Positions 1 through 64,000 are shown, numbered from the stretch's first letter. The stretch: 64,000 nt of DNA from Candidatus Multivoradales bacterium (GCA_965248055.1 CBDFIJ010000004.1:1984001-2048000); one strand, 5' to 3'. Notes: generated from the sequence alone by a model not told the origin. Numbers and translations: made by a program.

Positions 1-239
1 AGCTGGCGTTCACTACGCACGCTGAAGAGCACTTGAAGCAGCAATGCTCGGAGCAGACGCTCGGGGGGAATCGAAGGGCGACCACTCGAAGCGTAGATCG
101 TCTCAAAACGCTCCGATAGCTCTCCAAGAGCTTCGTCCATCAAACTCCGGATCCGCCGCAACGGATGAGACCGAGGGATTCGCCGTTCCAGGTCAACGTA
201 GCTAAACATTGATCCCTGACCTTGATCCGATCCACGCAT
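1..239 (-). CDS. IS5/IS1182-like DDE transposase, N-terminal part (runs off window start; absent from ORF track)
   Basis: Manual translation from ATG at 239: MRGSDQGQGSMFSYVDLERRIPRSHPLRRIRSLMDEALGELSERFETIYASSGRPSIPPERLLRALLLQVLFSVRSERQL, typical DUF772-type transposase N-terminus; AGGAGG RBS just upstream. Confidence 0.9.
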   Translation of the reverse strand, partial: MRGSDQGQGSMFSYVDLERRIPRSHPLRRIRSLMDEALGELSERFETIYASSGRPSIPPERLLRALLLQVLFSVRSERQ

Positions 240-303
240 CCAAACCTCCTATTCCCAATCATAGAATCGTCATGGTCCGGTGTTGGGGTTTTTCAGCAAG
301 CTC
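1..303 (-). mobile_element. Insertion sequence end (IS5-like); terminus GAGCTTGCTGAAAAA abutting CTAG target at 304-307
   Basis: Plus strand reads TTTTTCAGCAAGCTC|CTAG at 289-307, 64 bp upstream of the transposase start; the other end is outside the window. Confidence 0.75.
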
Positions 304-1734
304 CTAGAGCTCTGGATCTTGTCGAATGGCTGAGTACTGGGCCTCGTCGGTAAGACGACCTCGATTGTAGATCGTACCGGCTGCGTGGAGGGTATCGCGC
401 CAAAAATTTCCCGTTAGGTGTGTTCGAACGATGGTGGCGTGTTCGATAGCCAGAGCATATTGCTGGGTCTTGGTTTTCTGGTTGTCCCACGCATAGTTCC
501 CGAGAAAATGCGTGTCGGCAATTCCTGGCCCGAACGCCCGCATTAGGAAACCACTTTGGACGTAGGGTTTCGGTGTGTTGCCACCTTTGTTTTGCCCATT
601 ATTCTGGACGTAGTTGCCAATGAACTGCTGGCGTCGGCACCGTTCGTACTTGGAGAGTATGACAAAACCGGCAACATCGGAGGTGACCGACCAATTGCCT
701 AGCACCAGTAGATCTGAGCAGTCTCGAAAGGTAAACCCGGTTTCGCCACAGTCGATCGAAATATTGCCGACTACCTGACTACGATGAACGCAATGGAAAG
801 AGTAATGGTCGGCGGTTCCGTAACCGCCGGGGCCGTGGAAGTCGCCATTACCGATGATGACGTTTCGTTTGATCGAGATGAATTCGTGGCGTTCGCTGTT
901 GAGCGTCCCAAGAAAGATCGGATTGCTCATTCCTGGGTCGAGCGGAAAATCCAAAATCGTGTTGTCTTCGAAGCGGACATGCTGACTTGAAAGGCTACTT
1001 TCTCCAAACAGCCAGATCGCGCGACGGTGGATCTCAGAAAAATGGCACCGCAGGATCGCCACGTGGGAGGCACCTTGGCCTACTTGGACGCCATGGCCGA
1101 CACTGTGAAACTCACAGGTTTCGATCAATACTTCCTGAGTCCTCCCGGACCCGAACACTCCAGGTGGGGTGTCCAAATGAAGCGCAGTGACTCCTGGAGT
1201 TGAAGCGCTCCAGCCTGTGAAACGAACACCGTTGATCCAAATTCGGTTGCAACCGGCGCCAAACTCGACGATTGCCCGAAAGCAACGCCCATTCGAGTTG
1301 AGGGTTAGGTTTTGGATCACAATGTGATTGGAGCCCTCTTCGACCTGGATCAAACTACCATTGCTGAAGGTGGAATGTGCGCCAATAGAGGCAGCAATGC
1401 GACCTTCGCCAAACAACTCCACGCCGGTGCGCAGGGTCAGGGTAGACCCAACCAACAAAGGTTCTTGAATGATGACCCGTCCACCGCCGATCGCTGCTAC
1501 CAAATCAATCGCGTTTTGAATCGCAGCGTAGTCGTCGGCGCCAGCACCAACCGTGGTAGGAACAATGTCCGCGCTCGGCCGTGGAGCTTGCAATCGAAGG
1601 CTTTGCGCGTCAACTTTGGCGGATGTCAGTCCCCAGGTGGCGAGAGTAATCCCAGAAAGACCTGCGGCCAATTGTCTCCTAGAGAGCTGTCCTTTTTTAT
1701 GAGAAGCTAAGAGTCCGTCAATTTCTTTTCGCAT
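304..1734 (-). CDS. Tat-exported right-handed beta-helix protein (pectate lyase 3/GH28-like fold)
   Basis: Start re-assigned to MRKEIDG (1734); SRRQL twin-arginine motif plus hydrophobic stretch; DDYAAIQNAID..GGG.V motif and Asn-rich parallel beta-helix repeats. Confidence 0.75.
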   Translation of the reverse strand: MRKEIDGLLASHKKGQLSRRQLAAGLSGITLATWGLTSAKVDAQSLRLQAPRPSADIVPTTVGAGADDYAAIQNAIDLVAAIGGGRVIIQEPLLVGSTLTLRTGVELFGEGRIAASIGAHSTFSNGSLIQVEEGSNHIVIQNLTLNSNGRCFRAIVEFGAGCNRIWINGVRFTGWSASTPGVTALHLDTPPGVFGSGRTQEVLIETCEFHSVGHGVQVGQGASHVAILRCHFSEIHRRAIWLFGESSLSSQHVRFEDNTILDFPLDPGMSNPIFLGTLNSERHEFISIKRNVIIGNGDFHGPGGYGTADHYSFHCVHRSQVVGNISIDCGETGFTFRDCSDLLVLGNWSVTSDVAGFVILSKYERCRRQQFIGNYVQNNGQNKGGNTPKPYVQSGFLMRAFGPGIADTHFLGNYAWDNQKTKTQQYALAIEHATIVRTHLTGNFWRDTLHAAGTIYNRGRLTDEAQYSAIRQDPEL

Positions 1735-1774
1735 GTTTGTCTGCCTAGAATGCTGATCATATTTACGTGCGTGA

Positions 1775-3613
1775 CTAATCATTGCCATGGGCGATAGCTG
1801 TTCTTGGACTCTCCCAGCGGACGGGTCTGGTCGCAACACCAAGCAGACGGATATCAGTGGATCGCCGAAGCTTGTGATACTGCCGATAATTGCGGAAGGG
1901 TCGAAAGGTTGGAGTGACGTCAAACGACACGACAACGAATCTCTCCTCGGGCTTGTCTACAATAAAGCGGTGCTCTTCCCACCCACCTTCAATCAAAAGC
2001 TTTCGAGCTGGAACCCCATTGATCGATACCAAAACCGAGACAGGTGTTTGGCCTGCTCGTGGATGCCCGTTAGCCAAGCTTAGTATAAGCACTTCGTCCT
2101 GCCACAATATTCTTTGGCTGGCATGGGCTTCGGTCCAAAGCAGGGGCCTTCCAGAGGAGGTTTCAGCTTCGTGAAATCCGAAGGTCTGATTGCCGACCAA
2201 GGCGGGTGGATGGAGAAAAACAAGACGTAAGATGGTGACCAAAACGGCCAAGGCTCCGAGCACCTTCGACACAGTTGTGGTCCACTTGGGTTCTTGGGTC
2301 GAGGCTATTGCTGCGATGGCCCCGAAAACGATCCAGATCAACCAGGCAACATTTTTTATATAGAAGAGATACTGGACGAGTCCGTATACCAAGATGGCAA
2401 CAAGGCTGAGCACCAAGGCAAAAGAAAAAGCGAAGTTGTCCTCACGAGGCGTGCGAACAGAGCTAACTGCGCTAGCGAACAGCAGGCCGCAAGCCAACAC
2501 CCCCAAGATTCCGCGTTCTGCCAGCAGATGAAGATAGAGATTGTGGACAGTATTGTGACTATGGCGAGCCCCTTCGGTTCCCGGTGGGCGAAAGAGGTCA
2601 TATACCGGAGCGAAAGATCCCAGTCCCCACCCGGCGGCAGGCCTTTCCGTGGCCATCTCCAAGGCAGCACTCCACAATGGAGCGCGGCCTTCCAAGCCAT
2701 AGCTTGCCGATCGAACTCTCTCCATCAACGGATTGTTGATACCGCTCATCACCCCAATGGTGCCCAGTGTTACCGCGACTAGGACACCCCCGCCAATCCA
2801 AACTTGGTGGGGGTGAAGGCCTCTCTTAAGGATTGATCGGAGCCAGATGGCGCCGCATGCGGCAGCTTGGATCAGACCCACCAACCAAGCACCCCTCTGT
2901 TGGGTGAAGACCAAGGCGGCAAGAGTGAGACCGACAAACGGCAAGGTCGCTCTTCGCCCCCACTTTCCACCAGTCCACAGTGCGGCGGTGGCAAGCGGGG
3001 CGACGATAACCAGATACTCAGCGAGCCAACCAGAGAGAAAAAAGACCGACTGTAGCCGTTCTATCGGACGATGGATTCCATAGCGAGGCCGGAAGCTATC
3101 CAAATCGAACAGGCCTACTTGAGTCGTGACGCCGATCAAAAGAACACCGGTCAAACTGACCAAGAAAGCAATTCCGAGCTGCCTTATGCTCTGCTGATCA
3201 AAGGTCTTGCGAACCGCTCGAAAGAGCCCCCATCCGATCAACAAATTGGCAGCAGCTCTCCAGGTATAGAGCGCAGTAAAGCTCTCCACTCCAGGAAAAG
3301 TCTGAGCTAGTCGCCACAGTGAGGATGGATGCCAAGACGGCGGGAGGTAAGAAAAGGGAACCAGCGACAGAAGACCTACCAGCACGAAAAGTTGAGCCGG
3401 GCGGTCTAACTGTGAGTGCGTACGTTCCCCTCTGAGGCATACGATGATCGCCGTGATTGCGGCGACATCGAGCGCGGCAAGATAAGGCCCTCCAGGGGGT
3501 GAACCGAACAGCGGGAGAAACACGACCAAGGCCAAGAGCCCCAGTTTCGGTCTGACCGCTCCCAGTATGGCAACCAGAACAGGGACTGACCAGATAATAG
3601 ATTCCGCAGCCAT
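1775..3613 (-). CDS. O-antigen ligase family (Wzy_C) membrane protein with C-terminal soluble domain
   Basis: Many TM helices; TQQRGAW, R..LW..A...P..GWGLGSF and HNLYLHLLAERG motifs. Confidence 0.85.
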   Translation of the reverse strand: MAAESIIWSVPVLVAILGAVRPKLGLLALVVFLPLFGSPPGGPYLAALDVAAITAIIVCLRGERTHSQLDRPAQLFVLVGLLSLVPFSYLPPSWHPSSLWRLAQTFPGVESFTALYTWRAAANLLIGWGLFRAVRKTFDQQSIRQLGIAFLVSLTGVLLIGVTTQVGLFDLDSFRPRYGIHRPIERLQSVFFLSGWLAEYLVIVAPLATAALWTGGKWGRRATLPFVGLTLAALVFTQQRGAWLVGLIQAAACGAIWLRSILKRGLHPHQVWIGGGVLVAVTLGTIGVMSGINNPLMERVRSASYGLEGRAPLWSAALEMATERPAAGWGLGSFAPVYDLFRPPGTEGARHSHNTVHNLYLHLLAERGILGVLACGLLFASAVSSVRTPREDNFAFSFALVLSLVAILVYGLVQYLFYIKNVAWLIWIVFGAIAAIASTQEPKWTTTVSKVLGALAVLVTILRLVFLHPPALVGNQTFGFHEAETSSGRPLLWTEAHASQRILWQDEVLILSLANGHPRAGQTPVSVLVSINGVPARKLLIEGGWEEHRFIVDKPEERFVVVSFDVTPTFRPFRNYRQYHKLRRSTDIRLLGVATRPVRWESPRTAIAHGND

Positions 3614-3665
3614 GGATTGGCAGGAGTAATAATTTAGGGAGACGATCGATACCTAGAAGAGTGGC

Positions 3666-4808
3666 TCAAGGGACGATATCGAAAACTTGCGTATCGTTGT
3701 CAAGTTCCTCGCCAATCGGGCTCTCAGGTGCGTTGTCCTTGGATTCTAAGGTTGCTTCGGCTTTGGGTCGAACGGTGCGAATCAAGAGCACGGCCACGAA
3801 CTCAATGCTCAGAAATCCCAGACCTAACCACCAGTTCCCACTGACCGCTACCAGCAACGCCATGGCGCAGAACGCCACCGCCAAAGCATAGAGAGTGAAA
3901 ATGACCCTGGAGCGCTGCCGGTTGGCGCTAATCAGCAGGTGGTGCAGATGGCTGCGGTCGGCGTGAAAAATACTAGCGAGTCGGTTTGCTTTGCGGTGCC
4001 CGCGAAGAAATCTGTACCACATGACCAATAAGGTATCGAAGACGGGTAGTCCAAGTGCCAAGATAGGCACTAAGATCGCGACCGCCGCAGAGGCTTTTAT
4101 CGATGACCGCAGCGGGAAGGTAGCCAGGAGGAAACCCAGAGTCAGCGAACCAGAATCACCCATGTAGATTTTTGCGGGATGCCAGTTGTGGCGCAAGAAC
4201 CCCAGACAGGCGCCAACCATGCAGCTGGCGGCAATGGCACTGGCCGGCCGGTTCTGGAGAACAGACAACATTAGAAGGCTGCAGGAAATAATCGCCACCA
4301 AACCAGCTGCCAACCCGTCGAGACCGTCAATGAAGTTGATCGCGTTGGTGACTCCAACGATCCAAATCACTGACAACAACGGGGCAACGGCTCCGACATA
4401 TAGCCGCCCATCCCACGGGAATCGAAGAGCAGTAAATTGCCAACCAAGAGCAACGACAATCGCTGCAGCACCGACCTGAACTACCAGCTTCATAAAGGGG
4501 CCAAGAGTGTAAATATCGTCGAAAAGACCAAGAGTAAAGATGATCAATGTCGCGATGGAAAAACCGATAATTTCCTTGGGAGACAGCGTTTGTCCAGAGA
4601 GCAGCAGCAAGCTGGGCACCAAGGACACTAAGATCCCCGCCATAATGGCGATGCCACCCAGTCGCGGTGTTGAAACAATATGCTTCTTTCGGCCCCCAGG
4701 TTTGTCAACAACATGAAGACAAACGGCCAACTTGACTACCGATGGAGTCAGTATCATGGTTACCAATGCAGCCCCAACTCCCGGGATCAGGACTTGTAGC
4801 CAGTTCAT
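3666..4808 (-). CDS. wecA: Undecaprenyl-phosphate GlcNAc-1-phosphate transferase (MraY/WecA family)
   Basis: DKPGGRKKH..TPRLGG, GLFDD, NAINFIDGLDGL, YMGDSGS, ADRSHLHH motifs; start taken at MNWLQ. Confidence 0.88.
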   Translation of the reverse strand: MNWLQVLIPGVGAALVTMILTPSVVKLAVCLHVVDKPGGRKKHIVSTPRLGGIAIMAGILVSLVPSLLLLSGQTLSPKEIIGFSIATLIIFTLGLFDDIYTLGPFMKLVVQVGAAAIVVALGWQFTALRFPWDGRLYVGAVAPLLSVIWIVGVTNAINFIDGLDGLAAGLVAIISCSLLMLSVLQNRPASAIAASCMVGACLGFLRHNWHPAKIYMGDSGSLTLGFLLATFPLRSSIKASAAVAILVPILALGLPVFDTLLVMWYRFLRGHRKANRLASIFHADRSHLHHLLISANRQRSRVIFTLYALAVAFCAMALLVAVSGNWWLGLGFLSIEFVAVLLIRTVRPKAEATLESKDNAPESPIGEELDNDTQVFDIVP

Positions 4809-4963
4809 TTGGGTGATTCTAGCAGTGCCCCTGAGGCAGTTAAGAATGACGCCGATCACGCAAAGAAGCTTCAGTCTGACAACCGAGAAAGAGCAGGCTT
4901 ATCTTGGTACTCTCTTTCCTGAGGTCAAGAGCAACTTTATGGTGAACGGAGCAGGTTGAGACG

Positions 4964-5857
4964 ATGCGAGTATTGGTTCTGGGAGCAGCGGGGATGCTCG
5001 GGCATAAGGTCTGCCAAGTGCTAGGCCGCACGAAACATGAGGTCGCGGGAACCCTGCGCGATGATGTAAATGCGCACCCTGCGTATCGAGACCTCTATCG
5101 CGAGATGACCTTGTTGGAAAAGGTTGATGTTTTGGACGACGAATCTCTCGAGAGGGCGATTCGATCTGTTGAGCCTGAGTTCGTGGTCAACTGCATCGGC
5201 ATAGTCAAACAGTTGCCGGAAGCAGAAGATCCTTTTCTCTCGGTAGCGATCAATTCCTTCTTGCCACACAGGCTAGCTCGTCTGTGCCAACAACGAAACT
5301 GTCGATTGATACACATCAGCACCGACTGTGTTTTTGATGGTTCGAAGGGCAACTATTTAGAAACAGATCTAACCAACGCGGAAGATCTCTATGGACGTAG
5401 CAAGGCGCTGGGCGAAACGCAGTCGTCACAGACTTCAGCGCTGACGCTTAGAACGTCCTTTATCGGCCGTGAACTCAAGGCCTCTACTCATGGGCTGATC
5501 GAGTGGTTTTTGACCCAGGGCGGCCAAAGAGTTCAAGGATTCGCAGGAGTTACCTACACAGGTTTGACATCGTTGGAGCTTGCCGCCGTTATTGGTTGTA
5601 TCGTGGATGGTGGAATTGAGTTGAACGGGACTCGGCAGGTTGCGAGTGAACCGATCAACAAATACCAGCTGCTTTGTCTGGTGCGAGACGTTTATGGCCT
5701 CGACATCGAAATTGACCAGGTCACGGAGCCGACTTTTGAGCGAAGTCTGATTATGTCTTCGTTTTCCGAAGTGATGGGATACTCAGCGCCGAGCTGGAAG
5801 CAAATGATTGTCGATATGCATCAAGATCCGACACCGTATAACGTGTGGGCAAGATAG
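4964..5857 (+). CDS. RmlD-like NDP-4-keto-6-deoxyhexose reductase (WbvR/QnlA-type SDR)
   Basis: GAAGMLG Rossmann motif, HISTDCVFDG, YGRSK; no C-terminal cupin domain; adjacent to fnlA and 2-epimerase. Confidence 0.8.
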   Translation: MRVLVLGAAGMLGHKVCQVLGRTKHEVAGTLRDDVNAHPAYRDLYREMTLLEKVDVLDDESLERAIRSVEPEFVVNCIGIVKQLPEAEDPFLSVAINSFLPHRLARLCQQRNCRLIHISTDCVFDGSKGNYLETDLTNAEDLYGRSKALGETQSSQTSALTLRTSFIGRELKASTHGLIEWFLTQGGQRVQGFAGVTYTGLTSLELAAVIGCIVDGGIELNGTRQVASEPINKYQLLCLVRDVYGLDIEIDQVTEPTFERSLIMSSFSEVMGYSAPSWKQMIVDMHQDPTPYNVWAR

Positions 5858-5869
5858 AGGAGACTTAGA

Positions 5870-6937
5870 GTGATACTTGAAGGCAAGGCGGTTCTAGTAA
5901 CGGGCGGGACGGGGTCTCTCGGCCGATCGTTGGTCCGAAGAGTCCTTGGCGGGGAACTCGGTGCCCCTAAGAAGGTCATTATCTTGTCTCGCGATGAAGC
6001 GAAGCAGCACGCGATGAGAGTCTCGTATTTGAACAACAAGGTTACGACCGATGAGGTGATCTATCGAAACTTCGAGAAGGTTCTGGAGTTTCGAATCGGG
6101 GATGTTCGCAGTTACGCCGACGTATGTTCAGCGCTTCGAGATGTGGAGATCGTGGTCAATGCGGCCGCACTCAAGCAAGTTCCAACTTGCGAATATTTTC
6201 CCGCCCAGGCTGTGGCTACCAATTGTCTGGGGCCTGAAAATATCGTGCGCGCAATTCGTAATCATGGCTACCCGGTTGAAACGGTGGTGGGTATCAGCAC
6301 CGACAAAGCCTGCAAGCCAGTCAATGTCATGGGTATGACCAAGGCGATCCAGGAGAGAATCTTTCTTTCCGCCAACGTTTTGATTCCATCGACACGATTC
6401 GTCTGCGTCCGCTATGGCAACGTCCTTTCATCGCGGGGATCGGTGGTTCCTTTATTTCATGAACAAATCCGGGCTGGTGGTCCGATCACACTGACCAGTC
6501 CCGAGATGACCCGTTTCTTGCTGAGCTTGGACGATGCTGTCGATGTCGTATTTGAAGCATTGCACCGAGCAAAAGCGGGTGAGACCTACATCCCAATTGC
6601 AAAAGCTGCCAAAGTTGTTGACATTGCACAGGCGATGATCGGCGATAGCGATATCGAAATGAAGACAATAGGTGTTCGTCCCGGAGAGAAACTCAACGAA
6701 GTCTTGGTGTCCGAAGAAGAGTGCAACCACGTTATCAGGCGTGGGGATTACTATGTAATTCTCCCGGTCTTGCCCGAGCTAAAGACAGGGGAAAGTGTGG
6801 ACAGAACGGTTCTTGACCAAGAATATGGTTCCGGTGGCGATTTGCTCGACACCGAAGCTACCCGAGCACTGTTGGCAAGAAATAACCTGCTGCCGGATTC
6901 TTTGTCGCCGAGTGAATCAAAAGATATTTTGCAGTGA
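5870..6937 (+). CDS. fnlA: UDP-GlcNAc 4,6-dehydratase/epimerase (FnlA/WbjB/CapE type)
   Basis: TGGTGSLG, SRDEAKQ, AAALKQVPTCE, STDKA..PVNVMGMTK, RYGNVL.SRGSV, RPGEKL motifs. Confidence 0.8.
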   Translation: MILEGKAVLVTGGTGSLGRSLVRRVLGGELGAPKKVIILSRDEAKQHAMRVSYLNNKVTTDEVIYRNFEKVLEFRIGDVRSYADVCSALRDVEIVVNAAALKQVPTCEYFPAQAVATNCLGPENIVRAIRNHGYPVETVVGISTDKACKPVNVMGMTKAIQERIFLSANVLIPSTRFVCVRYGNVLSSRGSVVPLFHEQIRAGGPITLTSPEMTRFLLSLDDAVDVVFEALHRAKAGETYIPIAKAAKVVDIAQAMIGDSDIEMKTIGVRPGEKLNEVLVSEEECNHVIRRGDYYVILPVLPELKTGESVDRTVLDQEYGSGGDLLDTEATRALLARNNLLPDSLSPSESKDILQ

Positions 6938-6965
6938 GTCGGACTCTCAGCCGAAGAGACCCCTG

Positions 6966-8099
6966 ATGTCGCGGATCAAAGTCGCCACGATTGTTGGAAC
7001 CCGCCCTGAGTTGATTAAGCTCTCCCGGGTGATAGCTGAACTTGATCGCCACGTTGATCACACCCTGATTCACACCGGACAAAATTTCGACTACGAACTC
7101 AACCAGGTCTTTTTTGAACAACTAGACCTTCCGCAACCACAGCACTATCTAGAAGCAGCGGGTGAGACCCCCGCTGAAACGGTTGCAAACGTGATCGCCA
7201 AAACAGATCGAGTCCTTGCGCGGTTGAACCCCGACGCGGTCCTGCTACTAGGTGACACCAACAGCTGTCTTGCAGTCATCGCCGCCAAGAAACGCCAAAT
7301 CCCGGTCTTTCATATGGAGGCGGGGAATCGCTCATTCGACCAGCGAATACCGGAGGAGACAAACCGCAAGGTGGTCGACCATCTCAGTGATATCAATTTG
7401 CCGTACACGGAGCACGCCCGACGCTATTTAGTTGCCGAAGGGTTGGACCCAGCACGGGTGATTAAGACCGGTTCGCCAATGCGGGAAGTTCTTGAATACT
7501 ATATGCCGAATATCGAAGCCTCGACGATCCTTGAGGATCTGAACCTGGAAGCAGGAGGCTATTTTGTCGCCAGCGCCCATCGAGAAGAAAATATTGATGA
7601 TCCAGAGAGACTCAGTCGATTGATGGAAGCCTTTCGCCAAGTTCATCAAGAACATAGAAAACCGATTATTTTCAGTACTCATCCTAGAACCCGGGCACAA
7701 CTGGACAAACAAACAGCAGCGGTGGAAAAAGAGATCCGTTTTCTTAGGCCACTGGGTTTTCTTGACTACATTTGGTTGCAACGGAATGCTGCGTGTGTGA
7801 TTAGCGACAGCGGTTCGTTGACCGAAGAAGTGTCTTTGTTGAATTTGCCTGCGGTTACCATCCGGGAAGCGCATGAACGTCCTGAAGGGATGGATGAAGC
7901 GACGCTCGTGATGTCTGGATTGGAACCGCAGAGGGTTTTGCAGGCAGTCGAACTGGTGATGGCGCAGCATCGCACTGACCGAGCGCCCTTCGATGTCGTC
8001 AACGACTACCGCTGTGGCAATGTTTCCAAGAAAGTTGTTCGGATCATTTTGAGCTACATCGACTACGTCAACGCAAATGTTTGGCGTAAACAGGTCTAG
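6966..8099 (+). CDS. wecB: Non-hydrolysing UDP-HexNAc 2-epimerase (WbjD/FnlC/QnlB type)
   Basis: Start MSRIKV at 6966; GTRPELIKL, HTGQNFD, GDTNS, HMEAGNR, HREEN, SDSGSLTEE, HERPEG. Confidence 0.88.
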   Translation: MSRIKVATIVGTRPELIKLSRVIAELDRHVDHTLIHTGQNFDYELNQVFFEQLDLPQPQHYLEAAGETPAETVANVIAKTDRVLARLNPDAVLLLGDTNSCLAVIAAKKRQIPVFHMEAGNRSFDQRIPEETNRKVVDHLSDINLPYTEHARRYLVAEGLDPARVIKTGSPMREVLEYYMPNIEASTILEDLNLEAGGYFVASAHREENIDDPERLSRLMEAFRQVHQEHRKPIIFSTHPRTRAQLDKQTAAVEKEIRFLRPLGFLDYIWLQRNAACVISDSGSLTEEVSLLNLPAVTIREAHERPEGMDEATLVMSGLEPQRVLQAVELVMAQHRTDRAPFDVVNDYRCGNVSKKVVRIILSYIDYVNANVWRKQV

Positions 8100-8111
8100 G
8101 TCTAGGTCTAG
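8092..8111 (+). repeat. Tandem hexamer (AGGTCT)x3 overlapping the epimerase stop codon
   Basis: AGGTCTAGGTCTAGGTCTAG read directly. Confidence 0.85.
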
Positions 8112-8119
8112 ATTCATAA

Positions 8120-9622
8120 ATGATAGCCACTAGATTGGGCGTATTCGATAGAACTTCGCTGTTCGGCCTTGGAGGTTTAGCTCACCTAGCGTTGCTCTTG
8201 TCGATCTTCGCAGCCTTTGTTTTTTCGATTGGAGTCTTACTACAGGCGGGTTGGGACAACGGAATGCTGTGTTTCATGGCGTCAGCATGCCTATTCATAA
8301 CCGCGCTTCCGGTGTTTGCCGGAGGTGCCAAGAAGTTGTTCGAACCAATCTGGTCGGTTTTGCTCATTGTCGGAACTGGCATCACGGGGAAGGCTTTTTA
8401 TCTAATCTATGGTCCGGTGGAACGGACAGAGTTTCTGCTCCTTGGCAAGGAGCTAAAAGAGCTACTGTTCCCCATTTTGGTGATCGGAGGAGGACTACTG
8501 TTCCTTGCGGTGGGCTATCAACTGGGAGAGTTTCGCTGGCGATTGCCGACCAGATCACAACGTTTCCAAGAGCCCTGGGACCAAAGAAAATTCATCGCCG
8601 TGACCGGCGTGCTTACGGTGTTTGGCTTGTTGTTTTTTGTACTGTTCACCAAACGCCTGGATGTCGCCTTTGATTCGCTGAGCGACGTTTCGTCGAAGCG
8701 GTTCGTTGAGGTGGAGGGTTCGACCTATCGGGGGACTCACGGATATTTACGTTGGGGGGCGATGCTTCTGGAGACCGCGTTCTATCTGGTGCTCGGATAT
8801 TGGGCCACCCTTCGGCGTCGGCTGTTCTCGGTGACAGGGTTTTTCGTTGTTGCTCTAGGGGCGATGGCCGCCCTTTTCCCTATTTTTGTCAGTAGTCGAC
8901 AATCGTTGATGTTTGTGGTGATTCGAGCCCTCTTGATCTGGCTTTGTATCTGCGGTGAACCCAAGCCCCGTGCGGTCCTTGCGCTGACGCTTTCGGGATT
9001 ATTTGTAATCGGTTCGATGCTCGCTTTTCGTCGTGGATTGTCGGACTGGGAGGACGTTCGCAGTCATGTGGGAGTTAGTGGATTGCTGGAAGTAACCGTT
9101 GGCGGTCGGCATTTTCTCGATCTATCAAAGACCGCCCACGTCATTTCTGCGGTACCGGAGAGGGTGGACTACCAGTACGGTCGAACTATGTTGACTTGGT
9201 TGGCCGCTCCGATTCCTCGTGCTGTTTGGCCCAGCAAGCCGGCCGTTGGCGCTGGCATCGAGCTCGGTCCAGAGATATTTCAAACGCCAAGTGGAACCGG
9301 TGTTCCTCCGGGCATGATCGGGGAGCTCTACTTAAACTTCGGCTTTCCCGGGGTCTTGATCGGACTGTTGGCTGCTGGGCTTCTTCTGCGCTCGTTGTAC
9401 GAGACTTTCATTGTTCACTTTCCTGCTCCCAGTTTTGTGCTTATCTATGCTGTTGTCATGTCTCGATTGTCGCTTGCAGCACTGGCCAATTCTTTTTCTG
9501 GCAGTATGATCAAGCTACTGATGGAGTCGATCCCGTTAGTGGTCGCCGTCTATTTGTGCGCAAACACGAAGCGAATCGATAAGAGCGTTACGAAATGCGC
9601 GCCAGCAACAATTTCTCCGTGA
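8120..9622 (+). CDS. wzy: Oligosaccharide repeat-unit polymerase (Wzy)
   Basis: About 12 TM segments; YQYG..M..W...PIPRAVWPSKP and PPGMIGELYLNFGF motifs. Confidence 0.78.
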   Translation: MIATRLGVFDRTSLFGLGGLAHLALLLSIFAAFVFSIGVLLQAGWDNGMLCFMASACLFITALPVFAGGAKKLFEPIWSVLLIVGTGITGKAFYLIYGPVERTEFLLLGKELKELLFPILVIGGGLLFLAVGYQLGEFRWRLPTRSQRFQEPWDQRKFIAVTGVLTVFGLLFFVLFTKRLDVAFDSLSDVSSKRFVEVEGSTYRGTHGYLRWGAMLLETAFYLVLGYWATLRRRLFSVTGFFVVALGAMAALFPIFVSSRQSLMFVVIRALLIWLCICGEPKPRAVLALTLSGLFVIGSMLAFRRGLSDWEDVRSHVGVSGLLEVTVGGRHFLDLSKTAHVISAVPERVDYQYGRTMLTWLAAPIPRAVWPSKPAVGAGIELGPEIFQTPSGTGVPPGMIGELYLNFGFPGVLIGLLAAGLLLRSLYETFIVHFPAPSFVLIYAVVMSRLSLAALANSFSGSMIKLLMESIPLVVAVYLCANTKRIDKSVTKCAPATISP

Positions 9623-10983
9623 TGCTCCGAACCTTAGTGAGAGGGATTTTCTTGCTGGCGTTCGTGTCGTGTCGACCCCCTTTGTCGCCAGACCATATTA
9701 TTTTGGTGACGATTGACACGTTGCGAGCGGATCACCTAGGAAGTTACGGCTACCCCCGCAATGTCTCGCCGTTTCTTGACCAATTGGCGGCAGAGGGCGT
9801 CCGATTCAACAAAGCTGTTTCGTCCAGCTCGCATACGGCTCCATCTCATGCTTCACTTTTCACCTCGCAATACCCAGCAACTCATGGCGTGATTGCCAAC
9901 GGCACTCAGCTGAACGCAGAAATCCCCACTATTGCGTCGATGTTCCAATCAGCTGGCTTCCAAACAGCGGCAGTTATAGGTGCTCGCTTCTTGAGCCAGG
10001 TTACGCCAGGGTTTGAAGAAGTGCATCACAAGCGGCCAAAGCCGAGCGGCTATTGGCCAGCGGATCGTGTGGTCGACAAAGCAATCGTCTGGTTGACTGG
10101 TAGAGACAAGGAGAAGCCATTCTTTCTATGGGTTCATCTGTACGACGTTCATAGCTCACGTGGCGAACAAGGTGGTCCACCGTATGAGTACCTGTCGAAA
10201 TTAAAAAAGGAGTTCCAGCAAGATCCAATACCGATTCAGGCAGCGTGGAAACAGCATGGGCTTTCGGACGACGTAATTGGTAGTCCTCGGCAATTACATC
10301 ACTATGATGCACAGCTCGCGTATGTCGACACCGAGCTTGAGCGGCTCTATCGTTTTGTCGAGACCCACGAAAGTGATTCAGAGGTACTCTGGGCGATCAC
10401 TGCGGATCATGGTGAAGGGCTAGGAAATCATGGCTTTCTGGGCCACGGAAGGTACTTATATCAGGAACAACTCAGAGTGCCTTTGATTCTCCACGCACCG
10501 AAGTCTTGGGAAGCTGGGTTGATTGTTCCCGAGTTGGTACGACACGTCGACCTGATGCCAACTCTGGCCGAGCTGACGGGGATCGCGGTTGATCAGAAGA
10601 AGCTCGCGATCGAAGGTAGATCGCTACTTCCGCTACTAGACCCGAGCAACCCTGGGGTTGCGCCCGCTTATGCCTATTCGCAACGCCGCCCTCCAACCGA
10701 GGGGCGATTACAAGCCGGGTGGTCTCCGGGATTGATGATCAGCGCACAAAGTGATGACTATAAGTACATCTTGAGGACTGACGGCGACGATGAGTTCTAC
10801 GACTTGTCCAAAGATCCGATCGAATTGGAAAACATGATCGAAACCGATTTGGCAGAAAAACAACGCATGGCCGAGTGGTTGGCGCGCAAATATGAAGAGA
10901 TGAGTACGAACTCATTGGGTGACAGGGAGACGGGAGTTCAGGAGGAGTTCGTCGAAGAGCTCAGGGCTCTCGGGTATCTATAG
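9595..10983 (+). CDS. Sulfatase-like alkaline-phosphatase superfamily protein, probable lipoprotein
   Basis: IDTLRADHL, HTAPSHASLFT, TADHGE, C-terminal LRALGYL; signal ending FVSC. Confidence 0.85.
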   Translation: MRASNNFSVMLRTLVRGIFLLAFVSCRPPLSPDHIILVTIDTLRADHLGSYGYPRNVSPFLDQLAAEGVRFNKAVSSSSHTAPSHASLFTSQYPATHGVIANGTQLNAEIPTIASMFQSAGFQTAAVIGARFLSQVTPGFEEVHHKRPKPSGYWPADRVVDKAIVWLTGRDKEKPFFLWVHLYDVHSSRGEQGGPPYEYLSKLKKEFQQDPIPIQAAWKQHGLSDDVIGSPRQLHHYDAQLAYVDTELERLYRFVETHESDSEVLWAITADHGEGLGNHGFLGHGRYLYQEQLRVPLILHAPKSWEAGLIVPELVRHVDLMPTLAELTGIAVDQKKLAIEGRSLLPLLDPSNPGVAPAYAYSQRRPPTEGRLQAGWSPGLMISAQSDDYKYILRTDGDDEFYDLSKDPIELENMIETDLAEKQRMAEWLARKYEEMSTNSLGDRETGVQEEFVEELRALGYL

Positions 10984-12201
10984 TGGCCTTTCGATATCCG
11001 ACATCGTTTTCAAATCCGTAGCGGCAACAATTTGCTGAGCTGCTCGCTCAGGAGAAAAAAAACTCCTTAATAGCTTTCGACCGTTGCTCGCCAAAGAGTG
11101 ACGCAGGCCCTGATCTGCGATCATTTGTCGCGCTAGAGATAGAAGCTTGTGGTCGTCGCCGTTGACGCAAACTAACGCTGCAGCGTTTTTCTCTAGAATT
11201 CCATTGAGTTCGTTGCCGGGGTTCATCGCCGCGAGAATCGGTTTACCAAGCAACAGGTAGTCAAACATCTTTCCAGGAAAGTTGTGACCTTTCAAACGGG
11301 GGCTCAGGGACATCAAACCAACGTCGACTTCTGAAAGCAACCCTAGATAGGTTGCTTGATCGACAGCGGCGAGAAATTGGATGTTTCTGATTCCTCGTTC
11401 CCGCGCGGTCTGCTGGAGCACGTCAAGCTCACTACCAGAGCCGACGAACAAGAAACAAGCTCGTGGGTCGTCCTGGAGAGTTTCTGCCAGTCGAACGAAA
11501 CACATGGCGCCCTGCGCTACCCCGAGATTGCCGCCATAGAAGAAAACCACACGGCCTTCCAGGCCGAGCTTGCTCCGCATTTGAGTTTTGGAATTCTGCT
11601 GACCCCGCGAGCGTGCCCAGTTGTAGAGAACTTCGACCTGTACATCAACACTGTGCCCTCGCTGATCGAAATAACCCAAGTTTCCTCGTGACTCGACGCC
11701 AATGACATCGACCGCTCGATAGAGTCGATTCTCGTAGTGGGTAAAGAAACCGTGTGCCAATCCGCCATTTCGCATCAAGCCGGCTTCCACACACCATTGT
11801 GGGAAGATATCTCGTAAAATTAGGTAGCTGGGACAGTTCCATAGGGATTTCAATCGGGCGACCAGGCGACCAAAAAAAATTGTCGGTGCATAGCTGACGA
11901 TCAAGTCACATGGATTTTCGATCAAGAAATCCCTGGCAGCTCCCCAGATTGTGTAAGAGAGGCGCCACTCGTAATAAGCCCGCAGCGGGCGGGGAGTATT
12001 ACGAAATTGACCAGAACGAACCCGTACGACGGTAATTCCATCTTCCTCGGTGACCGTACGACGGCTAGTCAACGAGGCATCTGGGGCCAGCAGTACGATC
12101 TGGTGTCCTTGGTCGCGAAAGACGAGTGCTAGATCATGCATGATCCGGGCGCAGGACTGGATGTTCGGATAATAATTCTGAACCAGGAGGAAAATACGCA
12201 T
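10978..12201 (-). CDS. GT4 glycosyltransferase, WbuB/WbjE-like
   Basis: LRDIFPQW, YGGNLGVAQG, FPGKMFDYL..GKPIL motifs. Confidence 0.82.
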   Translation of the reverse strand: MRIFLLVQNYYPNIQSCARIMHDLALVFRDQGHQIVLLAPDASLTSRRTVTEEDGITVVRVRSGQFRNTPRPLRAYYEWRLSYTIWGAARDFLIENPCDLIVSYAPTIFFGRLVARLKSLWNCPSYLILRDIFPQWCVEAGLMRNGGLAHGFFTHYENRLYRAVDVIGVESRGNLGYFDQRGHSVDVQVEVLYNWARSRGQQNSKTQMRSKLGLEGRVVFFYGGNLGVAQGAMCFVRLAETLQDDPRACFLFVGSGSELDVLQQTARERGIRNIQFLAAVDQATYLGLLSEVDVGLMSLSPRLKGHNFPGKMFDYLLLGKPILAAMNPGNELNGILEKNAAALVCVNGDDHKLLSLARQMIADQGLRHSLASNGRKLLRSFFSPERAAQQIVAATDLKTMSDIERPL

Positions 12202-12221
12202 TCAACCAAAAACCAAATGGT

Positions 12222-13055
12222 TCAAGGCGTTGGGTAGTTGTATCGATCGACCCAACTTCGGTCTTTCTCGTACTGCAGGTGAACCAGAGCATCTCCTGCC
12301 AGGTGATCGAAGATCTCCGCTGCTTCGCGCGAAAAATGGTTCTTCCAGTCACCGACCACGCCCTTACGGATGTGCTGAGAAAGATCGGATTTCCCTGGTT
12401 TACGCCCGGTTTGGCGTTGCATTGACATCTTTTCAACGGTCGTCTCGATGCGCCACGGATCGGGTTCCTGGTCGAGGAGCCGGCCCAGTACCCGGCTCAA
12501 GGTGCCGGCACAGTCTTGGCGTAATTGCTCGTAGCTCAGATAGGCGATATCGGGCCGCCCTGGCTGTACCCAATCGATGACGTGGTCTCGCCAATGCAGT
12601 GGCGTTCCGCGGCCGGGATTTTCGAATTCGAACTCGATGAACCGCGGCAGGTGGGTAACCACATCTTGCGGGTCGTAGTTGCGGCCGAACAGGCGTTCGT
12701 AAGTGCGGTTCAAGTGGGCACTGGCGGGCCGTTGAGCGTAGCGAGCGACTCGAATTCTGTCGAAATAAAACGACGTCATAACATCACGGCCATCGCGGTA
12801 GATATAGAAAACCCTTTTGAGACGCGGCTGGTAACGCCAGTGATTTTGAATCACCGAAGAGAAAGTGATTGGCAGTACGGAATACCTGGGAAACGGCAGT
12901 ACCAGATAGTCGCTGACCATTTGAGCCAACCAAGTTCCACCTGACTTCGGATGCTCGGCGACGTAGTAGAAAGGAAAAGACTCGCCCCAGCGGGCGCCGA
13001 TCAACCGGGTTGATTCTTTGGCGAGTTTTTCGGCAATTCGCCTGGGATTGGGCAT
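12222..13055 (-). CDS. PAPS-dependent sulfotransferase (Sulfotransfer_1, cytosolic SULT-like)
   Basis: HPKSGGTW (5'PSB), RDGRDVMTS (3'PB), RKGVVGDWKNHF. Confidence 0.9.
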   Translation of the reverse strand: MPNPRRIAEKLAKESTRLIGARWGESFPFYYVAEHPKSGGTWLAQMVSDYLVLPFPRYSVLPITFSSVIQNHWRYQPRLKRVFYIYRDGRDVMTSFYFDRIRVARYAQRPASAHLNRTYERLFGRNYDPQDVVTHLPRFIEFEFENPGRGTPLHWRDHVIDWVQPGRPDIAYLSYEQLRQDCAGTLSRVLGRLLDQEPDPWRIETTVEKMSMQRQTGRKPGKSDLSQHIRKGVVGDWKNHFSREAAEIFDHLAGDALVHLQYEKDRSWVDRYNYPTP

Positions 13056-13111
13056 AGTTGATAGGGGTCTTTGGTAGTCAGTCCGAGTCGCCGAAATATA
13101 CTACCGTGGTA

Positions 13112-13987
13112 ATGGACCCGAACAATGTCGCAGAAGCTCTCACATCCTTACCTCAGCGCCCAATAGCGATCATTACCCACAAGCGCTCGGGTACTCACCT
13201 AACAATGGATGTCATGCGTCGGCAGTTCGAAGAATGTGACTCTTGGAAGTGGTGGGGGGAAAACCACAGCCGGCTTTATCTTTCCCTGCAGGCTCTATAC
13301 GACCCCAAATCGCTCACCCCGATAAGTGAAGAAAAGGCGATACGGGTACTGCAGCGGTGCCAGTGTCCTCTGGTCAAGACCCATGACAAGCCGTCTGACG
13401 TACCTCTGGGGCGGACAACCACCCGTGGCGCCCTCGGTGAACACTGGCTGCAGTGGCTCAATCATTCAGTCAGGAAGCTCTATGTTTACCGCGACGGTCG
13501 CGATGTAATGTGTTCGCTTCGGTTGTTGGCGACTAAGCGAGACCGCAGCGCGTGGAAGCCAATCTCCCAATTCATCCGCGAGGAAGTCGAAAACGGAATG
13601 TCCCGAGCTGCGTATTGGGCGTGGCACGTTGAGAGCGGTTTGAGTCAGCCGGACTTTGCCCCTCTCAAGTTCGAAAGCTTGGTTCGTGACACCCGGGCCA
13701 GCCTGGACTATTTGGCACAGCGCTTCAATCTGACAGCGCGACACCAAGATCCGTTGTTGCCCAAAAAAATCCACTCCGTATGGCAGTCTAGGTGGTCGCG
13801 ATTGCTTGAGCGAAGGCCACAGAGTAGTGCGATTCTCGGTCGTCCTAAAGAGATCAAACTAGACAAGTGGCAAGAGGTATTCAGCCCAGAAGATAGGGCG
13901 TTTTTCCATCGCGAAGCCGGGCAGGTTTTGCTTGACTTAGGCTACGAAGAATCTGATTCCTGGGTCGAGGGTAGTTCCCAGGAGTAG
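13112..13987 (+). CDS. PAPS-dependent sulfotransferase
   Basis: HKRSGTHL, VKTH, YRDGRDVMCS; start taken at MDPNN. Confidence 0.85.
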   Translation: MDPNNVAEALTSLPQRPIAIITHKRSGTHLTMDVMRRQFEECDSWKWWGENHSRLYLSLQALYDPKSLTPISEEKAIRVLQRCQCPLVKTHDKPSDVPLGRTTTRGALGEHWLQWLNHSVRKLYVYRDGRDVMCSLRLLATKRDRSAWKPISQFIREEVENGMSRAAYWAWHVESGLSQPDFAPLKFESLVRDTRASLDYLAQRFNLTARHQDPLLPKKIHSVWQSRWSRLLERRPQSSAILGRPKEIKLDKWQEVFSPEDRAFFHREAGQVLLDLGYEESDSWVEGSSQE

Positions 13988-14835
13988 CCCAGGCGCAGCA
14001 ATGGCGGCTCAAGGATTGGCCGTATCATTTCCAGGTTACGGTCGGTCAAAAGTTGACGCCAGACATTGGTACGAGTCGGGTCAGCGTCGTTGACCACGCT
14101 CTGTTTGAAATCCTCATCGGGAGACAGATCAGCGAAACGTTGCAGTTTGTCGGCCCATATTTGTGGTTGCGAAACTAAGTCTTGGTACTCGACCTCTAGC
14201 CACTGTTGTTGCGGAACCAATGGTCGAAAGTTGAGGACCGGTTCCAACGTATATCGCCACTGTTTGGCGAGAACGACGATCTTGGGGTCATGAGCCACCC
14301 AGCTTTTCCAGCCCTGAGGTCGTGGGCCCCAGTAGGCCATCTCGCGCCCCAAGAGCCGGTGTCCGAGAGTGTTCCAAGCTCGGGGGATGAACGAAGGCCA
14401 CTCCCAGAGAGGGGTCCCTAGAAGCCTCCGCAAGTACCACTCGCGATCAGGGGCTCTGGTCTTAGCGACGATATGAGTCGAACTCAACACTGCACGACCG
14501 TCTCGATGAATGTGAACAAATCGAGCGTCTGGAAAGATGGCAAAGATAAACGGTAACCGAAGACAATTGCTGGGTGTTTTTTCCACCAACTGATTCTTGC
14601 CGTGCTTTTCCAAGAACCGAGCAACTTGCCCTCTTATCCGCGCCTTGATCTGCGGGGTCGCGTCGGCCTCGGCTAGGCAATCATCTGGGCGGAAGTTGTT
14701 TCCCCTTGACCAAACGTGTCGAGGCTCCTCCCAGTAGGCGACTTCGGAATGTTGGCTCAGAGCCCTACCCAAGAAAGTAGTTCCTGAGCGATGAGTTCCG
14801 ATTACAAACAGCGGTGGTTTGGAAGCGGGGGCCAT
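13942..14835 (-). CDS. PAPS-dependent sulfotransferase (Sulfotransfer_3)
   Basis: GTHRSGTTFL, EKTPSN, HIHRDGRAVLSS. Confidence 0.9.
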   Translation of the reverse strand: MAPASKPPLFVIGTHRSGTTFLGRALSQHSEVAYWEEPRHVWSRGNNFRPDDCLAEADATPQIKARIRGQVARFLEKHGKNQLVEKTPSNCLRLPFIFAIFPDARFVHIHRDGRAVLSSTHIVAKTRAPDREWYLRRLLGTPLWEWPSFIPRAWNTLGHRLLGREMAYWGPRPQGWKSWVAHDPKIVVLAKQWRYTLEPVLNFRPLVPQQQWLEVEYQDLVSQPQIWADKLQRFADLSPDEDFKQSVVNDADPTRTNVWRQLLTDRNLEMIRPILEPPLLRLGYSWELPSTQESDSS

Positions 14836-14956
14836 CGTAGGACGTTGTTAGGAGCAGGAGTCCGAGGAGAAGAGAATTGAGTACTAAGAAGTCTTTTGAT
14901 CTGCGGTAGGTTGTGACCGCAGAGCATCCTAGCAGCCCCTCCATCTTCTCTTTCAG

Positions 14957-15231
14957 ATGAAGATTGTCCATCATTTTATCTACCTGAACGTGGCAGGAGG
15001 GGCGTACTATTCGCACGACGGCGACCGGCGAAAAAGCGCAGGCAAGGGAGTGGCTTCCGAAGGGTACGGTCGAAGTGGTTCCAGTAGCGGTGGACCTATC
15101 GTCTTATCGGCACCGGCATATTCGAGCCAAGCGCAGGGTGGTACCGGTCAGAGCGTGCGGTTCTAGAGTGGCTCGATCCCGACAATATGGCTCAATACGA
15201 GCAGATGTATCGGTGTGCAATGAACGCATAA
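14957..15231 (+). pseudogene. Collapsed GT4 glycosyltransferase remnant (three fragments in three frames)
   Basis: MKIVHHFIYLNVAGG / IRTTATGEKAQAREWLPKGTVEVVPVAVDLSSY / ERAVLEWLDPDNMAQYEQMY resemble, in order, the N-terminus, middle and C-terminus of the intact GT4 at 34479-35621. Confidence 0.72.
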
Positions 15232-15264
15232 GCAGGGTAGTAGTGCTGCGCCCAGAAAGGATTC

Positions 15265-16878
15265 TCATCGGACCAATTTTGTTGCTGCGCTACGCAGAAG
15301 CTGGACAATTCGTTGTCGCTCGGTGGGTTCTGACAACACGCTTAGGGCTAGCAGGAAGAACAGTGAAACCGAGATGGCCAGTAGCACGATCAAGCGTAGG
15401 ACGGTTAGATCGACGAAGTACGGTCGAACCAGCCACATCGCAATCAAGAACAAAAAGCCGGCTAAGAGTGGCCTTGGCAGAGACTCCCGAAGAACAACAC
15501 GAATCGAGAGATCCGTGACGTTCTTGAGCGCGCGCAGAACGACCCCAGGAGAAAAAAGCACATGCGAGACAAAGATAGCGAGGGTTGCTAGGACCGGGTT
15601 GCCAAACCAAGCTATCGAACCGATCGCCAAACCCAAGCAAAGTAGCGTAGCCCACTTCGAAAACCAGGAGTACGATCGAACTTCGCCCATACCGTACAAA
15701 ATACGTTCGACACCGAAGAAACCGGCACGAAGCGTCCGCACGGCAAGAAGAATCAAGACCATCAAGGTTGCTAGGTTGAGCGCTTCAGCTACCGAAATCC
15801 CAGCGATTGTCAGGCTAGGGTCATTGGCGAAACGAGAGCCAACCCAGAGCTCCAAAAGGGGGTGAGCGTAGACCCCAAGGAGGATCGCGGTGGGGATGCT
15901 GACTGCGAATTGATATCGAATGCTGCGGGTGATCAAAGCTTTGACCACGGTCATCTTCCCTTCTTTTTGCAGGTGAGCGGTCATCGGTGCAATTCCGCGC
16001 AAAATACCGTCAGCGACCATGCGCGCGAAGCCGGAGAACTGGACCACAACTTGCCAGATCGAATTGTAAGTCAGCCCGAAGAAGAGGTTGATTAGTACAG
16101 CAACGAACTGAGTATTCAAGTTGAGTAGCAACGAGATATGAGAGGTGTGCCAGATCGTGTGGCGGACAGCTTCGTACTCGGCTCTGTCGAAAGCTGCCAT
16201 GTCTAGTTTGAGTCCGGGGATACGTCGCTTAGCCCACCAAATACCGAGTCCCACATCCGCAAGCTGCAGGGTCGCCCGGGAAACAGCGAAACCTACGAGT
16301 TGGCGTGAAAGAGGCTCTTCGCGAAACAGCCAGCCAAACACGATGACTGCGGAGAGCGCATAGGTAAGCCGTGCGCCAACAGTGAGAAGGTTGTCGAGCC
16401 CAACCTGCTGCGCAGCGAACAAAGACTGCAAGAAAGGTGCACTGAGTATTCGGACAACTGCGTGAAACCCCTCCGACAGAACCAGAATGGCGAGCACCCA
16501 CTTTAGCTCTGGTTGATTGTCTGGAGTATTGAAAACTCCCGCTGCAGCCAAGCTAGCCAGAAGTGCGGTTAACCCCACCAAACCGATTGCGGTTTGGCGG
16601 CAAAGGTAGAACGTTGAAGCTATATTGATACGCAGTGCACCAGGGTCTTTTGACGCGATAGCACCAGCTAGCTCTCTAACTAAGCCGATGCGGATCGTCC
16701 TCTCAAGAGCCCGGGAAGGACTGGTGCTGGAGACCGACAAGGCGATCATGCCAAAACCAATCGTGCCCACTGCTCCCAAGATGTACCAAGTTGAGAAGAT
16801 CCCGATTGCGAACCCGGTTCCCAGCCTCAGATAGGTTGTTACTGCATTGCTAAGAAGCCGGGTCGATAGGCGCATCAA
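15265..16878 (-). CDS. wzx: Polysaccharide flippase (Wzx/MOP superfamily)
   Basis: 12-14 TM segments, RLLSNAVTTY N-terminus, PLLELWVG motif, glycan-locus context. Confidence 0.78.
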   Translation of the reverse strand: MMRLSTRLLSNAVTTYLRLGTGFAIGIFSTWYILGAVGTIGFGMIALSVSSTSPSRALERTIRIGLVRELAGAIASKDPGALRINIASTFYLCRQTAIGLVGLTALLASLAAAGVFNTPDNQPELKWVLAILVLSEGFHAVVRILSAPFLQSLFAAQQVGLDNLLTVGARLTYALSAVIVFGWLFREEPLSRQLVGFAVSRATLQLADVGLGIWWAKRRIPGLKLDMAAFDRAEYEAVRHTIWHTSHISLLLNLNTQFVAVLINLFFGLTYNSIWQVVVQFSGFARMVADGILRGIAPMTAHLQKEGKMTVVKALITRSIRYQFAVSIPTAILLGVYAHPLLELWVGSRFANDPSLTIAGISVAEALNLATLMVLILLAVRTLRAGFFGVERILYGMGEVRSYSWFSKWATLLCLGLAIGSIAWFGNPVLATLAIFVSHVLFSPGVVLRALKNVTDLSIRVVLRESLPRPLLAGFLFLIAMWLVRPYFVDLTVLRLIVLLAISVSLFFLLALSVLSEPTERQRIVQLLRSAATKLVR

Positions 16879-16914
16879 CAGCTATCATAAACGTCGAGCC
16901 TGGCTTTCTTGGAT

Positions 16915-17844
16915 ATGAGCGCTGATCAAAGAGTACCCGCAACGCAGCCCTCGTCGCGATTCCCCGATTTCTTGATCGTGGGAGCGATGAAGAGCGGAAC
17001 CACTTCGCTCTTTTTCGATCTGCTAACTCACCCAGGGATTTTCTTGCCAGACGACAAAGAACCCCACAGCTTGGCGGATGATGAAGTCCTAAGCCCGCAA
17101 GGCAGAGAAAAATACACGCAGTTATTTGCTTCCGCAAATGCCGCTCAAATTTGCGGAGAAGCTTCGACCGGATATACCAAACGACCCGATATTCAGAATG
17201 TTCCGGAACGGGCACAGGAAATCTGTGGCCCAAGTTTGAAGGTGATTTATCAAGTGAGGGAACCGGTCGCGCGCTTGATTAGTCATCACTACCATGAGTT
17301 TACTGCGGGCAAAGTGGGCCGAAATATCAACCAAGTGGTAAGAGAGCACCCAGAGTTCATCAACTACAGTCGCTACGCGCATCAGATCCATCCTTGGTTG
17401 CAAACGTTCGGATCAGAGCAAGTGAAAGTAGTTCGATTCGAAGACTATGTCGCAGATCGGAGCGGTGCCGTGAGTGAACTAGTAGCTTTTCTCGGAGTGG
17501 ACAGTGGTGAACTGGACTCGAACTTACTGGCGGAGGTCTATAATCGCAGTGAGGGCAAGCCAGCTCCGCGAGGTCGAATGTGGAGAGTCACGCGGAGGTC
17601 CTGGTATCGACGTTGGGTTCGCCCGCTGCTTTCGACTAAGATGCGACGTCGGCTAACTGGCTATTTACTGCCTGCGGCGCCGGATCGTCCTGAACCACCC
17701 TCGCATAATACGGTCGCATGGATCTTGGACCAGTTGGCAGAAGACAATAGATTGTTGCAACAGATAATGGGACTCTCGAGTCCGGTTTGGGATGATGATG
17801 CGGTTTTGCGAGCGTATGAAACGAACGAAAAACCAGATGCCTAG
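16915..17844 (+). CDS. Sulfotransferase (heparan-sulfate O/N-sulfotransferase-like motifs)
   Basis: PDFLIVGAMKSGTTSL, KEPH, GEASTGY, REPVARLISHY. Confidence 0.9.
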   Translation: MSADQRVPATQPSSRFPDFLIVGAMKSGTTSLFFDLLTHPGIFLPDDKEPHSLADDEVLSPQGREKYTQLFASANAAQICGEASTGYTKRPDIQNVPERAQEICGPSLKVIYQVREPVARLISHHYHEFTAGKVGRNINQVVREHPEFINYSRYAHQIHPWLQTFGSEQVKVVRFEDYVADRSGAVSELVAFLGVDSGELDSNLLAEVYNRSEGKPAPRGRMWRVTRRSWYRRWVRPLLSTKMRRRLTGYLLPAAPDRPEPPSHNTVAWILDQLAEDNRLLQQIMGLSSPVWDDDAVLRAYETNEKPDA

Positions 17845-17879
17845 TCAACCACTAGAGTTTGGTCAAAAGAGGAGAATCC

Positions 17880-19307
17880 ATGCCATCTGACGAGATTGGC
17901 CTAGCCGAGTTGACTTACCTAGCACGTCAACGCTGGAAGTTGATCACTGGGTGTGCAGCAATCTTTGGGCTGCTCACCTGGGGGTGGTTTCAGCTCGTGG
18001 TTGACCCCAAATTCTCTGGGACGGCGAGCGTTATTGTTCGGCCTTCTCTCGATGAATCGACAGCGGCGATGAACACAGTGGATGTCTATCGGACCATTCT
18101 GGAGAGCGAGGCGGTGGTTCAAGAAACGACTACCCGGCTGCAAGACGCAGGAATGCTTAGGAAGAACCAACAGATTCGCCAAGGGCGTGATCTACAGGCG
18201 AAAGTTGAGAAAAGCTCCAGTCGCTCCAAAGAAGCCGTACCGATTTTGCAGCTCTCCGGTCTGGCAGATAGTCCAGAGTTAGCGGCGGCACTAGCCAATA
18301 CTTGGGCACAGGTTCTGACAGAGGAGAGTCGTCGAATTGTTCCAGCGGCAGCTTCTGAAGCAGGAGAAATACTCGCTATACAGATTCCCTCAACCCGCGA
18401 AGATCTTGAAAAAGTAGAACTTGACCGGACCCAAACCATGAATCGATTGGAGCTTGAAGAGGGGAGAGTTGCCGCCGAATGGGACCGTCGTATTTCAGCA
18501 GCAAAGAGCAGTGCCGCTCGTGGCATCGCTAGGTATCAGACTGAGACAAGGTTTCTTTTGGAGCAAGCAGCCGGTCTGTCAGGAGGGAAAGAGCACGCGC
18601 CAGTAACCGGAGAACAATCGAGCGGAATGCTCTCGGGAGACCGTATTCGAGCGAAACTACTGGAGGTTGTTTCGGTACGCGTACAACAGGCTCAAACTCC
18701 CAGGATATTGAGGTTGGAGAAATCCGCCACGGACGAAACGATGGCAGATTTCATCGCTACAGAAACCGACGTTCCAAGTTTTGATCAGACGGTTACAACA
18801 GAAGAAGTCAACCTTTTGTACGATCAACTAACCCTCCGCGCTTTGGACTTAGAGAATGCGTTGAAGCGCATGGCGTCTGACCAACTCGAATTGGTTTCAA
18901 CGGTTCTATCCGCGCTGCAAAAGATTCAACTTGAACGGGCCGCAGGAATGAACGCGCTGGTCGATAGTAGAGACCTAGAACTGAAGTTGTTGAATCGAAA
19001 TGGGTCCCGAGCCTTGGGCGAACTTGAACGCCACCGAGTTGACCAGCAGGCTGAATTTGCTCGTCAGCATGGACAGCTTACAGATCTATCCGCTCGCCTT
19101 ACGGCGCGGTATAACGCCGTTTCGGTTGGTCGACTCTTAGGCGAGGTTGAAGTTGTCCACCTAGCCGCTCCAGCAGTCGTCGACCGCAGGGCCGAGCCAA
19201 TTCAATTGCCACTGAAGATCGCGCTTGCGGTTTTCCTAGGAGCCGTGCTTGGTCTTATGGTTGCGTTGTTTCGTTCGGTTGGTCAACTAGAAACAACAGA
19301 ATCGTAA
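17880..19307 (+). CDS. Polysaccharide co-polymerase / chain-length determinant (Wzz/GumC-like)
   Basis: DEIGLAEL N-terminus, N- and C-terminal TM helices flanking a long coiled coil, Pro-rich segment before TM2. Confidence 0.8.
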   Translation: MPSDEIGLAELTYLARQRWKLITGCAAIFGLLTWGWFQLVVDPKFSGTASVIVRPSLDESTAAMNTVDVYRTILESEAVVQETTTRLQDAGMLRKNQQIRQGRDLQAKVEKSSSRSKEAVPILQLSGLADSPELAAALANTWAQVLTEESRRIVPAAASEAGEILAIQIPSTREDLEKVELDRTQTMNRLELEEGRVAAEWDRRISAAKSSAARGIARYQTETRFLLEQAAGLSGGKEHAPVTGEQSSGMLSGDRIRAKLLEVVSVRVQQAQTPRILRLEKSATDETMADFIATETDVPSFDQTVTTEEVNLLYDQLTLRALDLENALKRMASDQLELVSTVLSALQKIQLERAAGMNALVDSRDLELKLLNRNGSRALGELERHRVDQQAEFARQHGQLTDLSARLTARYNAVSVGRLLGEVEVVHLAAPAVVDRRAEPIQLPLKIALAVFLGAVLGLMVALFRSVGQLETTES

Positions 19308-19724
19308 GGTTGGGGAGAGCGAGGAAGGCCTGGTTTCTTCAAGCCCAGACTGGCTGAACACACTAGCGTCGTGTTCGCTTCAATACAGCGGGGTATTTCT
19401 CCTCCGCAGCTTCAAAAGTAGGGCGCTGAGTGTTTTGCCGGAAGAAACCGTTGACTGAGAATTTGCGCGCCTTTGTTTGAGGCATTCCGATGGGAGGATT
19501 GAGATCGTGGCGTCCATCGTGATGGCTGACGGAATAAAGCTATTTCCATCTGCTTATGGAGTTGGGTAAATGCTCATCGTTTTGATTTCTCGTTAGTCTG
19601 TCGAAGCTCATCTAGATCACCAGATATGGTGGGTTGGAGTACTAGTTCTACTGCGCTGTCCCTATGCTAGGGTCCAGCTTAGTTACCACGGATGGGGTTG
19701 CCTGAAGCTCTTGTTAATTGAATA

Positions 19725-20969
19725 ATGCATGCAAAGAACAATTTGCTCACTGCCCCTCACAGTGACAAACCTCGGCATCGATTCAGCAAACAGCTTCTGC
19801 TCGCCATTGTAGCTACAGCCATCGGCGTGCTCGCTGCTGAGCTAGTTCTGCACCGCGCAGGGGTTAGAGATCGACGCGTACAGTCGAGATACCGGACCCC
19901 TCACCCAGTCTTTGGGTGGGCACCAGAAAGCGGTGCTTCGTACGTCAACCCTCTCCCTGAGGAGCAGGTTCATGTTGCCTACAACAGTAAAGGCTGGCGT
20001 GACCTAGAACGAGATATCGAGAAACCAGAAGGCACGTTTCGCATCGCGGTCCTTGGTGACTCTTTCATGGAGGGGTACTCTGTTAACTTCGAGGAAAGTT
20101 TCCACCGCCTTCTAGAGGACGCCCTTGACGGAAGATCCCGAGATGTCGAGGTGCTTAACTTCGGTGTCGGGGGTTACGGCACGTTGCAGGAGTATCTTGT
20201 CTATCGGGAGGCGGTTAGCAAGTACTCACCAGATCTTGTGCTTTTGGGTTTCTGTATGGGGAACGATCTACGCAACAATAGCCGCGAACTTGAGTCAAAG
20301 TTGGGTGCGGGAAAGTTCAAGACAGTAGCGCGCCCGTTTCTAGAAGCCTCGACCGATGCATGGAGAGTTGCTGAGACGGACAACGAAGCGGCTCAGCGTC
20401 GCTATCAAAGAGCACTAAAGGAGCGTCGCAGCATTTTGAGTCGTATATACCAGTCTTCGTCTGTCTTGCAGCTTCTCCGAGGTGCAGCAGCTAATCTATT
20501 GCGAACTCGGATTGGAGAAACTAGTGCTGACGATATGGATTTGGCTATGACCGGTGTGCACTATTGTGAAGAACCACCTGAGATTGCAGACGCTTGGGAC
20601 ACGACGAGCAGGATCCTTGTCCGTCTCCGCGATGAGGTAGCGGCCGACGGGGCAGATTTGGTCGTTTTTTCGGTTCCTTCGCGCCATGAGGTGAATCGCA
20701 GCTACATGCACCGTGTCCGTAGCGATAGCACTAACCCTGACCGCCTCTGCTTAGACGCGGCACCGGGGTTCGATCGACTTGATTCGGTGCTCGAAGAGCT
20801 TGGAATTGTAGGGGTTGAGCTGTTGGATGACTTCCGACGAGAGGCGGCTGAGGAGGAGCTTTTTCGTCGCAGCGATCAGCATTGGAACAGCCGTGCCCAT
20901 GAGACTGCAGTCAGCGCAGTGAAAGCAAGCCTGGATCAATGGGGTTTAGTGCCAAGGCAGGCTAACTAA
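19725..20969 (+). CDS. Membrane-anchored SGNH/GDSL protein (AlgX/AlgJ-like transferase or esterase)
   Basis: N-terminal TM; blocks GDSF, NFGVGGYGT, GND, DQHWN. Confidence 0.85.
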   Translation: MHAKNNLLTAPHSDKPRHRFSKQLLLAIVATAIGVLAAELVLHRAGVRDRRVQSRYRTPHPVFGWAPESGASYVNPLPEEQVHVAYNSKGWRDLERDIEKPEGTFRIAVLGDSFMEGYSVNFEESFHRLLEDALDGRSRDVEVLNFGVGGYGTLQEYLVYREAVSKYSPDLVLLGFCMGNDLRNNSRELESKLGAGKFKTVARPFLEASTDAWRVAETDNEAAQRRYQRALKERRSILSRIYQSSSVLQLLRGAAANLLRTRIGETSADDMDLAMTGVHYCEEPPEIADAWDTTSRILVRLRDEVAADGADLVVFSVPSRHEVNRSYMHRVRSDSTNPDRLCLDAAPGFDRLDSVLEELGIVGVELLDDFRREAAEEELFRRSDQHWNSRAHETAVSAVKASLDQWGLVPRQAN

Positions 20970-21360
20970 TACACTAAGTAAGACTGGATTGACCATCAAG
21001 CGTACCGGAAGATATGCCTGGGAACCTTTCGGTTGCGATGCCTTGGCCGTCGGCGCTGAGGTAGCTTACACATATGAGACAGAACGGCTATCCCTCCGAA
21101 ACTCCGGTATCAGATAGACGCCACTCAGAGAATTCACGTCACCGTTGAACCTTGCTAGCTTCAATGTCTATGTTTTGTTGCGTCATCGACGCAACCCCTG
21201 TTCGCTTTGCGAACCAGATGTCAGGTTCAGACTTGAGTCTCCGCTTGCTTCATAAGAAGCATAATCCTATGGCTGCGCGTCATCGCGATTCCCACTGTAA
21301 CTTAGGATTGGGTCTCCTTTTGGTCAGAGATGGGGGTAGCTTGCGTGGCGCACACTCGGC

Positions 21361-21558
21361 CTAGAAGAGAGTGTAGATGAACGGGGCAAGACCACTGCCG
21401 CCAGCGACTAACAGGGCGCTGACGAGCAACAGTACAACGATTATCGGTGTCATCCACCAGCGCTTGTTCTCCATCAGGAATCCAGCGAACTCAGCGATGA
21501 AAGACTTGCGCTTCTGGGTAGCTGCACGTTCGAATTCGCGAGAGTTTGGTGAAGACAT
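21361..21558 (-). CDS. DUF5989 (SxtK-like) small single-pass membrane protein
   Basis: EF..FL.ENKRWW.TPI, one TM helix, C-terminal APFIYTLF. Confidence 0.85.
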   Translation of the reverse strand: MSSPNSREFERAATQKRKSFIAEFAGFLMENKRWWMTPIIVVLLLVSALLVAGGSGLAPFIYTLF

Positions 21559-21592
21559 CGACTAGATTTCCTTTCGGCGTGTCTTAAGGCTA

Positions 21593-22003
21593 TCAGAACT
21601 GTCGGAAGTAGCTAGCAGCCGACCGCTTAGTTTGCCGCGAGGCCCAATAGGTGTTTGCCTCTGGTTCCAAACCTCGATGGAGCGAATCGCGACCGAAAAC
21701 CCTAAATATGAGCCCGATGGGAGTGACTATTAGATAGTAAGCGAAGGCCAAAGTTAGCGTGCCTACTACCATACCGATGGGGTACGCGATTAGAGTCAAG
21801 GCAATAAAAAGTGGCTTCAGAACGGGTGGAGTGAACCAGCCAACGAAAGCAACCATTGGACCCGTCACCCAGAGTACGGATGAGATCACGTTCATTCCCG
21901 TCTTGGACCAAAGGACCGCCCCCAAGACCAAACTGGCAACAAGAAAAGCGCTGCCAAATTGACGGAGTTGACGATTGGTGGGGTGCCAGTTGATATCGAT
22001 CAT
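21593..22003 (-). CDS. SxtJ family membrane protein
   Basis: RQLRQFG, TPIGLIFRVFGRD.L, TYW, C-terminal YFRQF; directly downstream of the carbamoyltransferase. Confidence 0.85.
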   Translation of the reverse strand: MIDINWHPTNRQLRQFGSAFLVASLVLGAVLWSKTGMNVISSVLWVTGPMVAFVGWFTPPVLKPLFIALTLIAYPIGMVVGTLTLAFAYYLIVTPIGLIFRVFGRDSLHRGLEPEANTYWASRQTKRSAASYFRQF

Positions 22004-22012
22004 CCAGTATTC

Positions 22013-23851
22013 CTAGTCGAGGTCAAAGCTTTCGATGTACTCGCGCGTTTCCCCTTTTGTGAGCAGTTGAGGCTGCTCCTCCTTGAGCATCACAAACGAC
22101 TCAAGTACCAAGACATCCATGTTGGTTGCCATGAAGCAACGGTAGGCGTCTTCAGGGGTACAAACGATTGGTTCACCTCGGATGTTGAACGAAGTATTAA
22201 TAGCCACAGGGCAACCGGTAATCTCGTAAAATCGCTCTAAAAGCGGCCGGAATGGACCACTGCGTTCGGCGTCAACCGTCTGGACTCGTGCTGAGTAATC
22301 GACATGGGTGATAGCTGGAATCTCCGATCGCGACACTTTGAGCTTATCGAGCCCTTGCGCATCCACAGCTTCACTATCGAGTTGCACTCGCTTTTCATCA
22401 CGGACATCTGCTACTAGCAGCATATACGGGCTCTCTTGCCCAGCTTCGAACTCAAAGAATTCATGATTGTGTTCTGCGAGTACGATGGGTGCAAAGGGGC
22501 GAAATGATTCCCGAAACTTGATCTTGACGTTCATGGTCAACTGCATGGCTCGGCTTCGGGCATCGCCGACGATCGAGCGCGCACCAAGTGCGCGCGGCCC
22601 GAACTCCATTCGGCCTGCGAAGTAACCGACTACCTTCTCGCTAGCCATTAACTGCGCCACGCGATCGTAGAGTGCCTCACCGTTGAACTGGTGGTAAACA
22701 GCGCCGACCGAGTCCAGGTGCTCGCGAATTTGGTCTACGGAGAAACGAGGTCCTAAGAGCGAACCATGTTGGCCGTCAGGGCTGGACGACGAACGTTTGT
22801 TGTCAAGGAGCTGATACCAAACGAAGAGTGCAGCCCCTAGTGCGCCGCCAGCGTCACCAGCGGCAGGTTGGATCCAAATTGAGTCGAACGGGCTTTCCCG
22901 CAGCAGGCGACCGTTGGCTACGCAGTTCAACGCTACGCCACCAGCAAGGACCAAGTTAGTTTGCCCTGTTTTTTGGTGGACGTACTGCGCCACCCGCATC
23001 ATGATTTCTTCAGTCACCGCCTGGATTGAAGCAGCAAGGTCCATTTCGCGTTGAGTTAGCTCGCCTTCAGGCTGCCTTGGCGGACCGCCAAAGAGCTGAT
23101 GGAACCTCCTCGAGGTCATGGTTAACCCCTGGCAGTAATTGAAGTACGACATGTCCATGCGGAACGAGCCGTCTTCTTTTAGGTCCAACAAGTGCTTGAG
23201 GATTAGGTCTTTGTACCGTGGCTCACCGTAAGGTGCGAGACCCATTAACTTGTACTCGCCACTGTTGACGCGAAAACCTGTGTAGTACGTAAACGCTGAG
23301 TACAAGAGTCCTAGTGAATGCGGGAACCGCAGTTCATGTGTGAGTTCGATTTGGTTACCTTGGCCTGAACCAAAGCTCGCCGTAGCCCATTCGCCAACCC
23401 CGTCCATAGTCAGGATCGCAGCTTCTTCGAAAGGTGACGGGAAAAAAGCGCTGGCGGCGTGCGATTCATGGTGTTCGGTGAAGACGTAGCGGCCGTCGAA
23501 GCGTCTGTCGAGACCGCGGTCGATCTGCCGCGGCAGCCACAGCTTTTCCTTGAGCCAGAGCGGCATAGCCTTACGAAAGGAACGGAAACCTACCGGTGAG
23601 TAGGCTACGTACGTTTCGAGCAAACGCTCAAACTTAAGTAGAGGCTTGTCGTAGAAAGCAACGTGGCCGAGGTTTTCGGGCTCAATGCCAGCTTCGGAGA
23701 GACAGTAATCAATGGCATTTCGCGGAAAGCTGTGGTCGTGTTTGTTACGAGTGAAACGCTCTTCTTGAGCTGCGGCTACAATTTCTCCATCCACCACCAG
23801 AGCGGCGGCAGAATCATGATAGAAGGCCGATATACCTAGGATGGAGGTCAT
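22013..23851 (-). CDS. O-carbamoyltransferase (NodU/CmcH/TobZ family, SxtI-like)
   Basis: ILGISAFYHDSAA, QEERF, EHHESHAASAF, DGVGE, EYKLMGLAPYG, GGVALN, MEFGPRALG, KFRESFRPFAP, NTSFN. Confidence 0.95.
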   Translation of the reverse strand: MTSILGISAFYHDSAAALVVDGEIVAAAQEERFTRNKHDHSFPRNAIDYCLSEAGIEPENLGHVAFYDKPLLKFERLLETYVAYSPVGFRSFRKAMPLWLKEKLWLPRQIDRGLDRRFDGRYVFTEHHESHAASAFFPSPFEEAAILTMDGVGEWATASFGSGQGNQIELTHELRFPHSLGLLYSAFTYYTGFRVNSGEYKLMGLAPYGEPRYKDLILKHLLDLKEDGSFRMDMSYFNYCQGLTMTSRRFHQLFGGPPRQPEGELTQREMDLAASIQAVTEEIMMRVAQYVHQKTGQTNLVLAGGVALNCVANGRLLRESPFDSIWIQPAAGDAGGALGAALFVWYQLLDNKRSSSSPDGQHGSLLGPRFSVDQIREHLDSVGAVYHQFNGEALYDRVAQLMASEKVVGYFAGRMEFGPRALGARSIVGDARSRAMQLTMNVKIKFRESFRPFAPIVLAEHNHEFFEFEAGQESPYMLLVADVRDEKRVQLDSEAVDAQGLDKLKVSRSEIPAITHVDYSARVQTVDAERSGPFRPLLERFYEITGCPVAINTSFNIRGEPIVCTPEDAYRCFMATNMDVLVLESFVMLKEEQPQLLTKGETREYIESFDLD

Positions 23852-24419
23852 TGTTTGTAAGGGCAATTTGGAGCAGCAACGCCTTGAGCCTGCGCCCGCG
23901 CAACGAACGTATTGTTTGGTTTGGTCTCCTTGATGAAGCGAGATTGCGATATGACGAACCCCGATGTCGATTCAGGCGAATTCTACCTCAGTTCCCCGAT
24001 TTCGATATCTGCACCGTTTGCATAAGTTTCTTGATTTGAGGATGCGTTGTTTTCTATCGGGTCAGCAAGCGATTGTAAGAAGCTGTTACTCCCCGCGGAA
24101 CAAGATGGAGCAAGAGGTCAATTCGTAAACAAGCGGTTTCCAAATTGGTGACGCGCCGCTGTCGTACAGGCACAGACCTCCTTGCTGACCCACCACGTTA
24201 GGGCTACCCAAGTGGCGAGGACATTTCCTGGGCTAATAACCCCTTTTGACATGGATGCTCCCCTCGACGCTTCCGTTGAAAGATTCAAGAAGGATGCACT
24301 TTGTAAGCTGCGTGCATAACCTCGCGGCGCTTTCCTGCATTTCCAGCTCTCGGAACCGGTACAAAAAGGGACCAGGGATTGTTTCCCTGGCCCTCATTGC
24401 TAGTCGAACTTGCCAAAAA

Positions 24420-25082
24420 CTATTGGTCGCTGAGTTTGAGCTCCAACTGCTCAAGGCGCTGGGTCAAGGCGTCGATTTGTTGGTCTCTATCTTGGACCAT
24501 TTGATACAGCCCTTGTACTGCTGCGATGGTGACGCCGTTGGTGTCGAGAAGAGAAATTCGCTTGTTGTCAGCACCGGTCCCAAACGCGGAGTGAAAATCT
24601 TCTGCCATCGGACCAATGTGGCGAATCCCTGATTGATCGTTGATGAAATTCCACTCGGTAATCGGTAGCCCAAGAACTTTGTCGAGGACCTCTCTTTGAT
24701 TCAGAGGAAGGAAATTTTCCTTGAGACTCTTAGATGAGGTGGGCGTGAAATCCGTGGCTTTGATCGTGCCGCCCACAATCATGGTGCTTGCTGTTCCCCC
24801 AGTGGTGAGCGTGAACTCAGTCAGACCCGTGCCGATTCGACTAATGAGGAAGTTGCCAGCGTTGTTCGATTTGAAGTTCCAGGTGGCGCCATCTGACTCA
24901 AAAAGAAAGGAGGCGGCGCCACCAGTTTTCTTCACGTGAAGCGGACTGGTTGGGTTGTCGGTACCAATACCGACATTGTCGTTCTTGACAAAGAGTACCC
25001 CTTGAGCGGATGCGGCGACCGGCATCAAAGCCAGGGTCAAGATGGCTAACAAGGCTATGGTGATTTTTGGTGTCTGTTTCAT
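24420..25082 (-). CDS. Secreted protein with C-terminal peptidase S74 intramolecular chaperone domain
   Basis: Sec signal (ASA|Q); GIGTDNP motif; TSSKSLKEN, HIGPMAEDF..AFG and terminal coiled coil. Confidence 0.8.
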   Translation of the reverse strand: MKQTPKITIALLAILTLALMPVAASAQGVLFVKNDNVGIGTDNPTSPLHVKKTGGAASFLFESDGATWNFKSNNAGNFLISRIGTGLTEFTLTTGGTASTMIVGGTIKATDFTPTSSKSLKENFLPLNQREVLDKVLGLPITEWNFINDQSGIRHIGPMAEDFHSAFGTGADNKRISLLDTNGVTIAAVQGLYQMVQDRDQQIDALTQRLEQLELKLSDQ

Positions 25083-25103
25083 TCGATGCCTCCTCTGGGC
25101 GAG

Positions 25104-25850
25104 TTATGTTTTTGTCCTTGAACGGACTTCTTTTTCCGGAATGGCTCCATTATCTTTCACGGAAGTAGGAGCCTTCCTCCCGTTGTTTTTTCTACTATTT
25201 TGTTCGTGGGCCAGTTCAATTCTAAAGTCCGCATTGGCCGCAATCGAAAAACCATCTCCAAGCACGACCGAATCCCCAGCTCGAAAGGTGACGTCACCAC
25301 CACTTTCAACCGTGACGCCAGTCGCGGTCAAACCGCCTTCACTTTCGATGAGATGAGTTCCGTTGAACTGATTGCCGACAAGAGCTCGCGAGGCGAGTGT
25401 ATCTGGTGAAATCATTGGGCTTCGTGTGACCCAAGTTAGGGTAACCGCGAGCAGAAGGACTGCCGCGAGGGCTGCACGGTAAAAGTAAGTACGATTCAGC
25501 AGTCGAGGCTGAGAGGTCGAAAATGTTGCTTCGAAGGCACCCCTGGTGACTTCAAGTTGATCGCGGCAGCTTTCACAGTTCGTACAGTGGTTTTCAATGG
25601 AGCTCGCATCTTCAGTCGAAAGGGAGCTTGGATACATCGCAAAGTGCGCTATCCGATCGCTCGAAGGATGCTCTTCACTGAGAACCTCGGCAATGAATTG
25701 ATAGGTGTGAGACCAGTCTTGACACTCGGTGCAGCTCTCTACGTGGGTGTTCAGCAGTAAAGAGTCTCGAGCTGGCGATCCACCACCCCAGGCTTGTCGA
25801 GTCATGATCGCGACGGCTTCCTGATGATCGATTGCGGTTTTCAAAGACAT
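25104..25850 (-). CDS. Zinc-finger anti-sigma factor with TM helix and extracytoplasmic beta-rich domain
   Basis: Two HxxxCxxC motifs (HVESCTEC, HCTNCESC), one TM, VTFRAGDSVVLGDGFS domain; directly follows the ECF sigma. Confidence 0.75.
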   Translation of the reverse strand: MSLKTAIDHQEAVAIMTRQAWGGGSPARDSLLLNTHVESCTECQDWSHTYQFIAEVLSEEHPSSDRIAHFAMYPSSLSTEDASSIENHCTNCESCRDQLEVTRGAFEATFSTSQPRLLNRTYFYRAALAAVLLLAVTLTWVTRSPMISPDTLASRALVGNQFNGTHLIESEGGLTATGVTVESGGDVTFRAGDSVVLGDGFSIAANADFRIELAHEQNSRKNNGRKAPTSVKDNGAIPEKEVRSRTKT

Positions 25851-26462
25851 CTAGGTTCTACTCTCGTTGCGGGGCACAATGTGTAAATCGTTGCCGCGAA
25901 GTTTTCTCGCAAGGATTTCTTGCGCTCGCCCAACGCAGCGATGCATCTGCACCCGAAGCGCTCCTGGACTCTTGCCCAGCAGTGTTTCCAGGTCACGATA
26001 TGGCTTGTTCATGCCTAGGTGCAGATAGATCAAATCTCGGCATGGCCTATCCAGTTTTGCCAGGGTTGATTGCAGTAAATCTTCACGTTCTTGCTGAAGC
26101 AGAGATGCCATTGGACTGGGTGTGCTTGAGGGCAGTTCGAAATCGAGTTGGTCGATGTTTTTTTTTGTTCGCAGCCAATCGATACACCTGCGACCAGCAA
26201 CAACGGCGGCGAACCCCATGAAATTCCTCTGGGAATCGAAACTTGAACGGTTAACTGCTTGCCAGAGTTGCGTCATGACGTCTTGAACCAGATCTCTCCG
26301 TTCTTCGGCTGGAATGCGGTAACCGCGAAACCCGACAATCTTTTCCACCTGAGCTCGGACTTCTTGCACGGCGTCTGGAGATCCAGCTTGAAACTCTTTA
26401 GCGACATTGCGTTGTACGTCATCCTTCAACTGCGTGATCGGTCTTTGAACATCTCTCGTCAT
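25851..26462 (-). CDS. ECF-family RNA polymerase sigma-70 factor
   Basis: DLVQDV, RRCIDWLR (region 2) and region 4 HTH (YRDLETLLGKSPGALRVQMHRC). Confidence 0.9.
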   Translation of the reverse strand: MTRDVQRPITQLKDDVQRNVAKEFQAGSPDAVQEVRAQVEKIVGFRGYRIPAEERRDLVQDVMTQLWQAVNRSSFDSQRNFMGFAAVVAGRRCIDWLRTKKNIDQLDFELPSSTPSPMASLLQQEREDLLQSTLAKLDRPCRDLIYLHLGMNKPYRDLETLLGKSPGALRVQMHRCVGRAQEILARKLRGNDLHIVPRNESRT

Positions 26463-26468
26463 CTATAT

Positions 26469-26496
26469 ATATCGATAGGGGGGTCTCGATGTTACA
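26469..26496 (-). promoter_or_regulatory. Putative ECF-type promoter TGTAAC-N16-CGATAT giving a leaderless transcript
   Basis: Minus strand: TGTAAC (26496-26491), 16 nt, CGATAT (26474-26469), 6 nt, ATG; no SD sequence. Confidence 0.55.
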
Positions 26497-26748
26497 TGTC
26501 ATTTGTCAGCAATTCGCAGGCCCGGCAGTATTTGCTTCACCGCCCGCAAACTACCAAGACACCTGGATCAGGCACTTGGTACCATGCAGGGCGGAACTCG
26601 ACTCGGCTAGACGGGCGTGGTTCTTGGTTCCAGTGAGGATGGTTGGAAGAGTTTTTTCCGTGGAAAAGTACTAGTCGAAGATAGCAAACAAGAAGCACAG
26701 TCAATTCAACTGTAAGGCCCATAATTGTCTTTGTCAGAAAATGGAAAA

Positions 26749-28317
26749 ATGAAACTGGTCGCTCAGCTTGCTCGTCAAGGTAGTGGCACAGCAGATATTG
26801 CTTTGACAGGAGAGCTAATCGATTTATACCAACCACTAGCAGTAGGTTCGGTAGCCCGAGGACCAGCGGAATATCCGCGCCAGAAGCTCGCCGAGGCGCT
26901 CGGTTTGGCGAATCAAAAGTGGGGACATACGCGAGCAGAGAACTTATCGCAATCTCTAGCGGTTCCCAGCACTAAAGTGATCGTGACGGGGCAGCAGCCA
27001 GGGATTTTCGGCGGGCCTTTTTATACGGTGATCAAAGCCTTGACGGCGACTCTACTTGCCGAGCAAATGGAGCAAGCTGGTCAACCAGCGGTGGCTGTTT
27101 TTTGGATCGCCGGAGAGGATCATGACTTCCGAGAAGTCTCGTCGGCCACTTGGTTGGAAAGGGGTCGCGTCCGCCAGGAAACTCTTGGGAAAGACGCCAG
27201 TCCGTTGCTGCCGGTGGGCCAACGACACCTGGGGCCAGCGACCGAAGAGCTTGTTGCTCAGTGGGCAGAGGTCTCCCAGAGCGGCTATTGGCAGCAAGAG
27301 GCACAGCGCCTGGCTGTGCACTACCATTCAGAAGCAACCTTTAGTGGGGCGTTCGCGGCTTATTTGGTGAGCGTTCTCGGAGAGAAATGTCCGCTGCTTC
27401 TCGATTCGCAGAATTCGGTGGTGAAAGGCTTGGAGCAACCTCTTCTCCGCAGATTGATCGAAGAACGTGAGATTGTGACGGAGCAATTGTCTAACCAAGA
27501 TGAACGTATTCGAGCGCTAGGATTGTCACCACAAATTCGCTCTCGACCGGGTTCGGCTCCTCTATTTCTCCACCACGATGGGCGTCGAAAACGGATTTTG
27601 TGGCGAGAGGGAGGCTTCGTAATAGACGAGAACAGCAGTGTACGGTCGGTGGAAGAATTGCTCGATATGTTGGAGGCGAACCCGGAATCGGTAAGTCCAA
27701 GCGCATTGGCTCGCCCGGCCATTCAAGACGCGTTGCTGGGAACTTCATTGTTTGTGGTTGGTCCCGGTGAGTTGGCCTATATGGCTCAAGCTGCGCCGCT
27801 CTATGAAGTCTTGGAGGTGAGTGCTCCTGGGTTGGTGCTACGGCCATCTGTGGCGATAGCGCCAAAACGAAAACTTGACCAAATGACGGCCGCCGACTTG
27901 CCTCTTGAAGTGCTGATGGCTGGTGAGAACGACCTAGAGACGGCCCTCGCTCGTCTCTCTGGGTCGAATCCAGTGTTCGACGCAAAGACCAATATGGAAA
28001 CAACTCTCGAGCAATTGCGAACGCCGCTATCTGCGCTGCACCCGGACCTCGCGCAGGCGCTAGAGAAAACTAAGGTTAACGTAGCCAAGGCGATGGAGCG
28101 GTTAGGAACGCGAGTTGATCGCGAGTTGGCGCAGCAGGACGAAACGACGGCACATCGCGCACGGGAAGTGCAGCAGTTACTGTCCCCTGGGGGCAATCCT
28201 CAAGAAAGAGTATTTTCAACTGCGTTTCTACTGGCGCGCTTCGGTCCTGACCTTCCTCTTCAACTGAGCCAAGCGCTCAAGTTGGAACCGGGGCAGATGC
28301 AACTGATGGCGGTATGA
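26749..28317 (+). CDS. bshC: Bacillithiol biosynthesis cysteine-adding enzyme
   Basis: VTGQQPGIFGGPFY..IKA, FWIAGEDHDF.E, SPSALARP..QD, GPGELAY.AQ, PQER. Confidence 0.92.
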   Translation: MKLVAQLARQGSGTADIALTGELIDLYQPLAVGSVARGPAEYPRQKLAEALGLANQKWGHTRAENLSQSLAVPSTKVIVTGQQPGIFGGPFYTVIKALTATLLAEQMEQAGQPAVAVFWIAGEDHDFREVSSATWLERGRVRQETLGKDASPLLPVGQRHLGPATEELVAQWAEVSQSGYWQQEAQRLAVHYHSEATFSGAFAAYLVSVLGEKCPLLLDSQNSVVKGLEQPLLRRLIEEREIVTEQLSNQDERIRALGLSPQIRSRPGSAPLFLHHDGRRKRILWREGGFVIDENSSVRSVEELLDMLEANPESVSPSALARPAIQDALLGTSLFVVGPGELAYMAQAAPLYEVLEVSAPGLVLRPSVAIAPKRKLDQMTAADLPLEVLMAGENDLETALARLSGSNPVFDAKTNMETTLEQLRTPLSALHPDLAQALEKTKVNVAKAMERLGTRVDRELAQQDETTAHRAREVQQLLSPGGNPQERVFSTAFLLARFGPDLPLQLSQALKLEPGQMQLMAV

Positions 28318-28344
28318 CTTCAGAAAAACGGTGGGCAAAGATAA

Positions 28345-29070
28345 ATGAATCTCGAAGTACTAGCAATTGGTGCACACCCAGACGATATTGAACTGGGCTG
28401 CGGTGGGATGTTGGCCTTGTTGGCAAATGCTGGACATCGCGTTGGCTCGCTCCACCTGACGAGCGGGGAGGCGGGCACTCGCGGAACGCCCGATGAGCGA
28501 CGCGAAGAAGCGAGAGAAGCTGCGAAGGCGCTTGGAGTCTCGCATGTCGAGTTCCTTGATTTCGGCGATGGAGCACTGCGAACGGGGAAAGATGAGGAAG
28601 ATGTACTGATTGCCGTTCTTCGTCGATTGCGCCCCGAGATGGTTCTAGGCCCTGCGCAGCGTGACCGCCATCCAGATCATGGGAGGGCCTATCGTTTGGT
28701 TGTGGATGCTTGTTTCTATGCTGGGTTGCAGAAAAGAAATGTAGGCCAAGCCCACCGTCCTGCAGCGGTATTTAGCTATCTGCAACACGACGATGCCCGA
28801 CCTAGCTTTATCGTCGACATCACTGAGACCTGGGCGCAAAAGATGGCTGCCCTAGATGCCTACGAGAGTCAGATTCATCGACCAGGCCGCAGGGAACAGC
28901 GGGCCGAGCCCCAGACCAAGATTTCCTCATCTATGTTTCGTGCCGCTGTCGAGGGACGGGCGCGACACTTCGGCCAACAAATTGGGGTTGAGTTTGGAGA
29001 ACCTTTCCTGAGTGCCGGACCGTTAGCGGTACAGGATCCCTTTTCGTTGATCTCCAAGGGGCTACGATGA
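28345..29070 (+). CDS. bshB1: Bacillithiol biosynthesis deacetylase
   Basis: AHPDDIELGCGG, GEAGTRG, DRHPDH; lies between bshC and bshA. Confidence 0.92.
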   Translation: MNLEVLAIGAHPDDIELGCGGMLALLANAGHRVGSLHLTSGEAGTRGTPDERREEAREAAKALGVSHVEFLDFGDGALRTGKDEEDVLIAVLRRLRPEMVLGPAQRDRHPDHGRAYRLVVDACFYAGLQKRNVGQAHRPAAVFSYLQHDDARPSFIVDITETWAQKMAALDAYESQIHRPGRREQRAEPQTKISSSMFRAAVEGRARHFGQQIGVEFGEPFLSAGPLAVQDPFSLISKGLR

Positions 29071-30185
29071 AGGTCTTGATCAGTTGCTATCCGACCATGG
29101 GTGGCTCGGGAGTGATTGCCACAGAGTTGGCGATGGCGTTGGCAGCATCTGGTGACGAGGTCCACGTTGTCAGTTATGCGATGCCATCCAGGCTTCAATT
29201 GGTCCACCCGAGGCTATTTTTCCACCAGGTGGAGGTACCTAAATATCCACTTTTTGAGTATCCACCTTATTCCTTAGCGTTGGCAACGACCATGGTAGAC
29301 GTGGTTAAGAATCAAGATGTCGACCTCGTACACGTCCACTATGCGGTCCCCAATGCGGTATCAGCCGTACTGGCCCGGCAAATCTTGGCCCCTCGCTCGG
29401 TCAAAGTTGTGACCACCTTGCACGGCACCGACATAACCTTGGTCGGCAATGATCCCAGTTACCTTGCGACAACTCGTTTTGGTATCGACGAAAGCGACGA
29501 AGTAACCGCCGTGTCCCAAGCCTTGGCCGAGACGACCCGCAGTGAGTTCGGCATTTCGCGCCCCATCACCGTGGTTCCGAACTTCATTGACCCTACTCGG
29601 TATCAAGGCTTGGACCCTGAGGGTGCCCAGCGGTGGCGGCAAGACGGCGAGAAGATTCTGATTCATGTTTCCAATTTTCGTCCCGTCAAGCGGCTTTGGG
29701 ATGTCATCCGAACATTCCGTTTGGTCAACGAACAGATCCCTTCGCGGTTGCTGTTGGTCGGCGATGGGCCTGAACGGGTGCGTGCAGAACGAGAGTGTCG
29801 CAAACTTGATATCTGCGACCGAGTGGTGTTTCTGGGAAACGTCGGCGCGATCGAGGAAGTTGTCAGTGGTGCAGACCTATTGCTGCTTCCGTCAGAGACC
29901 GAGTCTTTTGGGCTAGTGGCTTTGGAGGCGATGGCGGCTGGCGTGCCAGTCATCGCTACCGAGGTCGGCGGTCTTCCGGAGGTTGTGCAACACGGGGTCC
30001 ACGGTTTTCTCCATCCGGTCGGAGGGGTGGAACAAATGGCCCAGAGCGCGGTCTCCTTGCTTACCGATTCGGATAGACATCGCGCGTTTTCTAATGCAGC
30101 GCGGGATCGGGCGATGACGGATTTCCCGCAAGACCGAGTGGTCGGCATGTACCGTGAGGTCTACCGAGCAGCTCTTGAACGCTGA
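29067..30185 (+). CDS. bshA: N-acetyl-alpha-D-glucosaminyl L-malate synthase
   Basis: CYPTMGGSGVIATEL, YPLFEYPPY, HVHYAVP, TTLHGTDIT, SNFRPVKR, ESFGLVALEAM. Confidence 0.95.
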   Translation: MKVLISCYPTMGGSGVIATELAMALAASGDEVHVVSYAMPSRLQLVHPRLFFHQVEVPKYPLFEYPPYSLALATTMVDVVKNQDVDLVHVHYAVPNAVSAVLARQILAPRSVKVVTTLHGTDITLVGNDPSYLATTRFGIDESDEVTAVSQALAETTRSEFGISRPITVVPNFIDPTRYQGLDPEGAQRWRQDGEKILIHVSNFRPVKRLWDVIRTFRLVNEQIPSRLLLVGDGPERVRAERECRKLDICDRVVFLGNVGAIEEVVSGADLLLLPSETESFGLVALEAMAAGVPVIATEVGGLPEVVQHGVHGFLHPVGGVEQMAQSAVSLLTDSDRHRAFSNAARDRAMTDFPQDRVVGMYREVYRAALER

Positions 30186-30768
30186 CTACCAGGCACCCAT
30201 TAGCCGGACGCGGAGTGAGATACGTGTCAAAGGATCTCGCTTTCTCGCCATCATCGAACCGGTTCTGACGCCCAACGAGGCCATGCAACAGATCGCGAAA
30301 CTACGCGCAGAGCACTCCTCAGCAACCCATCTGTGCTGGGCGTGGCGCCTTGGGAGAGAGGCCCAGGAACGCTGTTCAGATGCTGGAGAGCCTTGGGGTA
30401 CCGCTGGAAAGCCGCTCTTGAGCGTTCTGTCCGGCGCTGCGGTTTCCGATGCTCTAGTCGGGGTAGCCAGGTGGTTTGGTGGCACCAAGTTGGGCCGAGG
30501 CGGCCTGGTAAGAGCATATGCGGAGGTAGCCCGAGCCGCTCTTGAGGAATGCAGTCTGGAAAGTCGGCTCCCGGTTGTTACGGTTGGATTGCACGCGAGC
30601 TACGGCCAATGGGGCGCCGTTGAGCGTTTGGTAGCGTCCCTGAAGGGTGAAATGGACGCAGCGTTTGGCGAGGTGGTCTCCGCTAAGGTCACCGTTCACG
30701 CGGCGGATTCGCAGGAACTGGTTGCCCGACTTGCGGATCTGGGAGTGCTCTCGGTGGAAGAAGGTTAG
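30154..30768 (+). CDS. yigZ: YigZ/IMPACT family protein
   Basis: KGSRF, ATHLCWAW, DAGEP.GTAGKP, RWFGGTKLGRGGLVRAY; start uncertain. Confidence 0.88.
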   Translation: MRSTEQLLNADYQAPISRTRSEIRVKGSRFLAIIEPVLTPNEAMQQIAKLRAEHSSATHLCWAWRLGREAQERCSDAGEPWGTAGKPLLSVLSGAAVSDALVGVARWFGGTKLGRGGLVRAYAEVARAALEECSLESRLPVVTVGLHASYGQWGAVERLVASLKGEMDAAFGEVVSAKVTVHAADSQELVARLADLGVLSVEEG

Positions 30769-30933
30769 GTGATGGAAGTTCCGATCAACCCGGTGGAGCC
30801 TACTGGTAGCTATGGGATCGACCCACGTCGAACCGTCGCCAAGTCGACTGGCCTTGTCACATATGCGAAGCGCAACTACACTCAACCGAAGCTTGCGGCT
30901 TGCAAAGCTAGAGAAAACTAAGGAGGTTGGTTG

Positions 30934-31341
30934 ATGAGTGACCACGAAGTTTCTAACGATTCCGCCGAATCGAACGGCGCCACTGAATCCGCGCCACCCC
31001 CGCCCCCACCCTCTTCCGCCCCCGCGAACGAAGGTCCCGAGAACAAGAGTCTGATGTTGGTCTTGTCGTACTTGTGGATCTTGGCGCTGATCCCACTGTT
31101 GGTAGAGAAAGACAGCGAGGTGCAATGGCACGCCAAGAATGGCCTGGTATGGACTATCGCCGAGTTTCTAATGCACGTAGTGCTGACGATTCTGGGTATG
31201 GCTACCGCATTTGTTGGTTGTTTTCTGGGTCCGGTCTTGATGTTTGGCTGGTTGATCGTACGTATTTTGGGAATTATGAAGGCACTCAAAGGTGATCGCC
31301 TTGAATTGCCGGTACTTTCTCAGTTCAACGAGAAGTTTTAG
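30934..31341 (+). CDS. DUF4870-like membrane protein
   Basis: LSYLWILALIP..V.WHAKNG, GIMKALKG...LP; GGAGG RBS. Confidence 0.75.
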   Translation: MSDHEVSNDSAESNGATESAPPPPPPSSAPANEGPENKSLMLVLSYLWILALIPLLVEKDSEVQWHAKNGLVWTIAEFLMHVVLTILGMATAFVGCFLGPVLMFGWLIVRILGIMKALKGDRLELPVLSQFNEKF

Positions 31342-31369
31342 CGTCAGCTGAGAACGGAGGACACAGAGG

Positions 31370-32035
31370 ATGAATCAACCACTCGGCAACGCCTGGGAGC
31401 GCCGGGGCGAGCACGGCTTCGTCAAGGGCTTGATCGGCGGACTCAAAGATTTTGTCACCCAGCCCGGGCAGACCTACGAGCAGACCCGACGGTCTGGCGA
31501 CTTGCTCAGCCCGCTGTTGTACGCTGTGATTTTAGGCGTAGTTGCCCAGGCTTTGGGATTGGTGTGGAAGATGTTGTTCGGACGCAACTGGATGCAATAC
31601 CTACCCCCGGAAGCCAGGGAACAAATGGATTCGTGGGGCGTTTTGGGAGCCACTTCCGCTGGCGGAGGTCTTGTTTGGTTGATTTTTGCCCCGTTGTTCA
31701 TTGTCGTGGTGCTGTTTATCTGGGCGGCAATTCTGCATCTCTGTTTGCTGGTAGTCGGGGGGCTCAAAGACTCTGAGGCCGGATTCGAAGGAACCTTGCG
31801 CAGCGTCTCGTACGCACAAACCGCAAGTTTGGCGCAGGTGATCCCGCTGATTGGGGGTTTGGTCGCCTTTGTTTGGATGATGGTCTTGACGGTGATCGGA
31901 TTCATTCGCCTGCACCGTACCAGCGAAGGCAAGGCGATCGTGGGGGTAGTGCTCCCGCTGCTGCTTTGTTGTGTCTGTGTTGTGGTGGCGATCGGATTCG
32001 GCATCGCAGGAGTGGCTGCGGCATTTAGTAACTAG
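31370..32035 (+). CDS. YIP1 family membrane protein
   Basis: WERR..GF, P...Y, five TM helices, FEGTLR.V.YA. Confidence 0.78.
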   Translation: MNQPLGNAWERRGEHGFVKGLIGGLKDFVTQPGQTYEQTRRSGDLLSPLLYAVILGVVAQALGLVWKMLFGRNWMQYLPPEAREQMDSWGVLGATSAGGGLVWLIFAPLFIVVVLFIWAAILHLCLLVVGGLKDSEAGFEGTLRSVSYAQTASLAQVIPLIGGLVAFVWMMVLTVIGFIRLHRTSEGKAIVGVVLPLLLCCVCVVVAIGFGIAGVAAAFSN

Positions 32036-32045
32036 GATTTAGAAG

Positions 32046-32432
32046 GTGTCCAGTGGACGACAACAAGCACTCTTGTGGGGTGTGGTGGCTGTGGTTTTAA
32101 TCCTGGCGGCGCCTCTAATCGCAGCAGCAGTTCCGGCGATTCCAGGATGTCCACTGAAGACGATTTCTGGAGTGCCCTGTCCAGCTTGTGGGTCTGGACG
32201 CGCTGCCATCGCCTTGAGCCAGGGGCATTTCGGCGAGGCGTTCCGCTGGAATCCAGGGGCGTCGTCATTTGCAGTTTTGTTCGTCGTTGGTGGATTGGCG
32301 TTCGGGACCGCCGCGGCTCGCGGTATTGAGCCTCCGGGCTTGGTGAGAGAGCTTCCGGTTTGGGCTCGATGGGGTTTGCTGTCGCTGTTGGTTGTGAACT
32401 GGATCTACGTTTGGCGGGTTGCCGAGTTATAG
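32046..32432 (+). CDS. DUF2752 membrane protein
   Basis: CPLKTISGVPCPACGSGRA...G....A..NP. Confidence 0.85.
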   Translation: MSSGRQQALLWGVVAVVLILAAPLIAAAVPAIPGCPLKTISGVPCPACGSGRAAIALSQGHFGEAFRWNPGASSFAVLFVVGGLAFGTAAARGIEPPGLVRELPVWARWGLLSLLVVNWIYVWRVAEL

Positions 32433-32459
32433 AAACGGGTACTCCGTTAGGGATAAACC

Positions 32460-32987
32460 ATGTGCGCTGACCATCGACCTAACCCGGAAGAGTACGCTGA
32501 GTACTATCAGGGATATATCGGGCAGGTTCCAGAGGGGCCGATTCTCGCGCGGCTAGAAACGCAGGTAGACAAGTTGCAGCGAGATCTGCTGGCAGTCGAC
32601 GAAGTCTCGGCGAATTTCCGCTATCAAGAAGGAAAGTGGAGTGCCAGGCAAGTGTTGGGTCACATGACGGACGTAGAGGCGGTTTTTGCCTACCGAGCCC
32701 TGGCGATAGCTCGCGGCGACAGCCAAGCGATCCCAGGGATGGACCAGGATGCATGGATGGAAGCGTCTCCCTTCGAGCAACAAACTTGGCGGCAACTGAT
32801 CGACAACTTGATCGCCCAGCGTCGGGTAACGCTGTCCATCTTTTGCGGACTGAGCGATCAAGATTGGGATCGAACGGGTGTTGCTTCTGACTGCCGTTTT
32901 ACCGTTCGATCAATCGCCTGGATCCTTGCCGGGCACTGGATCCACCACAAGACGATTTTGCGCGATCGCTACCAAATCGGCGATTAA
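32460..32987 (+). CDS. DinB superfamily protein (possible thiol S-transferase)
   Basis: RP...EY..YY..YI, GKWS..QVLGH..D.E, GH..HH metal triad. Confidence 0.85.
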   Translation: MCADHRPNPEEYAEYYQGYIGQVPEGPILARLETQVDKLQRDLLAVDEVSANFRYQEGKWSARQVLGHMTDVEAVFAYRALAIARGDSQAIPGMDQDAWMEASPFEQQTWRQLIDNLIAQRRVTLSIFCGLSDQDWDRTGVASDCRFTVRSIAWILAGHWIHHKTILRDRYQIGD

Positions 32988-33007
32988 TTCTGGGAGGTAT
33001 CAAACCA

Positions 33008-33322
33008 ATGCCCATTCGCCGTTCGGTCATTTGGTTGGTCGTAGCGCTGGCGATCTTGGCGATCGATGCCAGCCGTGCCCCGCAGTCTCAGGTGACCGGT
33101 CGAATGGCCGGTGCAGCGATCAACGCCTACCAGGCCATGCTATCTCCTTGGATGGGTAGTTTCGGTGTGGGGTGCCGTTTTGATCCAACTTGTAGCCACT
33201 ACGGCGAAGAAGTGATCCGACGTTACGGGATTGCACGGGGAGGCTATTTGGTGGCCAGAAGAATTGTTCGTTGTGGACCGTGGACACCAGCGGGAACCAG
33301 CGATCCACCACCGACGGACTAG
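33008..33322 (+). CDS. yidD: Membrane protein insertion efficiency factor
   Basis: YQ..LSP, CRFDPTCSHY, RIVRCGPW, DPPP. Confidence 0.88.
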   Translation: MPIRRSVIWLVVALAILAIDASRAPQSQVTGRMAGAAINAYQAMLSPWMGSFGVGCRFDPTCSHYGEEVIRRYGIARGGYLVARRIVRCGPWTPAGTSDPPPTD

Positions 33323-33342
33323 GCCTGTGCCTTCTGAGTGCG
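33162..33342 (+). repeat. Direct repeat copy A (181 bp; yidD 3' half plus 20 bp downstream)
   Basis: Aligns ungapped to 36080-36260 with about 17 mismatches by manual count. Confidence 0.92.
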
Positions 33343-33604
33343 TGGTTAAGCACAGCGCTTTCACCCCGAACCGCACAATTTCGCTTCTTAGTGGCAGACC
33401 GCAACGCGACACATCGTACCGTACCTCGAAGTGACTGAGAACCACCGCTGATTTGGCGAGCAGCCGCTATACTTCGAGGTTGGTCAAGTGTTCATCGAAG
33501 GCTAGATTCGAGGAGATCGAGGAGCAACGTACGCAAGGTGAGGCGGTGAACGACCGTGGCTGGCGCGTCGCGGGAATGCTACCTATGGAGTTACAATCAC
33601 CCAG

Positions 33605-34474
33605 GTGAACCAGAACAAACTCTTCTTCGCCCGCTGCCTCTACTGGACCGGGTTGGAGGCGGCACTTCGCGGCCTGTTGTCAGCTGTATGGGGACGACAT
33701 GTACGCGTGGTCAACTATCACGATGTACCGTTGTCACTGGCCGACAATTTTGAGCGTCAATTGCGTTTCTTCCTTCGGCATTTCGTCGCCGTTACGCCGG
33801 GTGAACTGGAGGCTCTGCGTACGGGCGAGTCGGTAGAGCGGCTGCACGCCAAACCCGGCCTGATCCTGACCTTTGATGACGGATATCGCTCCCACTCAGA
33901 CGTTGTGGCGCCGCTACTTCAGAAGCATGGCTTTGTCGGTTGGTTCTTTGTTCCGGCCGCCTTTCCGTCGGTGCCAGCAGCGGAGCAGGTCGGCTGGGCG
34001 CACGAGCACAAGATCTTTCCCGCTGAGCCAGTAATGGGCGAACGGGTCGCTATGACCTGGGGCGAGGTCCGGCGACTGGCCCAAGACCACGTGGTGGGCT
34101 GTCACGCGATGCATCATCGCAGGCTGGCGGATTCGCTTACGGTGGAGGACTTGGAGATCGAGATCCCGCTCGCCAAAAATCAACTAGAAGCTGAGCTTGG
34201 CGGCAAAGTGAGTTCGTTCGGTTGGGTGGGCGGCGAGGAATGGTCGTATAGCGCCGCGGCAGCCGACGCCATCCGTCAAGCTGGGTTCCGCTGGAGCTTC
34301 ATGACCAACAATGCTGTCCTGCGTCCTGGATTTGAACCACTGCAGATCCAGCGCACTAACATCGAGGCGAATTATCCCGATGTCGTGACGAGCTTCCAGG
34401 TCTGCGGCCTGCTCGATCTTCTGTACTGGCCCAAGCGACGCCGTGTGAACCGCATTACCGCTGCAGACGGCTAA
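33605..34474 (+). CDS. Polysaccharide deacetylase (CE4/NodB)
   Basis: YHDV, LTFDDGY, MTW.EV, GCH...H motifs. Confidence 0.88.
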   Translation: MNQNKLFFARCLYWTGLEAALRGLLSAVWGRHVRVVNYHDVPLSLADNFERQLRFFLRHFVAVTPGELEALRTGESVERLHAKPGLILTFDDGYRSHSDVVAPLLQKHGFVGWFFVPAAFPSVPAAEQVGWAHEHKIFPAEPVMGERVAMTWGEVRRLAQDHVVGCHAMHHRRLADSLTVEDLEIEIPLAKNQLEAELGGKVSSFGWVGGEEWSYSAAAADAIRQAGFRWSFMTNNAVLRPGFEPLQIQRTNIEANYPDVVTSFQVCGLLDLLYWPKRRRVNRITAADG

Positions 34475-34478
34475 GTCC

Positions 34479-35621
34479 ATGCACGTCGTCCACCACTTCA
34501 CCGAGATTCGGCGTGAGGGCGGCGGTGTACCCCGAGCAGTTCTCGACCTAGTGAGGGTGCAGGCTGAGGCCGGACTTCAAGTCAGCTTGCTGACCGCCGA
34601 AGGCAGCGAACTGCCTGATGAAAAGGAGGTCCAGGCCAAGGTTCTGGAGCCCGTCCGCAGGCCGCTCCAGCGGCTCTCGCGTTCGGGTCGTCGGTGTGCG
34701 GCCGAGGTTCTAAAAGATGCCGATGTGGTGCATCTGCATGGTCTCTGGCGGCCCCGCAATGCCCAGATCGCCCGGCTGGCTCGGCGACTCGGACGGCCCG
34801 TCGTAGTGTCGCCCCACGGCATGCTCAACTCGTGGGGGATGGCCCAGGGCACCCTGCGCAAGGCTCTCTACTTCAGGCTATTCGAGCGCCGTACGCTGCG
34901 CGAAGCGGCGGCGGTGCACTTCGCCGCCGCCCGGGAGCGTGACGAGGCGGCGCGATGGCTGCCAGGCGTGCGCAGTGTTGTCATTCCACTGGCGGTGGAT
35001 CTGGTACCTTTCTTGGAGCTTCCCGGGCCGGACTTGATCAAGGAGAGCAATCCAGAACTGGCGGGTGATGTGCCGGTCATCCTCATGCTCGGGCGGCTCC
35101 ATCCGGGCAAGCGCGCCGACCTTCTTCTGGAAGCTGCTGCCATCCTATGCCAGCGTGGAGTGCAGTTCCGGCTCGTTTTTGCCGGTCGTGGGGAGTCGGC
35201 ATACGAGGGGGAGCTTCGAGCCCTCGTGTCGCGTTATGATCTCGCGGATCACGTGCGATTCTTGGGCTTGGTGGTGGGGCGTGAGAAGCTGTCGCTTTAT
35301 CAGCGGGCTCGGGTCTTCGCACTGCCCACAGAGCACGAGAACTTCGGACTAGTGTTCTTCGAGTCGCTGCTTTGTGGTACGCCGGTGCTGACGACTAGAG
35401 GGGCCGACACATGGCGTGAACTAAAGGAAAGCGGGGGGGTGCGCATCGTCGGTGCTACGTTCGACACCACAGCCGCGGCCTTCGCCGATCAACTGGCCGA
35501 GTTGCTGGCCGACGGTGTGCTGTGCCGGTCGATGGGTGAGTCGGGCAGGCAGTGGAGTATTGAGTACCTCGACGTCGGTCGTGTGATCGCAGGTTTTCGC
35601 GACCTCTACTTCAGCCTGTAG
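34479..35621 (+). CDS. GT4 glycosyltransferase
   Basis: HLHGLW, SPHGML, GRLHPGKR, ENFGLVFFESL.CGTPV. Confidence 0.9.
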   Translation: MHVVHHFTEIRREGGGVPRAVLDLVRVQAEAGLQVSLLTAEGSELPDEKEVQAKVLEPVRRPLQRLSRSGRRCAAEVLKDADVVHLHGLWRPRNAQIARLARRLGRPVVVSPHGMLNSWGMAQGTLRKALYFRLFERRTLREAAAVHFAAARERDEAARWLPGVRSVVIPLAVDLVPFLELPGPDLIKESNPELAGDVPVILMLGRLHPGKRADLLLEAAAILCQRGVQFRLVFAGRGESAYEGELRALVSRYDLADHVRFLGLVVGREKLSLYQRARVFALPTEHENFGLVFFESLLCGTPVLTTRGADTWRELKESGGVRIVGATFDTTAAAFADQLAELLADGVLCRSMGESGRQWSIEYLDVGRVIAGFRDLYFSL

Positions 35622-36014
35622 CTCATCCTTCCTTGGGGCGCTCCAAGATATCCCGCCACATAGCGCAGACAGACAGGCCTCGCAAATCTGCTACGAGAAT
35701 GCCCAAGCCTACCGCGCTTTCCCGCAGCGCGACGTGGAAGCTTTCGTCAAGGGCGAGGCGCTCGGCTACCAGCAACCGCGCCGGCTGTGTCGTACATGAC
35801 GACGAAGTCGCGTCGGGTGGTGAGATTACGCACGCGCAGAACGGCCTCGCCACAGCCATCCGTCATCTGAACTATCTAGGCCACCCAGCCAGCACAGTAA
35901 CGGGCCGCTAGCCGGTTCCGAGGTTGACGAGGTGGATCGTGCAGAACTGAATCCCTTCCGTGTCGGCAAGGTGCTTGTCGCCTGTCCAGTTTGAAAACTT
36001 TCGCCGAGGGAAGT

Positions 36015-36240
36015 TCGGCCATTCGGCTTCTCGTCACATTGGCAGTGCTGGCGCTCAACACCAGCTGTGCGCTGTAGTCTCGGTGTGGGGTGCCGTTTCG
36101 ATCCAACTTGTAGCCACTACGGTGAAGAAGTGATTCGACATCATGGGATTGCACGGGGTAGCTATCTGCTAGCCAGGAGGATTGTTCGTTGTGGACCGTG
36201 GACACCAGTGGGAACCAGCGATCCACCTCCGACGGACTAG
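36015..36240 (+). pseudogene. yidD: Decayed yidD copy (nonsense at 36075-36077, about 74-bp internal deletion)
   Basis: SAIRLLVTLAVLALNTSCAL*S matches SVIWLVVALAILAIDASRAPQS, then jumps to GVGCRFDPTCSHY...DPPPTD*. Confidence 0.88.
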
Positions 36241-36260
36241 TCTTGTGCCTTCTGAGTGCG
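36080..36260 (+). repeat. Direct repeat copy B (181 bp)
   Basis: About 90% identical to 33162-33342. Confidence 0.92.
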
Positions 36261-36282
36261 CGATAGCAGACGGAGGGTGGGA

Positions 36283-37524
36283 TCAGGAGACCGACGGAGC
36301 AGGCTGGGGCAGAAAATGGCGTAGCCCGGCATACAGAAGACCGGTAATCGCCAGCGCTGGGATGGTGGCTCCGGTGACCGAACCGTTGACTTGAAACCAC
36401 TGGTAGGCCAATGCGCCGAAAATCCAAGCAATCGAGCTTGCAAGCGCGAACTGTCCGGTTGGGGTGGGGTCAGACACTTTGCGTCCGGTGAAGAAATGGA
36501 CCAGCGCGATGGCGACGATAGGCAGTAACAGGGTCGCGATCCACTCCATGAAACCGGCGTAGCGATTGAGTAGTCGCGGCGATGCCATGCCGAGGGCGGT
36601 GCCGACTCCACCCATGGTCAACACGGTCAGCCGCTGCGGCGCGCCAGCCCAAAGGTTCTTGACCGCCAGCGACGAAAGATAGATGTTGACGAAGTTGGTG
36701 GTGACCGTGGAAAGAGCCATCAACACCAAGGTGTAGACCGGCAACCCCAGTCCCAAGATCATTGCCGTCGGGCTGTTGCCGCCACTGGCCAGTCCCCCGC
36801 CTGCGCCCACCAGCATCAACCACGCACTGGATAGAGTCAACCCAAAGAACACCGATCGGCTGGCCATCGCCTCCTTGACCTGAAAGCGGGTGTAGTCTGC
36901 GAACATCAAGCTCCAACTGACCTGATATCCAGCCACTAAATCGAGCCCGGCCAGTAGCGGCATACTGCCGTCACCTGCCTGATGCAGTGCTTCTCGACCG
37001 CCGGCACCAAACAACTGAACGGTGAGAGCGATTCCCACCAGAACCAACAAGGGCACTGCGAATCGATCAAATATCGCCATCGCGCGGGGCCCAAACAAGG
37101 CGACGCTGATCGCCAAAACACCGACCACTAGACCCCACATGGCTTGCGGCTGATCGGTGAGTTGCGCCATCGCCTCGGCGGCAATGACATTGTTAACTGC
37201 GATCCAAGCGAAGTTGGTGATGATGAGTAAGACGCTGATAGTCGCCGCTCCGCCGATGCCGAAAGGATGGCGGAGAACCACCATCGACGGTAGACCAAAG
37301 CGAGGGCCGAGCCGAGAAAGAAAAGCCAGTGGCAGGGTGCCCACCAGCATCCCCAACGACACAATCAGAGTTGCTTGAGAGAAGGAAAACGCGGGAGCCA
37401 AAGATCCCCCGGTTACCAGTGTCGTGGTGACGATATTCGCGCCAGCGAACAACAGCAGCACATCCATCACCGAAGCGGTGCGCTCTTGCAGCGGAATGGG
37501 GTGAAGATCGAGACCGGCTTGCAT
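36283..37524 (-). CDS. NCS1 purine/cytosine permease (CytX-like)
   Basis: FAGANI, G.R.GLPSM...R.PFG..G, SW.....DY.RF, TTNFVNIYLS; about 12 TM; start uncertain. Confidence 0.85.
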   Translation of the reverse strand: MQAGLDLHPIPLQERTASVMDVLLLFAGANIVTTTLVTGGSLAPAFSFSQATLIVSLGMLVGTLPLAFLSRLGPRFGLPSMVVLRHPFGIGGAATISVLLIITNFAWIAVNNVIAAEAMAQLTDQPQAMWGLVVGVLAISVALFGPRAMAIFDRFAVPLLVLVGIALTVQLFGAGGREALHQAGDGSMPLLAGLDLVAGYQVSWSLMFADYTRFQVKEAMASRSVFFGLTLSSAWLMLVGAGGGLASGGNSPTAMILGLGLPVYTLVLMALSTVTTNFVNIYLSSLAVKNLWAGAPQRLTVLTMGGVGTALGMASPRLLNRYAGFMEWIATLLLPIVAIALVHFFTGRKVSDPTPTGQFALASSIAWIFGALAYQWFQVNGSVTGATIPALAITGLLYAGLRHFLPQPAPSVS

Positions 37525-37606
37525 GGAGAGTCTCAGAGGAACCGAGAGGCGCGATGCTAGCATCGGTAGCTGGTTGATCCCTTACTGGTCGGCGATTTCA
37601 AGAAAC

Positions 37607-37927
37607 ATGTCTAAACTGATCGAATTCAGACGCAACCCTGAAATGCGGAGCGCTCGCCTCACCTGGGATGACGGGCACACGGCGGAATTTTCATACGACC
37701 ATCTACGCGGCTATTGCCCGTGTGCTGGCTGTCAGGGGCACGGCGCCATGGGTATCAAGTTCTATCCAGTGAGCCAGCAGGTCGATGCGGTCTCGGTAGA
37801 GCCGGTGGGGCGATACGGAATCTCCATCCATTGGTCGGATGGTCACGCTACCGGGATCTACCGCTTCGATTTTTTGCGTGAGATTTGTCCGTGTGAGGTG
37901 TGCACGGCAGAGAAAGTCGCGGGCTAG
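37607..37927 (+). CDS. DUF971 (GBBH N-terminal-like) protein
   Basis: W.DGH, LRGYCPCAGCQGH, VGRYG..I.WSDGH.TGIY..LR. Confidence 0.88.
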   Translation: MSKLIEFRRNPEMRSARLTWDDGHTAEFSYDHLRGYCPCAGCQGHGAMGIKFYPVSQQVDAVSVEPVGRYGISIHWSDGHATGIYRFDFLREICPCEVCTAEKVAG

Positions 37928-37948
37928 CAGCGCTCGTTGAACAGAAGG

Positions 37949-40156
37949 CTATTCGACATAGCCAAGAGCTCTGAGTTGTTCCAGGGTCTCTTCGTCCTGT
38001 TGCGCTTGCTCGGCAACCTGGGAAGATCCCCGCTCCGTGAGTAGCTGGAGCAGCCGAAAATGATACTCAAGAGTTCTCGGTCGTTGCGTCGCGAGATTGA
38101 CCCGGTCAACGGGATCGTTGATCCGATCATAGAGCAGCACCTGTTTCCGCTTGTGATCGATGATCAGCTTCATCGAAGACGTGACAACTGCTTGCGCGGT
38201 ACCTATCTCAGCAAGGGTCAAAGAGTTCGCGATCGTTTTCTTCGAAATCGCGAATCCGTCGAAAGAAGGCGAAGAAGATCCCGCAGCTTGCAAGATGGTC
38301 GCAGGGATATCGACGTGCGAGACGGGTGCCGATATATGGCTTCCTAGTTCGAAGGGCGACTTGCCTTTAGGCCATTTGATAACAAACGGAACGCGGAGTT
38401 GTTCTGCGTACAAAGTTTGACCATGCTGCCAGCCACCGTGGTCGAAAAACTCTTCCCCGTGATCGGCAGTAATGACAATCAGAGAGCCTTGATACAGGCT
38501 CCGTTCTTTGAGACCGGCGATAAATTGACCCAGGGCATCGTCGACTTGTCGTATCTCTGAGTCGTACAAAGACAACAGATCTAGAGTTGGAGGATCGGCC
38601 CTAGACGGTAGCTTCTTGATCGATTCCATACCTCCGATGCTGCGATCTTCAACCGGCCAATAATCTCGGAAGTCGGAGGATGACAAATAGGGGGCGTGGG
38701 GATCGCTTACATGCAGGTAGCCAAACAAAGGATTCCCATCAGGTTGGTTGTCGATCCACTTTAGGGTGGCCCTGCTTGGGACGTGACCACTGTAGTGCTT
38801 GAGATAGCGACCAAAAGGTCGAGGGCGTTGGTAGAGATCGAAACCACGACCCAACCCGACACCTCGGATGTTGGCATTGGTAATCCATCCAGCGGTTCGA
38901 TACCCAAGCAAAGAGAGGGCTTCTGCCAAAGTGGGAACCTCTTTGGCCAGCGCATCTTTGACAGTGAGGATGCCGTGGTTTCGCACGTACTTTCCAGTCA
39001 GAATCGAAGCGACCGAGGGCCGAGTCCAAGAAGACTGGGCTACCGCGCCAGTGAAGACCACTGCTTCGCGCGCCAAGGCGTCTAAGTTGGGAGAAGTGTC
39101 TCGCGAGTAGCCATAGGTCCCCAGATGATCTGCTCGTAAGGTGTCGACAACCCACAGGAATACCGAGGGAGGCTCCTTGTTGGAGGGTAGCGAAGTGCTG
39201 GTCAAAGACTCCATCCGCGCCACTTCTAAGGTCGGCCAAGCGAGTTCTTTGGCTTCGATTTCTGGATCAACCAGTTGGATCGTCGGCTGTCTTCCCAGGG
39301 ACAAGAGTTTGCCCCACCAAGTGCGAGGGGCAATGACCTGCAAAGTCAGGCGAACGTAGTGTTCTTGATCCACGCCAGGGATAGATACTTGGTAGGACGG
39401 GGAGCGTTTGGTCAGTAGGACGTCTAACTGGCGGAGTCCATCGTCTTCCAAGCTGACACGTAACCCATCGCTCGCGGTCAGGTTGAGCTCTTTGAGGCAA
39501 AACGTAAGAGGGCCACGAGCACGTAAAGTGGTACGAAGTCGCCGCGACCCCGTGATCCGGATGTTGTTTTCGCGCGCTTCTTCAACCTTACCTATTGGTA
39601 GGTGGCGCTCCTTCAACCCCAGGCCGATCCACCTGACGGCCAACGGTCGATGATCACTGGATGATGACAATACCTCTTGCGGCCGACGCCACCACCGATA
39701 ACGCAAGCTCACTTGCGCTTCCTTCTCCCCGGTCCATTCCTGGGGCAAGCGCACTCGATAGGTGTGCATCCAAGGAACCAACCGCAGTCGGCGCACAAAG
39801 TTCTCGTCGATCAAGACATCCACCCACTGGACCGTTGCCCCCTGAAATAGAAATGGTTTTCCCGTGATGACAAGGGTTTGTCGGGCAGGCGAGAACGACA
39901 ACTTGATGTTCGAGCGGTCGCCGATTCCCCAAGCACCAACAGTTGGATCAAACGCCCATCCTTGGTCTACTTTCAGCGCCGAGAGTTCTACAGTATTGGT
40001 TGATTGTCCCGATTGAAAATGCAGATCAGGGAGCAAGGCTTGGAGCCCGGTGCTAGCCCAAATAGGGCCAACATGGGCAGCAAGAGCGAGGCAGAATGCG
40101 AGAAGTGGTCGGCGCAAAGGGAACCTAGAAACGCAGCAAGGCAGCAGTGAACTCAA
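37949..40156 (-). CDS. Secreted sulfatase-like protein with N-terminal beta-sandwich domains
   Basis: VDTLRADHL, SSWTRPSVASILTG, DPHAPY, TADHGEEF, LRALGYV. Confidence 0.85.
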   Translation of the reverse strand: MSSLLPCCVSRFPLRRPLLAFCLALAAHVGPIWASTGLQALLPDLHFQSGQSTNTVELSALKVDQGWAFDPTVGAWGIGDRSNIKLSFSPARQTLVITGKPFLFQGATVQWVDVLIDENFVRRLRLVPWMHTYRVRLPQEWTGEKEAQVSLRYRWWRRPQEVLSSSSDHRPLAVRWIGLGLKERHLPIGKVEEARENNIRITGSRRLRTTLRARGPLTFCLKELNLTASDGLRVSLEDDGLRQLDVLLTKRSPSYQVSIPGVDQEHYVRLTLQVIAPRTWWGKLLSLGRQPTIQLVDPEIEAKELAWPTLEVARMESLTSTSLPSNKEPPSVFLWVVDTLRADHLGTYGYSRDTSPNLDALAREAVVFTGAVAQSSWTRPSVASILTGKYVRNHGILTVKDALAKEVPTLAEALSLLGYRTAGWITNANIRGVGLGRGFDLYQRPRPFGRYLKHYSGHVPSRATLKWIDNQPDGNPLFGYLHVSDPHAPYLSSSDFRDYWPVEDRSIGGMESIKKLPSRADPPTLDLLSLYDSEIRQVDDALGQFIAGLKERSLYQGSLIVITADHGEEFFDHGGWQHGQTLYAEQLRVPFVIKWPKGKSPFELGSHISAPVSHVDIPATILQAAGSSSPSFDGFAISKKTIANSLTLAEIGTAQAVVTSSMKLIIDHKRKQVLLYDRINDPVDRVNLATQRPRTLEYHFRLLQLLTERGSSQVAEQAQQDEETLEQLRALGYVE

Positions 40157-40229
40157 ACTGCGTGGTTGTTGAGACGATTGATTCCAAGATAGTTCGGAGT
40201 GGTCGGGATGACACTGAGAACGAGTTCAA

Positions 40230-42308
40230 TTATTGCCCCAGATATCCTAGCGATTCGAGCTCGTCGAGGGATGGCTGCTCACCCGACATCGAGCTCGTTG
40301 CTTGGCGAGGTGAGGTTTGGTACTGCTTCAACAAAGCGCTTAACTCTGTGGCTCTTTGACGATCCACAGAGCATAGGTTGACGGTTTCACCCGGATCAAC
40401 ACTCAGGTCGTAGAGCTCACAGTCGTTCTTGCCACGGCCATCGATAAACTTCCAGTGGTCCACTAAGACAGAGTCCAGAGACATATCGCGGAACCGAGTC
40501 GAGAAAAAAACAGGCGAATTATTGGATGCCGTAGAAAGCGTTCGGGCTGGAATTTCATCGGTCGAAACCCCCACGAGTTCCAGAAGTGTAGGCGCTAGTT
40601 GTCGCAAGGACACAGGATCGCTGCGTACACCGGGGGCGAGATCTCGGGAGCGCAGGATCAGCGGGACATGGACCAACTCTTCGTAGAGATTCCAACCGTG
40701 GAAGAAATCTCGGTGTTCGCCGAAGGCTTCGCCGTGATCGGCAGTCACTGCGATAATCGTGTTCTCGTCTCGACTCTGTTGTTGCAAGAAGTCTCCCAAC
40801 ATCTGATCAACATATGCCGCGTTTTCCAGGTACAAACCGCGGGTCTTGGAGATGTCCTGGTCCGAAATAGCCAAGTTCCGCGGTCTTGTTTGGGAATCAG
40901 ACACGGAAGCAGAACCCACATCCAGAGTTGAGCCCTCTAGGGAGGAAGTGCGGTCAAAGGACTGCTGATGCCGGTACGGATAGTGTGTATCCATTAAGAA
41001 GATCACAGAAAATGAGGGACCAGGGACGGATCTGCTCCACTCGGAAGCCTCAAAGAACAGATGCTCCGCTTGATCTCGGAGGGTCACCATTCTGCTGAAC
41101 CCTTGATCGAGGCCCATTGATGGTCCTAGCCAGGGGTTTGCAGAGAAGGAAGCCGTGACATAGCCATGGCTGCGGAGAACCTCTGGCAAAGTCTCTATCT
41201 CTGTAGCGAGGATGTTTCGTCCTTCGGTTTCCAAGCCGTGTTGGCGCGGGTAGCGACCGGTAAGCAATGAGGCTACTGACGGGCGGGTCCAAGGAGCCGT
41301 CACGCGAGCTTGGGAAAACAACAGCACGTCCTGGGACCAATTGTACAAATACGGCATGATCTCCGGGTCGCCAGCCACATCACTGCGCAGCCCATCGACG
41401 ATGACCACAACAATATTTGGTCGTTGCTGCTTGCTGGTAGCGACCCAGCGCGGATCGGAAACAAAGCAGTCGTATCTTGAGGTTCCTATTTGCCGGATAG
41501 CTAGGTCACCAACTGAGTTTTTCAGCAACAGTGGCATCCATTTATCAGGCTCCTCAACAGTCACAACTTTGCGTTCTTTGCTGGTTATTATCTCAATGGC
41601 TTCTTGTTCACTTGCTCTAGGGCAAGCGAACGCCATATCGATGTTAGTACCTTGGTTAACCGGGGATCGCAGCTTGACCACCGCATTCGCCGCGACTGGC
41701 AAAGCGAGGCGACTGTCGTTGCCAACCTGCACCAGCTCAATCAGATCTGCGAGGTTGGCCGGTAGACCTTGTCGCATTTTTTGGCGTTCGCGTTCGTGGG
41801 CTGTTGGTTGATACCGACACTCAATCTCAAGGGTGGAGGGAATTTCTGATTGCGGAGTCGCGAGATACAAACCTCGCTGCAAGAAACCGCCTTGACTGTA
41901 GTGATAAGAGAGCTTCCGCGGCGTAGTTCCTCGCTTCCACTTCGGAATACGCTGACCATGCACCAACACTTCCAGAGTGTCCACGTTGATCGTGGAGGGC
42001 GTCTTGAGATTGCGCCAAACGGTAAAGGCCCCTCGACCGCTAGGCAGTGCCGTCGGTGAAGGAACGAGCTCCCAGGACTCTGGTTCAATCGCGCAGCTAC
42101 CAGGGTCAGGCAAGGGGGCTGGGTGGGCGCCTGTGGTGTCAATCGACACCAAGTCTAAGTTGTCAAACCAGAAACGAAACTCGGTCCCTCGATGGCAACT
42201 TGCTGTTGCTGCGAGTACCACCAAGAACAGGAAAGTGGATGGTGGGTAGGCTAATCTATGCACAAACCGCATGCTACGATGCGCCGCCATGAGCGCGAAG
42301 GGATACAT
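40230..42308 (-). CDS. Sulfatase-like lipoprotein with N-terminal extension
   Basis: Lipobox-like TASC; VDGLRSD, APWTRPSVASLLTG, DTHYPY, TADHGEAF, LESLGYL; start uncertain. Confidence 0.82.
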   Translation of the reverse strand: MYPFALMAAHRSMRFVHRLAYPPSTFLFLVVLAATASCHRGTEFRFWFDNLDLVSIDTTGAHPAPLPDPGSCAIEPESWELVPSPTALPSGRGAFTVWRNLKTPSTINVDTLEVLVHGQRIPKWKRGTTPRKLSYHYSQGGFLQRGLYLATPQSEIPSTLEIECRYQPTAHERERQKMRQGLPANLADLIELVQVGNDSRLALPVAANAVVKLRSPVNQGTNIDMAFACPRASEQEAIEIITSKERKVVTVEEPDKWMPLLLKNSVGDLAIRQIGTSRYDCFVSDPRWVATSKQQRPNIVVVIVDGLRSDVAGDPEIMPYLYNWSQDVLLFSQARVTAPWTRPSVASLLTGRYPRQHGLETEGRNILATEIETLPEVLRSHGYVTASFSANPWLGPSMGLDQGFSRMVTLRDQAEHLFFEASEWSRSVPGPSFSVIFLMDTHYPYRHQQSFDRTSSLEGSTLDVGSASVSDSQTRPRNLAISDQDISKTRGLYLENAAYVDQMLGDFLQQQSRDENTIIAVTADHGEAFGEHRDFFHGWNLYEELVHVPLILRSRDLAPGVRSDPVSLRQLAPTLLELVGVSTDEIPARTLSTASNNSPVFFSTRFRDMSLDSVLVDHWKFIDGRGKNDCELYDLSVDPGETVNLCSVDRQRATELSALLKQYQTSPRQATSSMSGEQPSLDELESLGYLGQ

Positions 42309-42912
42309 TCTAATGGTGGCGGCTCTGTTGGTCGCTCCGATTTATCCCCAAGAAATACCAACCGCTGAAGAGGAACTGGCAACCATGCTGCGATTAACAA
42401 CCAACCACGGAGAGATCCTGATCGAATTGCTCCCCGAGCAGGCACCGGAATCGGTGGCGACGATTGCTGCTTACGCCGCCGAGGGTCAGTATGACGGCAA
42501 TATTTTTCATCGGGTGATTCCAGGGTTCATGATCCAAGGTGGGGGATTTACCGACAAGATGATGGAAGTGGCGGTCACCAAGCCGTTGATCCAGAACGAG
42601 TCCAACAACGGTTTGAGCAACACCCGGGGAACGGTAGCGTTGGCACGGCGCAATGATCCGCACAGCGCGAGCCGCCAGTTTTTCATCAACTTGGGCAACA
42701 ACGACAATCTGGACTTTCAAGCGCCGAATGGCTGGGGTTATGCGGTGTTCGGCAAAGTGGTTGAGGGAATGGGTGTCGTCGATTCGATCGCCAAGGTGCG
42801 CACAGGCCGCCACGGGGGCCACGGTGATGTTCCCAAAACACCAGTACTGATCGAAAAGGCGGAGCTGTTGACGCCTAGCTCTGGGTCAGAAGACGCGTCG
42901 CCGGACGCGTAG
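42289..42912 (+). CDS. ppiA: Cyclophilin-type peptidyl-prolyl cis-trans isomerase (secreted)
   Basis: FHRVIPGFMIQGGG, RGTVALAR, QFFIN, GYAVFGKV; signal peptide. Confidence 0.88.
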   Translation: MSAKGYILMVAALLVAPIYPQEIPTAEEELATMLRLTTNHGEILIELLPEQAPESVATIAAYAAEGQYDGNIFHRVIPGFMIQGGGFTDKMMEVAVTKPLIQNESNNGLSNTRGTVALARRNDPHSASRQFFINLGNNDNLDFQAPNGWGYAVFGKVVEGMGVVDSIAKVRTGRHGGHGDVPKTPVLIEKAELLTPSSGSEDASPDA

Positions 42913-42916
42913 CAGC

Positions 42917-43465
42917 CTATTTCTTGGTTTTCGACCGAACGAACTCTAGAACAGCCCACAATTCGCCGAGTCGTTCTTGACCGGCGGGTAGCGTCATGTT
43001 GCGCCAGATATCGCGAACCCCAGCCAACAGCTGGTGAAAATCGACTTCGTCACCTTCAGCAATGATTTTGCGCAAGGCGACGAAGAGGTCTGCCACGGTC
43101 CACAAAGAAGGTTGTTTTCCCCGCAAGTGAACCCATACTGGTCGCAAGGCTTGCAGCCGAGCCCTGGACAGGTCTTGGTCGCGATATACGGTGCGCAAGG
43201 TGCCGACCTCAGGCAGGGTGTCAAAGCGATCCTCATCGACCTCAACCGTAGGCAAGAGTTGCCAATGCTGGGGCAGTAGTTCTTCTTTGCGGATCTGCAT
43301 TCCCAGGATGTCAAACCGTGCTATCGGTAGTTGATCGAAGAGGTGGGCGATCCCAGGAAGATCGTCTCCTTGGATGAAAGCCGCGATCTCACTCTCGGTT
43401 GGCAGTGCGCGAGGTGGAGGGGCTGTCGGTTCAGTTGTGGCTTCTAAAGCTGGATCTGGGCTCAT
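42917..43465 (-). CDS. Hypothetical protein
   Basis: 182-aa ORF filling the gap between ppiA and gap; no recognised motif. Confidence 0.6.
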   Translation of the reverse strand: MSPDPALEATTEPTAPPPRALPTESEIAAFIQGDDLPGIAHLFDQLPIARFDILGMQIRKEELLPQHWQLLPTVEVDEDRFDTLPEVGTLRTVYRDQDLSRARLQALRPVWVHLRGKQPSLWTVADLFVALRKIIAEGDEVDFHQLLAGVRDIWRNMTLPAGQERLGELWAVLEFVRSKTKK

Positions 43466-43527
43466 GGTGCACGATTCTTAACACAGCGGACGCTGACAGG
43501 CCAACTCGACCTCCTTGAAACCACTGA

Positions 43528-44577
43528 TTGCAACCGGCGTCCGCTGTGCCTACACTTCAACCTGTGACGACCTCGATTGCCATCAACGGAACCGGCCGCA
43601 TCGGTCGAGTCTTGTTGCGTACCGCAGCACAGCGCCAAGACTTGAGAGTGGTTGGCTTGAATGACTTGGTCTCTGCTCAGCAGACGGCACACTTGCTGCG
43701 CCACGACTCCACCCTAGGTCCGTTTCCAGTCGACCTCGAAACGGACGATTCGAGCTTGCGCATGGCTGGTCACTTGATTTCCTACAGCCAGCAGGCCAAT
43801 CCCGAAGACATTCCCTGGGGAACCTCGGGGCCAGGCCGAGCGGTTCCAGACTTGGTAGTCGAAGCCACTGGCCAGTTCACCTCTCGTGCGGACGCCGCGC
43901 GCCATCTACACGGCGGAGCGCGACGGGTGATCGTCTCAGCCAACGCGGGCGACGCCGACGCTTTGGTCTGTTTCGGGATCAATCATCAAGAACTACGAGT
44001 CTCGGACGAGGTGGTGTCCGCGGGTTCTTGCACCACCAATTGTGTGGCCGCGGTGCTGGCGCCGTTGGCGGTGGCGGTCGGAATTGAGAAAGTGATGTTG
44101 ATGACCGTGCACTGCTACAACTCGAACCAAAGCTTGGTCGATAGTGCACAGCGCGATTTGCGGCGCTCAAGAGCGGCGGGCTTGAACTTGATCCCCACAA
44201 CAACCGGAGCCACTTGGGCGCTGGAAATGGCGATGCCAGAATTGGCTGGCAGAGTCAGCGGCTATGCGGTTCGGGTGCCGTCTTCACAGGTGTCTTTGGT
44301 GGATCTGGTGGTGCAAACCAAGAAGACAATGACCACAGACGAGGTGGTGGAAACTTTGCACCAAGCCGCCGACAGCGACTTGAAGGGAATCTTGGGAGTC
44401 AGCGCGGAGCCGCTGGTGTCCACGGACTTTGTCGGCGATTCTCGATCGGCAATTGTAGACCTCGAGTTTGTTGGTGCCGAAGATCGCCACGTGCGGATCA
44501 TGGCCTGGTACGACAACGAGAGTGGCTACGCACATCGTTTAGCGGACTTGGCGGTATTTATGGGGAACCAGTCGTGA
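43528..44577 (+). CDS. gap: Type I glyceraldehyde-3-phosphate dehydrogenase (divergent)
   Basis: INGTGRIGR, SCTTNC, DLRRSRAA..N.IPTTTGA, WYDNE; precedes pgk-tpiA; start uncertain. Confidence 0.85.
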   Translation: MQPASAVPTLQPVTTSIAINGTGRIGRVLLRTAAQRQDLRVVGLNDLVSAQQTAHLLRHDSTLGPFPVDLETDDSSLRMAGHLISYSQQANPEDIPWGTSGPGRAVPDLVVEATGQFTSRADAARHLHGGARRVIVSANAGDADALVCFGINHQELRVSDEVVSAGSCTTNCVAAVLAPLAVAVGIEKVMLMTVHCYNSNQSLVDSAQRDLRRSRAAGLNLIPTTTGATWALEMAMPELAGRVSGYAVRVPSSQVSLVDLVVQTKKTMTTDEVVETLHQAADSDLKGILGVSAEPLVSTDFVGDSRSAIVDLEFVGAEDRHVRIMAWYDNESGYAHRLADLAVFMGNQS

Positions 44578-45776
44578 ACGACTTGCTTCATCTAGACGAT
44601 CTACCTGCCGACCTCACCGGTCGGGCGGTTTTTGTCCGGGTAGATTTCAATGTTCCGTTGGCAGAGGGTGAGGTTTTGGACTCTTCTCGGATCGAAGCGG
44701 CGATCCCGACCCTGCAGCAACTGGTGAGCCGAGGGGCGGTGGTGCTTTGCGCATCGCACTGTGGTCGCCCCAAAGGAATGGTCAACCCACAATGGAGCTT
44801 GCGGCCGGTGGTTCCGGTGCTCGCCAGCCTTCTAGAACGACCGGTGGCATGGGTCTCTGAATGCGTTGGCGAACCGGTTACCAGGGCCGTTGCTGATGCT
44901 CAGCCGGGCGACCTCTTGTTGTTGGAAAATCTTCGTTTCCACGCCGGCGAGTCGACAAGCGACAACCAGTTTGCTGAAGCCTTGGCGGCCAACGCAGACG
45001 TCTTTGTCGGGGAAGCGTTTGGCACTGCTCACCGCGACCATGCTTCGGTAACCGGGGTTGCCAAGCGGGTCGCCGACAAAGCGGCCGGATATTTGATGCA
45101 CTCTGAAGTCACAGCTTTGACTTCGGTGTTGACCGCACCGCGAAAGCCTTTGGTCTTAATCATGGGTGGCGCCAAGATGTCAGGCAAGATTGAAACCCTG
45201 AAAAATCTATTGCCGCTCGCCGATCGAGTTCTGTTGGGCGGAGGAATTGCCAATACCTTCATCGCCGCCCAGGGTCACTCTTTGGGAAACTCCCTGGTGG
45301 AATCCGAACGCATCGAGACGGCTCACCAGATTCTTGAGCAAGCTGCGAGCCGGGGCGTTGAAATCGTTCTACCCAGCGACTTTGTGGTGACCACCGATCT
45401 TGGCAATGCCAGTGGCGTGCGCGAGCGAGAAATCGACGCGATAGCTGAGGATGAAGCTGCCGTGGATATCGGCAGCGACTCTTTGGTGCGCTATCGACAA
45501 GCCTTGGAAGGCGCCGGTACGGTTCTATGGAATGGTCCACTGGGAGTCTTTGAAAAGCCTCCTTTTGATCGAGGCACGATGGAGATTGCCAAGGCGATGC
45601 AAGGCTCCACAGCGCAGCGCATTGTTGGCGGCGGCGAAACCGTTTCAGCGGTCAAGAAGGCCGGTGTCGCTGCTGATCTAGATCATGTATCCACGGGCGG
45701 AGGAGCGATGTTGGAGCTATTGGCGGGAAAAGCGTTACCTGGAGTTGAGATCCTGCGAAAACCGGAGGGGAACTAA
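44574..45776 (+). CDS. pgk: Phosphoglycerate kinase
   Basis: GTG at 44574; RVDFNVP, SHCGRP, LLENLRF, AFGTAHR.HAS, WNGPLGVFE, HVSTGGGA. Confidence 0.96.
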   Translation: MNDLLHLDDLPADLTGRAVFVRVDFNVPLAEGEVLDSSRIEAAIPTLQQLVSRGAVVLCASHCGRPKGMVNPQWSLRPVVPVLASLLERPVAWVSECVGEPVTRAVADAQPGDLLLLENLRFHAGESTSDNQFAEALAANADVFVGEAFGTAHRDHASVTGVAKRVADKAAGYLMHSEVTALTSVLTAPRKPLVLIMGGAKMSGKIETLKNLLPLADRVLLGGGIANTFIAAQGHSLGNSLVESERIETAHQILEQAASRGVEIVLPSDFVVTTDLGNASGVREREIDAIAEDEAAVDIGSDSLVRYRQALEGAGTVLWNGPLGVFEKPPFDRGTMEIAKAMQGSTAQRIVGGGETVSAVKKAGVAADLDHVSTGGGAMLELLAGKALPGVEILRKPEGN

Positions 45777-46517
45777 ATGAGGCGTCGACCCTTAGTGGGC
45801 GGAAACTGGAAGATGCACAAGACCTCACGAGAGGCCGAGAAGTTTTGCCGGGCTCTGGGCTCTACACCCGAACCCAGGACCGAGGTCGTCCTCTTCCCCA
45901 GCCATCCCTTGCTTTCCGGTTGTGCCGCCGCTTTGGGAGAAACCTGGCCGCAACTGGGTGGCCAAGATGTCCACGCGCAAGAGCAAGGAGCGTTCACCGG
46001 AGACGTCTCAGCTGCACAACTCGAAGACACCGGTTGTACCTGGGTACTTTGCGGCCACAGCGAGCGCCGCCGAGACCATGGGGAGACCGACGCCATCGTT
46101 GCCGAAAAAGTTGCAGCCGCTGCTAAGACCCGTTTGATCCCACTGATCTGCTTTGGCGAGTCCTTGCAAGAACGAGAGACCCACCAAACCGAAGAGGTCT
46201 TGAGTCGCCAAATCGAGGCCGCCTTCAGCTCTCGCCCTCGCCGTTTTGCTGTGGCCTATGAGCCGGTTTGGGCAATAGGGACAGGCAAAACAGCGACTCA
46301 AAGCCAAGCCCAAGCTGCCCATCATCACGTGCGCAACTTGATCGCCGACCTCTACGATCAGCCGACCGCGGCAAGCCACCGAATCCTCTACGGAGGGTCT
46401 GCAACACCGGAAACAGCCCCCGGTTTGATTGGATGTGAGGATATCGATGGGTTCTTGGTGGGCGGCGCAAGTCTTGACCCAGCTAGCTTTCTCGCTATCA
46501 TTGCCTGCTGCGGTTAG
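45777..46517 (+). CDS. tpiA: Triosephosphate isomerase
   Basis: GNWKM, GHSERR, AYEPVWAIGTG, YGGS, LVGGASL. Confidence 0.97.
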   Translation: MRRRPLVGGNWKMHKTSREAEKFCRALGSTPEPRTEVVLFPSHPLLSGCAAALGETWPQLGGQDVHAQEQGAFTGDVSAAQLEDTGCTWVLCGHSERRRDHGETDAIVAEKVAAAAKTRLIPLICFGESLQERETHQTEEVLSRQIEAAFSSRPRRFAVAYEPVWAIGTGKTATQSQAQAAHHHVRNLIADLYDQPTAASHRILYGGSATPETAPGLIGCEDIDGFLVGGASLDPASFLAIIACCG

Positions 46518-46535
46518 ATTCGCGGAGGTGTAATT

Positions 46536-46952
46536 GTGATTTATCTTGTTGTAACAGTCCACATAATCGTGGCAATTTTTCTCATCTTGGTCGTACTGCT
46601 TCAACGCGGAGCCGGAGCGGATCTCTCAGTCTTTGGTGGCGGGGGTACGCAGGCGGCTTTCGGCGCTCGTAGCGCTGCGACCTTGCTGCACAAGCTCACG
46701 GTTTGGTCTTTTGTTGCCTTTATTGTGACTACGATCTCCTACAACTTCTTGGCCAGCCATCGCGACCGTGATTCGGTGTTGTCTGAAGCCGCGGGCGTTG
46801 CCGCGGTTGAGGCGGTAGAAACTACTCCGGTGGTCGACCCACTGGCGGTCGACGCGGCAGTAGAACAGTCAGTGCAAGAAGCGGTGGAAGACGCGACGGC
46901 CAGCGACGCAGCTAGCGAGCAAGTCGACGCTGGAGAAGCGTCGCCCGAGTAG
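46536..46952 (+). CDS. secG: Preprotein translocase subunit SecG
   Basis: VLLQRG.GA...FGGG...FG...L.K.T; conserved tpiA-secG-tRNA-Leu synteny. Confidence 0.92.
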   Translation: MIYLVVTVHIIVAIFLILVVLLQRGAGADLSVFGGGGTQAAFGARSAATLLHKLTVWSFVAFIVTTISYNFLASHRDRDSVLSEAAGVAAVEAVETTPVVDPLAVDAAVEQSVQEAVEDATASDAASEQVDAGEASPE

Positions 46953-46982
46953 CGTCTGAGTTCGGGGTCGGTTGGATCAAGA

Positions 46983-47070
46983 GCCGAAGTGGCGAAACTG
47001 GTAGACGCGCACGGTTGAGGGCCGTGTGGGCTAAACCCCCGTGCCGGTTCGAGTCCGGCCTTCGGCACCA
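46983..47070 (+). tRNA. tRNA-Leu (GAG)
   Basis: GCCGAAG/CTTCGGC acceptor stem, CACGG-TTGAGGG-CCGTG anticodon arm, long variable arm, GTTCGAGTC T-loop, encoded CCA. Confidence 0.96.
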
Positions 47071-47128
47071 TTCCGACTGACAATCCCCTCAAGTCCTCGA
47101 CCCACTGCTGGTCCGTAGAGCTTAGAGT

Positions 47129-48202
47129 ATGTCTGCAGGAGAACCCCAATACCTGCCTTTTAGCGAGCAATCTTTGATGCTGGGCATCGAGACTTCTTGT
47201 GACGATACCGCGGTCTCGATCGTTGACGGCCAAGGTGCGGTTCGATCTTCGGTCGTTTCGAGCCAACTTCAAGCCCACCAGCCCTATGGGGGTGTGGTCC
47301 CGGAGATAGCATCTCGCGAGCACCTGAAAAATTGGCCACCGGTGATCGAAGCAGCCTTCTCCGAAGCCGAGATCGAATGGAAAGACCTCGGCGGCGTGGC
47401 TGTGACTTCGGGTCCGGGCTTGGTGGGGTCTCTACTGGTTGGTATGTCGATCGCTCGGGCGATCGCCACGGGGCGCGGGATTCCCTTTTTTGCTGTACAT
47501 CATCTGCAAGGGCATCTGTTTTCGCCCTTCCTCGATCCCGACGGTCACCCGGCGGTGACTCCGCCGAATCAGTTCATCGGCTTGGTGGTTTCTGGAGGAC
47601 ACACCGCCCTCTATCGAGTTGAGGCAGGCCGAATCGAAACCCTAGGCACGACCCGCGACGATGCCATGGGTGAGGCCTTCGACAAGGTCGGCAAGCGTTT
47701 GGGGTTTGACTATCCGCAAGGACCAAGAGTGGACCAAGTGGCAGAAGACGGCGACCCAGATCGCTTCGCGTTCACTCTGCCCAAGTGTGGAGAGACTCTC
47801 GATTTCTCCTACTCGGGACTCAAGACCCAGGCTGTGAATCACTGGAGTGACCTCGAGCGCAATCTAGGCGAGCAAGAGGGGATTGACGGAAAGGTGGTCG
47901 CTGACTTGTTGGCGGGTTTTCGCCAAGCTGCGGTGTCGCAGATTTTGGACCGCTTGGATCGATTGCAGCACACCCAAGAAATCCGCCACTTGGCCGTTTC
48001 GGGAGGGGCTGCTGCCAATCGACTGCTGCGCCGTCAACTGGTGGACTGGGCTCAGGTCGAAGGGATTGAACTGTCTTTGGTTCCGTTGCGGTTCTCTGGG
48101 GACAACGCTGCAATGATTGCCCACGCCGCGCTTCGGCGGGCGTATCGAGGGGATCATGATGACCCGTTTAGTGCCGAAGCTTCCAGTCGGGTAACGCTGT
48201 AG
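47129..48202 (+). CDS. tsaD: tRNA N6-adenosine threonylcarbamoyltransferase
   Basis: LGIETSCDDT, YGGVVPEIASR.H, GPGL.GSL, HHL.GH, SGGHT, DDAMGEAFDK, FSYSGLKT, DNAAMIA. Confidence 0.96.
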   Translation: MSAGEPQYLPFSEQSLMLGIETSCDDTAVSIVDGQGAVRSSVVSSQLQAHQPYGGVVPEIASREHLKNWPPVIEAAFSEAEIEWKDLGGVAVTSGPGLVGSLLVGMSIARAIATGRGIPFFAVHHLQGHLFSPFLDPDGHPAVTPPNQFIGLVVSGGHTALYRVEAGRIETLGTTRDDAMGEAFDKVGKRLGFDYPQGPRVDQVAEDGDPDRFAFTLPKCGETLDFSYSGLKTQAVNHWSDLERNLGEQEGIDGKVVADLLAGFRQAAVSQILDRLDRLQHTQEIRHLAVSGGAAANRLLRRQLVDWAQVEGIELSLVPLRFSGDNAAMIAHAALRRAYRGDHDDPFSAEASSRVTL

Positions 48203-48310
48203 TTCGGGGCTCTGTTGCCGCAGATCACCGCAACTTCGTCAACCGACATCACGAGTAAGTCGTGGCCAATTGGTGGCTGAGTCATCCATCTTGATCGCGA
48301 TGCACTCCGA

Positions 48311-49720
48311 ATGAAACCGACCCGTTGGCTCTATCGACCACAGTTCTGGGCGGCCGTGATCTTGGCGTCCTGGGTCGCGGTCGTTATTCCGACTTCAGAT
48401 CCCAGCTTTGTTCTCGGTGGCATTCAGGTCAACGAACCCGACCACCAAGATTGGGTTGAACGTCTGCGCATGAGCGGGATGAATACCGTCGAGGTAACGG
48501 TCTACGCTAAACAGGGTGACTGGAACAGCGCCAACCTGTGGTGGCAGGACGAGCAACCATGGGTGATCCACGAGATCGCCACTGCCCGAGCAGCCGGTCT
48601 TCAAGTGGTGTTGATTTTGAGAGTGGCGCTGGACCACGCGTTTGAAGCCAATCGCCACTACTGGCACGGTCAGATTTGGCCGCTTGAGGATCATCAACTG
48701 GACCAGTGGTTCGATCGCTACCAGACCTTTGTTGAAAAATGGGCCAAGCTGGCCGAGCAGCACGGGGTAGGCATTCTGGTGGTTGGTAGTGAGTTGAACT
48801 CGTTGGCGTCGACCACGGTTGTCGAACGACTTCCTGACCTCCAGGCGTATTGGCTGGATGCCGAGGCGGTGGCGAAGGAACAACAGAGTCTGGAGCGACA
48901 CCGGGAGTCGATTTCGCTGGAGCAATTGGCCACTACTGATGGAACCTCCACTTCCGACCTCGACGAGTTACTTAGCACCAACAGATTGGCACAGCGGCGA
49001 TGGTCAGAAGTCTCAACTTTCCAAGACTCCAGTGATCCGGTGGCGCAGCTAAATCGCCGACGTCAGCTTCTGGATCAGAGGTGGAGAACCGTCATCGGTA
49101 CGGCGCGCTCCCACTTTTCGGGAAAACTGACTTACGCCGCCAACTTTGACCAATTCCAGCAGGTGGGGTTTTGGGATGCCTTGGATTGGATGGGCATCAA
49201 CGCTTATTTTCCCTTGCGCTCGACCTGGTCCACTCGTGGCATCGACTCCTCGGCGCTGCCGGAACTGGAGCAGAGCTGGGAGAAGGTCTTTGGAGAGATC
49301 GAAAACACGCAGCGAGCTGCAAGTGTCTGGCGTCAGCCGGTGCTATTCACGGAACTGGGCTACACCATGAGGCGGGGCTCCACATTTCGACCTTGGACCC
49401 AAGATGGTTTCGACGTCGTCGCTTCTGAGACTGGCGAGCGATTAGTGGTTTGGGACCAACAGCCGATCGACCTCGGCGAACGGGCGCTGGCAGTACGTGC
49501 GTTGCGCAACATTCATCAGCGAATCGGAACTCCGCTACAGGGGATCTTGTACTGGAAGCTGTCAACCCGCAGACCCCATCGAGAGATCGAACCCTTCGTG
49601 CTCTTGATCGACCCGCGATCTGAAGATCCTCTGTTGCGAGAGTTGACCCTGTTCAATCGAAAGACCGGCTGGAGGAGGATCGTGAATCGGTTGCGGCAAG
49701 CCCCGCGCGCTTCAAACTAG
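48311..49720 (+). CDS. GH113-like TIM-barrel glycoside hydrolase, membrane-anchored
   Basis: WF..Y..F...A, VGSEL, W..VI...R..FSGKLTYAANFD, GINAYFPL, LFTELGY. Confidence 0.72.
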   Translation: MKPTRWLYRPQFWAAVILASWVAVVIPTSDPSFVLGGIQVNEPDHQDWVERLRMSGMNTVEVTVYAKQGDWNSANLWWQDEQPWVIHEIATARAAGLQVVLILRVALDHAFEANRHYWHGQIWPLEDHQLDQWFDRYQTFVEKWAKLAEQHGVGILVVGSELNSLASTTVVERLPDLQAYWLDAEAVAKEQQSLERHRESISLEQLATTDGTSTSDLDELLSTNRLAQRRWSEVSTFQDSSDPVAQLNRRRQLLDQRWRTVIGTARSHFSGKLTYAANFDQFQQVGFWDALDWMGINAYFPLRSTWSTRGIDSSALPELEQSWEKVFGEIENTQRAASVWRQPVLFTELGYTMRRGSTFRPWTQDGFDVVASETGERLVVWDQQPIDLGERALAVRALRNIHQRIGTPLQGILYWKLSTRRPHREIEPFVLLIDPRSEDPLLRELTLFNRKTGWRRIVNRLRQAPRASN

Positions 49721-50647
49721 ACGGCGCAGAGTCGGGTCAAGGTCTGGGTCGCGGAACTGAAAGCCAGCGGCTTGCAAAGCGCGCGGAGCAGCTTTGATGC
49801 TGGATAGCAGCATCTCGTCGGCCATTTCGCCAAACGCCAATCGCGCGGCGAAGGTCGGCAAGGGAAGAAACGCCGGTCGGCCTAGGGCTTTTGCCAGCGA
49901 GCGGGTGAACTGACGGTTGGTCACCGGATTCGGTGCCACTACGTTGTAAACCCTTGCGGGCTCGGCGGTGGTGGCGGCAAAGACCGTGGCCTTGGCGGCA
50001 TCATCCAAGCTAACCCACGAGAAGACCTGATGACCGTCACCCACTACGCCGCCAAAACCAAAGCGAAATGGCGGCAACATCTTGGCTAGCGCACCCCCCT
50101 TGGGCGACAAGATGACGCCAAAGCGCAGTCGTACCACTCGTTCGACCAAATCCTCGGCGGACCGCGCAGCGTCCTCCCATTGATGGCAGACCGCGGCCAG
50201 GAAACCAGCCCCCGGCGGCGAGGTTTCATCCATCGGCAACGCTCCTTGCGAGCCGTAGTAGCCGATAGCCGAGGCGCACACTAACCGCATCGGTGGGCTG
50301 GGCATCGCACGCAGTGATTTGATCAGCTTGCGCGTTCCCTCGACCCTGCTCGCCAAGATGGAGTTTTTCCGTTTTTGTGTCCAGCGGCGGGAAATATTTT
50401 CACCGGCGAGGTGGATGACGACATCGAGTGATGGCACCGACTCCGGTTTGAGGATCCCCTTGGCTGGATCCCAGGCGATTTCGTGGCTTCCTTTGGCCTT
50501 GCGACGCACTAGCGCCACGACCTCGTGACCCAAGTCGCCGAGTCGATCGACCACTGCTGACCCGATCAACCCGGAAGCGCCACTGACGGCGATGCGCATA
50601 CGCCGATCCAAGATCGTCGCTGGAGCTTCGCGAATGGGTACTGTCAT
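49712..50647 (-). CDS. TIGR01777 family NAD-dependent epimerase (YfcH-like)
   Basis: GASGLIG, HLAGENI, SAIGYYG, GFLA.VC..WE, GGAL.KM. Confidence 0.9.
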   Translation of the reverse strand: MTVPIREAPATILDRRMRIAVSGASGLIGSAVVDRLGDLGHEVVALVRRKAKGSHEIAWDPAKGILKPESVPSLDVVIHLAGENISRRWTQKRKNSILASRVEGTRKLIKSLRAMPSPPMRLVCASAIGYYGSQGALPMDETSPPGAGFLAAVCHQWEDAARSAEDLVERVVRLRFGVILSPKGGALAKMLPPFRFGFGGVVGDGHQVFSWVSLDDAAKATVFAATTAEPARVYNVVAPNPVTNRQFTRSLAKALGRPAFLPLPTFAARLAFGEMADEMLLSSIKAAPRALQAAGFQFRDPDLDPTLRRLV

Positions 50648-50694
50648 GATTCCGAAGTATAAGCCCTCAGTACGAAGCGGAGCAGAAATGGTGA

Positions 50695-51855
50695 CTAGGG
50701 AGTGATCAGGAGGCTGAGGCGATAAAGAGCTGAGGAGAAAGGGTCAGACAGCGGAGTCACGGTAACCAGGATTTCATCTCCTTCAGGAGTCCAGGCGGCG
50801 GGGCCGACGTGGACAGCTTCCCCAAGATAGTGAGTAGAGAGGGGATCGTTGAACCCGGTCAACGGTGCGAGAAGATCACCCGCAACGTTGGCAACCCAAA
50901 GTTCGGTCCGAGGCAGGAAAGAGGGGGTCTCTCTTTCCAGAGGAGCGAAAGCGGGGAAACCGTCGGTGGTGGCAAAAACAGCGATGTCTTCGGTCGGAGA
51001 AAACGCCAAATACCCATCCCAGGCGGTTGCCGACTCGGTCCAGGGCGCCAGTTCTTTGCTGTCCAGGCGGTAGCGAAACAAATCCTGACCCTCGATCGTC
51101 GAGGGAGGTTGTCTAGAGGTGGCTGACAAGTCGATCGCTAGGTCATCGGGCGCGAACCCAGTGACCGCAACAAAACCCGGTCCTGTGGGTCGATGTTGGG
51201 TGACCTTGGCGAGTTTGGGTGTCGCTCGCGCGAAGCGAAAGCGCCCAACTTGCAATACCCATGACCCCCACACCGATCCAGCAGCGGAGGCTTCCCGCTG
51301 CGTCCAAGCCAGGTGTCCTCCTTCGTGGGAAAACGCAAAGGTGTGAACCGGAGATCCGCCGCGATTGGCGGTATTGGTGAGATTCCAAAATCGTCTGCCA
51401 TCTGCTGACGCCAACCATAGGTCGCTGCCTCGATTGCGACCGGGGATCGAGAGGAAAGGCGTGGGTCGAAAATCACTATTGGCAGTGCGTCGTCGATTGG
51501 ACTCCAAGGGTTTCTCAACCAGGAAGGCGATCAATTCGCCCGAAGGATGCCATTTGGCTGCGCCGGTGTGTTGGCGTTGGAAGTCTGGGCTGTCACAGGT
51601 CAAGCATCGTTCAAAGGTACCGTCGCGGCGCATGGTCCAAATGCGCTGGAAACCGTCGTGGCTGGGACGTTCAAACAATAGCCGGTCCCCTTGCACGGAA
51701 AACTGCGCACGAGCCCCAGATTCTTGTACCAGGGTGACCTGTTGTACCGAGATTGACGGGGTGAGATCAGCGGGAACCTGAGCGAAACCAACCGAGCAGC
51801 AAAACAGCCCCACCCAAGACCACCAGCGTTGGCGAAAACCGACCCTGGAAGTCAT
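50695..51855 (-). CDS. Secreted TolB-like beta-propeller protein
   Basis: Signal peptide; repeated WHPSG/FSHEG/FSPTE/WTPEG blade motifs; start uncertain. Confidence 0.65.
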   Translation of the reverse strand: MTSRVGFRQRWWSWVGLFCCSVGFAQVPADLTPSISVQQVTLVQESGARAQFSVQGDRLLFERPSHDGFQRIWTMRRDGTFERCLTCDSPDFQRQHTGAAKWHPSGELIAFLVEKPLESNRRRTANSDFRPTPFLSIPGRNRGSDLWLASADGRRFWNLTNTANRGGSPVHTFAFSHEGGHLAWTQREASAAGSVWGSWVLQVGRFRFARATPKLAKVTQHRPTGPGFVAVTGFAPDDLAIDLSATSRQPPSTIEGQDLFRYRLDSKELAPWTESATAWDGYLAFSPTEDIAVFATTDGFPAFAPLERETPSFLPRTELWVANVAGDLLAPLTGFNDPLSTHYLGEAVHVGPAAWTPEGDEILVTVTPLSDPFSSALYRLSLLITP

Positions 51856-51866
51856 CTGGCGCACGA

Positions 51867-53288
51867 TTATTCGACTCTTTCGACCCACACCAAGTTGGTT
51901 GTCCCTTCGACGCCAAAGGGTACACCTGCAGTGATCACAATGCGATCACCAACCTGACCCAGGCCGTAGCGGCGGGCGCGCTCGGTCGCCACCTGCACCA
52001 TTTGTTCTGAGGAACTGACCACGTCTGCGAGTTCGGTTCTGACGCCGAAAGCCAAGGCCAAACTGTGGCGCACTTTGGGTACTGGTGTGAGTGCGACGAT
52101 CGGTCGATCGGGGCGGCTGCGCGCCACCCGCCAAGCTGAGGCACCGCTGGCGGTGAACACTAAGATCGCGGTTGCGGAAACCGTTTCGGCAATTTCACAC
52201 GCAGCCCGAGCGATCGCATCCCGAGTGGTCACCGTCGGTTCTCGATTGAGAGAACTGGCTCGCTCGAGAAACTCTTCTGAGGCTTCCACGTTTTCCGCCA
52301 CCAGCCGCATCATTTCCACCGCCTGAACTGGAAATTTCCCTACTGCGGTCTCCGCAGAGAGCATCACCGCGTCGCTGCCGTCGAGGATTGCGTTGGCGAC
52401 ATCGGAGGTTTCCGCCCGCGTGGGCTGTCGGTGACCGATCATGGATTCGAGCATCTGGGTCGCCGTGACCACCGGTTTGCCTGTGGCGTGGGTTCTGGCG
52501 ATCAGACGCTTTTGAATTAACGGCACCTGTTGCGGCGGTAGTTCAACCCCAAGGTCTCCGCGCGCGACCATGATGCCGTCGGCTTCGTTCAAGATCTCGC
52601 TGAACGACTTGACCGCGGCCGGAGTTTCAATTTTGGCCATCAGCTTGGCGCCGGAAGAATTGGAGCGCAGGAGTTCTCGTGTTGCCTCAAGATCTTCAGC
52701 GCTGCGGACAAAACTGTGCGCCACCCAATCGACATCCAGTTCCGCCGCCAAGGCGATCGCCAGGCGATCTTTCTCGGTCAGTGAGGGTAGCTTGAGAGAT
52801 ACCCCAGGGGCGCTCAAGCCTTTGCGCGAAGAGAGCCAGCCACCAGCCTCGACTTCAGCGACCAGTCGACCTTTTTGTTGCTCAACCACGCGAAGCCGAA
52901 CTTCTCCGTCGTTAAGAAGCAGCTCTTGTCCTTTGACGACCGCATCGATCAAGGATGGATGAGAAAGAGAAACGCCGGTTTTTGATCCAAGCACCGGTTC
53001 CGCGTAGAGGTCGAAAGAGTCGCCCGGGGTCAGCTCTACCCCGTCCTGTTCAAAATCTCCGATGCGCACTTTCGGGCCTGGGAGATCCAGTAGGAGCGCC
53101 AGGTTCGCTCCGGTCGAGTTGCGCAACTTGGCAACATTGGCGGCCGCCTCCCGGTGCTGGTTTTCGGTGCCATGGCTGTAGTTGAGCCGTACTACGTCGA
53201 GACCCGCGTCGACCATCTGGCGCAATACCGTGAGGTCTTGCGATGCCGGGCCGACAGTGGCGACGATTTTGGTGCGTTTCTTAGACAT
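51867..53288 (-). CDS. pyk: Pyruvate kinase
   Basis: RTKIVATVGPA, RLNYSHG, AKIET, IMVARGDLGVE, ATQMLESM, PTRAE.SDVANA. Confidence 0.97.
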   Translation of the reverse strand: MSKKRTKIVATVGPASQDLTVLRQMVDAGLDVVRLNYSHGTENQHREAAANVAKLRNSTGANLALLLDLPGPKVRIGDFEQDGVELTPGDSFDLYAEPVLGSKTGVSLSHPSLIDAVVKGQELLLNDGEVRLRVVEQQKGRLVAEVEAGGWLSSRKGLSAPGVSLKLPSLTEKDRLAIALAAELDVDWVAHSFVRSAEDLEATRELLRSNSSGAKLMAKIETPAAVKSFSEILNEADGIMVARGDLGVELPPQQVPLIQKRLIARTHATGKPVVTATQMLESMIGHRQPTRAETSDVANAILDGSDAVMLSAETAVGKFPVQAVEMMRLVAENVEASEEFLERASSLNREPTVTTRDAIARAACEIAETVSATAILVFTASGASAWRVARSRPDRPIVALTPVPKVRHSLALAFGVRTELADVVSSSEQMVQVATERARRYGLGQVGDRIVITAGVPFGVEGTTNLVWVERVE

Positions 53289-53399
53289 GTCTAGCTTTCG
53301 TTATCGGGCTTTCGTTTCTTTGTTCCACCCTACGCTATTGGGCGAAACCAAAGCGCAGCGCGCTGTCGAGACTACGGCATAGCAGCCGTGTGACAGGCA

Positions 53400-53936
53400 C
53401 TAATCAGCCTTTGGGGAGTAGATACCGACGAACAGATCGTTCCACGTCTCTCCACCATCGCGAGAAGCCCGCCAGTGCTGACGAACGGTACTGTCTTCCA
53501 ACGGTGACCAGCGAATCTCATGATTGACCGTCGAGCCATCGGCACCTGGCCGCTCTCCGGAGAGCACCATATCCTCGCCGTCCAACCCACCGACTAAATC
53601 CAGTCGCCCGCCGTTTGCGTCAACCCAAGTCTGCCGCCACTCACCGCCACGAGCATCATAGGTATTGAAACTCTTACCGGTCGAACCCGCCGCCCCTTGC
53701 CATTGTTCCAGCAACACGCAGCCATTGAGAATCGGTTGGATCGAGTTTTCGCCGGCGACTGTGCCGTCTGGTTGAGTCACTGCCCATTCGCCGACCCAGA
53801 AATCGAAATGACGGTATTCATCTGCGGAGCAGGGCGGAGGAGTGGTATCGCTCGGCTGAGCTGCAGCGGTGGATTCCTGCGCCAATGCGACGACAAGAAC
53901 GACGCATAGGGCGAAGGCTAGTAGAAGGTTTTTCAT
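53400..53936 (-). CDS. Secreted hypothetical protein (beta-barrel, DUF1579-like)
   Basis: AGGAG RBS then MKNLL signal; FDFWVGEW, WRQTWVD, SRDGGETW. Confidence 0.7.
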   Translation of the reverse strand: MKNLLLAFALCVVLVVALAQESTAAAQPSDTTPPPCSADEYRHFDFWVGEWAVTQPDGTVAGENSIQPILNGCVLLEQWQGAAGSTGKSFNTYDARGGEWRQTWVDANGGRLDLVGGLDGEDMVLSGERPGADGSTVNHEIRWSPLEDSTVRQHWRASRDGGETWNDLFVGIYSPKAD

Positions 53937-54108
53937 AGGGTGTCTCCTGAATGATGACCAGAGATGCTGATTTCCTAATGACAAGGTTTTTGATGATATG
54001 CGCCCAACGACACAAGATCCCAGGCAGACGTGCCAACAGCCAACTACAATATCCTCAAGGAGGCTCTACCAACAGGCGGCGAGCCCAACTCTGGGGGAAT
54101 ACGCGGCA

Positions 54109-54516
54109 ATGACAACGATCAGTTTTGTCACTTTGGGTGTTGGCGACATCGACGCCACCGTTGAGTTTTATTGCACTGTTTTTGATCTCGCTCCTCCAGA
54201 GGACCGTGCTGGCTTCGTGGTACTGGAAACCGGTGCCACCAAACTGGGGTTCTATCCCTGGGACGGCTTGGCTGAGGACGCTGGTCTTGATCCTATGAAA
54301 GGGGAAGGGTTTGCTGGTGTCTCGCTTTGCCACAACGTCATAACTCGAAATCAGGTTGACACGGTTTGGAAGCGAGCACTGCAATGTGGAGGAGCTGCGA
54401 TCAAGACCCCGGAAAAGACTTCCTGGGGCGGCTATGCGGGGTATTTCGCAGATCTAGATGGCCATCTGTGGGAAGTGGTGTGGAATCCGCACTGGGACCC
54501 GGTGGAGTGGGGCTAA
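54109..54516 (+). CDS. VOC/glyoxalase family protein
   Basis: ISFVTLGV.D, WGGYAGYFADLDGHLWEV.WNP. Confidence 0.88.
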   Translation: MTTISFVTLGVGDIDATVEFYCTVFDLAPPEDRAGFVVLETGATKLGFYPWDGLAEDAGLDPMKGEGFAGVSLCHNVITRNQVDTVWKRALQCGGAAIKTPEKTSWGGYAGYFADLDGHLWEVVWNPHWDPVEWG

Positions 54517-54861
54517 GTGGCAGCAAACGAATCTTGGATCATGTTGCTCTTGGTGTTGGGCTGGTTTGTGATTTGGCTAACGGTTTGTTGGCTGATTGGC
54601 TCAACTTGGTGCTGGTTGGCACAGCAGTATCTGCCGGTCGATGATTTCCAAGGTGAGGAATCGCGGTTTCGCAATGGCAAGCTCAACTGGATCGGCTACG
54701 GCAATTGCCTGACGCTTATCGCTGGTTATCGGTATTTACCTCTAGCCGTCTTTTTTCCCTTTCGCTTTGGTCATCCCAGAGTCTCGATTCCATGGAGTGA
54801 GGTTCGCCTTCGAGCGCAAACTGGCCGTTGGCACTCTTGGGTCGCCCTGAGCTTGCAATAA
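54517..54861 (+). CDS. Hypothetical membrane protein, possibly truncated by a premature TAA
   Basis: N-terminal TM, FPFRFGHP..IPWSE; frame stays open for 32 more codons to TGA at 54960. Confidence 0.5.
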   Translation: MAANESWIMLLLVLGWFVIWLTVCWLIGSTWCWLAQQYLPVDDFQGEESRFRNGKLNWIGYGNCLTLIAGYRYLPLAVFFPFRFGHPRVSIPWSEVRLRAQTGRWHSWVALSLQ

Positions 54862-54978
54862 CAACCCGCCGTTACCTTGCGCGTCTTGAACCAAACAGGG
54901 AACGATCTGATTCAGTTGTCGGGAGGCAGACTTGATAACGTACCCCTGGAACAACGTTGAAGTCGATAGGATCGCTCG

Positions 54979-55797
54979 ATGAGCAAAGCAGATCGATTTG
55001 AATCCATTGCCATCATAGGCTGCGGCAAACTCGGCGGGATCTTGGTTCGGCGCTGGACGGACGATGGGTTGTATCAGCCGCAGCAGGTTCGCGCCACGGT
55101 GCGGCATCAAGCGCGAGCCGAGGCGCTGTCCCAAACCAATCAGTTTGCCGTGGGCACCGACAATGCGGCGGCGGTCGCTGACGCGGCAACGGTGGTTCTG
55201 TGCGTCAAGCCTCATGTCGTCCCAGAAGTTGCCGCGGAGCTGCGTTCCGCCCTGAAGCCGGGGGCGCGGGTGATCTCAGTGGCGGCAGGGGTTACCACCC
55301 GTCAACTCGAGGAGATGCTCGGCGACCAAGTTCCTGTGATCCGGGCGATGCCCAACACGCCCGCCGCAGTCGGTGAGGCGATGACCGCTCTATGTGCCGG
55401 AGCAAAGGCTACCGACGGTGACGTTGAGCACGCACGGGCGCTGTTCGATGCGCTGGGCCGCACGGTGGTTTTGGATGAACATCACTTCGATGCTGTGACC
55501 GGCCTTTCAGCTAGCGGCCCGGCGTTTATCTACGTGATTTTGGAGTCCTTGGCCGAAGCCGGAGTCAAAGTGGGCCTACCGCGTGACACCGCGACCTTGC
55601 TGGCAGCCCAAACTGCGTTGGGCGCTGCGCGCACAGTATTGGAAACGGGCAGTCATCCAGCGCTATTGAAGGATGAGGTCACGACCCCAGCGGGTTGTAC
55701 CGTGGATGGTTTGATGGAATTGGAAGAGGGTAAGTTGCGGGTCACGCTGATCAAAGCGGTGGTCAAAGCGACGCAACGCGCCGGACAGTTAGGTTAA
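54979..55797 (+). CDS. proC: Pyrroline-5-carboxylate reductase
   Basis: IIGCG, VKP, ISVAAG, RAMPNTP, SASGPAF, HPA.LKD.V.TPAGCT. Confidence 0.95.
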   Translation: MSKADRFESIAIIGCGKLGGILVRRWTDDGLYQPQQVRATVRHQARAEALSQTNQFAVGTDNAAAVADAATVVLCVKPHVVPEVAAELRSALKPGARVISVAAGVTTRQLEEMLGDQVPVIRAMPNTPAAVGEAMTALCAGAKATDGDVEHARALFDALGRTVVLDEHHFDAVTGLSASGPAFIYVILESLAEAGVKVGLPRDTATLLAAQTALGAARTVLETGSHPALLKDEVTTPAGCTVDGLMELEEGKLRVTLIKAVVKATQRAGQLG

Positions 55798-55875
55798 TCG
55801 TTTCCGTGATCGGAAGTGGTCGTGGCACAATTCCGTTTTGGACACCGGTGGCCCATTTTTAACAGGAGGAGTGGA

Positions 55876-56715
55876 ATGAGCAGGAAAATTCAGGCATCAC
55901 AATTGACAAAGACACTATTGATTGGCGCCGTGACGGTATTCGCCGCGGGTTTGTTGGCTGCCGAAGCCGTGGTCGAGGTGTCCCAGGGGTCGGTGGCCCG
56001 CTGGGCAGGCAGCGATTGCAGCCAATGCTCGATGAACGGGCGAAGCTGGGATGCAGTTGAAGGCACTTGCTACTACCCGGTGGACATGGCGCGAAAACCC
56101 GACCACTACCAAATCGGCCGGGCGTGTTCCGGCACCTTCGAAACCGGATGGTTGGTGGTCACCGAGAAAGAGTGCAAACAAGAAGATATCGAGTTTCCCG
56201 ACCAGAGCTATGTAGATATTTCTGGGCCCAACCTCGGACGCCACCACGGTGAGCAGTCGCAGGTTAAGCCTCTCTTTCGCCGCCGAGAAGGCAACCCACG
56301 GTTCACCTTGCCGCTGGCCAAGCCGGCTGATTCGTTGCCAGCGAGCGATAATTTTGGTGTTTGCCGTACTTTCAACGGCGAGAAAAAAAATCGCCACACC
56401 GGGGCCGACTACGCCATTTCCGGCACCGCACGCGCGACCGCACCCGGACGAGTAGTCCTTGCTGCCGACCATTTCTTTGCCGGTAATTCGGTGTATATCG
56501 ACCATGGCAACGGCTTGATCTCAATGACCTTTCACTTGAACGAAATTGCCGTTGAACAAGGCCAAGAAGTGAAGGCTGGCGACGCGCTGGGAGAGATCGG
56601 TTCGACCGGACGCTCAACCGGAATCCATCTCCACTTCGGCTTGCGCTGGCACGGCGAGCGCATCGACCCAGACTTGCTGTTTGCCGACCCGTCGCAGTTG
56701 CCGACGGTGTCTTAA
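55876..56715 (+). CDS. M23 family metallopeptidase, secreted
   Basis: AGGAGG RBS; HTGAD (HxxxD), DHG.G, GSTGRSTG.HLH. Confidence 0.9.
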   Translation: MSRKIQASQLTKTLLIGAVTVFAAGLLAAEAVVEVSQGSVARWAGSDCSQCSMNGRSWDAVEGTCYYPVDMARKPDHYQIGRACSGTFETGWLVVTEKECKQEDIEFPDQSYVDISGPNLGRHHGEQSQVKPLFRRREGNPRFTLPLAKPADSLPASDNFGVCRTFNGEKKNRHTGADYAISGTARATAPGRVVLAADHFFAGNSVYIDHGNGLISMTFHLNEIAVEQGQEVKAGDALGEIGSTGRSTGIHLHFGLRWHGERIDPDLLFADPSQLPTVS

Positions 56716-56804
56716 GTAGCGCGCTACCCTGAACGCTCTAGTCGCAAATCGCATTAGCGCCCAAAGCTTCTGTTGGCAGGTGCGCTGGCGTCGTTTCTCG
56801 TGCC

Positions 56805-56875
56805 TTGAACAGGTTCAAAAATCCTTGACATCTTGCTCAGAGGCTCGTAAGGTCACGCCTGTTGAACGTGTTCAA
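56805..56875 (+). promoter_or_regulatory. Sigma70 promoter (TTGACA-N17-TAAGGT) flanked by two TTGAAC-N2-GTTCAA palindromic operators
   Basis: TTGAACAGGTTCAA 56805-56818, TTGACA 56825-56830, TAAGGT 56848-56853, TTGAACGTGTTCAA 56862-56875. Confidence 0.8.
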
Positions 56876-56892
56876 AACACAAAGGAGCAATC

Positions 56893-57288
56893 ATGAATAT
56901 TGTCGTTTCAACTTATGTAACCTACTTGATCATCAGCGTTCTACTGACCATGTGGGTGGCCAAGACTCTTCACAAGAGCGGCCGCGTTTTCTTGGTCGAT
57001 GTTTTTCGTCGAGAGGATCTGGCAGACTCGGTCAATCATCTACTGGTTGTGGGCTTTTATTTGGTCAACCTCGGCTACGTGTCTCTAGCGCTCAAGATGA
57101 AGGGAGAGATTGAATCGCTACGAATCGGTATCGAGGCTTTGTCGTGGAAGGTCGGCGGCGTCTTGGTAGTCCTCGGGTTGATGCATTTCTTCAACCTCTA
57201 TGTCTTCAGCAAGCTGAGAAAACGCTCACTTTTGCACCTCGATCCGCCACCAGTCGATCCCGATCATATCTTGGAGCCTAGCTACTAG
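56893..57288 (+). CDS. Conserved three-TM integral membrane protein
   Basis: AGGAG RBS; G.VFL.DVF, SVNHLLVVGFYLVNLGY, LG.MHFFN. Confidence 0.8.
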   Translation: MNIVVSTYVTYLIISVLLTMWVAKTLHKSGRVFLVDVFRREDLADSVNHLLVVGFYLVNLGYVSLALKMKGEIESLRIGIEALSWKVGGVLVVLGLMHFFNLYVFSKLRKRSLLHLDPPPVDPDHILEPSY

Positions 57289-58067
57289 GGAGTGTTCACA
57301 CTAGTTGATGTATACTCGGTGGATGGAAATAACAATAGAACAATTTGCACGAATCGAGCCTTTTCTTCCACGACAGCGTGGCAATGTATCGATAGATAAC
57401 CTCCAGGTGCTCAACGCGACACTTTACGTTGTAGAACATGGCTGTAAGTGGCGCGGGCTGCCGAAGCGTTTTGGTAATTGGCATACCGTCTATACGCGTA
57501 TGAACCGTTGGGCAAAGAAAGGCGTGCTGGATCGAGTGTTTAGTGAACTGCAACGCCAGCAAGTCATTCAGGTCCGTGTTGAGGCGGTTTCACTCGATAG
57601 CACAGCGGTTAAGGTACACCCTGATGGAACGGGCGCTCTAAAAAAAACGGTCCACAGGCGATCGGCAAGTCGCGGGGAGGATGGACTACAAAGATTCATA
57701 TGGTTGCCGCAGATGCTCGGACCGCAGTGAATTTTTCTCTGTCTCCTGGCAATGCTGCTGACGCGCCAGAGGGTCGTAAGCTGTTGAGGAAGACAACTCT
57801 ATCGGCCAAGTACATGATCATGGACCGAGCGTATGAAGGTAATGAAACACGCCAACTCGTGCTCGATCTTGGTCTCACACCTGTTGTGCCGCCGAAAAGC
57901 AATCGATTACAACCTTGGCTATACGACCGAGAAATGTACAAGAAGCGCAATGAAGTAGAGCGCTTGTTTCGTCGGATATTCTCACGCTTCGACAAATTGG
58001 ACATAATCTTCACATTCTTTATACACTTCGCACTCATTGTCGATGCTATATCTAGTGTTAACACACC
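57289..58067 (+). mobile_element. IS5 family (IS427 group) insertion sequence, about 780 bp, flanked by CTAG
   Basis: Ends CTAG|GGAGTGTTCACACTAG and CTAGTGTTAACACACC|CTAG are imperfect inverted repeats; CTAG at 57285-57288 and 58068-58071. Confidence 0.92.
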
Positions 58068-58071
58068 CTAG
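57323..58071 (+). CDS. IS5 transposase, orfA/orfB joined by a -1 frameshift at A8 (57640-57647)
   Basis: GCKWRGLPKRFGNWHTVY.R..RW, DST.VKVH, LKK/NGPQAIGKSRGGWTTKIH, DRAYE, YKKRNEVER. Confidence 0.88.
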
Positions 58072-58075
58072 GTGA

Positions 58076-58438
58076 ATGCGGCAGATTACTGTCCTCTACG
58101 ATCAGGGGTGCAGCCTCTGTTGCCGCGCCCGTAACTGGCTGGAGCGGCAGACACAGTTTGTGCAACTAGTATTCGTTCCTGCTGGCAGTTATCAGGCCAA
58201 AATAAAGTTCCCGACGATCGATCACGAAGCAAGCAAGGTTGAACTGACGGTGATCGCTGACAGTGGCGAGGTTTACTATGATGCGAAGGCTTGGATCATT
58301 TGCCTGTGGGCACTTCGGGAGTACCGTACTGTTGCGCTTACCATGCGCACTCCTAACACCCAGTGGGCAGCCAAGAAACTTATCTACTCGATATCAAAAA
58401 ACAGACACCGTTTGGCCTTCTCACGGAACAGAAATTGA
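58076..58438 (+). CDS. DCC1-like (DUF393) thiol-disulfide oxidoreductase
   Basis: VLYDQGCSLC (DxxCxxC), AW..CLWAL. Confidence 0.85.
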   Translation: MRQITVLYDQGCSLCCRARNWLERQTQFVQLVFVPAGSYQAKIKFPTIDHEASKVELTVIADSGEVYYDAKAWIICLWALREYRTVALTMRTPNTQWAAKKLIYSISKNRHRLAFSRNRN

Positions 58439-58467
58439 TCCAAGAACCTGAACTGGATGGAGCTGGC

Positions 58468-59178
58468 GTGAAACAAAAGAAACCAAAGTCCCACCGAACG
58501 CGCCTCCATATTCTTGAGACGGCTCTAAGGCTGTTTCGAGAACGTGGCTTTGAGGGAGCGACGATGCGGGCAATCGCAGCCGAAGCGGATGTCTCGCTGG
58601 GAAACGCGTATTACTACTTTAAATCCAAAGATCACTTGATCCACGCTTACTATGGCCGTTCGCATGTCGAACATCTAGCAGCTTGTGGCGAACTACTAAA
58701 CACCGAGACGGATTTCGAGAAGAGGTTGCTCGGCGTTCTGCGGAGCAAGATAGAGATCTCCGAGCCCTACCATCGGTTTGCTGCCCAGCTGTTCAAGACT
58801 GCAGCCGACCCATCCAGCCCACTAAGTCCGTTCAGCTCGGAATCGATGCCGGTTCGGTTGGAGGTCACTGAGTTGATGGAGAGAGTAGTGGAGGGCTCGA
58901 AGATTAAGCTCCCTCCCAAACTTGCTGAGGAGCTACCAGGGATGTTGTGGCTATATCTCATGGGGATTATTTTGTTTTGGATTCACGACAGCTCGAAGGA
59001 CTGTCGACGCACCTATCGGCTGCTCGAACGAACCACCAGTATTGTAGTCCGCTTGATCAAGTTGTCATCGCTGAAGATTATGCAGCCTCTAGTGCGAGGA
59101 TCTCTCGATTTGGTCAGCGAATTGAGAGAATTATCAGATATGCAACCCGAACCTAGCTTGCGCGAAGCTTCGAAGTGA
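58468..59178 (+). CDS. TetR family transcriptional regulator
   Basis: ILETAL.LF.ERGF..TMRAIA..A.VS.GNAYYYF.SK HTH; DP.SPLSPFS; GTG start at 58468. Confidence 0.92.
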   Translation: MKQKKPKSHRTRLHILETALRLFRERGFEGATMRAIAAEADVSLGNAYYYFKSKDHLIHAYYGRSHVEHLAACGELLNTETDFEKRLLGVLRSKIEISEPYHRFAAQLFKTAADPSSPLSPFSSESMPVRLEVTELMERVVEGSKIKLPPKLAEELPGMLWLYLMGIILFWIHDSSKDCRRTYRLLERTTSIVVRLIKLSSLKIMQPLVRGSLDLVSELRELSDMQPEPSLREASK

Positions 59179-59229
59179 AAGTCGCGATATAGATTCCGAC
59201 GTGCGATACAACGAAAGTGGAACGGGTAG

Positions 59230-60918
59230 TCAACGTAAGTTCTTCTTGGCCCAAGAATCGCGCAGTGGCACAGTACGGTTGACCACCAACCGGTCTTCGG
59301 TGCTGTCTGGGTCAAGCGCAAAGTAGCCTTGGCGCTCGAACTGGAAAGTGGTGCCAACATCGCGGTCTTGAAGCGCCGGCTCGGCCCAGGCTGGATAGAT
59401 AACTTGGAGTGAGTCTGGGTTTAGAAACTCACGAAAGTCGGGACCGCTCTTGCCTTTATCCGGGTTGGGGGCCAAGAACAAGCGATCGTAGAGTCGGACT
59501 TCGATCGGTAGAGCATGGCGCGCGGACACCCAATGGATGGTGCCGCGGACCTTGCGACCGTCGGGGGCGTTGCCACCTCGCGTTTCCGGGTCGTAAGTAG
59601 CGCGAACTTCCACCACCTTGCCGTCGGCATCCTTGATGGCTTCGGTGCAGGTGATCAAGTAGGCAAAACGCAGTCGGACCTCGCGACCGGGAGCTAGGCG
59701 GAAGAATTTCTTGGGCGGATCTTCCATGAAGTCGGAAGCTTCGACCCATAGCTCGCGGGAGAAGGGCACCCTGCGTGAACTTTTGGCTCCGCTGTCTTGG
59801 GGAAAGGATGGGGCGTCGAAGGATTCTTCTTGGTCTTCTGGGTAGTTCTCGATCACCAACTTGATCGGATCCAAGACGCACAGTCGGCGCGGAGTACGGT
59901 GGTTGAGATCGTTACGCACCGCGTGCTCAAGTTGGGCGATGTCGACCACCGAGTTAGCTTTGGCGACGCCGATCGAGTCACAGAATGCGCGAATCGACTC
60001 TGGGGTGTAGCCTCGTCTGCGTAATCCAGCGAGGGTTGGCATGCGGGGATCATCCCAGCCAGACACCAGCCCTTCTTCTACCAGTTGCAGCAGTTTGCGC
60101 TTGGACATCAGGGTGTAGGTGAGGGCCAATCGTGCAAACTCGGTTTGCTCCGGCAGTGGACGATCGACCGTGGTGCTTGCCAACACCCAGTCATAGATTT
60201 CGCGGTTGTTCTCAAACTCCAAAGTGCATAGCGAGTGGGTGATGTGCTCGAAAGCATCCGACAAACAGTGGGTGAAGTCGTACATTGGATAGATCGGCCA
60301 GTCGTCGCCGGTGCGGTAGTGCGACTGGTGGCGAATCCGATACAGCAAGGGATCGCGCATTTTCATATTGGGATGCGCCATGTCGATCTTGGCCCGCAGC
60401 ACCTGAGCGCCATCGGCAAACTCACCGGCGCGCATCCGACGAAAAAGATCGAGATTCTCCTCCACTGAACGGTCGTGATCGGGGCTGTTGACGCCCGCTT
60501 CGGTCACCGTGCCGCGGTTGGCCCGAATTGCAGCCTCCGATTGACTGTCCACGTAAGCTAACCCGCTCTCGATCAACTCCTCAGCGCGTTGATAGAGCTG
60601 CTCGAAGTAGTCCGAGGCGTGGTAGATCGCATCCCATGCAAAACCCAGCCAGCGAACGTCGCGTTGGATCGCCTCGACATACTCGTGGTCTTCCGTTTCA
60701 GGGTTGGTGTCGTCAAACCGTAGGTTGCAGGTGCCTCCGTACTCCTGAGCCAATCCAAAGTTGAGGCAGATCGACTTGGCGTGACCAATGTGTAGATGGC
60801 CATTTGGCTCGGGGGGAAAGCGCGAAGCCACCCGGGTTCCGTACTTGCCGGACTCCTGATCGGCGTCGATCATTTGCTGGATGAAATGTCTGGGTGCGGC
60901 TGTCGTATCTTCGGTCAT
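59230..60918 (-). CDS. glnS: Glutamine--tRNA ligase
   Basis: RFPPEPNG.LHIGH, DDTNP, YPMYDF.H, CTLEF, MSKRKL, FQFERQGYF. Confidence 0.96.
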   Translation of the reverse strand: MTEDTTAAPRHFIQQMIDADQESGKYGTRVASRFPPEPNGHLHIGHAKSICLNFGLAQEYGGTCNLRFDDTNPETEDHEYVEAIQRDVRWLGFAWDAIYHASDYFEQLYQRAEELIESGLAYVDSQSEAAIRANRGTVTEAGVNSPDHDRSVEENLDLFRRMRAGEFADGAQVLRAKIDMAHPNMKMRDPLLYRIRHQSHYRTGDDWPIYPMYDFTHCLSDAFEHITHSLCTLEFENNREIYDWVLASTTVDRPLPEQTEFARLALTYTLMSKRKLLQLVEEGLVSGWDDPRMPTLAGLRRRGYTPESIRAFCDSIGVAKANSVVDIAQLEHAVRNDLNHRTPRRLCVLDPIKLVIENYPEDQEESFDAPSFPQDSGAKSSRRVPFSRELWVEASDFMEDPPKKFFRLAPGREVRLRFAYLITCTEAIKDADGKVVEVRATYDPETRGGNAPDGRKVRGTIHWVSARHALPIEVRLYDRLFLAPNPDKGKSGPDFREFLNPDSLQVIYPAWAEPALQDRDVGTTFQFERQGYFALDPDSTEDRLVVNRTVPLRDSWAKKNLR

Positions 60919-60980
60919 GAATCTCTCGGTCGTTGTGGAAATAGGGAGCCTATCCGATCCGGTCGCCTAGAATCCGTTGC

Positions 60981-61565
60981 ATGAGCACCCCACTTGGGAC
61001 GAAGCCAACGGCACCGTGGACCTTTGCTCCTTTAACGTCCGAGAACTGGTCCGATTTGGAGCAGCTGTTTGGCGAGCGAGGAGCATGTGGCGGTTGTTGG
61101 TGCATGTGGTGGCGGTTGACGCAAAAAGAGTTCGAGGCGGCAAAGGGCGAAGCAAACCGAAATGCGCTACAGAAACTCGTCAAAGGTAGGCGTAAGTTGG
61201 GGATTCTCGCCTATCGAGATCGGCAGCCGGTGGGTTGGTGTGCCGTGGAACCGCGCGAGGCCTATCCGCGGTTTGATCGATCGCGGATTCTGAAACCAGT
61301 CGACGATCAACGGGTGTGGTCAGTAACCTGCTTTTTTGTCCACCGCTCGGCGCGGCGTCAAGGTCTGTCAGTTGCGCTACTGGAAGAAGTTGCGGCCTAC
61401 GTCGCGCGGCATGGCGGATCGGTGGTCGAGGGCTATCCAGTCGACAAAATCGATTCACCCCCGGCGTTCGCTTGGACGGGTACCGCTGCCGCGTTTCGTA
61501 GTGTTGGTTTCAGGGAGGTGGCGAGGAGGTCGCCCACCCGACCGAATTATGCGCAGAAGGGTTAG
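60981..61565 (+). CDS. GNAT family N-acetyltransferase
   Basis: GACGGCWCMWWR, VGWC, WSVTCFFV...RRQG, EGYP, WTG. Confidence 0.88.
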   Translation: MSTPLGTKPTAPWTFAPLTSENWSDLEQLFGERGACGGCWCMWWRLTQKEFEAAKGEANRNALQKLVKGRRKLGILAYRDRQPVGWCAVEPREAYPRFDRSRILKPVDDQRVWSVTCFFVHRSARRQGLSVALLEEVAAYVARHGGSVVEGYPVDKIDSPPAFAWTGTAAAFRSVGFREVARRSPTRPNYAQKG

Positions 61566-61586
61566 AAAACCGACCACATGATCCAA

Positions 61587-61982
61587 TCAGGCGGGTCCCA
61601 TTAGGTCCCAGCGGTTGCCGGCGATATCGACGAACACAGCGATTTGTCCGTACTCTTCGGTACGCGGGGCAGTGACGAACTCGACCCCGGCTTCGACCAT
61701 CTTGCTGTAGCTTGCCTTGAAGTTGTCAACGCGGAGAAAGAATCCGACCCGGCCGGAGAACTGGTTGCCAACCACGGCTTTCTGCTGCTCACCGTCGGCT
61801 TGTGCCAGCAAGATCCCGGTTTGCGCGCTGGGCGGACGAACCACCACCCAGCGCTTGGGTCGGCCGTCATTGGTGAGAGAGGGAGAGTCCTCCACTAGCT
61901 CGAAATCCAGGACATCGACAAAGAACTGAATCGCCAAGTCGTAGTCGTTGACAACGATGGTGACCAGTTGAAGAAAGGACAT
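61587..61982 (-). CDS. VOC/glyoxalase family protein
   Basis: VV.DYD.AI.FF, KRWVVV.P, VGNQ..GRV.FFL, YG..AVF.D..GNRWDL. Confidence 0.88.
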   Translation of the reverse strand: MSFLQLVTIVVNDYDLAIQFFVDVLDFELVEDSPSLTNDGRPKRWVVVRPPSAQTGILLAQADGEQQKAVVGNQFSGRVGFFLRVDNFKASYSKMVEAGVEFVTAPRTEEYGQIAVFVDIAGNRWDLMGPA

Positions 61983-62027
61983 GAGATCAGTGCTCAATGG
62001 TGGTCGCGGGTCTAGAAAACGGGCTCA

Positions 62028-62918
62028 TTAGGTGGTGGCGATTAGATCAATCACCGCTTGAGCAAACTCCTGCGGTGAGTCTTCCTGTAGAAAATGACCT
62101 CCACGTAAGGTCTTGTGCGGTAGTCCTTCGCTTCCGGGGATTTGCTCGCGCAGCTTGATATCCAGACCGCGCATGATCGGATCTCCTTTACTGAAGGTGG
62201 TCAAGAACGGTTTGTTCCATCGGCCCAAGGCCTCCCAAGCTTTGAGATTAGCAGGGGCTGCCGGGTCGTTGGTCGAGATCGGAACCAGTTTTGGGAAGGC
62301 ACGGGCTCCAGCTTGGTACTTGCGCGACGGATAGGGCGCGTCATAAGCGCGCTGTTCGTCGTCGTTGAGGGTGCGTCCGGTGCCTAGGTTGACGATCCTT
62401 GAGGTCGGAAACACTGGGGTCCACAGAGCGAAGGCCTTCCAGATCTTGAACACCAGCGGAGGCTTTCCCTCGCCGGTGGGCAGAAAGCCATTGCCAATGA
62501 CGATGCGGGCAAAGCGATCTGAGTTTTCAGCCGCGACCCGCAGGCCAATCAAAGATCCCCAATCTTGCCCCACCAGGGTGATCTCTCGCAGTCCGAGCTT
62601 GTCGAGGAACGCAACCAGCCAGTCGCAGTGGCTCTGATAGCTGTAGTCGGTCAGGCGCATCGGCTTATCGGAGCGCCCGAAGCCGATCAAGTCTGGCGCT
62701 ACCACTCGCAAGCCAGCTTCGACGCAATGAGCGATCATGTGCCGGTAGAGGAAACACCAGGAGGGCTCTCCGTGCAGCATCAAGATCAGCGGAGCGTCGC
62801 GCGGCCCTTCATCAACGTAGTGCATACGGAGATTGTCTTCAACCTGCACATATTTGGCGGCAAACGGAAAGTCCGGAAGGTCGTTGAAGCGTTCGTCAGG
62901 GGTGCGCAAGATTTCCAT
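62028..62918 (-). CDS. Haloalkane dehalogenase (HLD-I type)
   Basis: LRTPDERF, HGEPSW..LYR, QDWG nucleophile elbow, ARAFP, GHFLQED. Confidence 0.9.
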   Translation of the reverse strand: MEILRTPDERFNDLPDFPFAAKYVQVEDNLRMHYVDEGPRDAPLILMLHGEPSWCFLYRHMIAHCVEAGLRVVAPDLIGFGRSDKPMRLTDYSYQSHCDWLVAFLDKLGLREITLVGQDWGSLIGLRVAAENSDRFARIVIGNGFLPTGEGKPPLVFKIWKAFALWTPVFPTSRIVNLGTGRTLNDDEQRAYDAPYPSRKYQAGARAFPKLVPISTNDPAAPANLKAWEALGRWNKPFLTTFSKGDPIMRGLDIKLREQIPGSEGLPHKTLRGGHFLQEDSPQEFAQAVIDLIATT

Positions 62919-62928
62919 AGTTGAACTC

Positions 62929-64000
62929 CTAGGTTGAGGGGCTGGTCGATTGGGGCGCAGCGGTCAGGTCAGGCTCGATTGGATTCATTAAGTTTGCGAT
63001 TTGAGTGGGCTGAATAGGAGGTCTCGGCACGGCGGGCTGCTGCCAACCACACAAACTACTGAGCGCCGGCATACAAACCCTGCCTTGGCAAAGACCCATA
63101 CCGCACCTCGACTGCAGTTTGTTTTCTCTTGGGCCCACCGAGGGGTCAATCTCGTGCCAAGTTACATCTTCACAACGGCATACCAAGGTGTCGTCTTGCA
63201 CTCGCTGGTGCAGCTCTTGGCGCGGCTCAAAAGCGGAGGCCATATTGCGGGCGAAGCGATGCAAATTGGATCGCTGTCGTAGCCAACTTCTCGAAAGGGT
63301 TCCACCGGCCACCGTGGCTCCGGCAATACGACCCTCGACCAAAGCCAGGTCAGCGCCCCCGACCCCGCTGCATTCTCCGACGGCATAGACGCCAGCGACC
63401 GAGGTCTGTTGAGTGGCGTCAACCTGCAGCTCACCGAACTCGTTAGCCTGACAATCCAGCACCAACCCAAGTTCGCTGGCCGGAACCAAACCGTAGGAGG
63501 TAGCCAACAGGTTGCACTGTATGGTTTGCTGGCGATGACCGTCGGTTAACTTCACTTGCAGTGCGGAGTCGTTTTGTTGCCCAGACTCGATCTGCGCTGA
63601 CTCGATCTGTGCTGACTCGACCCAGGTTCCCAACTGGTAGCGAGTAGCCAAGAATGCAGTCCGGTATCCAGCCGCTTCCCGTAGCTTCCCGGGATGACGC
63701 CACAGGTGACTGGCAAACAGGGCCACCGCAGAGCGAGGTGCTTGTTCGGCAACCGCGATGACTTCAGCACCAGCACGTTTTGCCAGCGCTGCGACTGGTA
63801 GCAGTAGCGGTCCAGAACCGGTGATCACAACCTTTTGACCGGCGACCCTGGCTCCAGACTTGATCATCGCTTGCAAACCGCCGACTCCGACCACATTGGG
63901 CAACGTCCAGCCGGGAAATGGGAGAAAAAACTCTCGCGCGCCGGTCGCCAAAATCAGCTGTTGAAATTCAACCCAGCTGGCTTGGCCGGCGGTTTCGATC
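62929..64000 (-). CDS. FAD/NAD(P)-dependent oxidoreductase with BFD-like Cys cluster (HcnB/opine-oxidase/D-hydroxyproline dehydrogenase subunit-like), 5' partial
   Basis: LATGARE..LPFPGWTLP.V, GSGPLL, GE..G.GG, VCRCEDV, RCGMG.CQGRVC; frame open to the window edge. Confidence 0.85.
   Translation of the reverse strand, partial: IETAGQASWVEFQQLILATGAREFFLPFPGWTLPNVVGVGGLQAMIKSGARVAGQKVVITGSGPLLLPVAALAKRAGAEVIAVAEQAPRSAVALFASHLWRHPGKLREAAGYRTAFLATRYQLGTWVESAQIESAQIESGQQNDSALQVKLTDGHRQQTIQCNLLATSYGLVPASELGLVLDCQANEFGELQVDATQQTSVAGVYAVGECSGVGGADLALVEGRIAGATVAGGTLSRSWLRQRSNLHRFARNMASAFEPRQELHQRVQDDTLVCRCEDVTWHEIDPSVGPRENKLQSRCGMGLCQGRVCMPALSSLCGWQQPAVPRPPIQPTQIANLMNPIEPDLTAAPQSTSPST
63584..63620 (-). 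repeat. In-frame 15-bp tandem repeat (ESAQI x2.5)
   Basis: GACTCGATCTGCGCT GACTCGATCTGTGCT GACTCGA. Confidence 0.85.

Follow-up and report, generated by a model that had tools for sequence, protein, structure and literature searches.

A carbamoyltransferase operon with a tyrosine-tailed microprotein and an SGNH partner, a candidate group-transfer relay without an MBOAT protein

The window analysed here is a stretch of 64,000 nucleotides from a Candidatus Multivoradales bacterium (GCA_965248055.1, CBDFIJ010000004.1:1984001-2048000). It carries a gene for an SGNH protein and, on the opposite strand, a co-oriented trio of genes that encode a carbamoyltransferase (CT), an SxtJ-like membrane protein, and a DUF5989 microprotein. 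An earlier, sequence-only reading of the window had proposed that these four proteins relay a carbamoyl group across the envelope. The places and family assignments it gave for all four ORFs are borne out by the ORF listing and by Pfam and NCBIfam searches. The features are as follows:

19725-20969, plus strand: SGNH protein, 414 aa (Pfam PF16822, PF13472, PF00657)
20055-20063, plus strand: SGNH block I, codons G111-D112-S113, with the catalytic Ser (conservation)
20874-20882, plus strand: SGNH block V, codons D384-Q385-H386, with the catalytic His, W387 being next (conservation, AlgJ/AlgX alignment)
21361-21558, minus strand: DUF5989 (SxtK-type) microprotein, 65 aa (PF19451)
21364-21381, minus strand: codons of the C-terminal hexapeptide F60-I-Y62-T-L-F65 (FxYxxF pattern)
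21593-22003, minus strand: SxtJ-like polytopic membrane protein, 136 aa (PF19588 below cut-off, identity to a second copy, position)
22013-23851 (ORF to 23866), minus strand: NodU/CmcH-family carbamoyltransferase (PF02543, PF16861)

The SGNH gene faces the trio, as had been described, and the two units converge across a gap of 391 bp. They had also been described as bordering a Wzx/Wzy locus, which holds in part. A glycan locus does adjoin them at window 3.6-19.3 kb, where Pfam matches include a GT4 WecA-like protein, an RmlD-like protein, a CapD-like protein, a UDP-GlcNAc 2-epimerase, a GT1 protein, a sulfatase, five sulfotransferase-domain proteins, and a weak Wzz match. Wzx and Wzy themselves are not established, because neither of the two polytopic candidates (8120-9622 and 15265-16878) matched any Pfam family. 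A second trio is present elsewhere in the genome and has no SGNH neighbour.

The carbamoyltransferase has the two domains of the NodU/CmcH/TobZ family, N-terminal Kae1-like (PF02543, 7.9e-106, 354.8 bits) and C-terminal YrdC-like (PF16861, 1.2e-66, 223.9 bits), and HHESH and GPRALGARS motifs are present in its translation. It does not qualify as a NodU equivalog, scoring 141 bits (5e-41) on the NCBIfam NodU model against a cut-off of 1000. The reading frame extends to a TTG at 23866; visual comparison with homologues makes the ATG at 23851 the likely start. No signal peptide or transmembrane (TM) segment was seen by eye, in keeping with the earlier description of an enzyme that lacks a signal peptide and is co-oriented with SxtJ and DUF5989.

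The SxtJ-like protein scores 23.0 bits on PF19588, where the cut-off is 24.4, and so falls just short. The genome's other copy, with which it shares 49% identity, reaches 37 bits on the same profile, and the gene in the window sits between those for CT and DUF5989, a conserved arrangement. The AF2 model of the SxtJ-like protein (pLDDT 92) consists of three helices (10-34, 38-57, and 59-102) and gave no match to solved folds at E<=0.001. One helix is 44 residues long; if this is a single crossing, the basic C-terminal tail would lie outside, contrary to the charge rule. The translation does end in SYFRQF, as had been stated. The further idea that this end is a second tyrosine motif is not supported: none of 78 SxtJ proteins ends in F.Y..F, and a Tyr at -5 occurs in 55 of them.

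DUF5989 matches PF19451 with an E-value of 3e-19 and 69.3 bits (gathering cut-off 27) over profile positions 2-49 of 49. It is built from a basic N-terminal part, an NKRWW motif, one TM helix, a GGSG linker, and an APFIYTLF tail, so the original account of a single-TM peptide with a basic N-terminus and a FIYTLF end stands. A search found 223 homologues. Among the matches listed, 117 of 120 homologues end in FIYTLF, and all 120 have Tyr at -4 and Phe at -1. The same Tyr is kept in 82/82 DUF5989 locus ORFs across phyla, and the invariant residues are W34, W35, P38, P59, I61, Y62, and F65. The relay proposal had named loss of this Tyr as a point against it; the residue proves invariant. Comparison of the homologues shows a tail-anchored microprotein whose invariant (A)PFIYTLF lies at the extreme C-terminus and fits the acyl-shuttle hexapeptide, F-x-Y-x-x-F. 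A cytoplasmic C-terminus had been the other point of concern. The flank N-terminal to the helix has a mean of 2.8 K/R and the tail has zero charged residues; this bias, together with the segment count of the fusion proteins described below, predicts that the tail, which follows the TM helix, shares the outer face of the membrane with the SGNH partner.

The SGNH protein matches PF16822 (ALGX, 3.7e-11, residues 291-404) and PF13472 (1.8e-9). When a profile of its subfamily is compared with PDB sequences, the matches to the N half are SGNH esterases of the classical GDSL kind (2e-13), and those to the C half (288-411) are AlgJ (1.4e-11) and AlgX (1e-9). G111, S113, and H386 are present in 56/56 SGNH sequences, D112 in 52, G147 in 51, N180 in 53, D181 in 55, and W387 in 42. 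Blocks I (GDS), II (G), III (GxND), and V (DxH) are thus conserved, and Foldseek matches SGNH enzymes, which places the protein in the SGNH superfamily. Its AF2 model (pLDDT 93.8) has an N-terminal helix at 16-44, and N-termini across the subfamily are signal-anchor-like, which agrees with the claim of a membrane-anchored protein with GDS and DxH motifs. It is not a member of the AlgJ/AlgX-type O-acyltransferases, and the likeness is functional at best, because only the C half is homologous and the motif order is classical: GDS precedes DxH here, the reverse of the AlgJ-like protein encoded in the same genome, in which DSHW comes ahead of GDS. The nearest solved folds found by Foldseek are the hydrolases CgnD and TesA, with no transferases.

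The trio recurs well beyond this genome. CT lies near DUF5989 in 72 of 81 loci and SxtJ, detected with an iterated HMM, in 76 of 81, in both cases across many phyla. Natural fusions also occur, both between CT and SxtJ (a single ORF in locus L054) and between SxtJ and DUF5989. Gene neighbourhoods therefore show CT, SxtJ, and DUF5989 to be a conserved operon. The SGNH subfamily is found within 10 kb of DUF5989 in 27/81 loci (within 300 bp in 22), and its gene lies inside the operon in some (L023, L033, L056, L067, and L081); the other 54 loci have no subfamily member within 10 kb.

Genome-wide counts tie the two proteins together more broadly. At an SGNH presence threshold of E<=1e-30, 72 of the 77 SGNH-bearing genomes in the source organism's phylum also have DUF5989, as do 67 of 69 in Planctomycetota, where fused genes were scored for both features. 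Among 301 genomes of the source phylum, 72 have both, 46 DUF5989 only, 5 SGNH only, and 178 neither; the corresponding figures for 201 Planctomycetota genomes are 67, 32, 2, and 100. DUF5989 thus occurs without the SGNH partner in 46/118 and 32/99 of its genomes, respectively. The odds ratio is 56 for DUF5989 and SGNH and 2.5 for the control pairing of DUF5989 and MBOAT, with Fisher values that are inflated because the genomes are related.

In Planctomycetota, all ten loci fetched have the order SxtJ, CT, and an SGNH::DUF5989 fusion. Five such proteins (517-1135 aa) combine PF13472, PF16822, and PF19451 and end in APFIYTLF. In the fusions, four hydrophobic segments separate the SGNH domain from the tail; this even number predicts that domain and tail share one membrane side, which the charge bias predicts to be the periplasm. 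The co-occurrence with SGNH proteins that the relay idea called for is therefore found in two phyla, and neighbourhood, co-occurrence, and natural fusions, taken as genomic evidence, show a distinct SGNH subfamily bound to the module. Glycan genes are not the usual company of the trio, whose 51 further neighbours in the same orientation form a mixed housekeeping set in which the commonest family has 3 members. The proposal of an exported glycan as acceptor therefore does not extend to the module at large.

Several described systems share parts of this arrangement. According to the available portion of PMC12148441, FXYXXF serves as the shuttle for acyl groups in DltX and PatA and is found on MBOAT tails, the NgPatA end being FIYANF. 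DUF5989 resembles the DltB-DltX-DltD, PatA/PatB, and AlgI/AlgJ/AlgX systems in having a membrane helix followed by a C-terminal F-x-Y-x-x-F tail, predicted here to be extracytoplasmic and free-standing as in DltX. They also have in common an SGNH partner that is anchored in the membrane and carries Ser and His. In contrast to these systems, the present one lacks an MBOAT protein, and the operon partners are a soluble ATP-dependent CT and the small SxtJ; the cargo there is acyl, while here it is presumed to be carbamoyl. A DUF5989 profile search against PDB chains gave no DltX match at E<=10, the presence of DltX in that set being unconfirmed.

The source phylum has MBOAT systems of its own, and an ORF ending in F[IV]Y..F was found in 20/20 of its MBOAT regions. 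The MBOAT of this genome ends in NPFIYFIF and is followed by the AlgJ-like SGNH gene. With the DUF5989 HMM, alignments of >=10 bits to the final ~25 residues were obtained for 5/21 MBOATs and for 0/21 reversed decoys. At a threshold of E<=1e-10, however, an MBOAT match is absent from 56 of the 118 genomes with DUF5989 and from 28 of the 72 with both partners; 62 of the 118 do carry one. Neither an MBOAT nor another acyltransferase family recurs among the 51 trio neighbours. Loading of the DUF5989 tail by an MBOAT is thus not borne out, and the proposal that the system is MBOAT-free gains support.

The AT3-SGNH proteins (OatA type), as treated in the available part of PMC12148441, also fuse a catalytic-Tyr membrane module to an SGNH domain, as do the Planctomycetota fusions; in the latter the order is reversed, Pfam detects no AT3 domain, and the loader is separate (CT and SxtJ). 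The sxtI-sxtJ-sxtK-sxtL block of cyanobacterial saxitoxin clusters has the same gene set, with a CT, SxtJ (PF19588), an SxtK of ~54 aa, and a GDSL protein of ~426 aa, whose 1281 bp gene is labelled GDSL lipase (PMC2679770, in part); SxtK and SxtL are matched here by labels and lengths. Genes like sxtJ, K, and L are reported to occur side by side once more in the suomilide cluster (PMC10157211). Those genes belong to small-molecule pathways, whereas the module described here is found by itself or next to glycan genes. Among solved structures, CgnD of the crocagin pathway, an SGNH-type hydrolase (PDB 8a2n), matches the SGNH model best (E 1.4e-9, TM 0.48/0.64), with weak sequence similarity (3.9e-6 over residues 68-155). 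The crocagin cluster also encodes a carbamoyltransferase, CgnI (accessible portion of PMC10070186); CgnD differs in being soluble, with ~300 residues, and is reported to be a slow leader peptidase.

On balance, the products of the four genes probably act together as a single tyrosine-shuttle relay for group transfer, one that needs neither an MBOAT nor an AT3 protein. The roles we propose are a cytoplasmic loader for CT, a membrane adaptor or conduit between CT and DUF5989 for SxtJ, the carrier residue for Tyr62, and a periplasmic transferase for the SGNH protein. CT would make carbamoyl-adenylate, as TobZ and NodU of the same family suggest, and would carbamoylate Tyr62, with SxtJ docking the enzyme at the membrane and offering the DUF5989 tail a path to the loading site. 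The tail (GGSG-LAPFIYTLF, 13 residues) appears flexible, is uncharged, and might reach ~40 Å if extended. Carbamoyl-Tyr, which would be a good donor because it is an aryl carbamate, may then swing to Ser113 of the SGNH domain. From there the group would pass to an envelope polymer, onto one of its hydroxyls; the neighbouring locus for a sulfated glycan probably makes that polymer in the present case. Carbamoyl is the putative cargo, as judged from the operon. A mismatch of sides speaks against the relay: CT needs ATP and would be cytoplasmic, the Tyr is predicted to be outside, and the model offers no route for the group across the membrane.

This mismatch disappears if carbamoylation takes place in the cytoplasm, on a sugar or lipid-linked precursor, with SxtJ and DUF5989 only tethering or regulating CT at the membrane and the SGNH protein acting as a periplasmic hydrolase that erases carbamoyl or acetyl groups. 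Such an account requires no membrane passage. It also draws on the prediction that SxtL is a decarbamoylase, a remover of the group (in the available parts of PMC2679770 and PMC3037375), and on the hydrolases that head the Foldseek matches, and an eraser would co-occur with its writer just as a transferase would. A tether, however, gives no reason for a tail that is invariant and predicted to be extracytoplasmic, with a PFIYTLF identical to the MBOAT shuttle tails, and the account leaves the fusion of SGNH to Tyr tail in 10/10 Planctomycetota operons unexplained. AlgJ and AlgX, to which the C half of the SGNH protein is homologous, are transferases, and genomes have up to 7 SGNH matches for 1-5 (usually 1-2) DUF5989 matches. 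Taken together, we regard this account as rather unlikely.

Conservation and fusion demonstrate coupling and not catalysis, and the tail could therefore be a non-covalent element that plugs the SGNH active-site groove or another partner and assembles or gates a membrane complex. We think this improbable, given that the same hexapeptide forms acyl-Tyr in both systems tested, Dlt and PatAB (PMC12148441, available portion), and that invariance centres on the Tyr and the free C-terminus. The least probable account, which we consider very unlikely, has DUF5989 carrying a different group, such as acetyl, loaded by another enzyme, with CT as a mere co-regulated neighbour. The known FxYxxF tails do carry acyl groups, as the available part of PMC12148441 describes, and the 62 DUF5989 genomes with an MBOAT fit it. 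The adjacency of CT in 72/81 loci and its natural fusion to SxtJ, itself found fused to DUF5989, nevertheless argue against a bystander, as do the 56 genomes without an MBOAT match and the mixed neighbourhood, in which no acyltransferase recurs.

The relay as originally conceived is consequently upheld in its Tyr tail, its tie to the SGNH protein, and its independence from MBOAT proteins, and is not upheld in the SxtJ tyrosine motif or in a general glycan acceptor. A four-part system with coupling between tail and SGNH protein is well supported by sequence-level evidence, because motif, operon, co-occurrence, fusion, and MBOAT independence all point to it. A literature search found no published proposal of such a Tyr-tail carbamoyl relay, and the module appears to be a widespread, undescribed bacterial system.

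The four open reading frames that the sequence-only reading had picked out are present in the window, in the families it proposed according to Pfam. An NCBIfam search of the four proteins gave nothing specific beyond Pfam. The SGNH gene is convergent with a trio encoding a NodU/CmcH carbamoyltransferase (CT), an SxtJ-like protein and a DUF5989 microprotein, and a glycan locus lies upstream.

Genes of the system and of the neighbouring glycan locus (window positions)
19725-20969, plus strand: SGNH/AlgX-like protein, 414 aa; Pfam ALGX (PF16822) 3.7e-11 over residues 291-404, GDSL_2 (PF13472) 1.8e-9
21361-21558, minus strand: DUF5989 microprotein, 65 aa, ending FIYTLF; Pfam 69 bits against a cut-off of 27
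21593-22003, minus strand: SxtJ-like protein, 136 aa, ending SYFRQF; Pfam SxtJ 23.0 bits, just below the cut-off of 24.4
22013-23866, minus strand: CT, 617 aa; both carbamoyltransferase domains, Pfam 355 and 224 bits
3666-19307 (3.6-19.3 kb): glycan locus with WecA-like GT4, GT1, sugar-nucleotide enzymes, sulfatase and a weak Wzz match
9595-10983: sulfatase within the glycan locus
12222-13055, 13058-13987, 13942-14835, 16909-17844, plus one weak match: five sulfotransferase-domain proteins

The upstream locus had been described as a Wzx/Wzy locus; its glycan character stands, but both polytopic candidates for Wzx and Wzy lack a Pfam family match. Sulfur chemistry is unusually abundant in this polysaccharide locus. 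A promoter and terminator scan of window 19200-24400 gave counts not above those of shuffled sequences. The segment at 24420-26462 includes a 220-aa secreted protein with a Peptidase_S74 (endosialidase chaperone) domain, adjoined by frames at 25104-25850 and 25851-26462 that by eye resemble an anti-sigma factor and an ECF sigma factor, respectively.

The trio is a recurrent unit. Searching species-representative genomes with the DUF5989 alignment yielded at least 488 confirmed relatives, and 80 loci from many phyla were kept; the window genome's second copy brings these to 81. The CT adjoins DUF5989 in 72 of the 81 loci and SxtJ, sought with an iterated HMM, occurs in 76, several of the loci without CT or SxtJ ending at contig edges. 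Other co-oriented immediate neighbours of the trio (51 proteins) are of mixed housekeeping types; Rhomboid, with three members, is the commonest family, and MBOAT does not appear in the families listed for them. CT and SxtJ form a single open reading frame in one locus (L054), while SxtJ and DUF5989 are joined in one protein (P0241), the sole fusion from a search for longer DUF5989 homologues. These two natural fusions support a physical association of the trio proteins.

The CT-SxtJ frame puts the N-terminus of SxtJ on the cytoplasmic side. The AF2 model of SxtJ (pLDDT 92) shows three helices: residues 10-34, residues 38-57 and an unbroken one of 44 residues (59-102). Its fold has no Foldseek match in the PDB at E<=0.001. 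The last 30 residues carry 6.4 K/R against 3.5 D/E. If the 44-residue helix crosses the membrane once, this basic tail would lie outside, contrary to the charge rule. The idea that SYFRQF might act as a second shuttle motif was rejected: none of 78 SxtJ C-termini fits F.Y..F, and the tail, being basic, is probably cytoplasmic. Helix 59-102 also contains two PIG motifs 22 residues apart. SxtJ of the Bacteroidota type has a charged, amphipathic first half of the long helix and ends in EKPW, not RYFRQF.

The second CT-SxtJ-DUF5989 trio of the window genome (locus L003 7723-10251, corresponding to G000:C4:1709722-1712250) has its CT in two frames. The shift falls close to the conserved LAPYG segment, so the CT gene is a pseudogene unless the sequence itself is in error. 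An SGNH gene is absent from its vicinity, where the neighbours are MscS-like, ArsR and DUF4407 genes.

A homologue search for DUF5989 gave 223 relatives. Among the 120 listed, 117 end in FIYTLF and the rest in FIYAIF, LIYTLF and FIYPFF; all 120 have Tyr at position -4 and Phe at -1. Residues W34, W35, P38, P59, I61, Y62 and F65 are invariant in a 31-sequence alignment. The 15 residues preceding the WW motif hold 2.8 K/R on average, and the approximately 10 residues that follow the transmembrane helix carry zero charge. This charge pattern predicts DUF5989 to be a tail-anchored protein with its N-terminus inside and its C-terminus, including the tail Tyr, outside the cytoplasm.

Such a tail has precedents. 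The motif FXYXXF has been described as an 'acyl shuttle': its Tyr picks up D-Ala (DltX) or acetyl (PatA) and delivers it to the Ser of a partner SGNH protein. NgPatA has the C-terminus FIYANF, and other MBOAT-SGNH pathways are, according to the same authors, without a DltX-like microprotein (PMC12148441). The window genome provides an internal control in its canonical MBOAT, a 477-aa protein with the C-terminus NPFIYFIF; directly downstream comes an AlgJ-like SGNH gene whose product has DSHW preceding GDS (locus L088 1033-3589; G000:C4, ~1.213 Mb). A second, weak MBOAT-like protein of 500 aa (in locus L089) is without the tail motif. In the phylum sample of Acidobacteriota genomes, all 20 MBOAT regions retrieved contain a frame of at least 200 aa ending in F[IV]Y..F, mostly PFIYFQF or PFIYFIF. 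Of 21 of these MBOATs, five align over their last ~25 residues to the DUF5989 HMM with a score of at least 10 bits, compared with 0 of 21 reversed decoys. The DUF5989 tail therefore has the same motif and position as the shuttle tails of these genomes. DltX and DUF5989 share this tail motif; in a search of PDB sequences at E<=10, the DUF5989 profile gave no DltX match and chance matches only, for example to a GPCR NPxxY region.

The SGNH protein belongs to a large subfamily: 505 or more homologues pass E<=1e-5, and none has a name. Across an alignment of 56 sequences, G111, S113 and H386 do not vary and D112, G147, N180 and D181 hardly vary; E39, where the transmembrane helix ends, is found in 52 sequences, and Cys281 and Cys342 in 39 each. 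The family's N-termini resemble signal anchors (N flank 2.9 K/R and 0.35 D/E; C flank 2.45 and 1.75). The N half of the profile resembles classical SGNH esterases (2e-13), and the C half resembles AlgJ (1.4e-11) and AlgX (1e-9), both polysaccharide O-acetyltransferases. For the AF2 model (pLDDT 93.8), the best solved neighbour in Foldseek is CgnD (PDB 8a2n), followed by TesA-type esterases. For CgnD, the crocagin 'hydrolase', very slow activity and a lack of labelling by PMSF have been reported, and a carbamoyltransferase, CgnI, is encoded in its gene cluster too (PMC10070186).

A member of the SGNH subfamily lies within 10 kb of DUF5989 in 27 of the 81 loci, within 1.5 kb in 24 and within 300 bp in 22, and in several loci its gene is inside the trio operon. 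Among 301 Acidobacteriota genomes of at least 90% completeness (SGNH threshold E<=1e-30), 118 carry DUF5989 and 77 a member of the SGNH subfamily: 72 genomes have both, 46 DUF5989 only, 5 SGNH only and 178 neither. An MBOAT control, also present in 118 of the 301, has an odds ratio with DUF5989 of 2.5 versus 56 for SGNH. Fisher values overstate the association because the genomes are related. An MBOAT match (E<=1e-10) is absent from 28 of the 72 genomes with both features. Three genomes are flagged as unpublished (G145, among the 72, and the MBOAT-positive G023 and G048), and their removal shifts counts by one or two. The pattern was replicated in 201 genomes of Planctomycetota, the phylum of Aquisphaera insulae (G301), where, with fused genes scoring for both features, 67 have both, 32 DUF5989 only (of 99 in total), 2 SGNH only and 100 neither. 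The predicted co-occurrence therefore holds, with DUF5989 found in 72 of 77 and 67 of 69 SGNH-bearing genomes, respectively. The subfamily is absent in 46 of 118 and 32 of 99 DUF5989 genomes, and a single genome can have up to seven SGNH matches.

Many planctomycetal DUF5989 matches terminate long frames. These SGNH::DUF5989 fusions surfaced in the genome search, having been missed by the search for longer homologues. Five that were examined are 517-1135 aa long, combine PF13472, PF16822 and PF19451, and end in APFIYTLF; the gene order SxtJ, CT, SGNH::DUF5989 occurs in all 10 Planctomycetota loci fetched. In three fusions examined, the SGNH domain is followed by three hydrophobic segments with a basic loop (RRGHWY), the DUF5989 helix and the tail. 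Since four crossings are predicted between them, the SGNH domain and Tyr tail would be on the same side of the membrane. Co-occurrence and fusions together speak against the alternative, considered and rejected, that the SGNH gene is a member of the glycan locus only.

Related arrangements were also seen. Locus L116 (273-1376 and 4700-5986; G458:C29) has two tandem genes ending in a DUF5989 module (SPFIYTLF). Their real products are probably membrane proteins of ~130 aa with four helices and no SGNH domain, similar to the membrane portion of the fusions standing alone; the long, Arg-rich frames upstream seem to be spurious. Small DUF5989-like frames occur directly downstream of fusion genes at L120 8370-8534 and in L121, L123 and L126, one example being 54 aa long and ending in SPFIYNIF.

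A four-part system in which the tail is coupled to the SGNH protein is thus well supported. A relay in which carbamoyl would pass from the CT to the DUF5989 Tyr, the SGNH Ser and an acceptor is in our judgement slightly favoured. We infer carbamoyl as the cargo from the operon and, by analogy, from the activity of the NodU/CmcH/TobZ family. The CT needs ATP and is without signal peptide or transmembrane segment; the 13-residue uncharged tail might dip via an SxtJ groove to reach it. Complex prediction for SxtJ, DUF5989 and SGNH gave a score of 0.25 (mark 0.32), which counts neither for nor against a complex. The neighbouring sulfated-glycan locus is a local hint, and only that, of an envelope-polymer acceptor.

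A broader reading, which we regard as tentative and rather doubtful, would make CT plus SxtJ a third kind of loader beside MBOAT and AT3. Cytoplasmic carbamoyl-adenylate would charge a swinging Tyr tail that carries the group across the inner membrane, and one loader would feed several periplasmic SGNH transferases that O-carbamoylate envelope polymers. By extension, the SxtJ-, SxtK- and SxtL-type proteins of natural-product clusters would form a carbamoyl relay. The saxitoxin-cluster literature gives SxtJ and SxtK as 'unknown' and predicts that SxtL is a decarbamoylase (PMC2679770, PMC3037375). As described there, sxtI is associated with sxtJ and sxtK, with the GDSL gene sxtL adjacent (PMC2679770); sxtJ, K and L are clustered again in a further report (PMC10157211), and Lyngbya is reported to have a truncated sxtI and to lack sxtL and carbamoylated products (PMC3037375).

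Our literature search found no paper on DUF5989, and searches on SxtJ/SxtK, on DltX with carbamoyltransferase and on DltX/MBOAT microproteins found no link to a tyrosine shuttle. To our knowledge, earlier descriptions of the tyrosine-shuttle principle concern MBOAT or AT3 acyltransferases only. The present system would apply the tyrosine-shuttle/SGNH principle with a new loader and probably a new cargo. The evidence links DUF5989 and SxtJ, two families to which no function has been assigned, and a large unnamed SGNH subfamily into one system of tyrosine-shuttle type. If the cargo is carbamoyl, this would provide a route for polymer carbamoylation outside the cytoplasm, and SxtJ, SxtK and SxtL would gain roles that can be tested. 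It would also raise the question of how a small polar group gets from a soluble ATP-dependent enzyme to a periplasmic Tyr.
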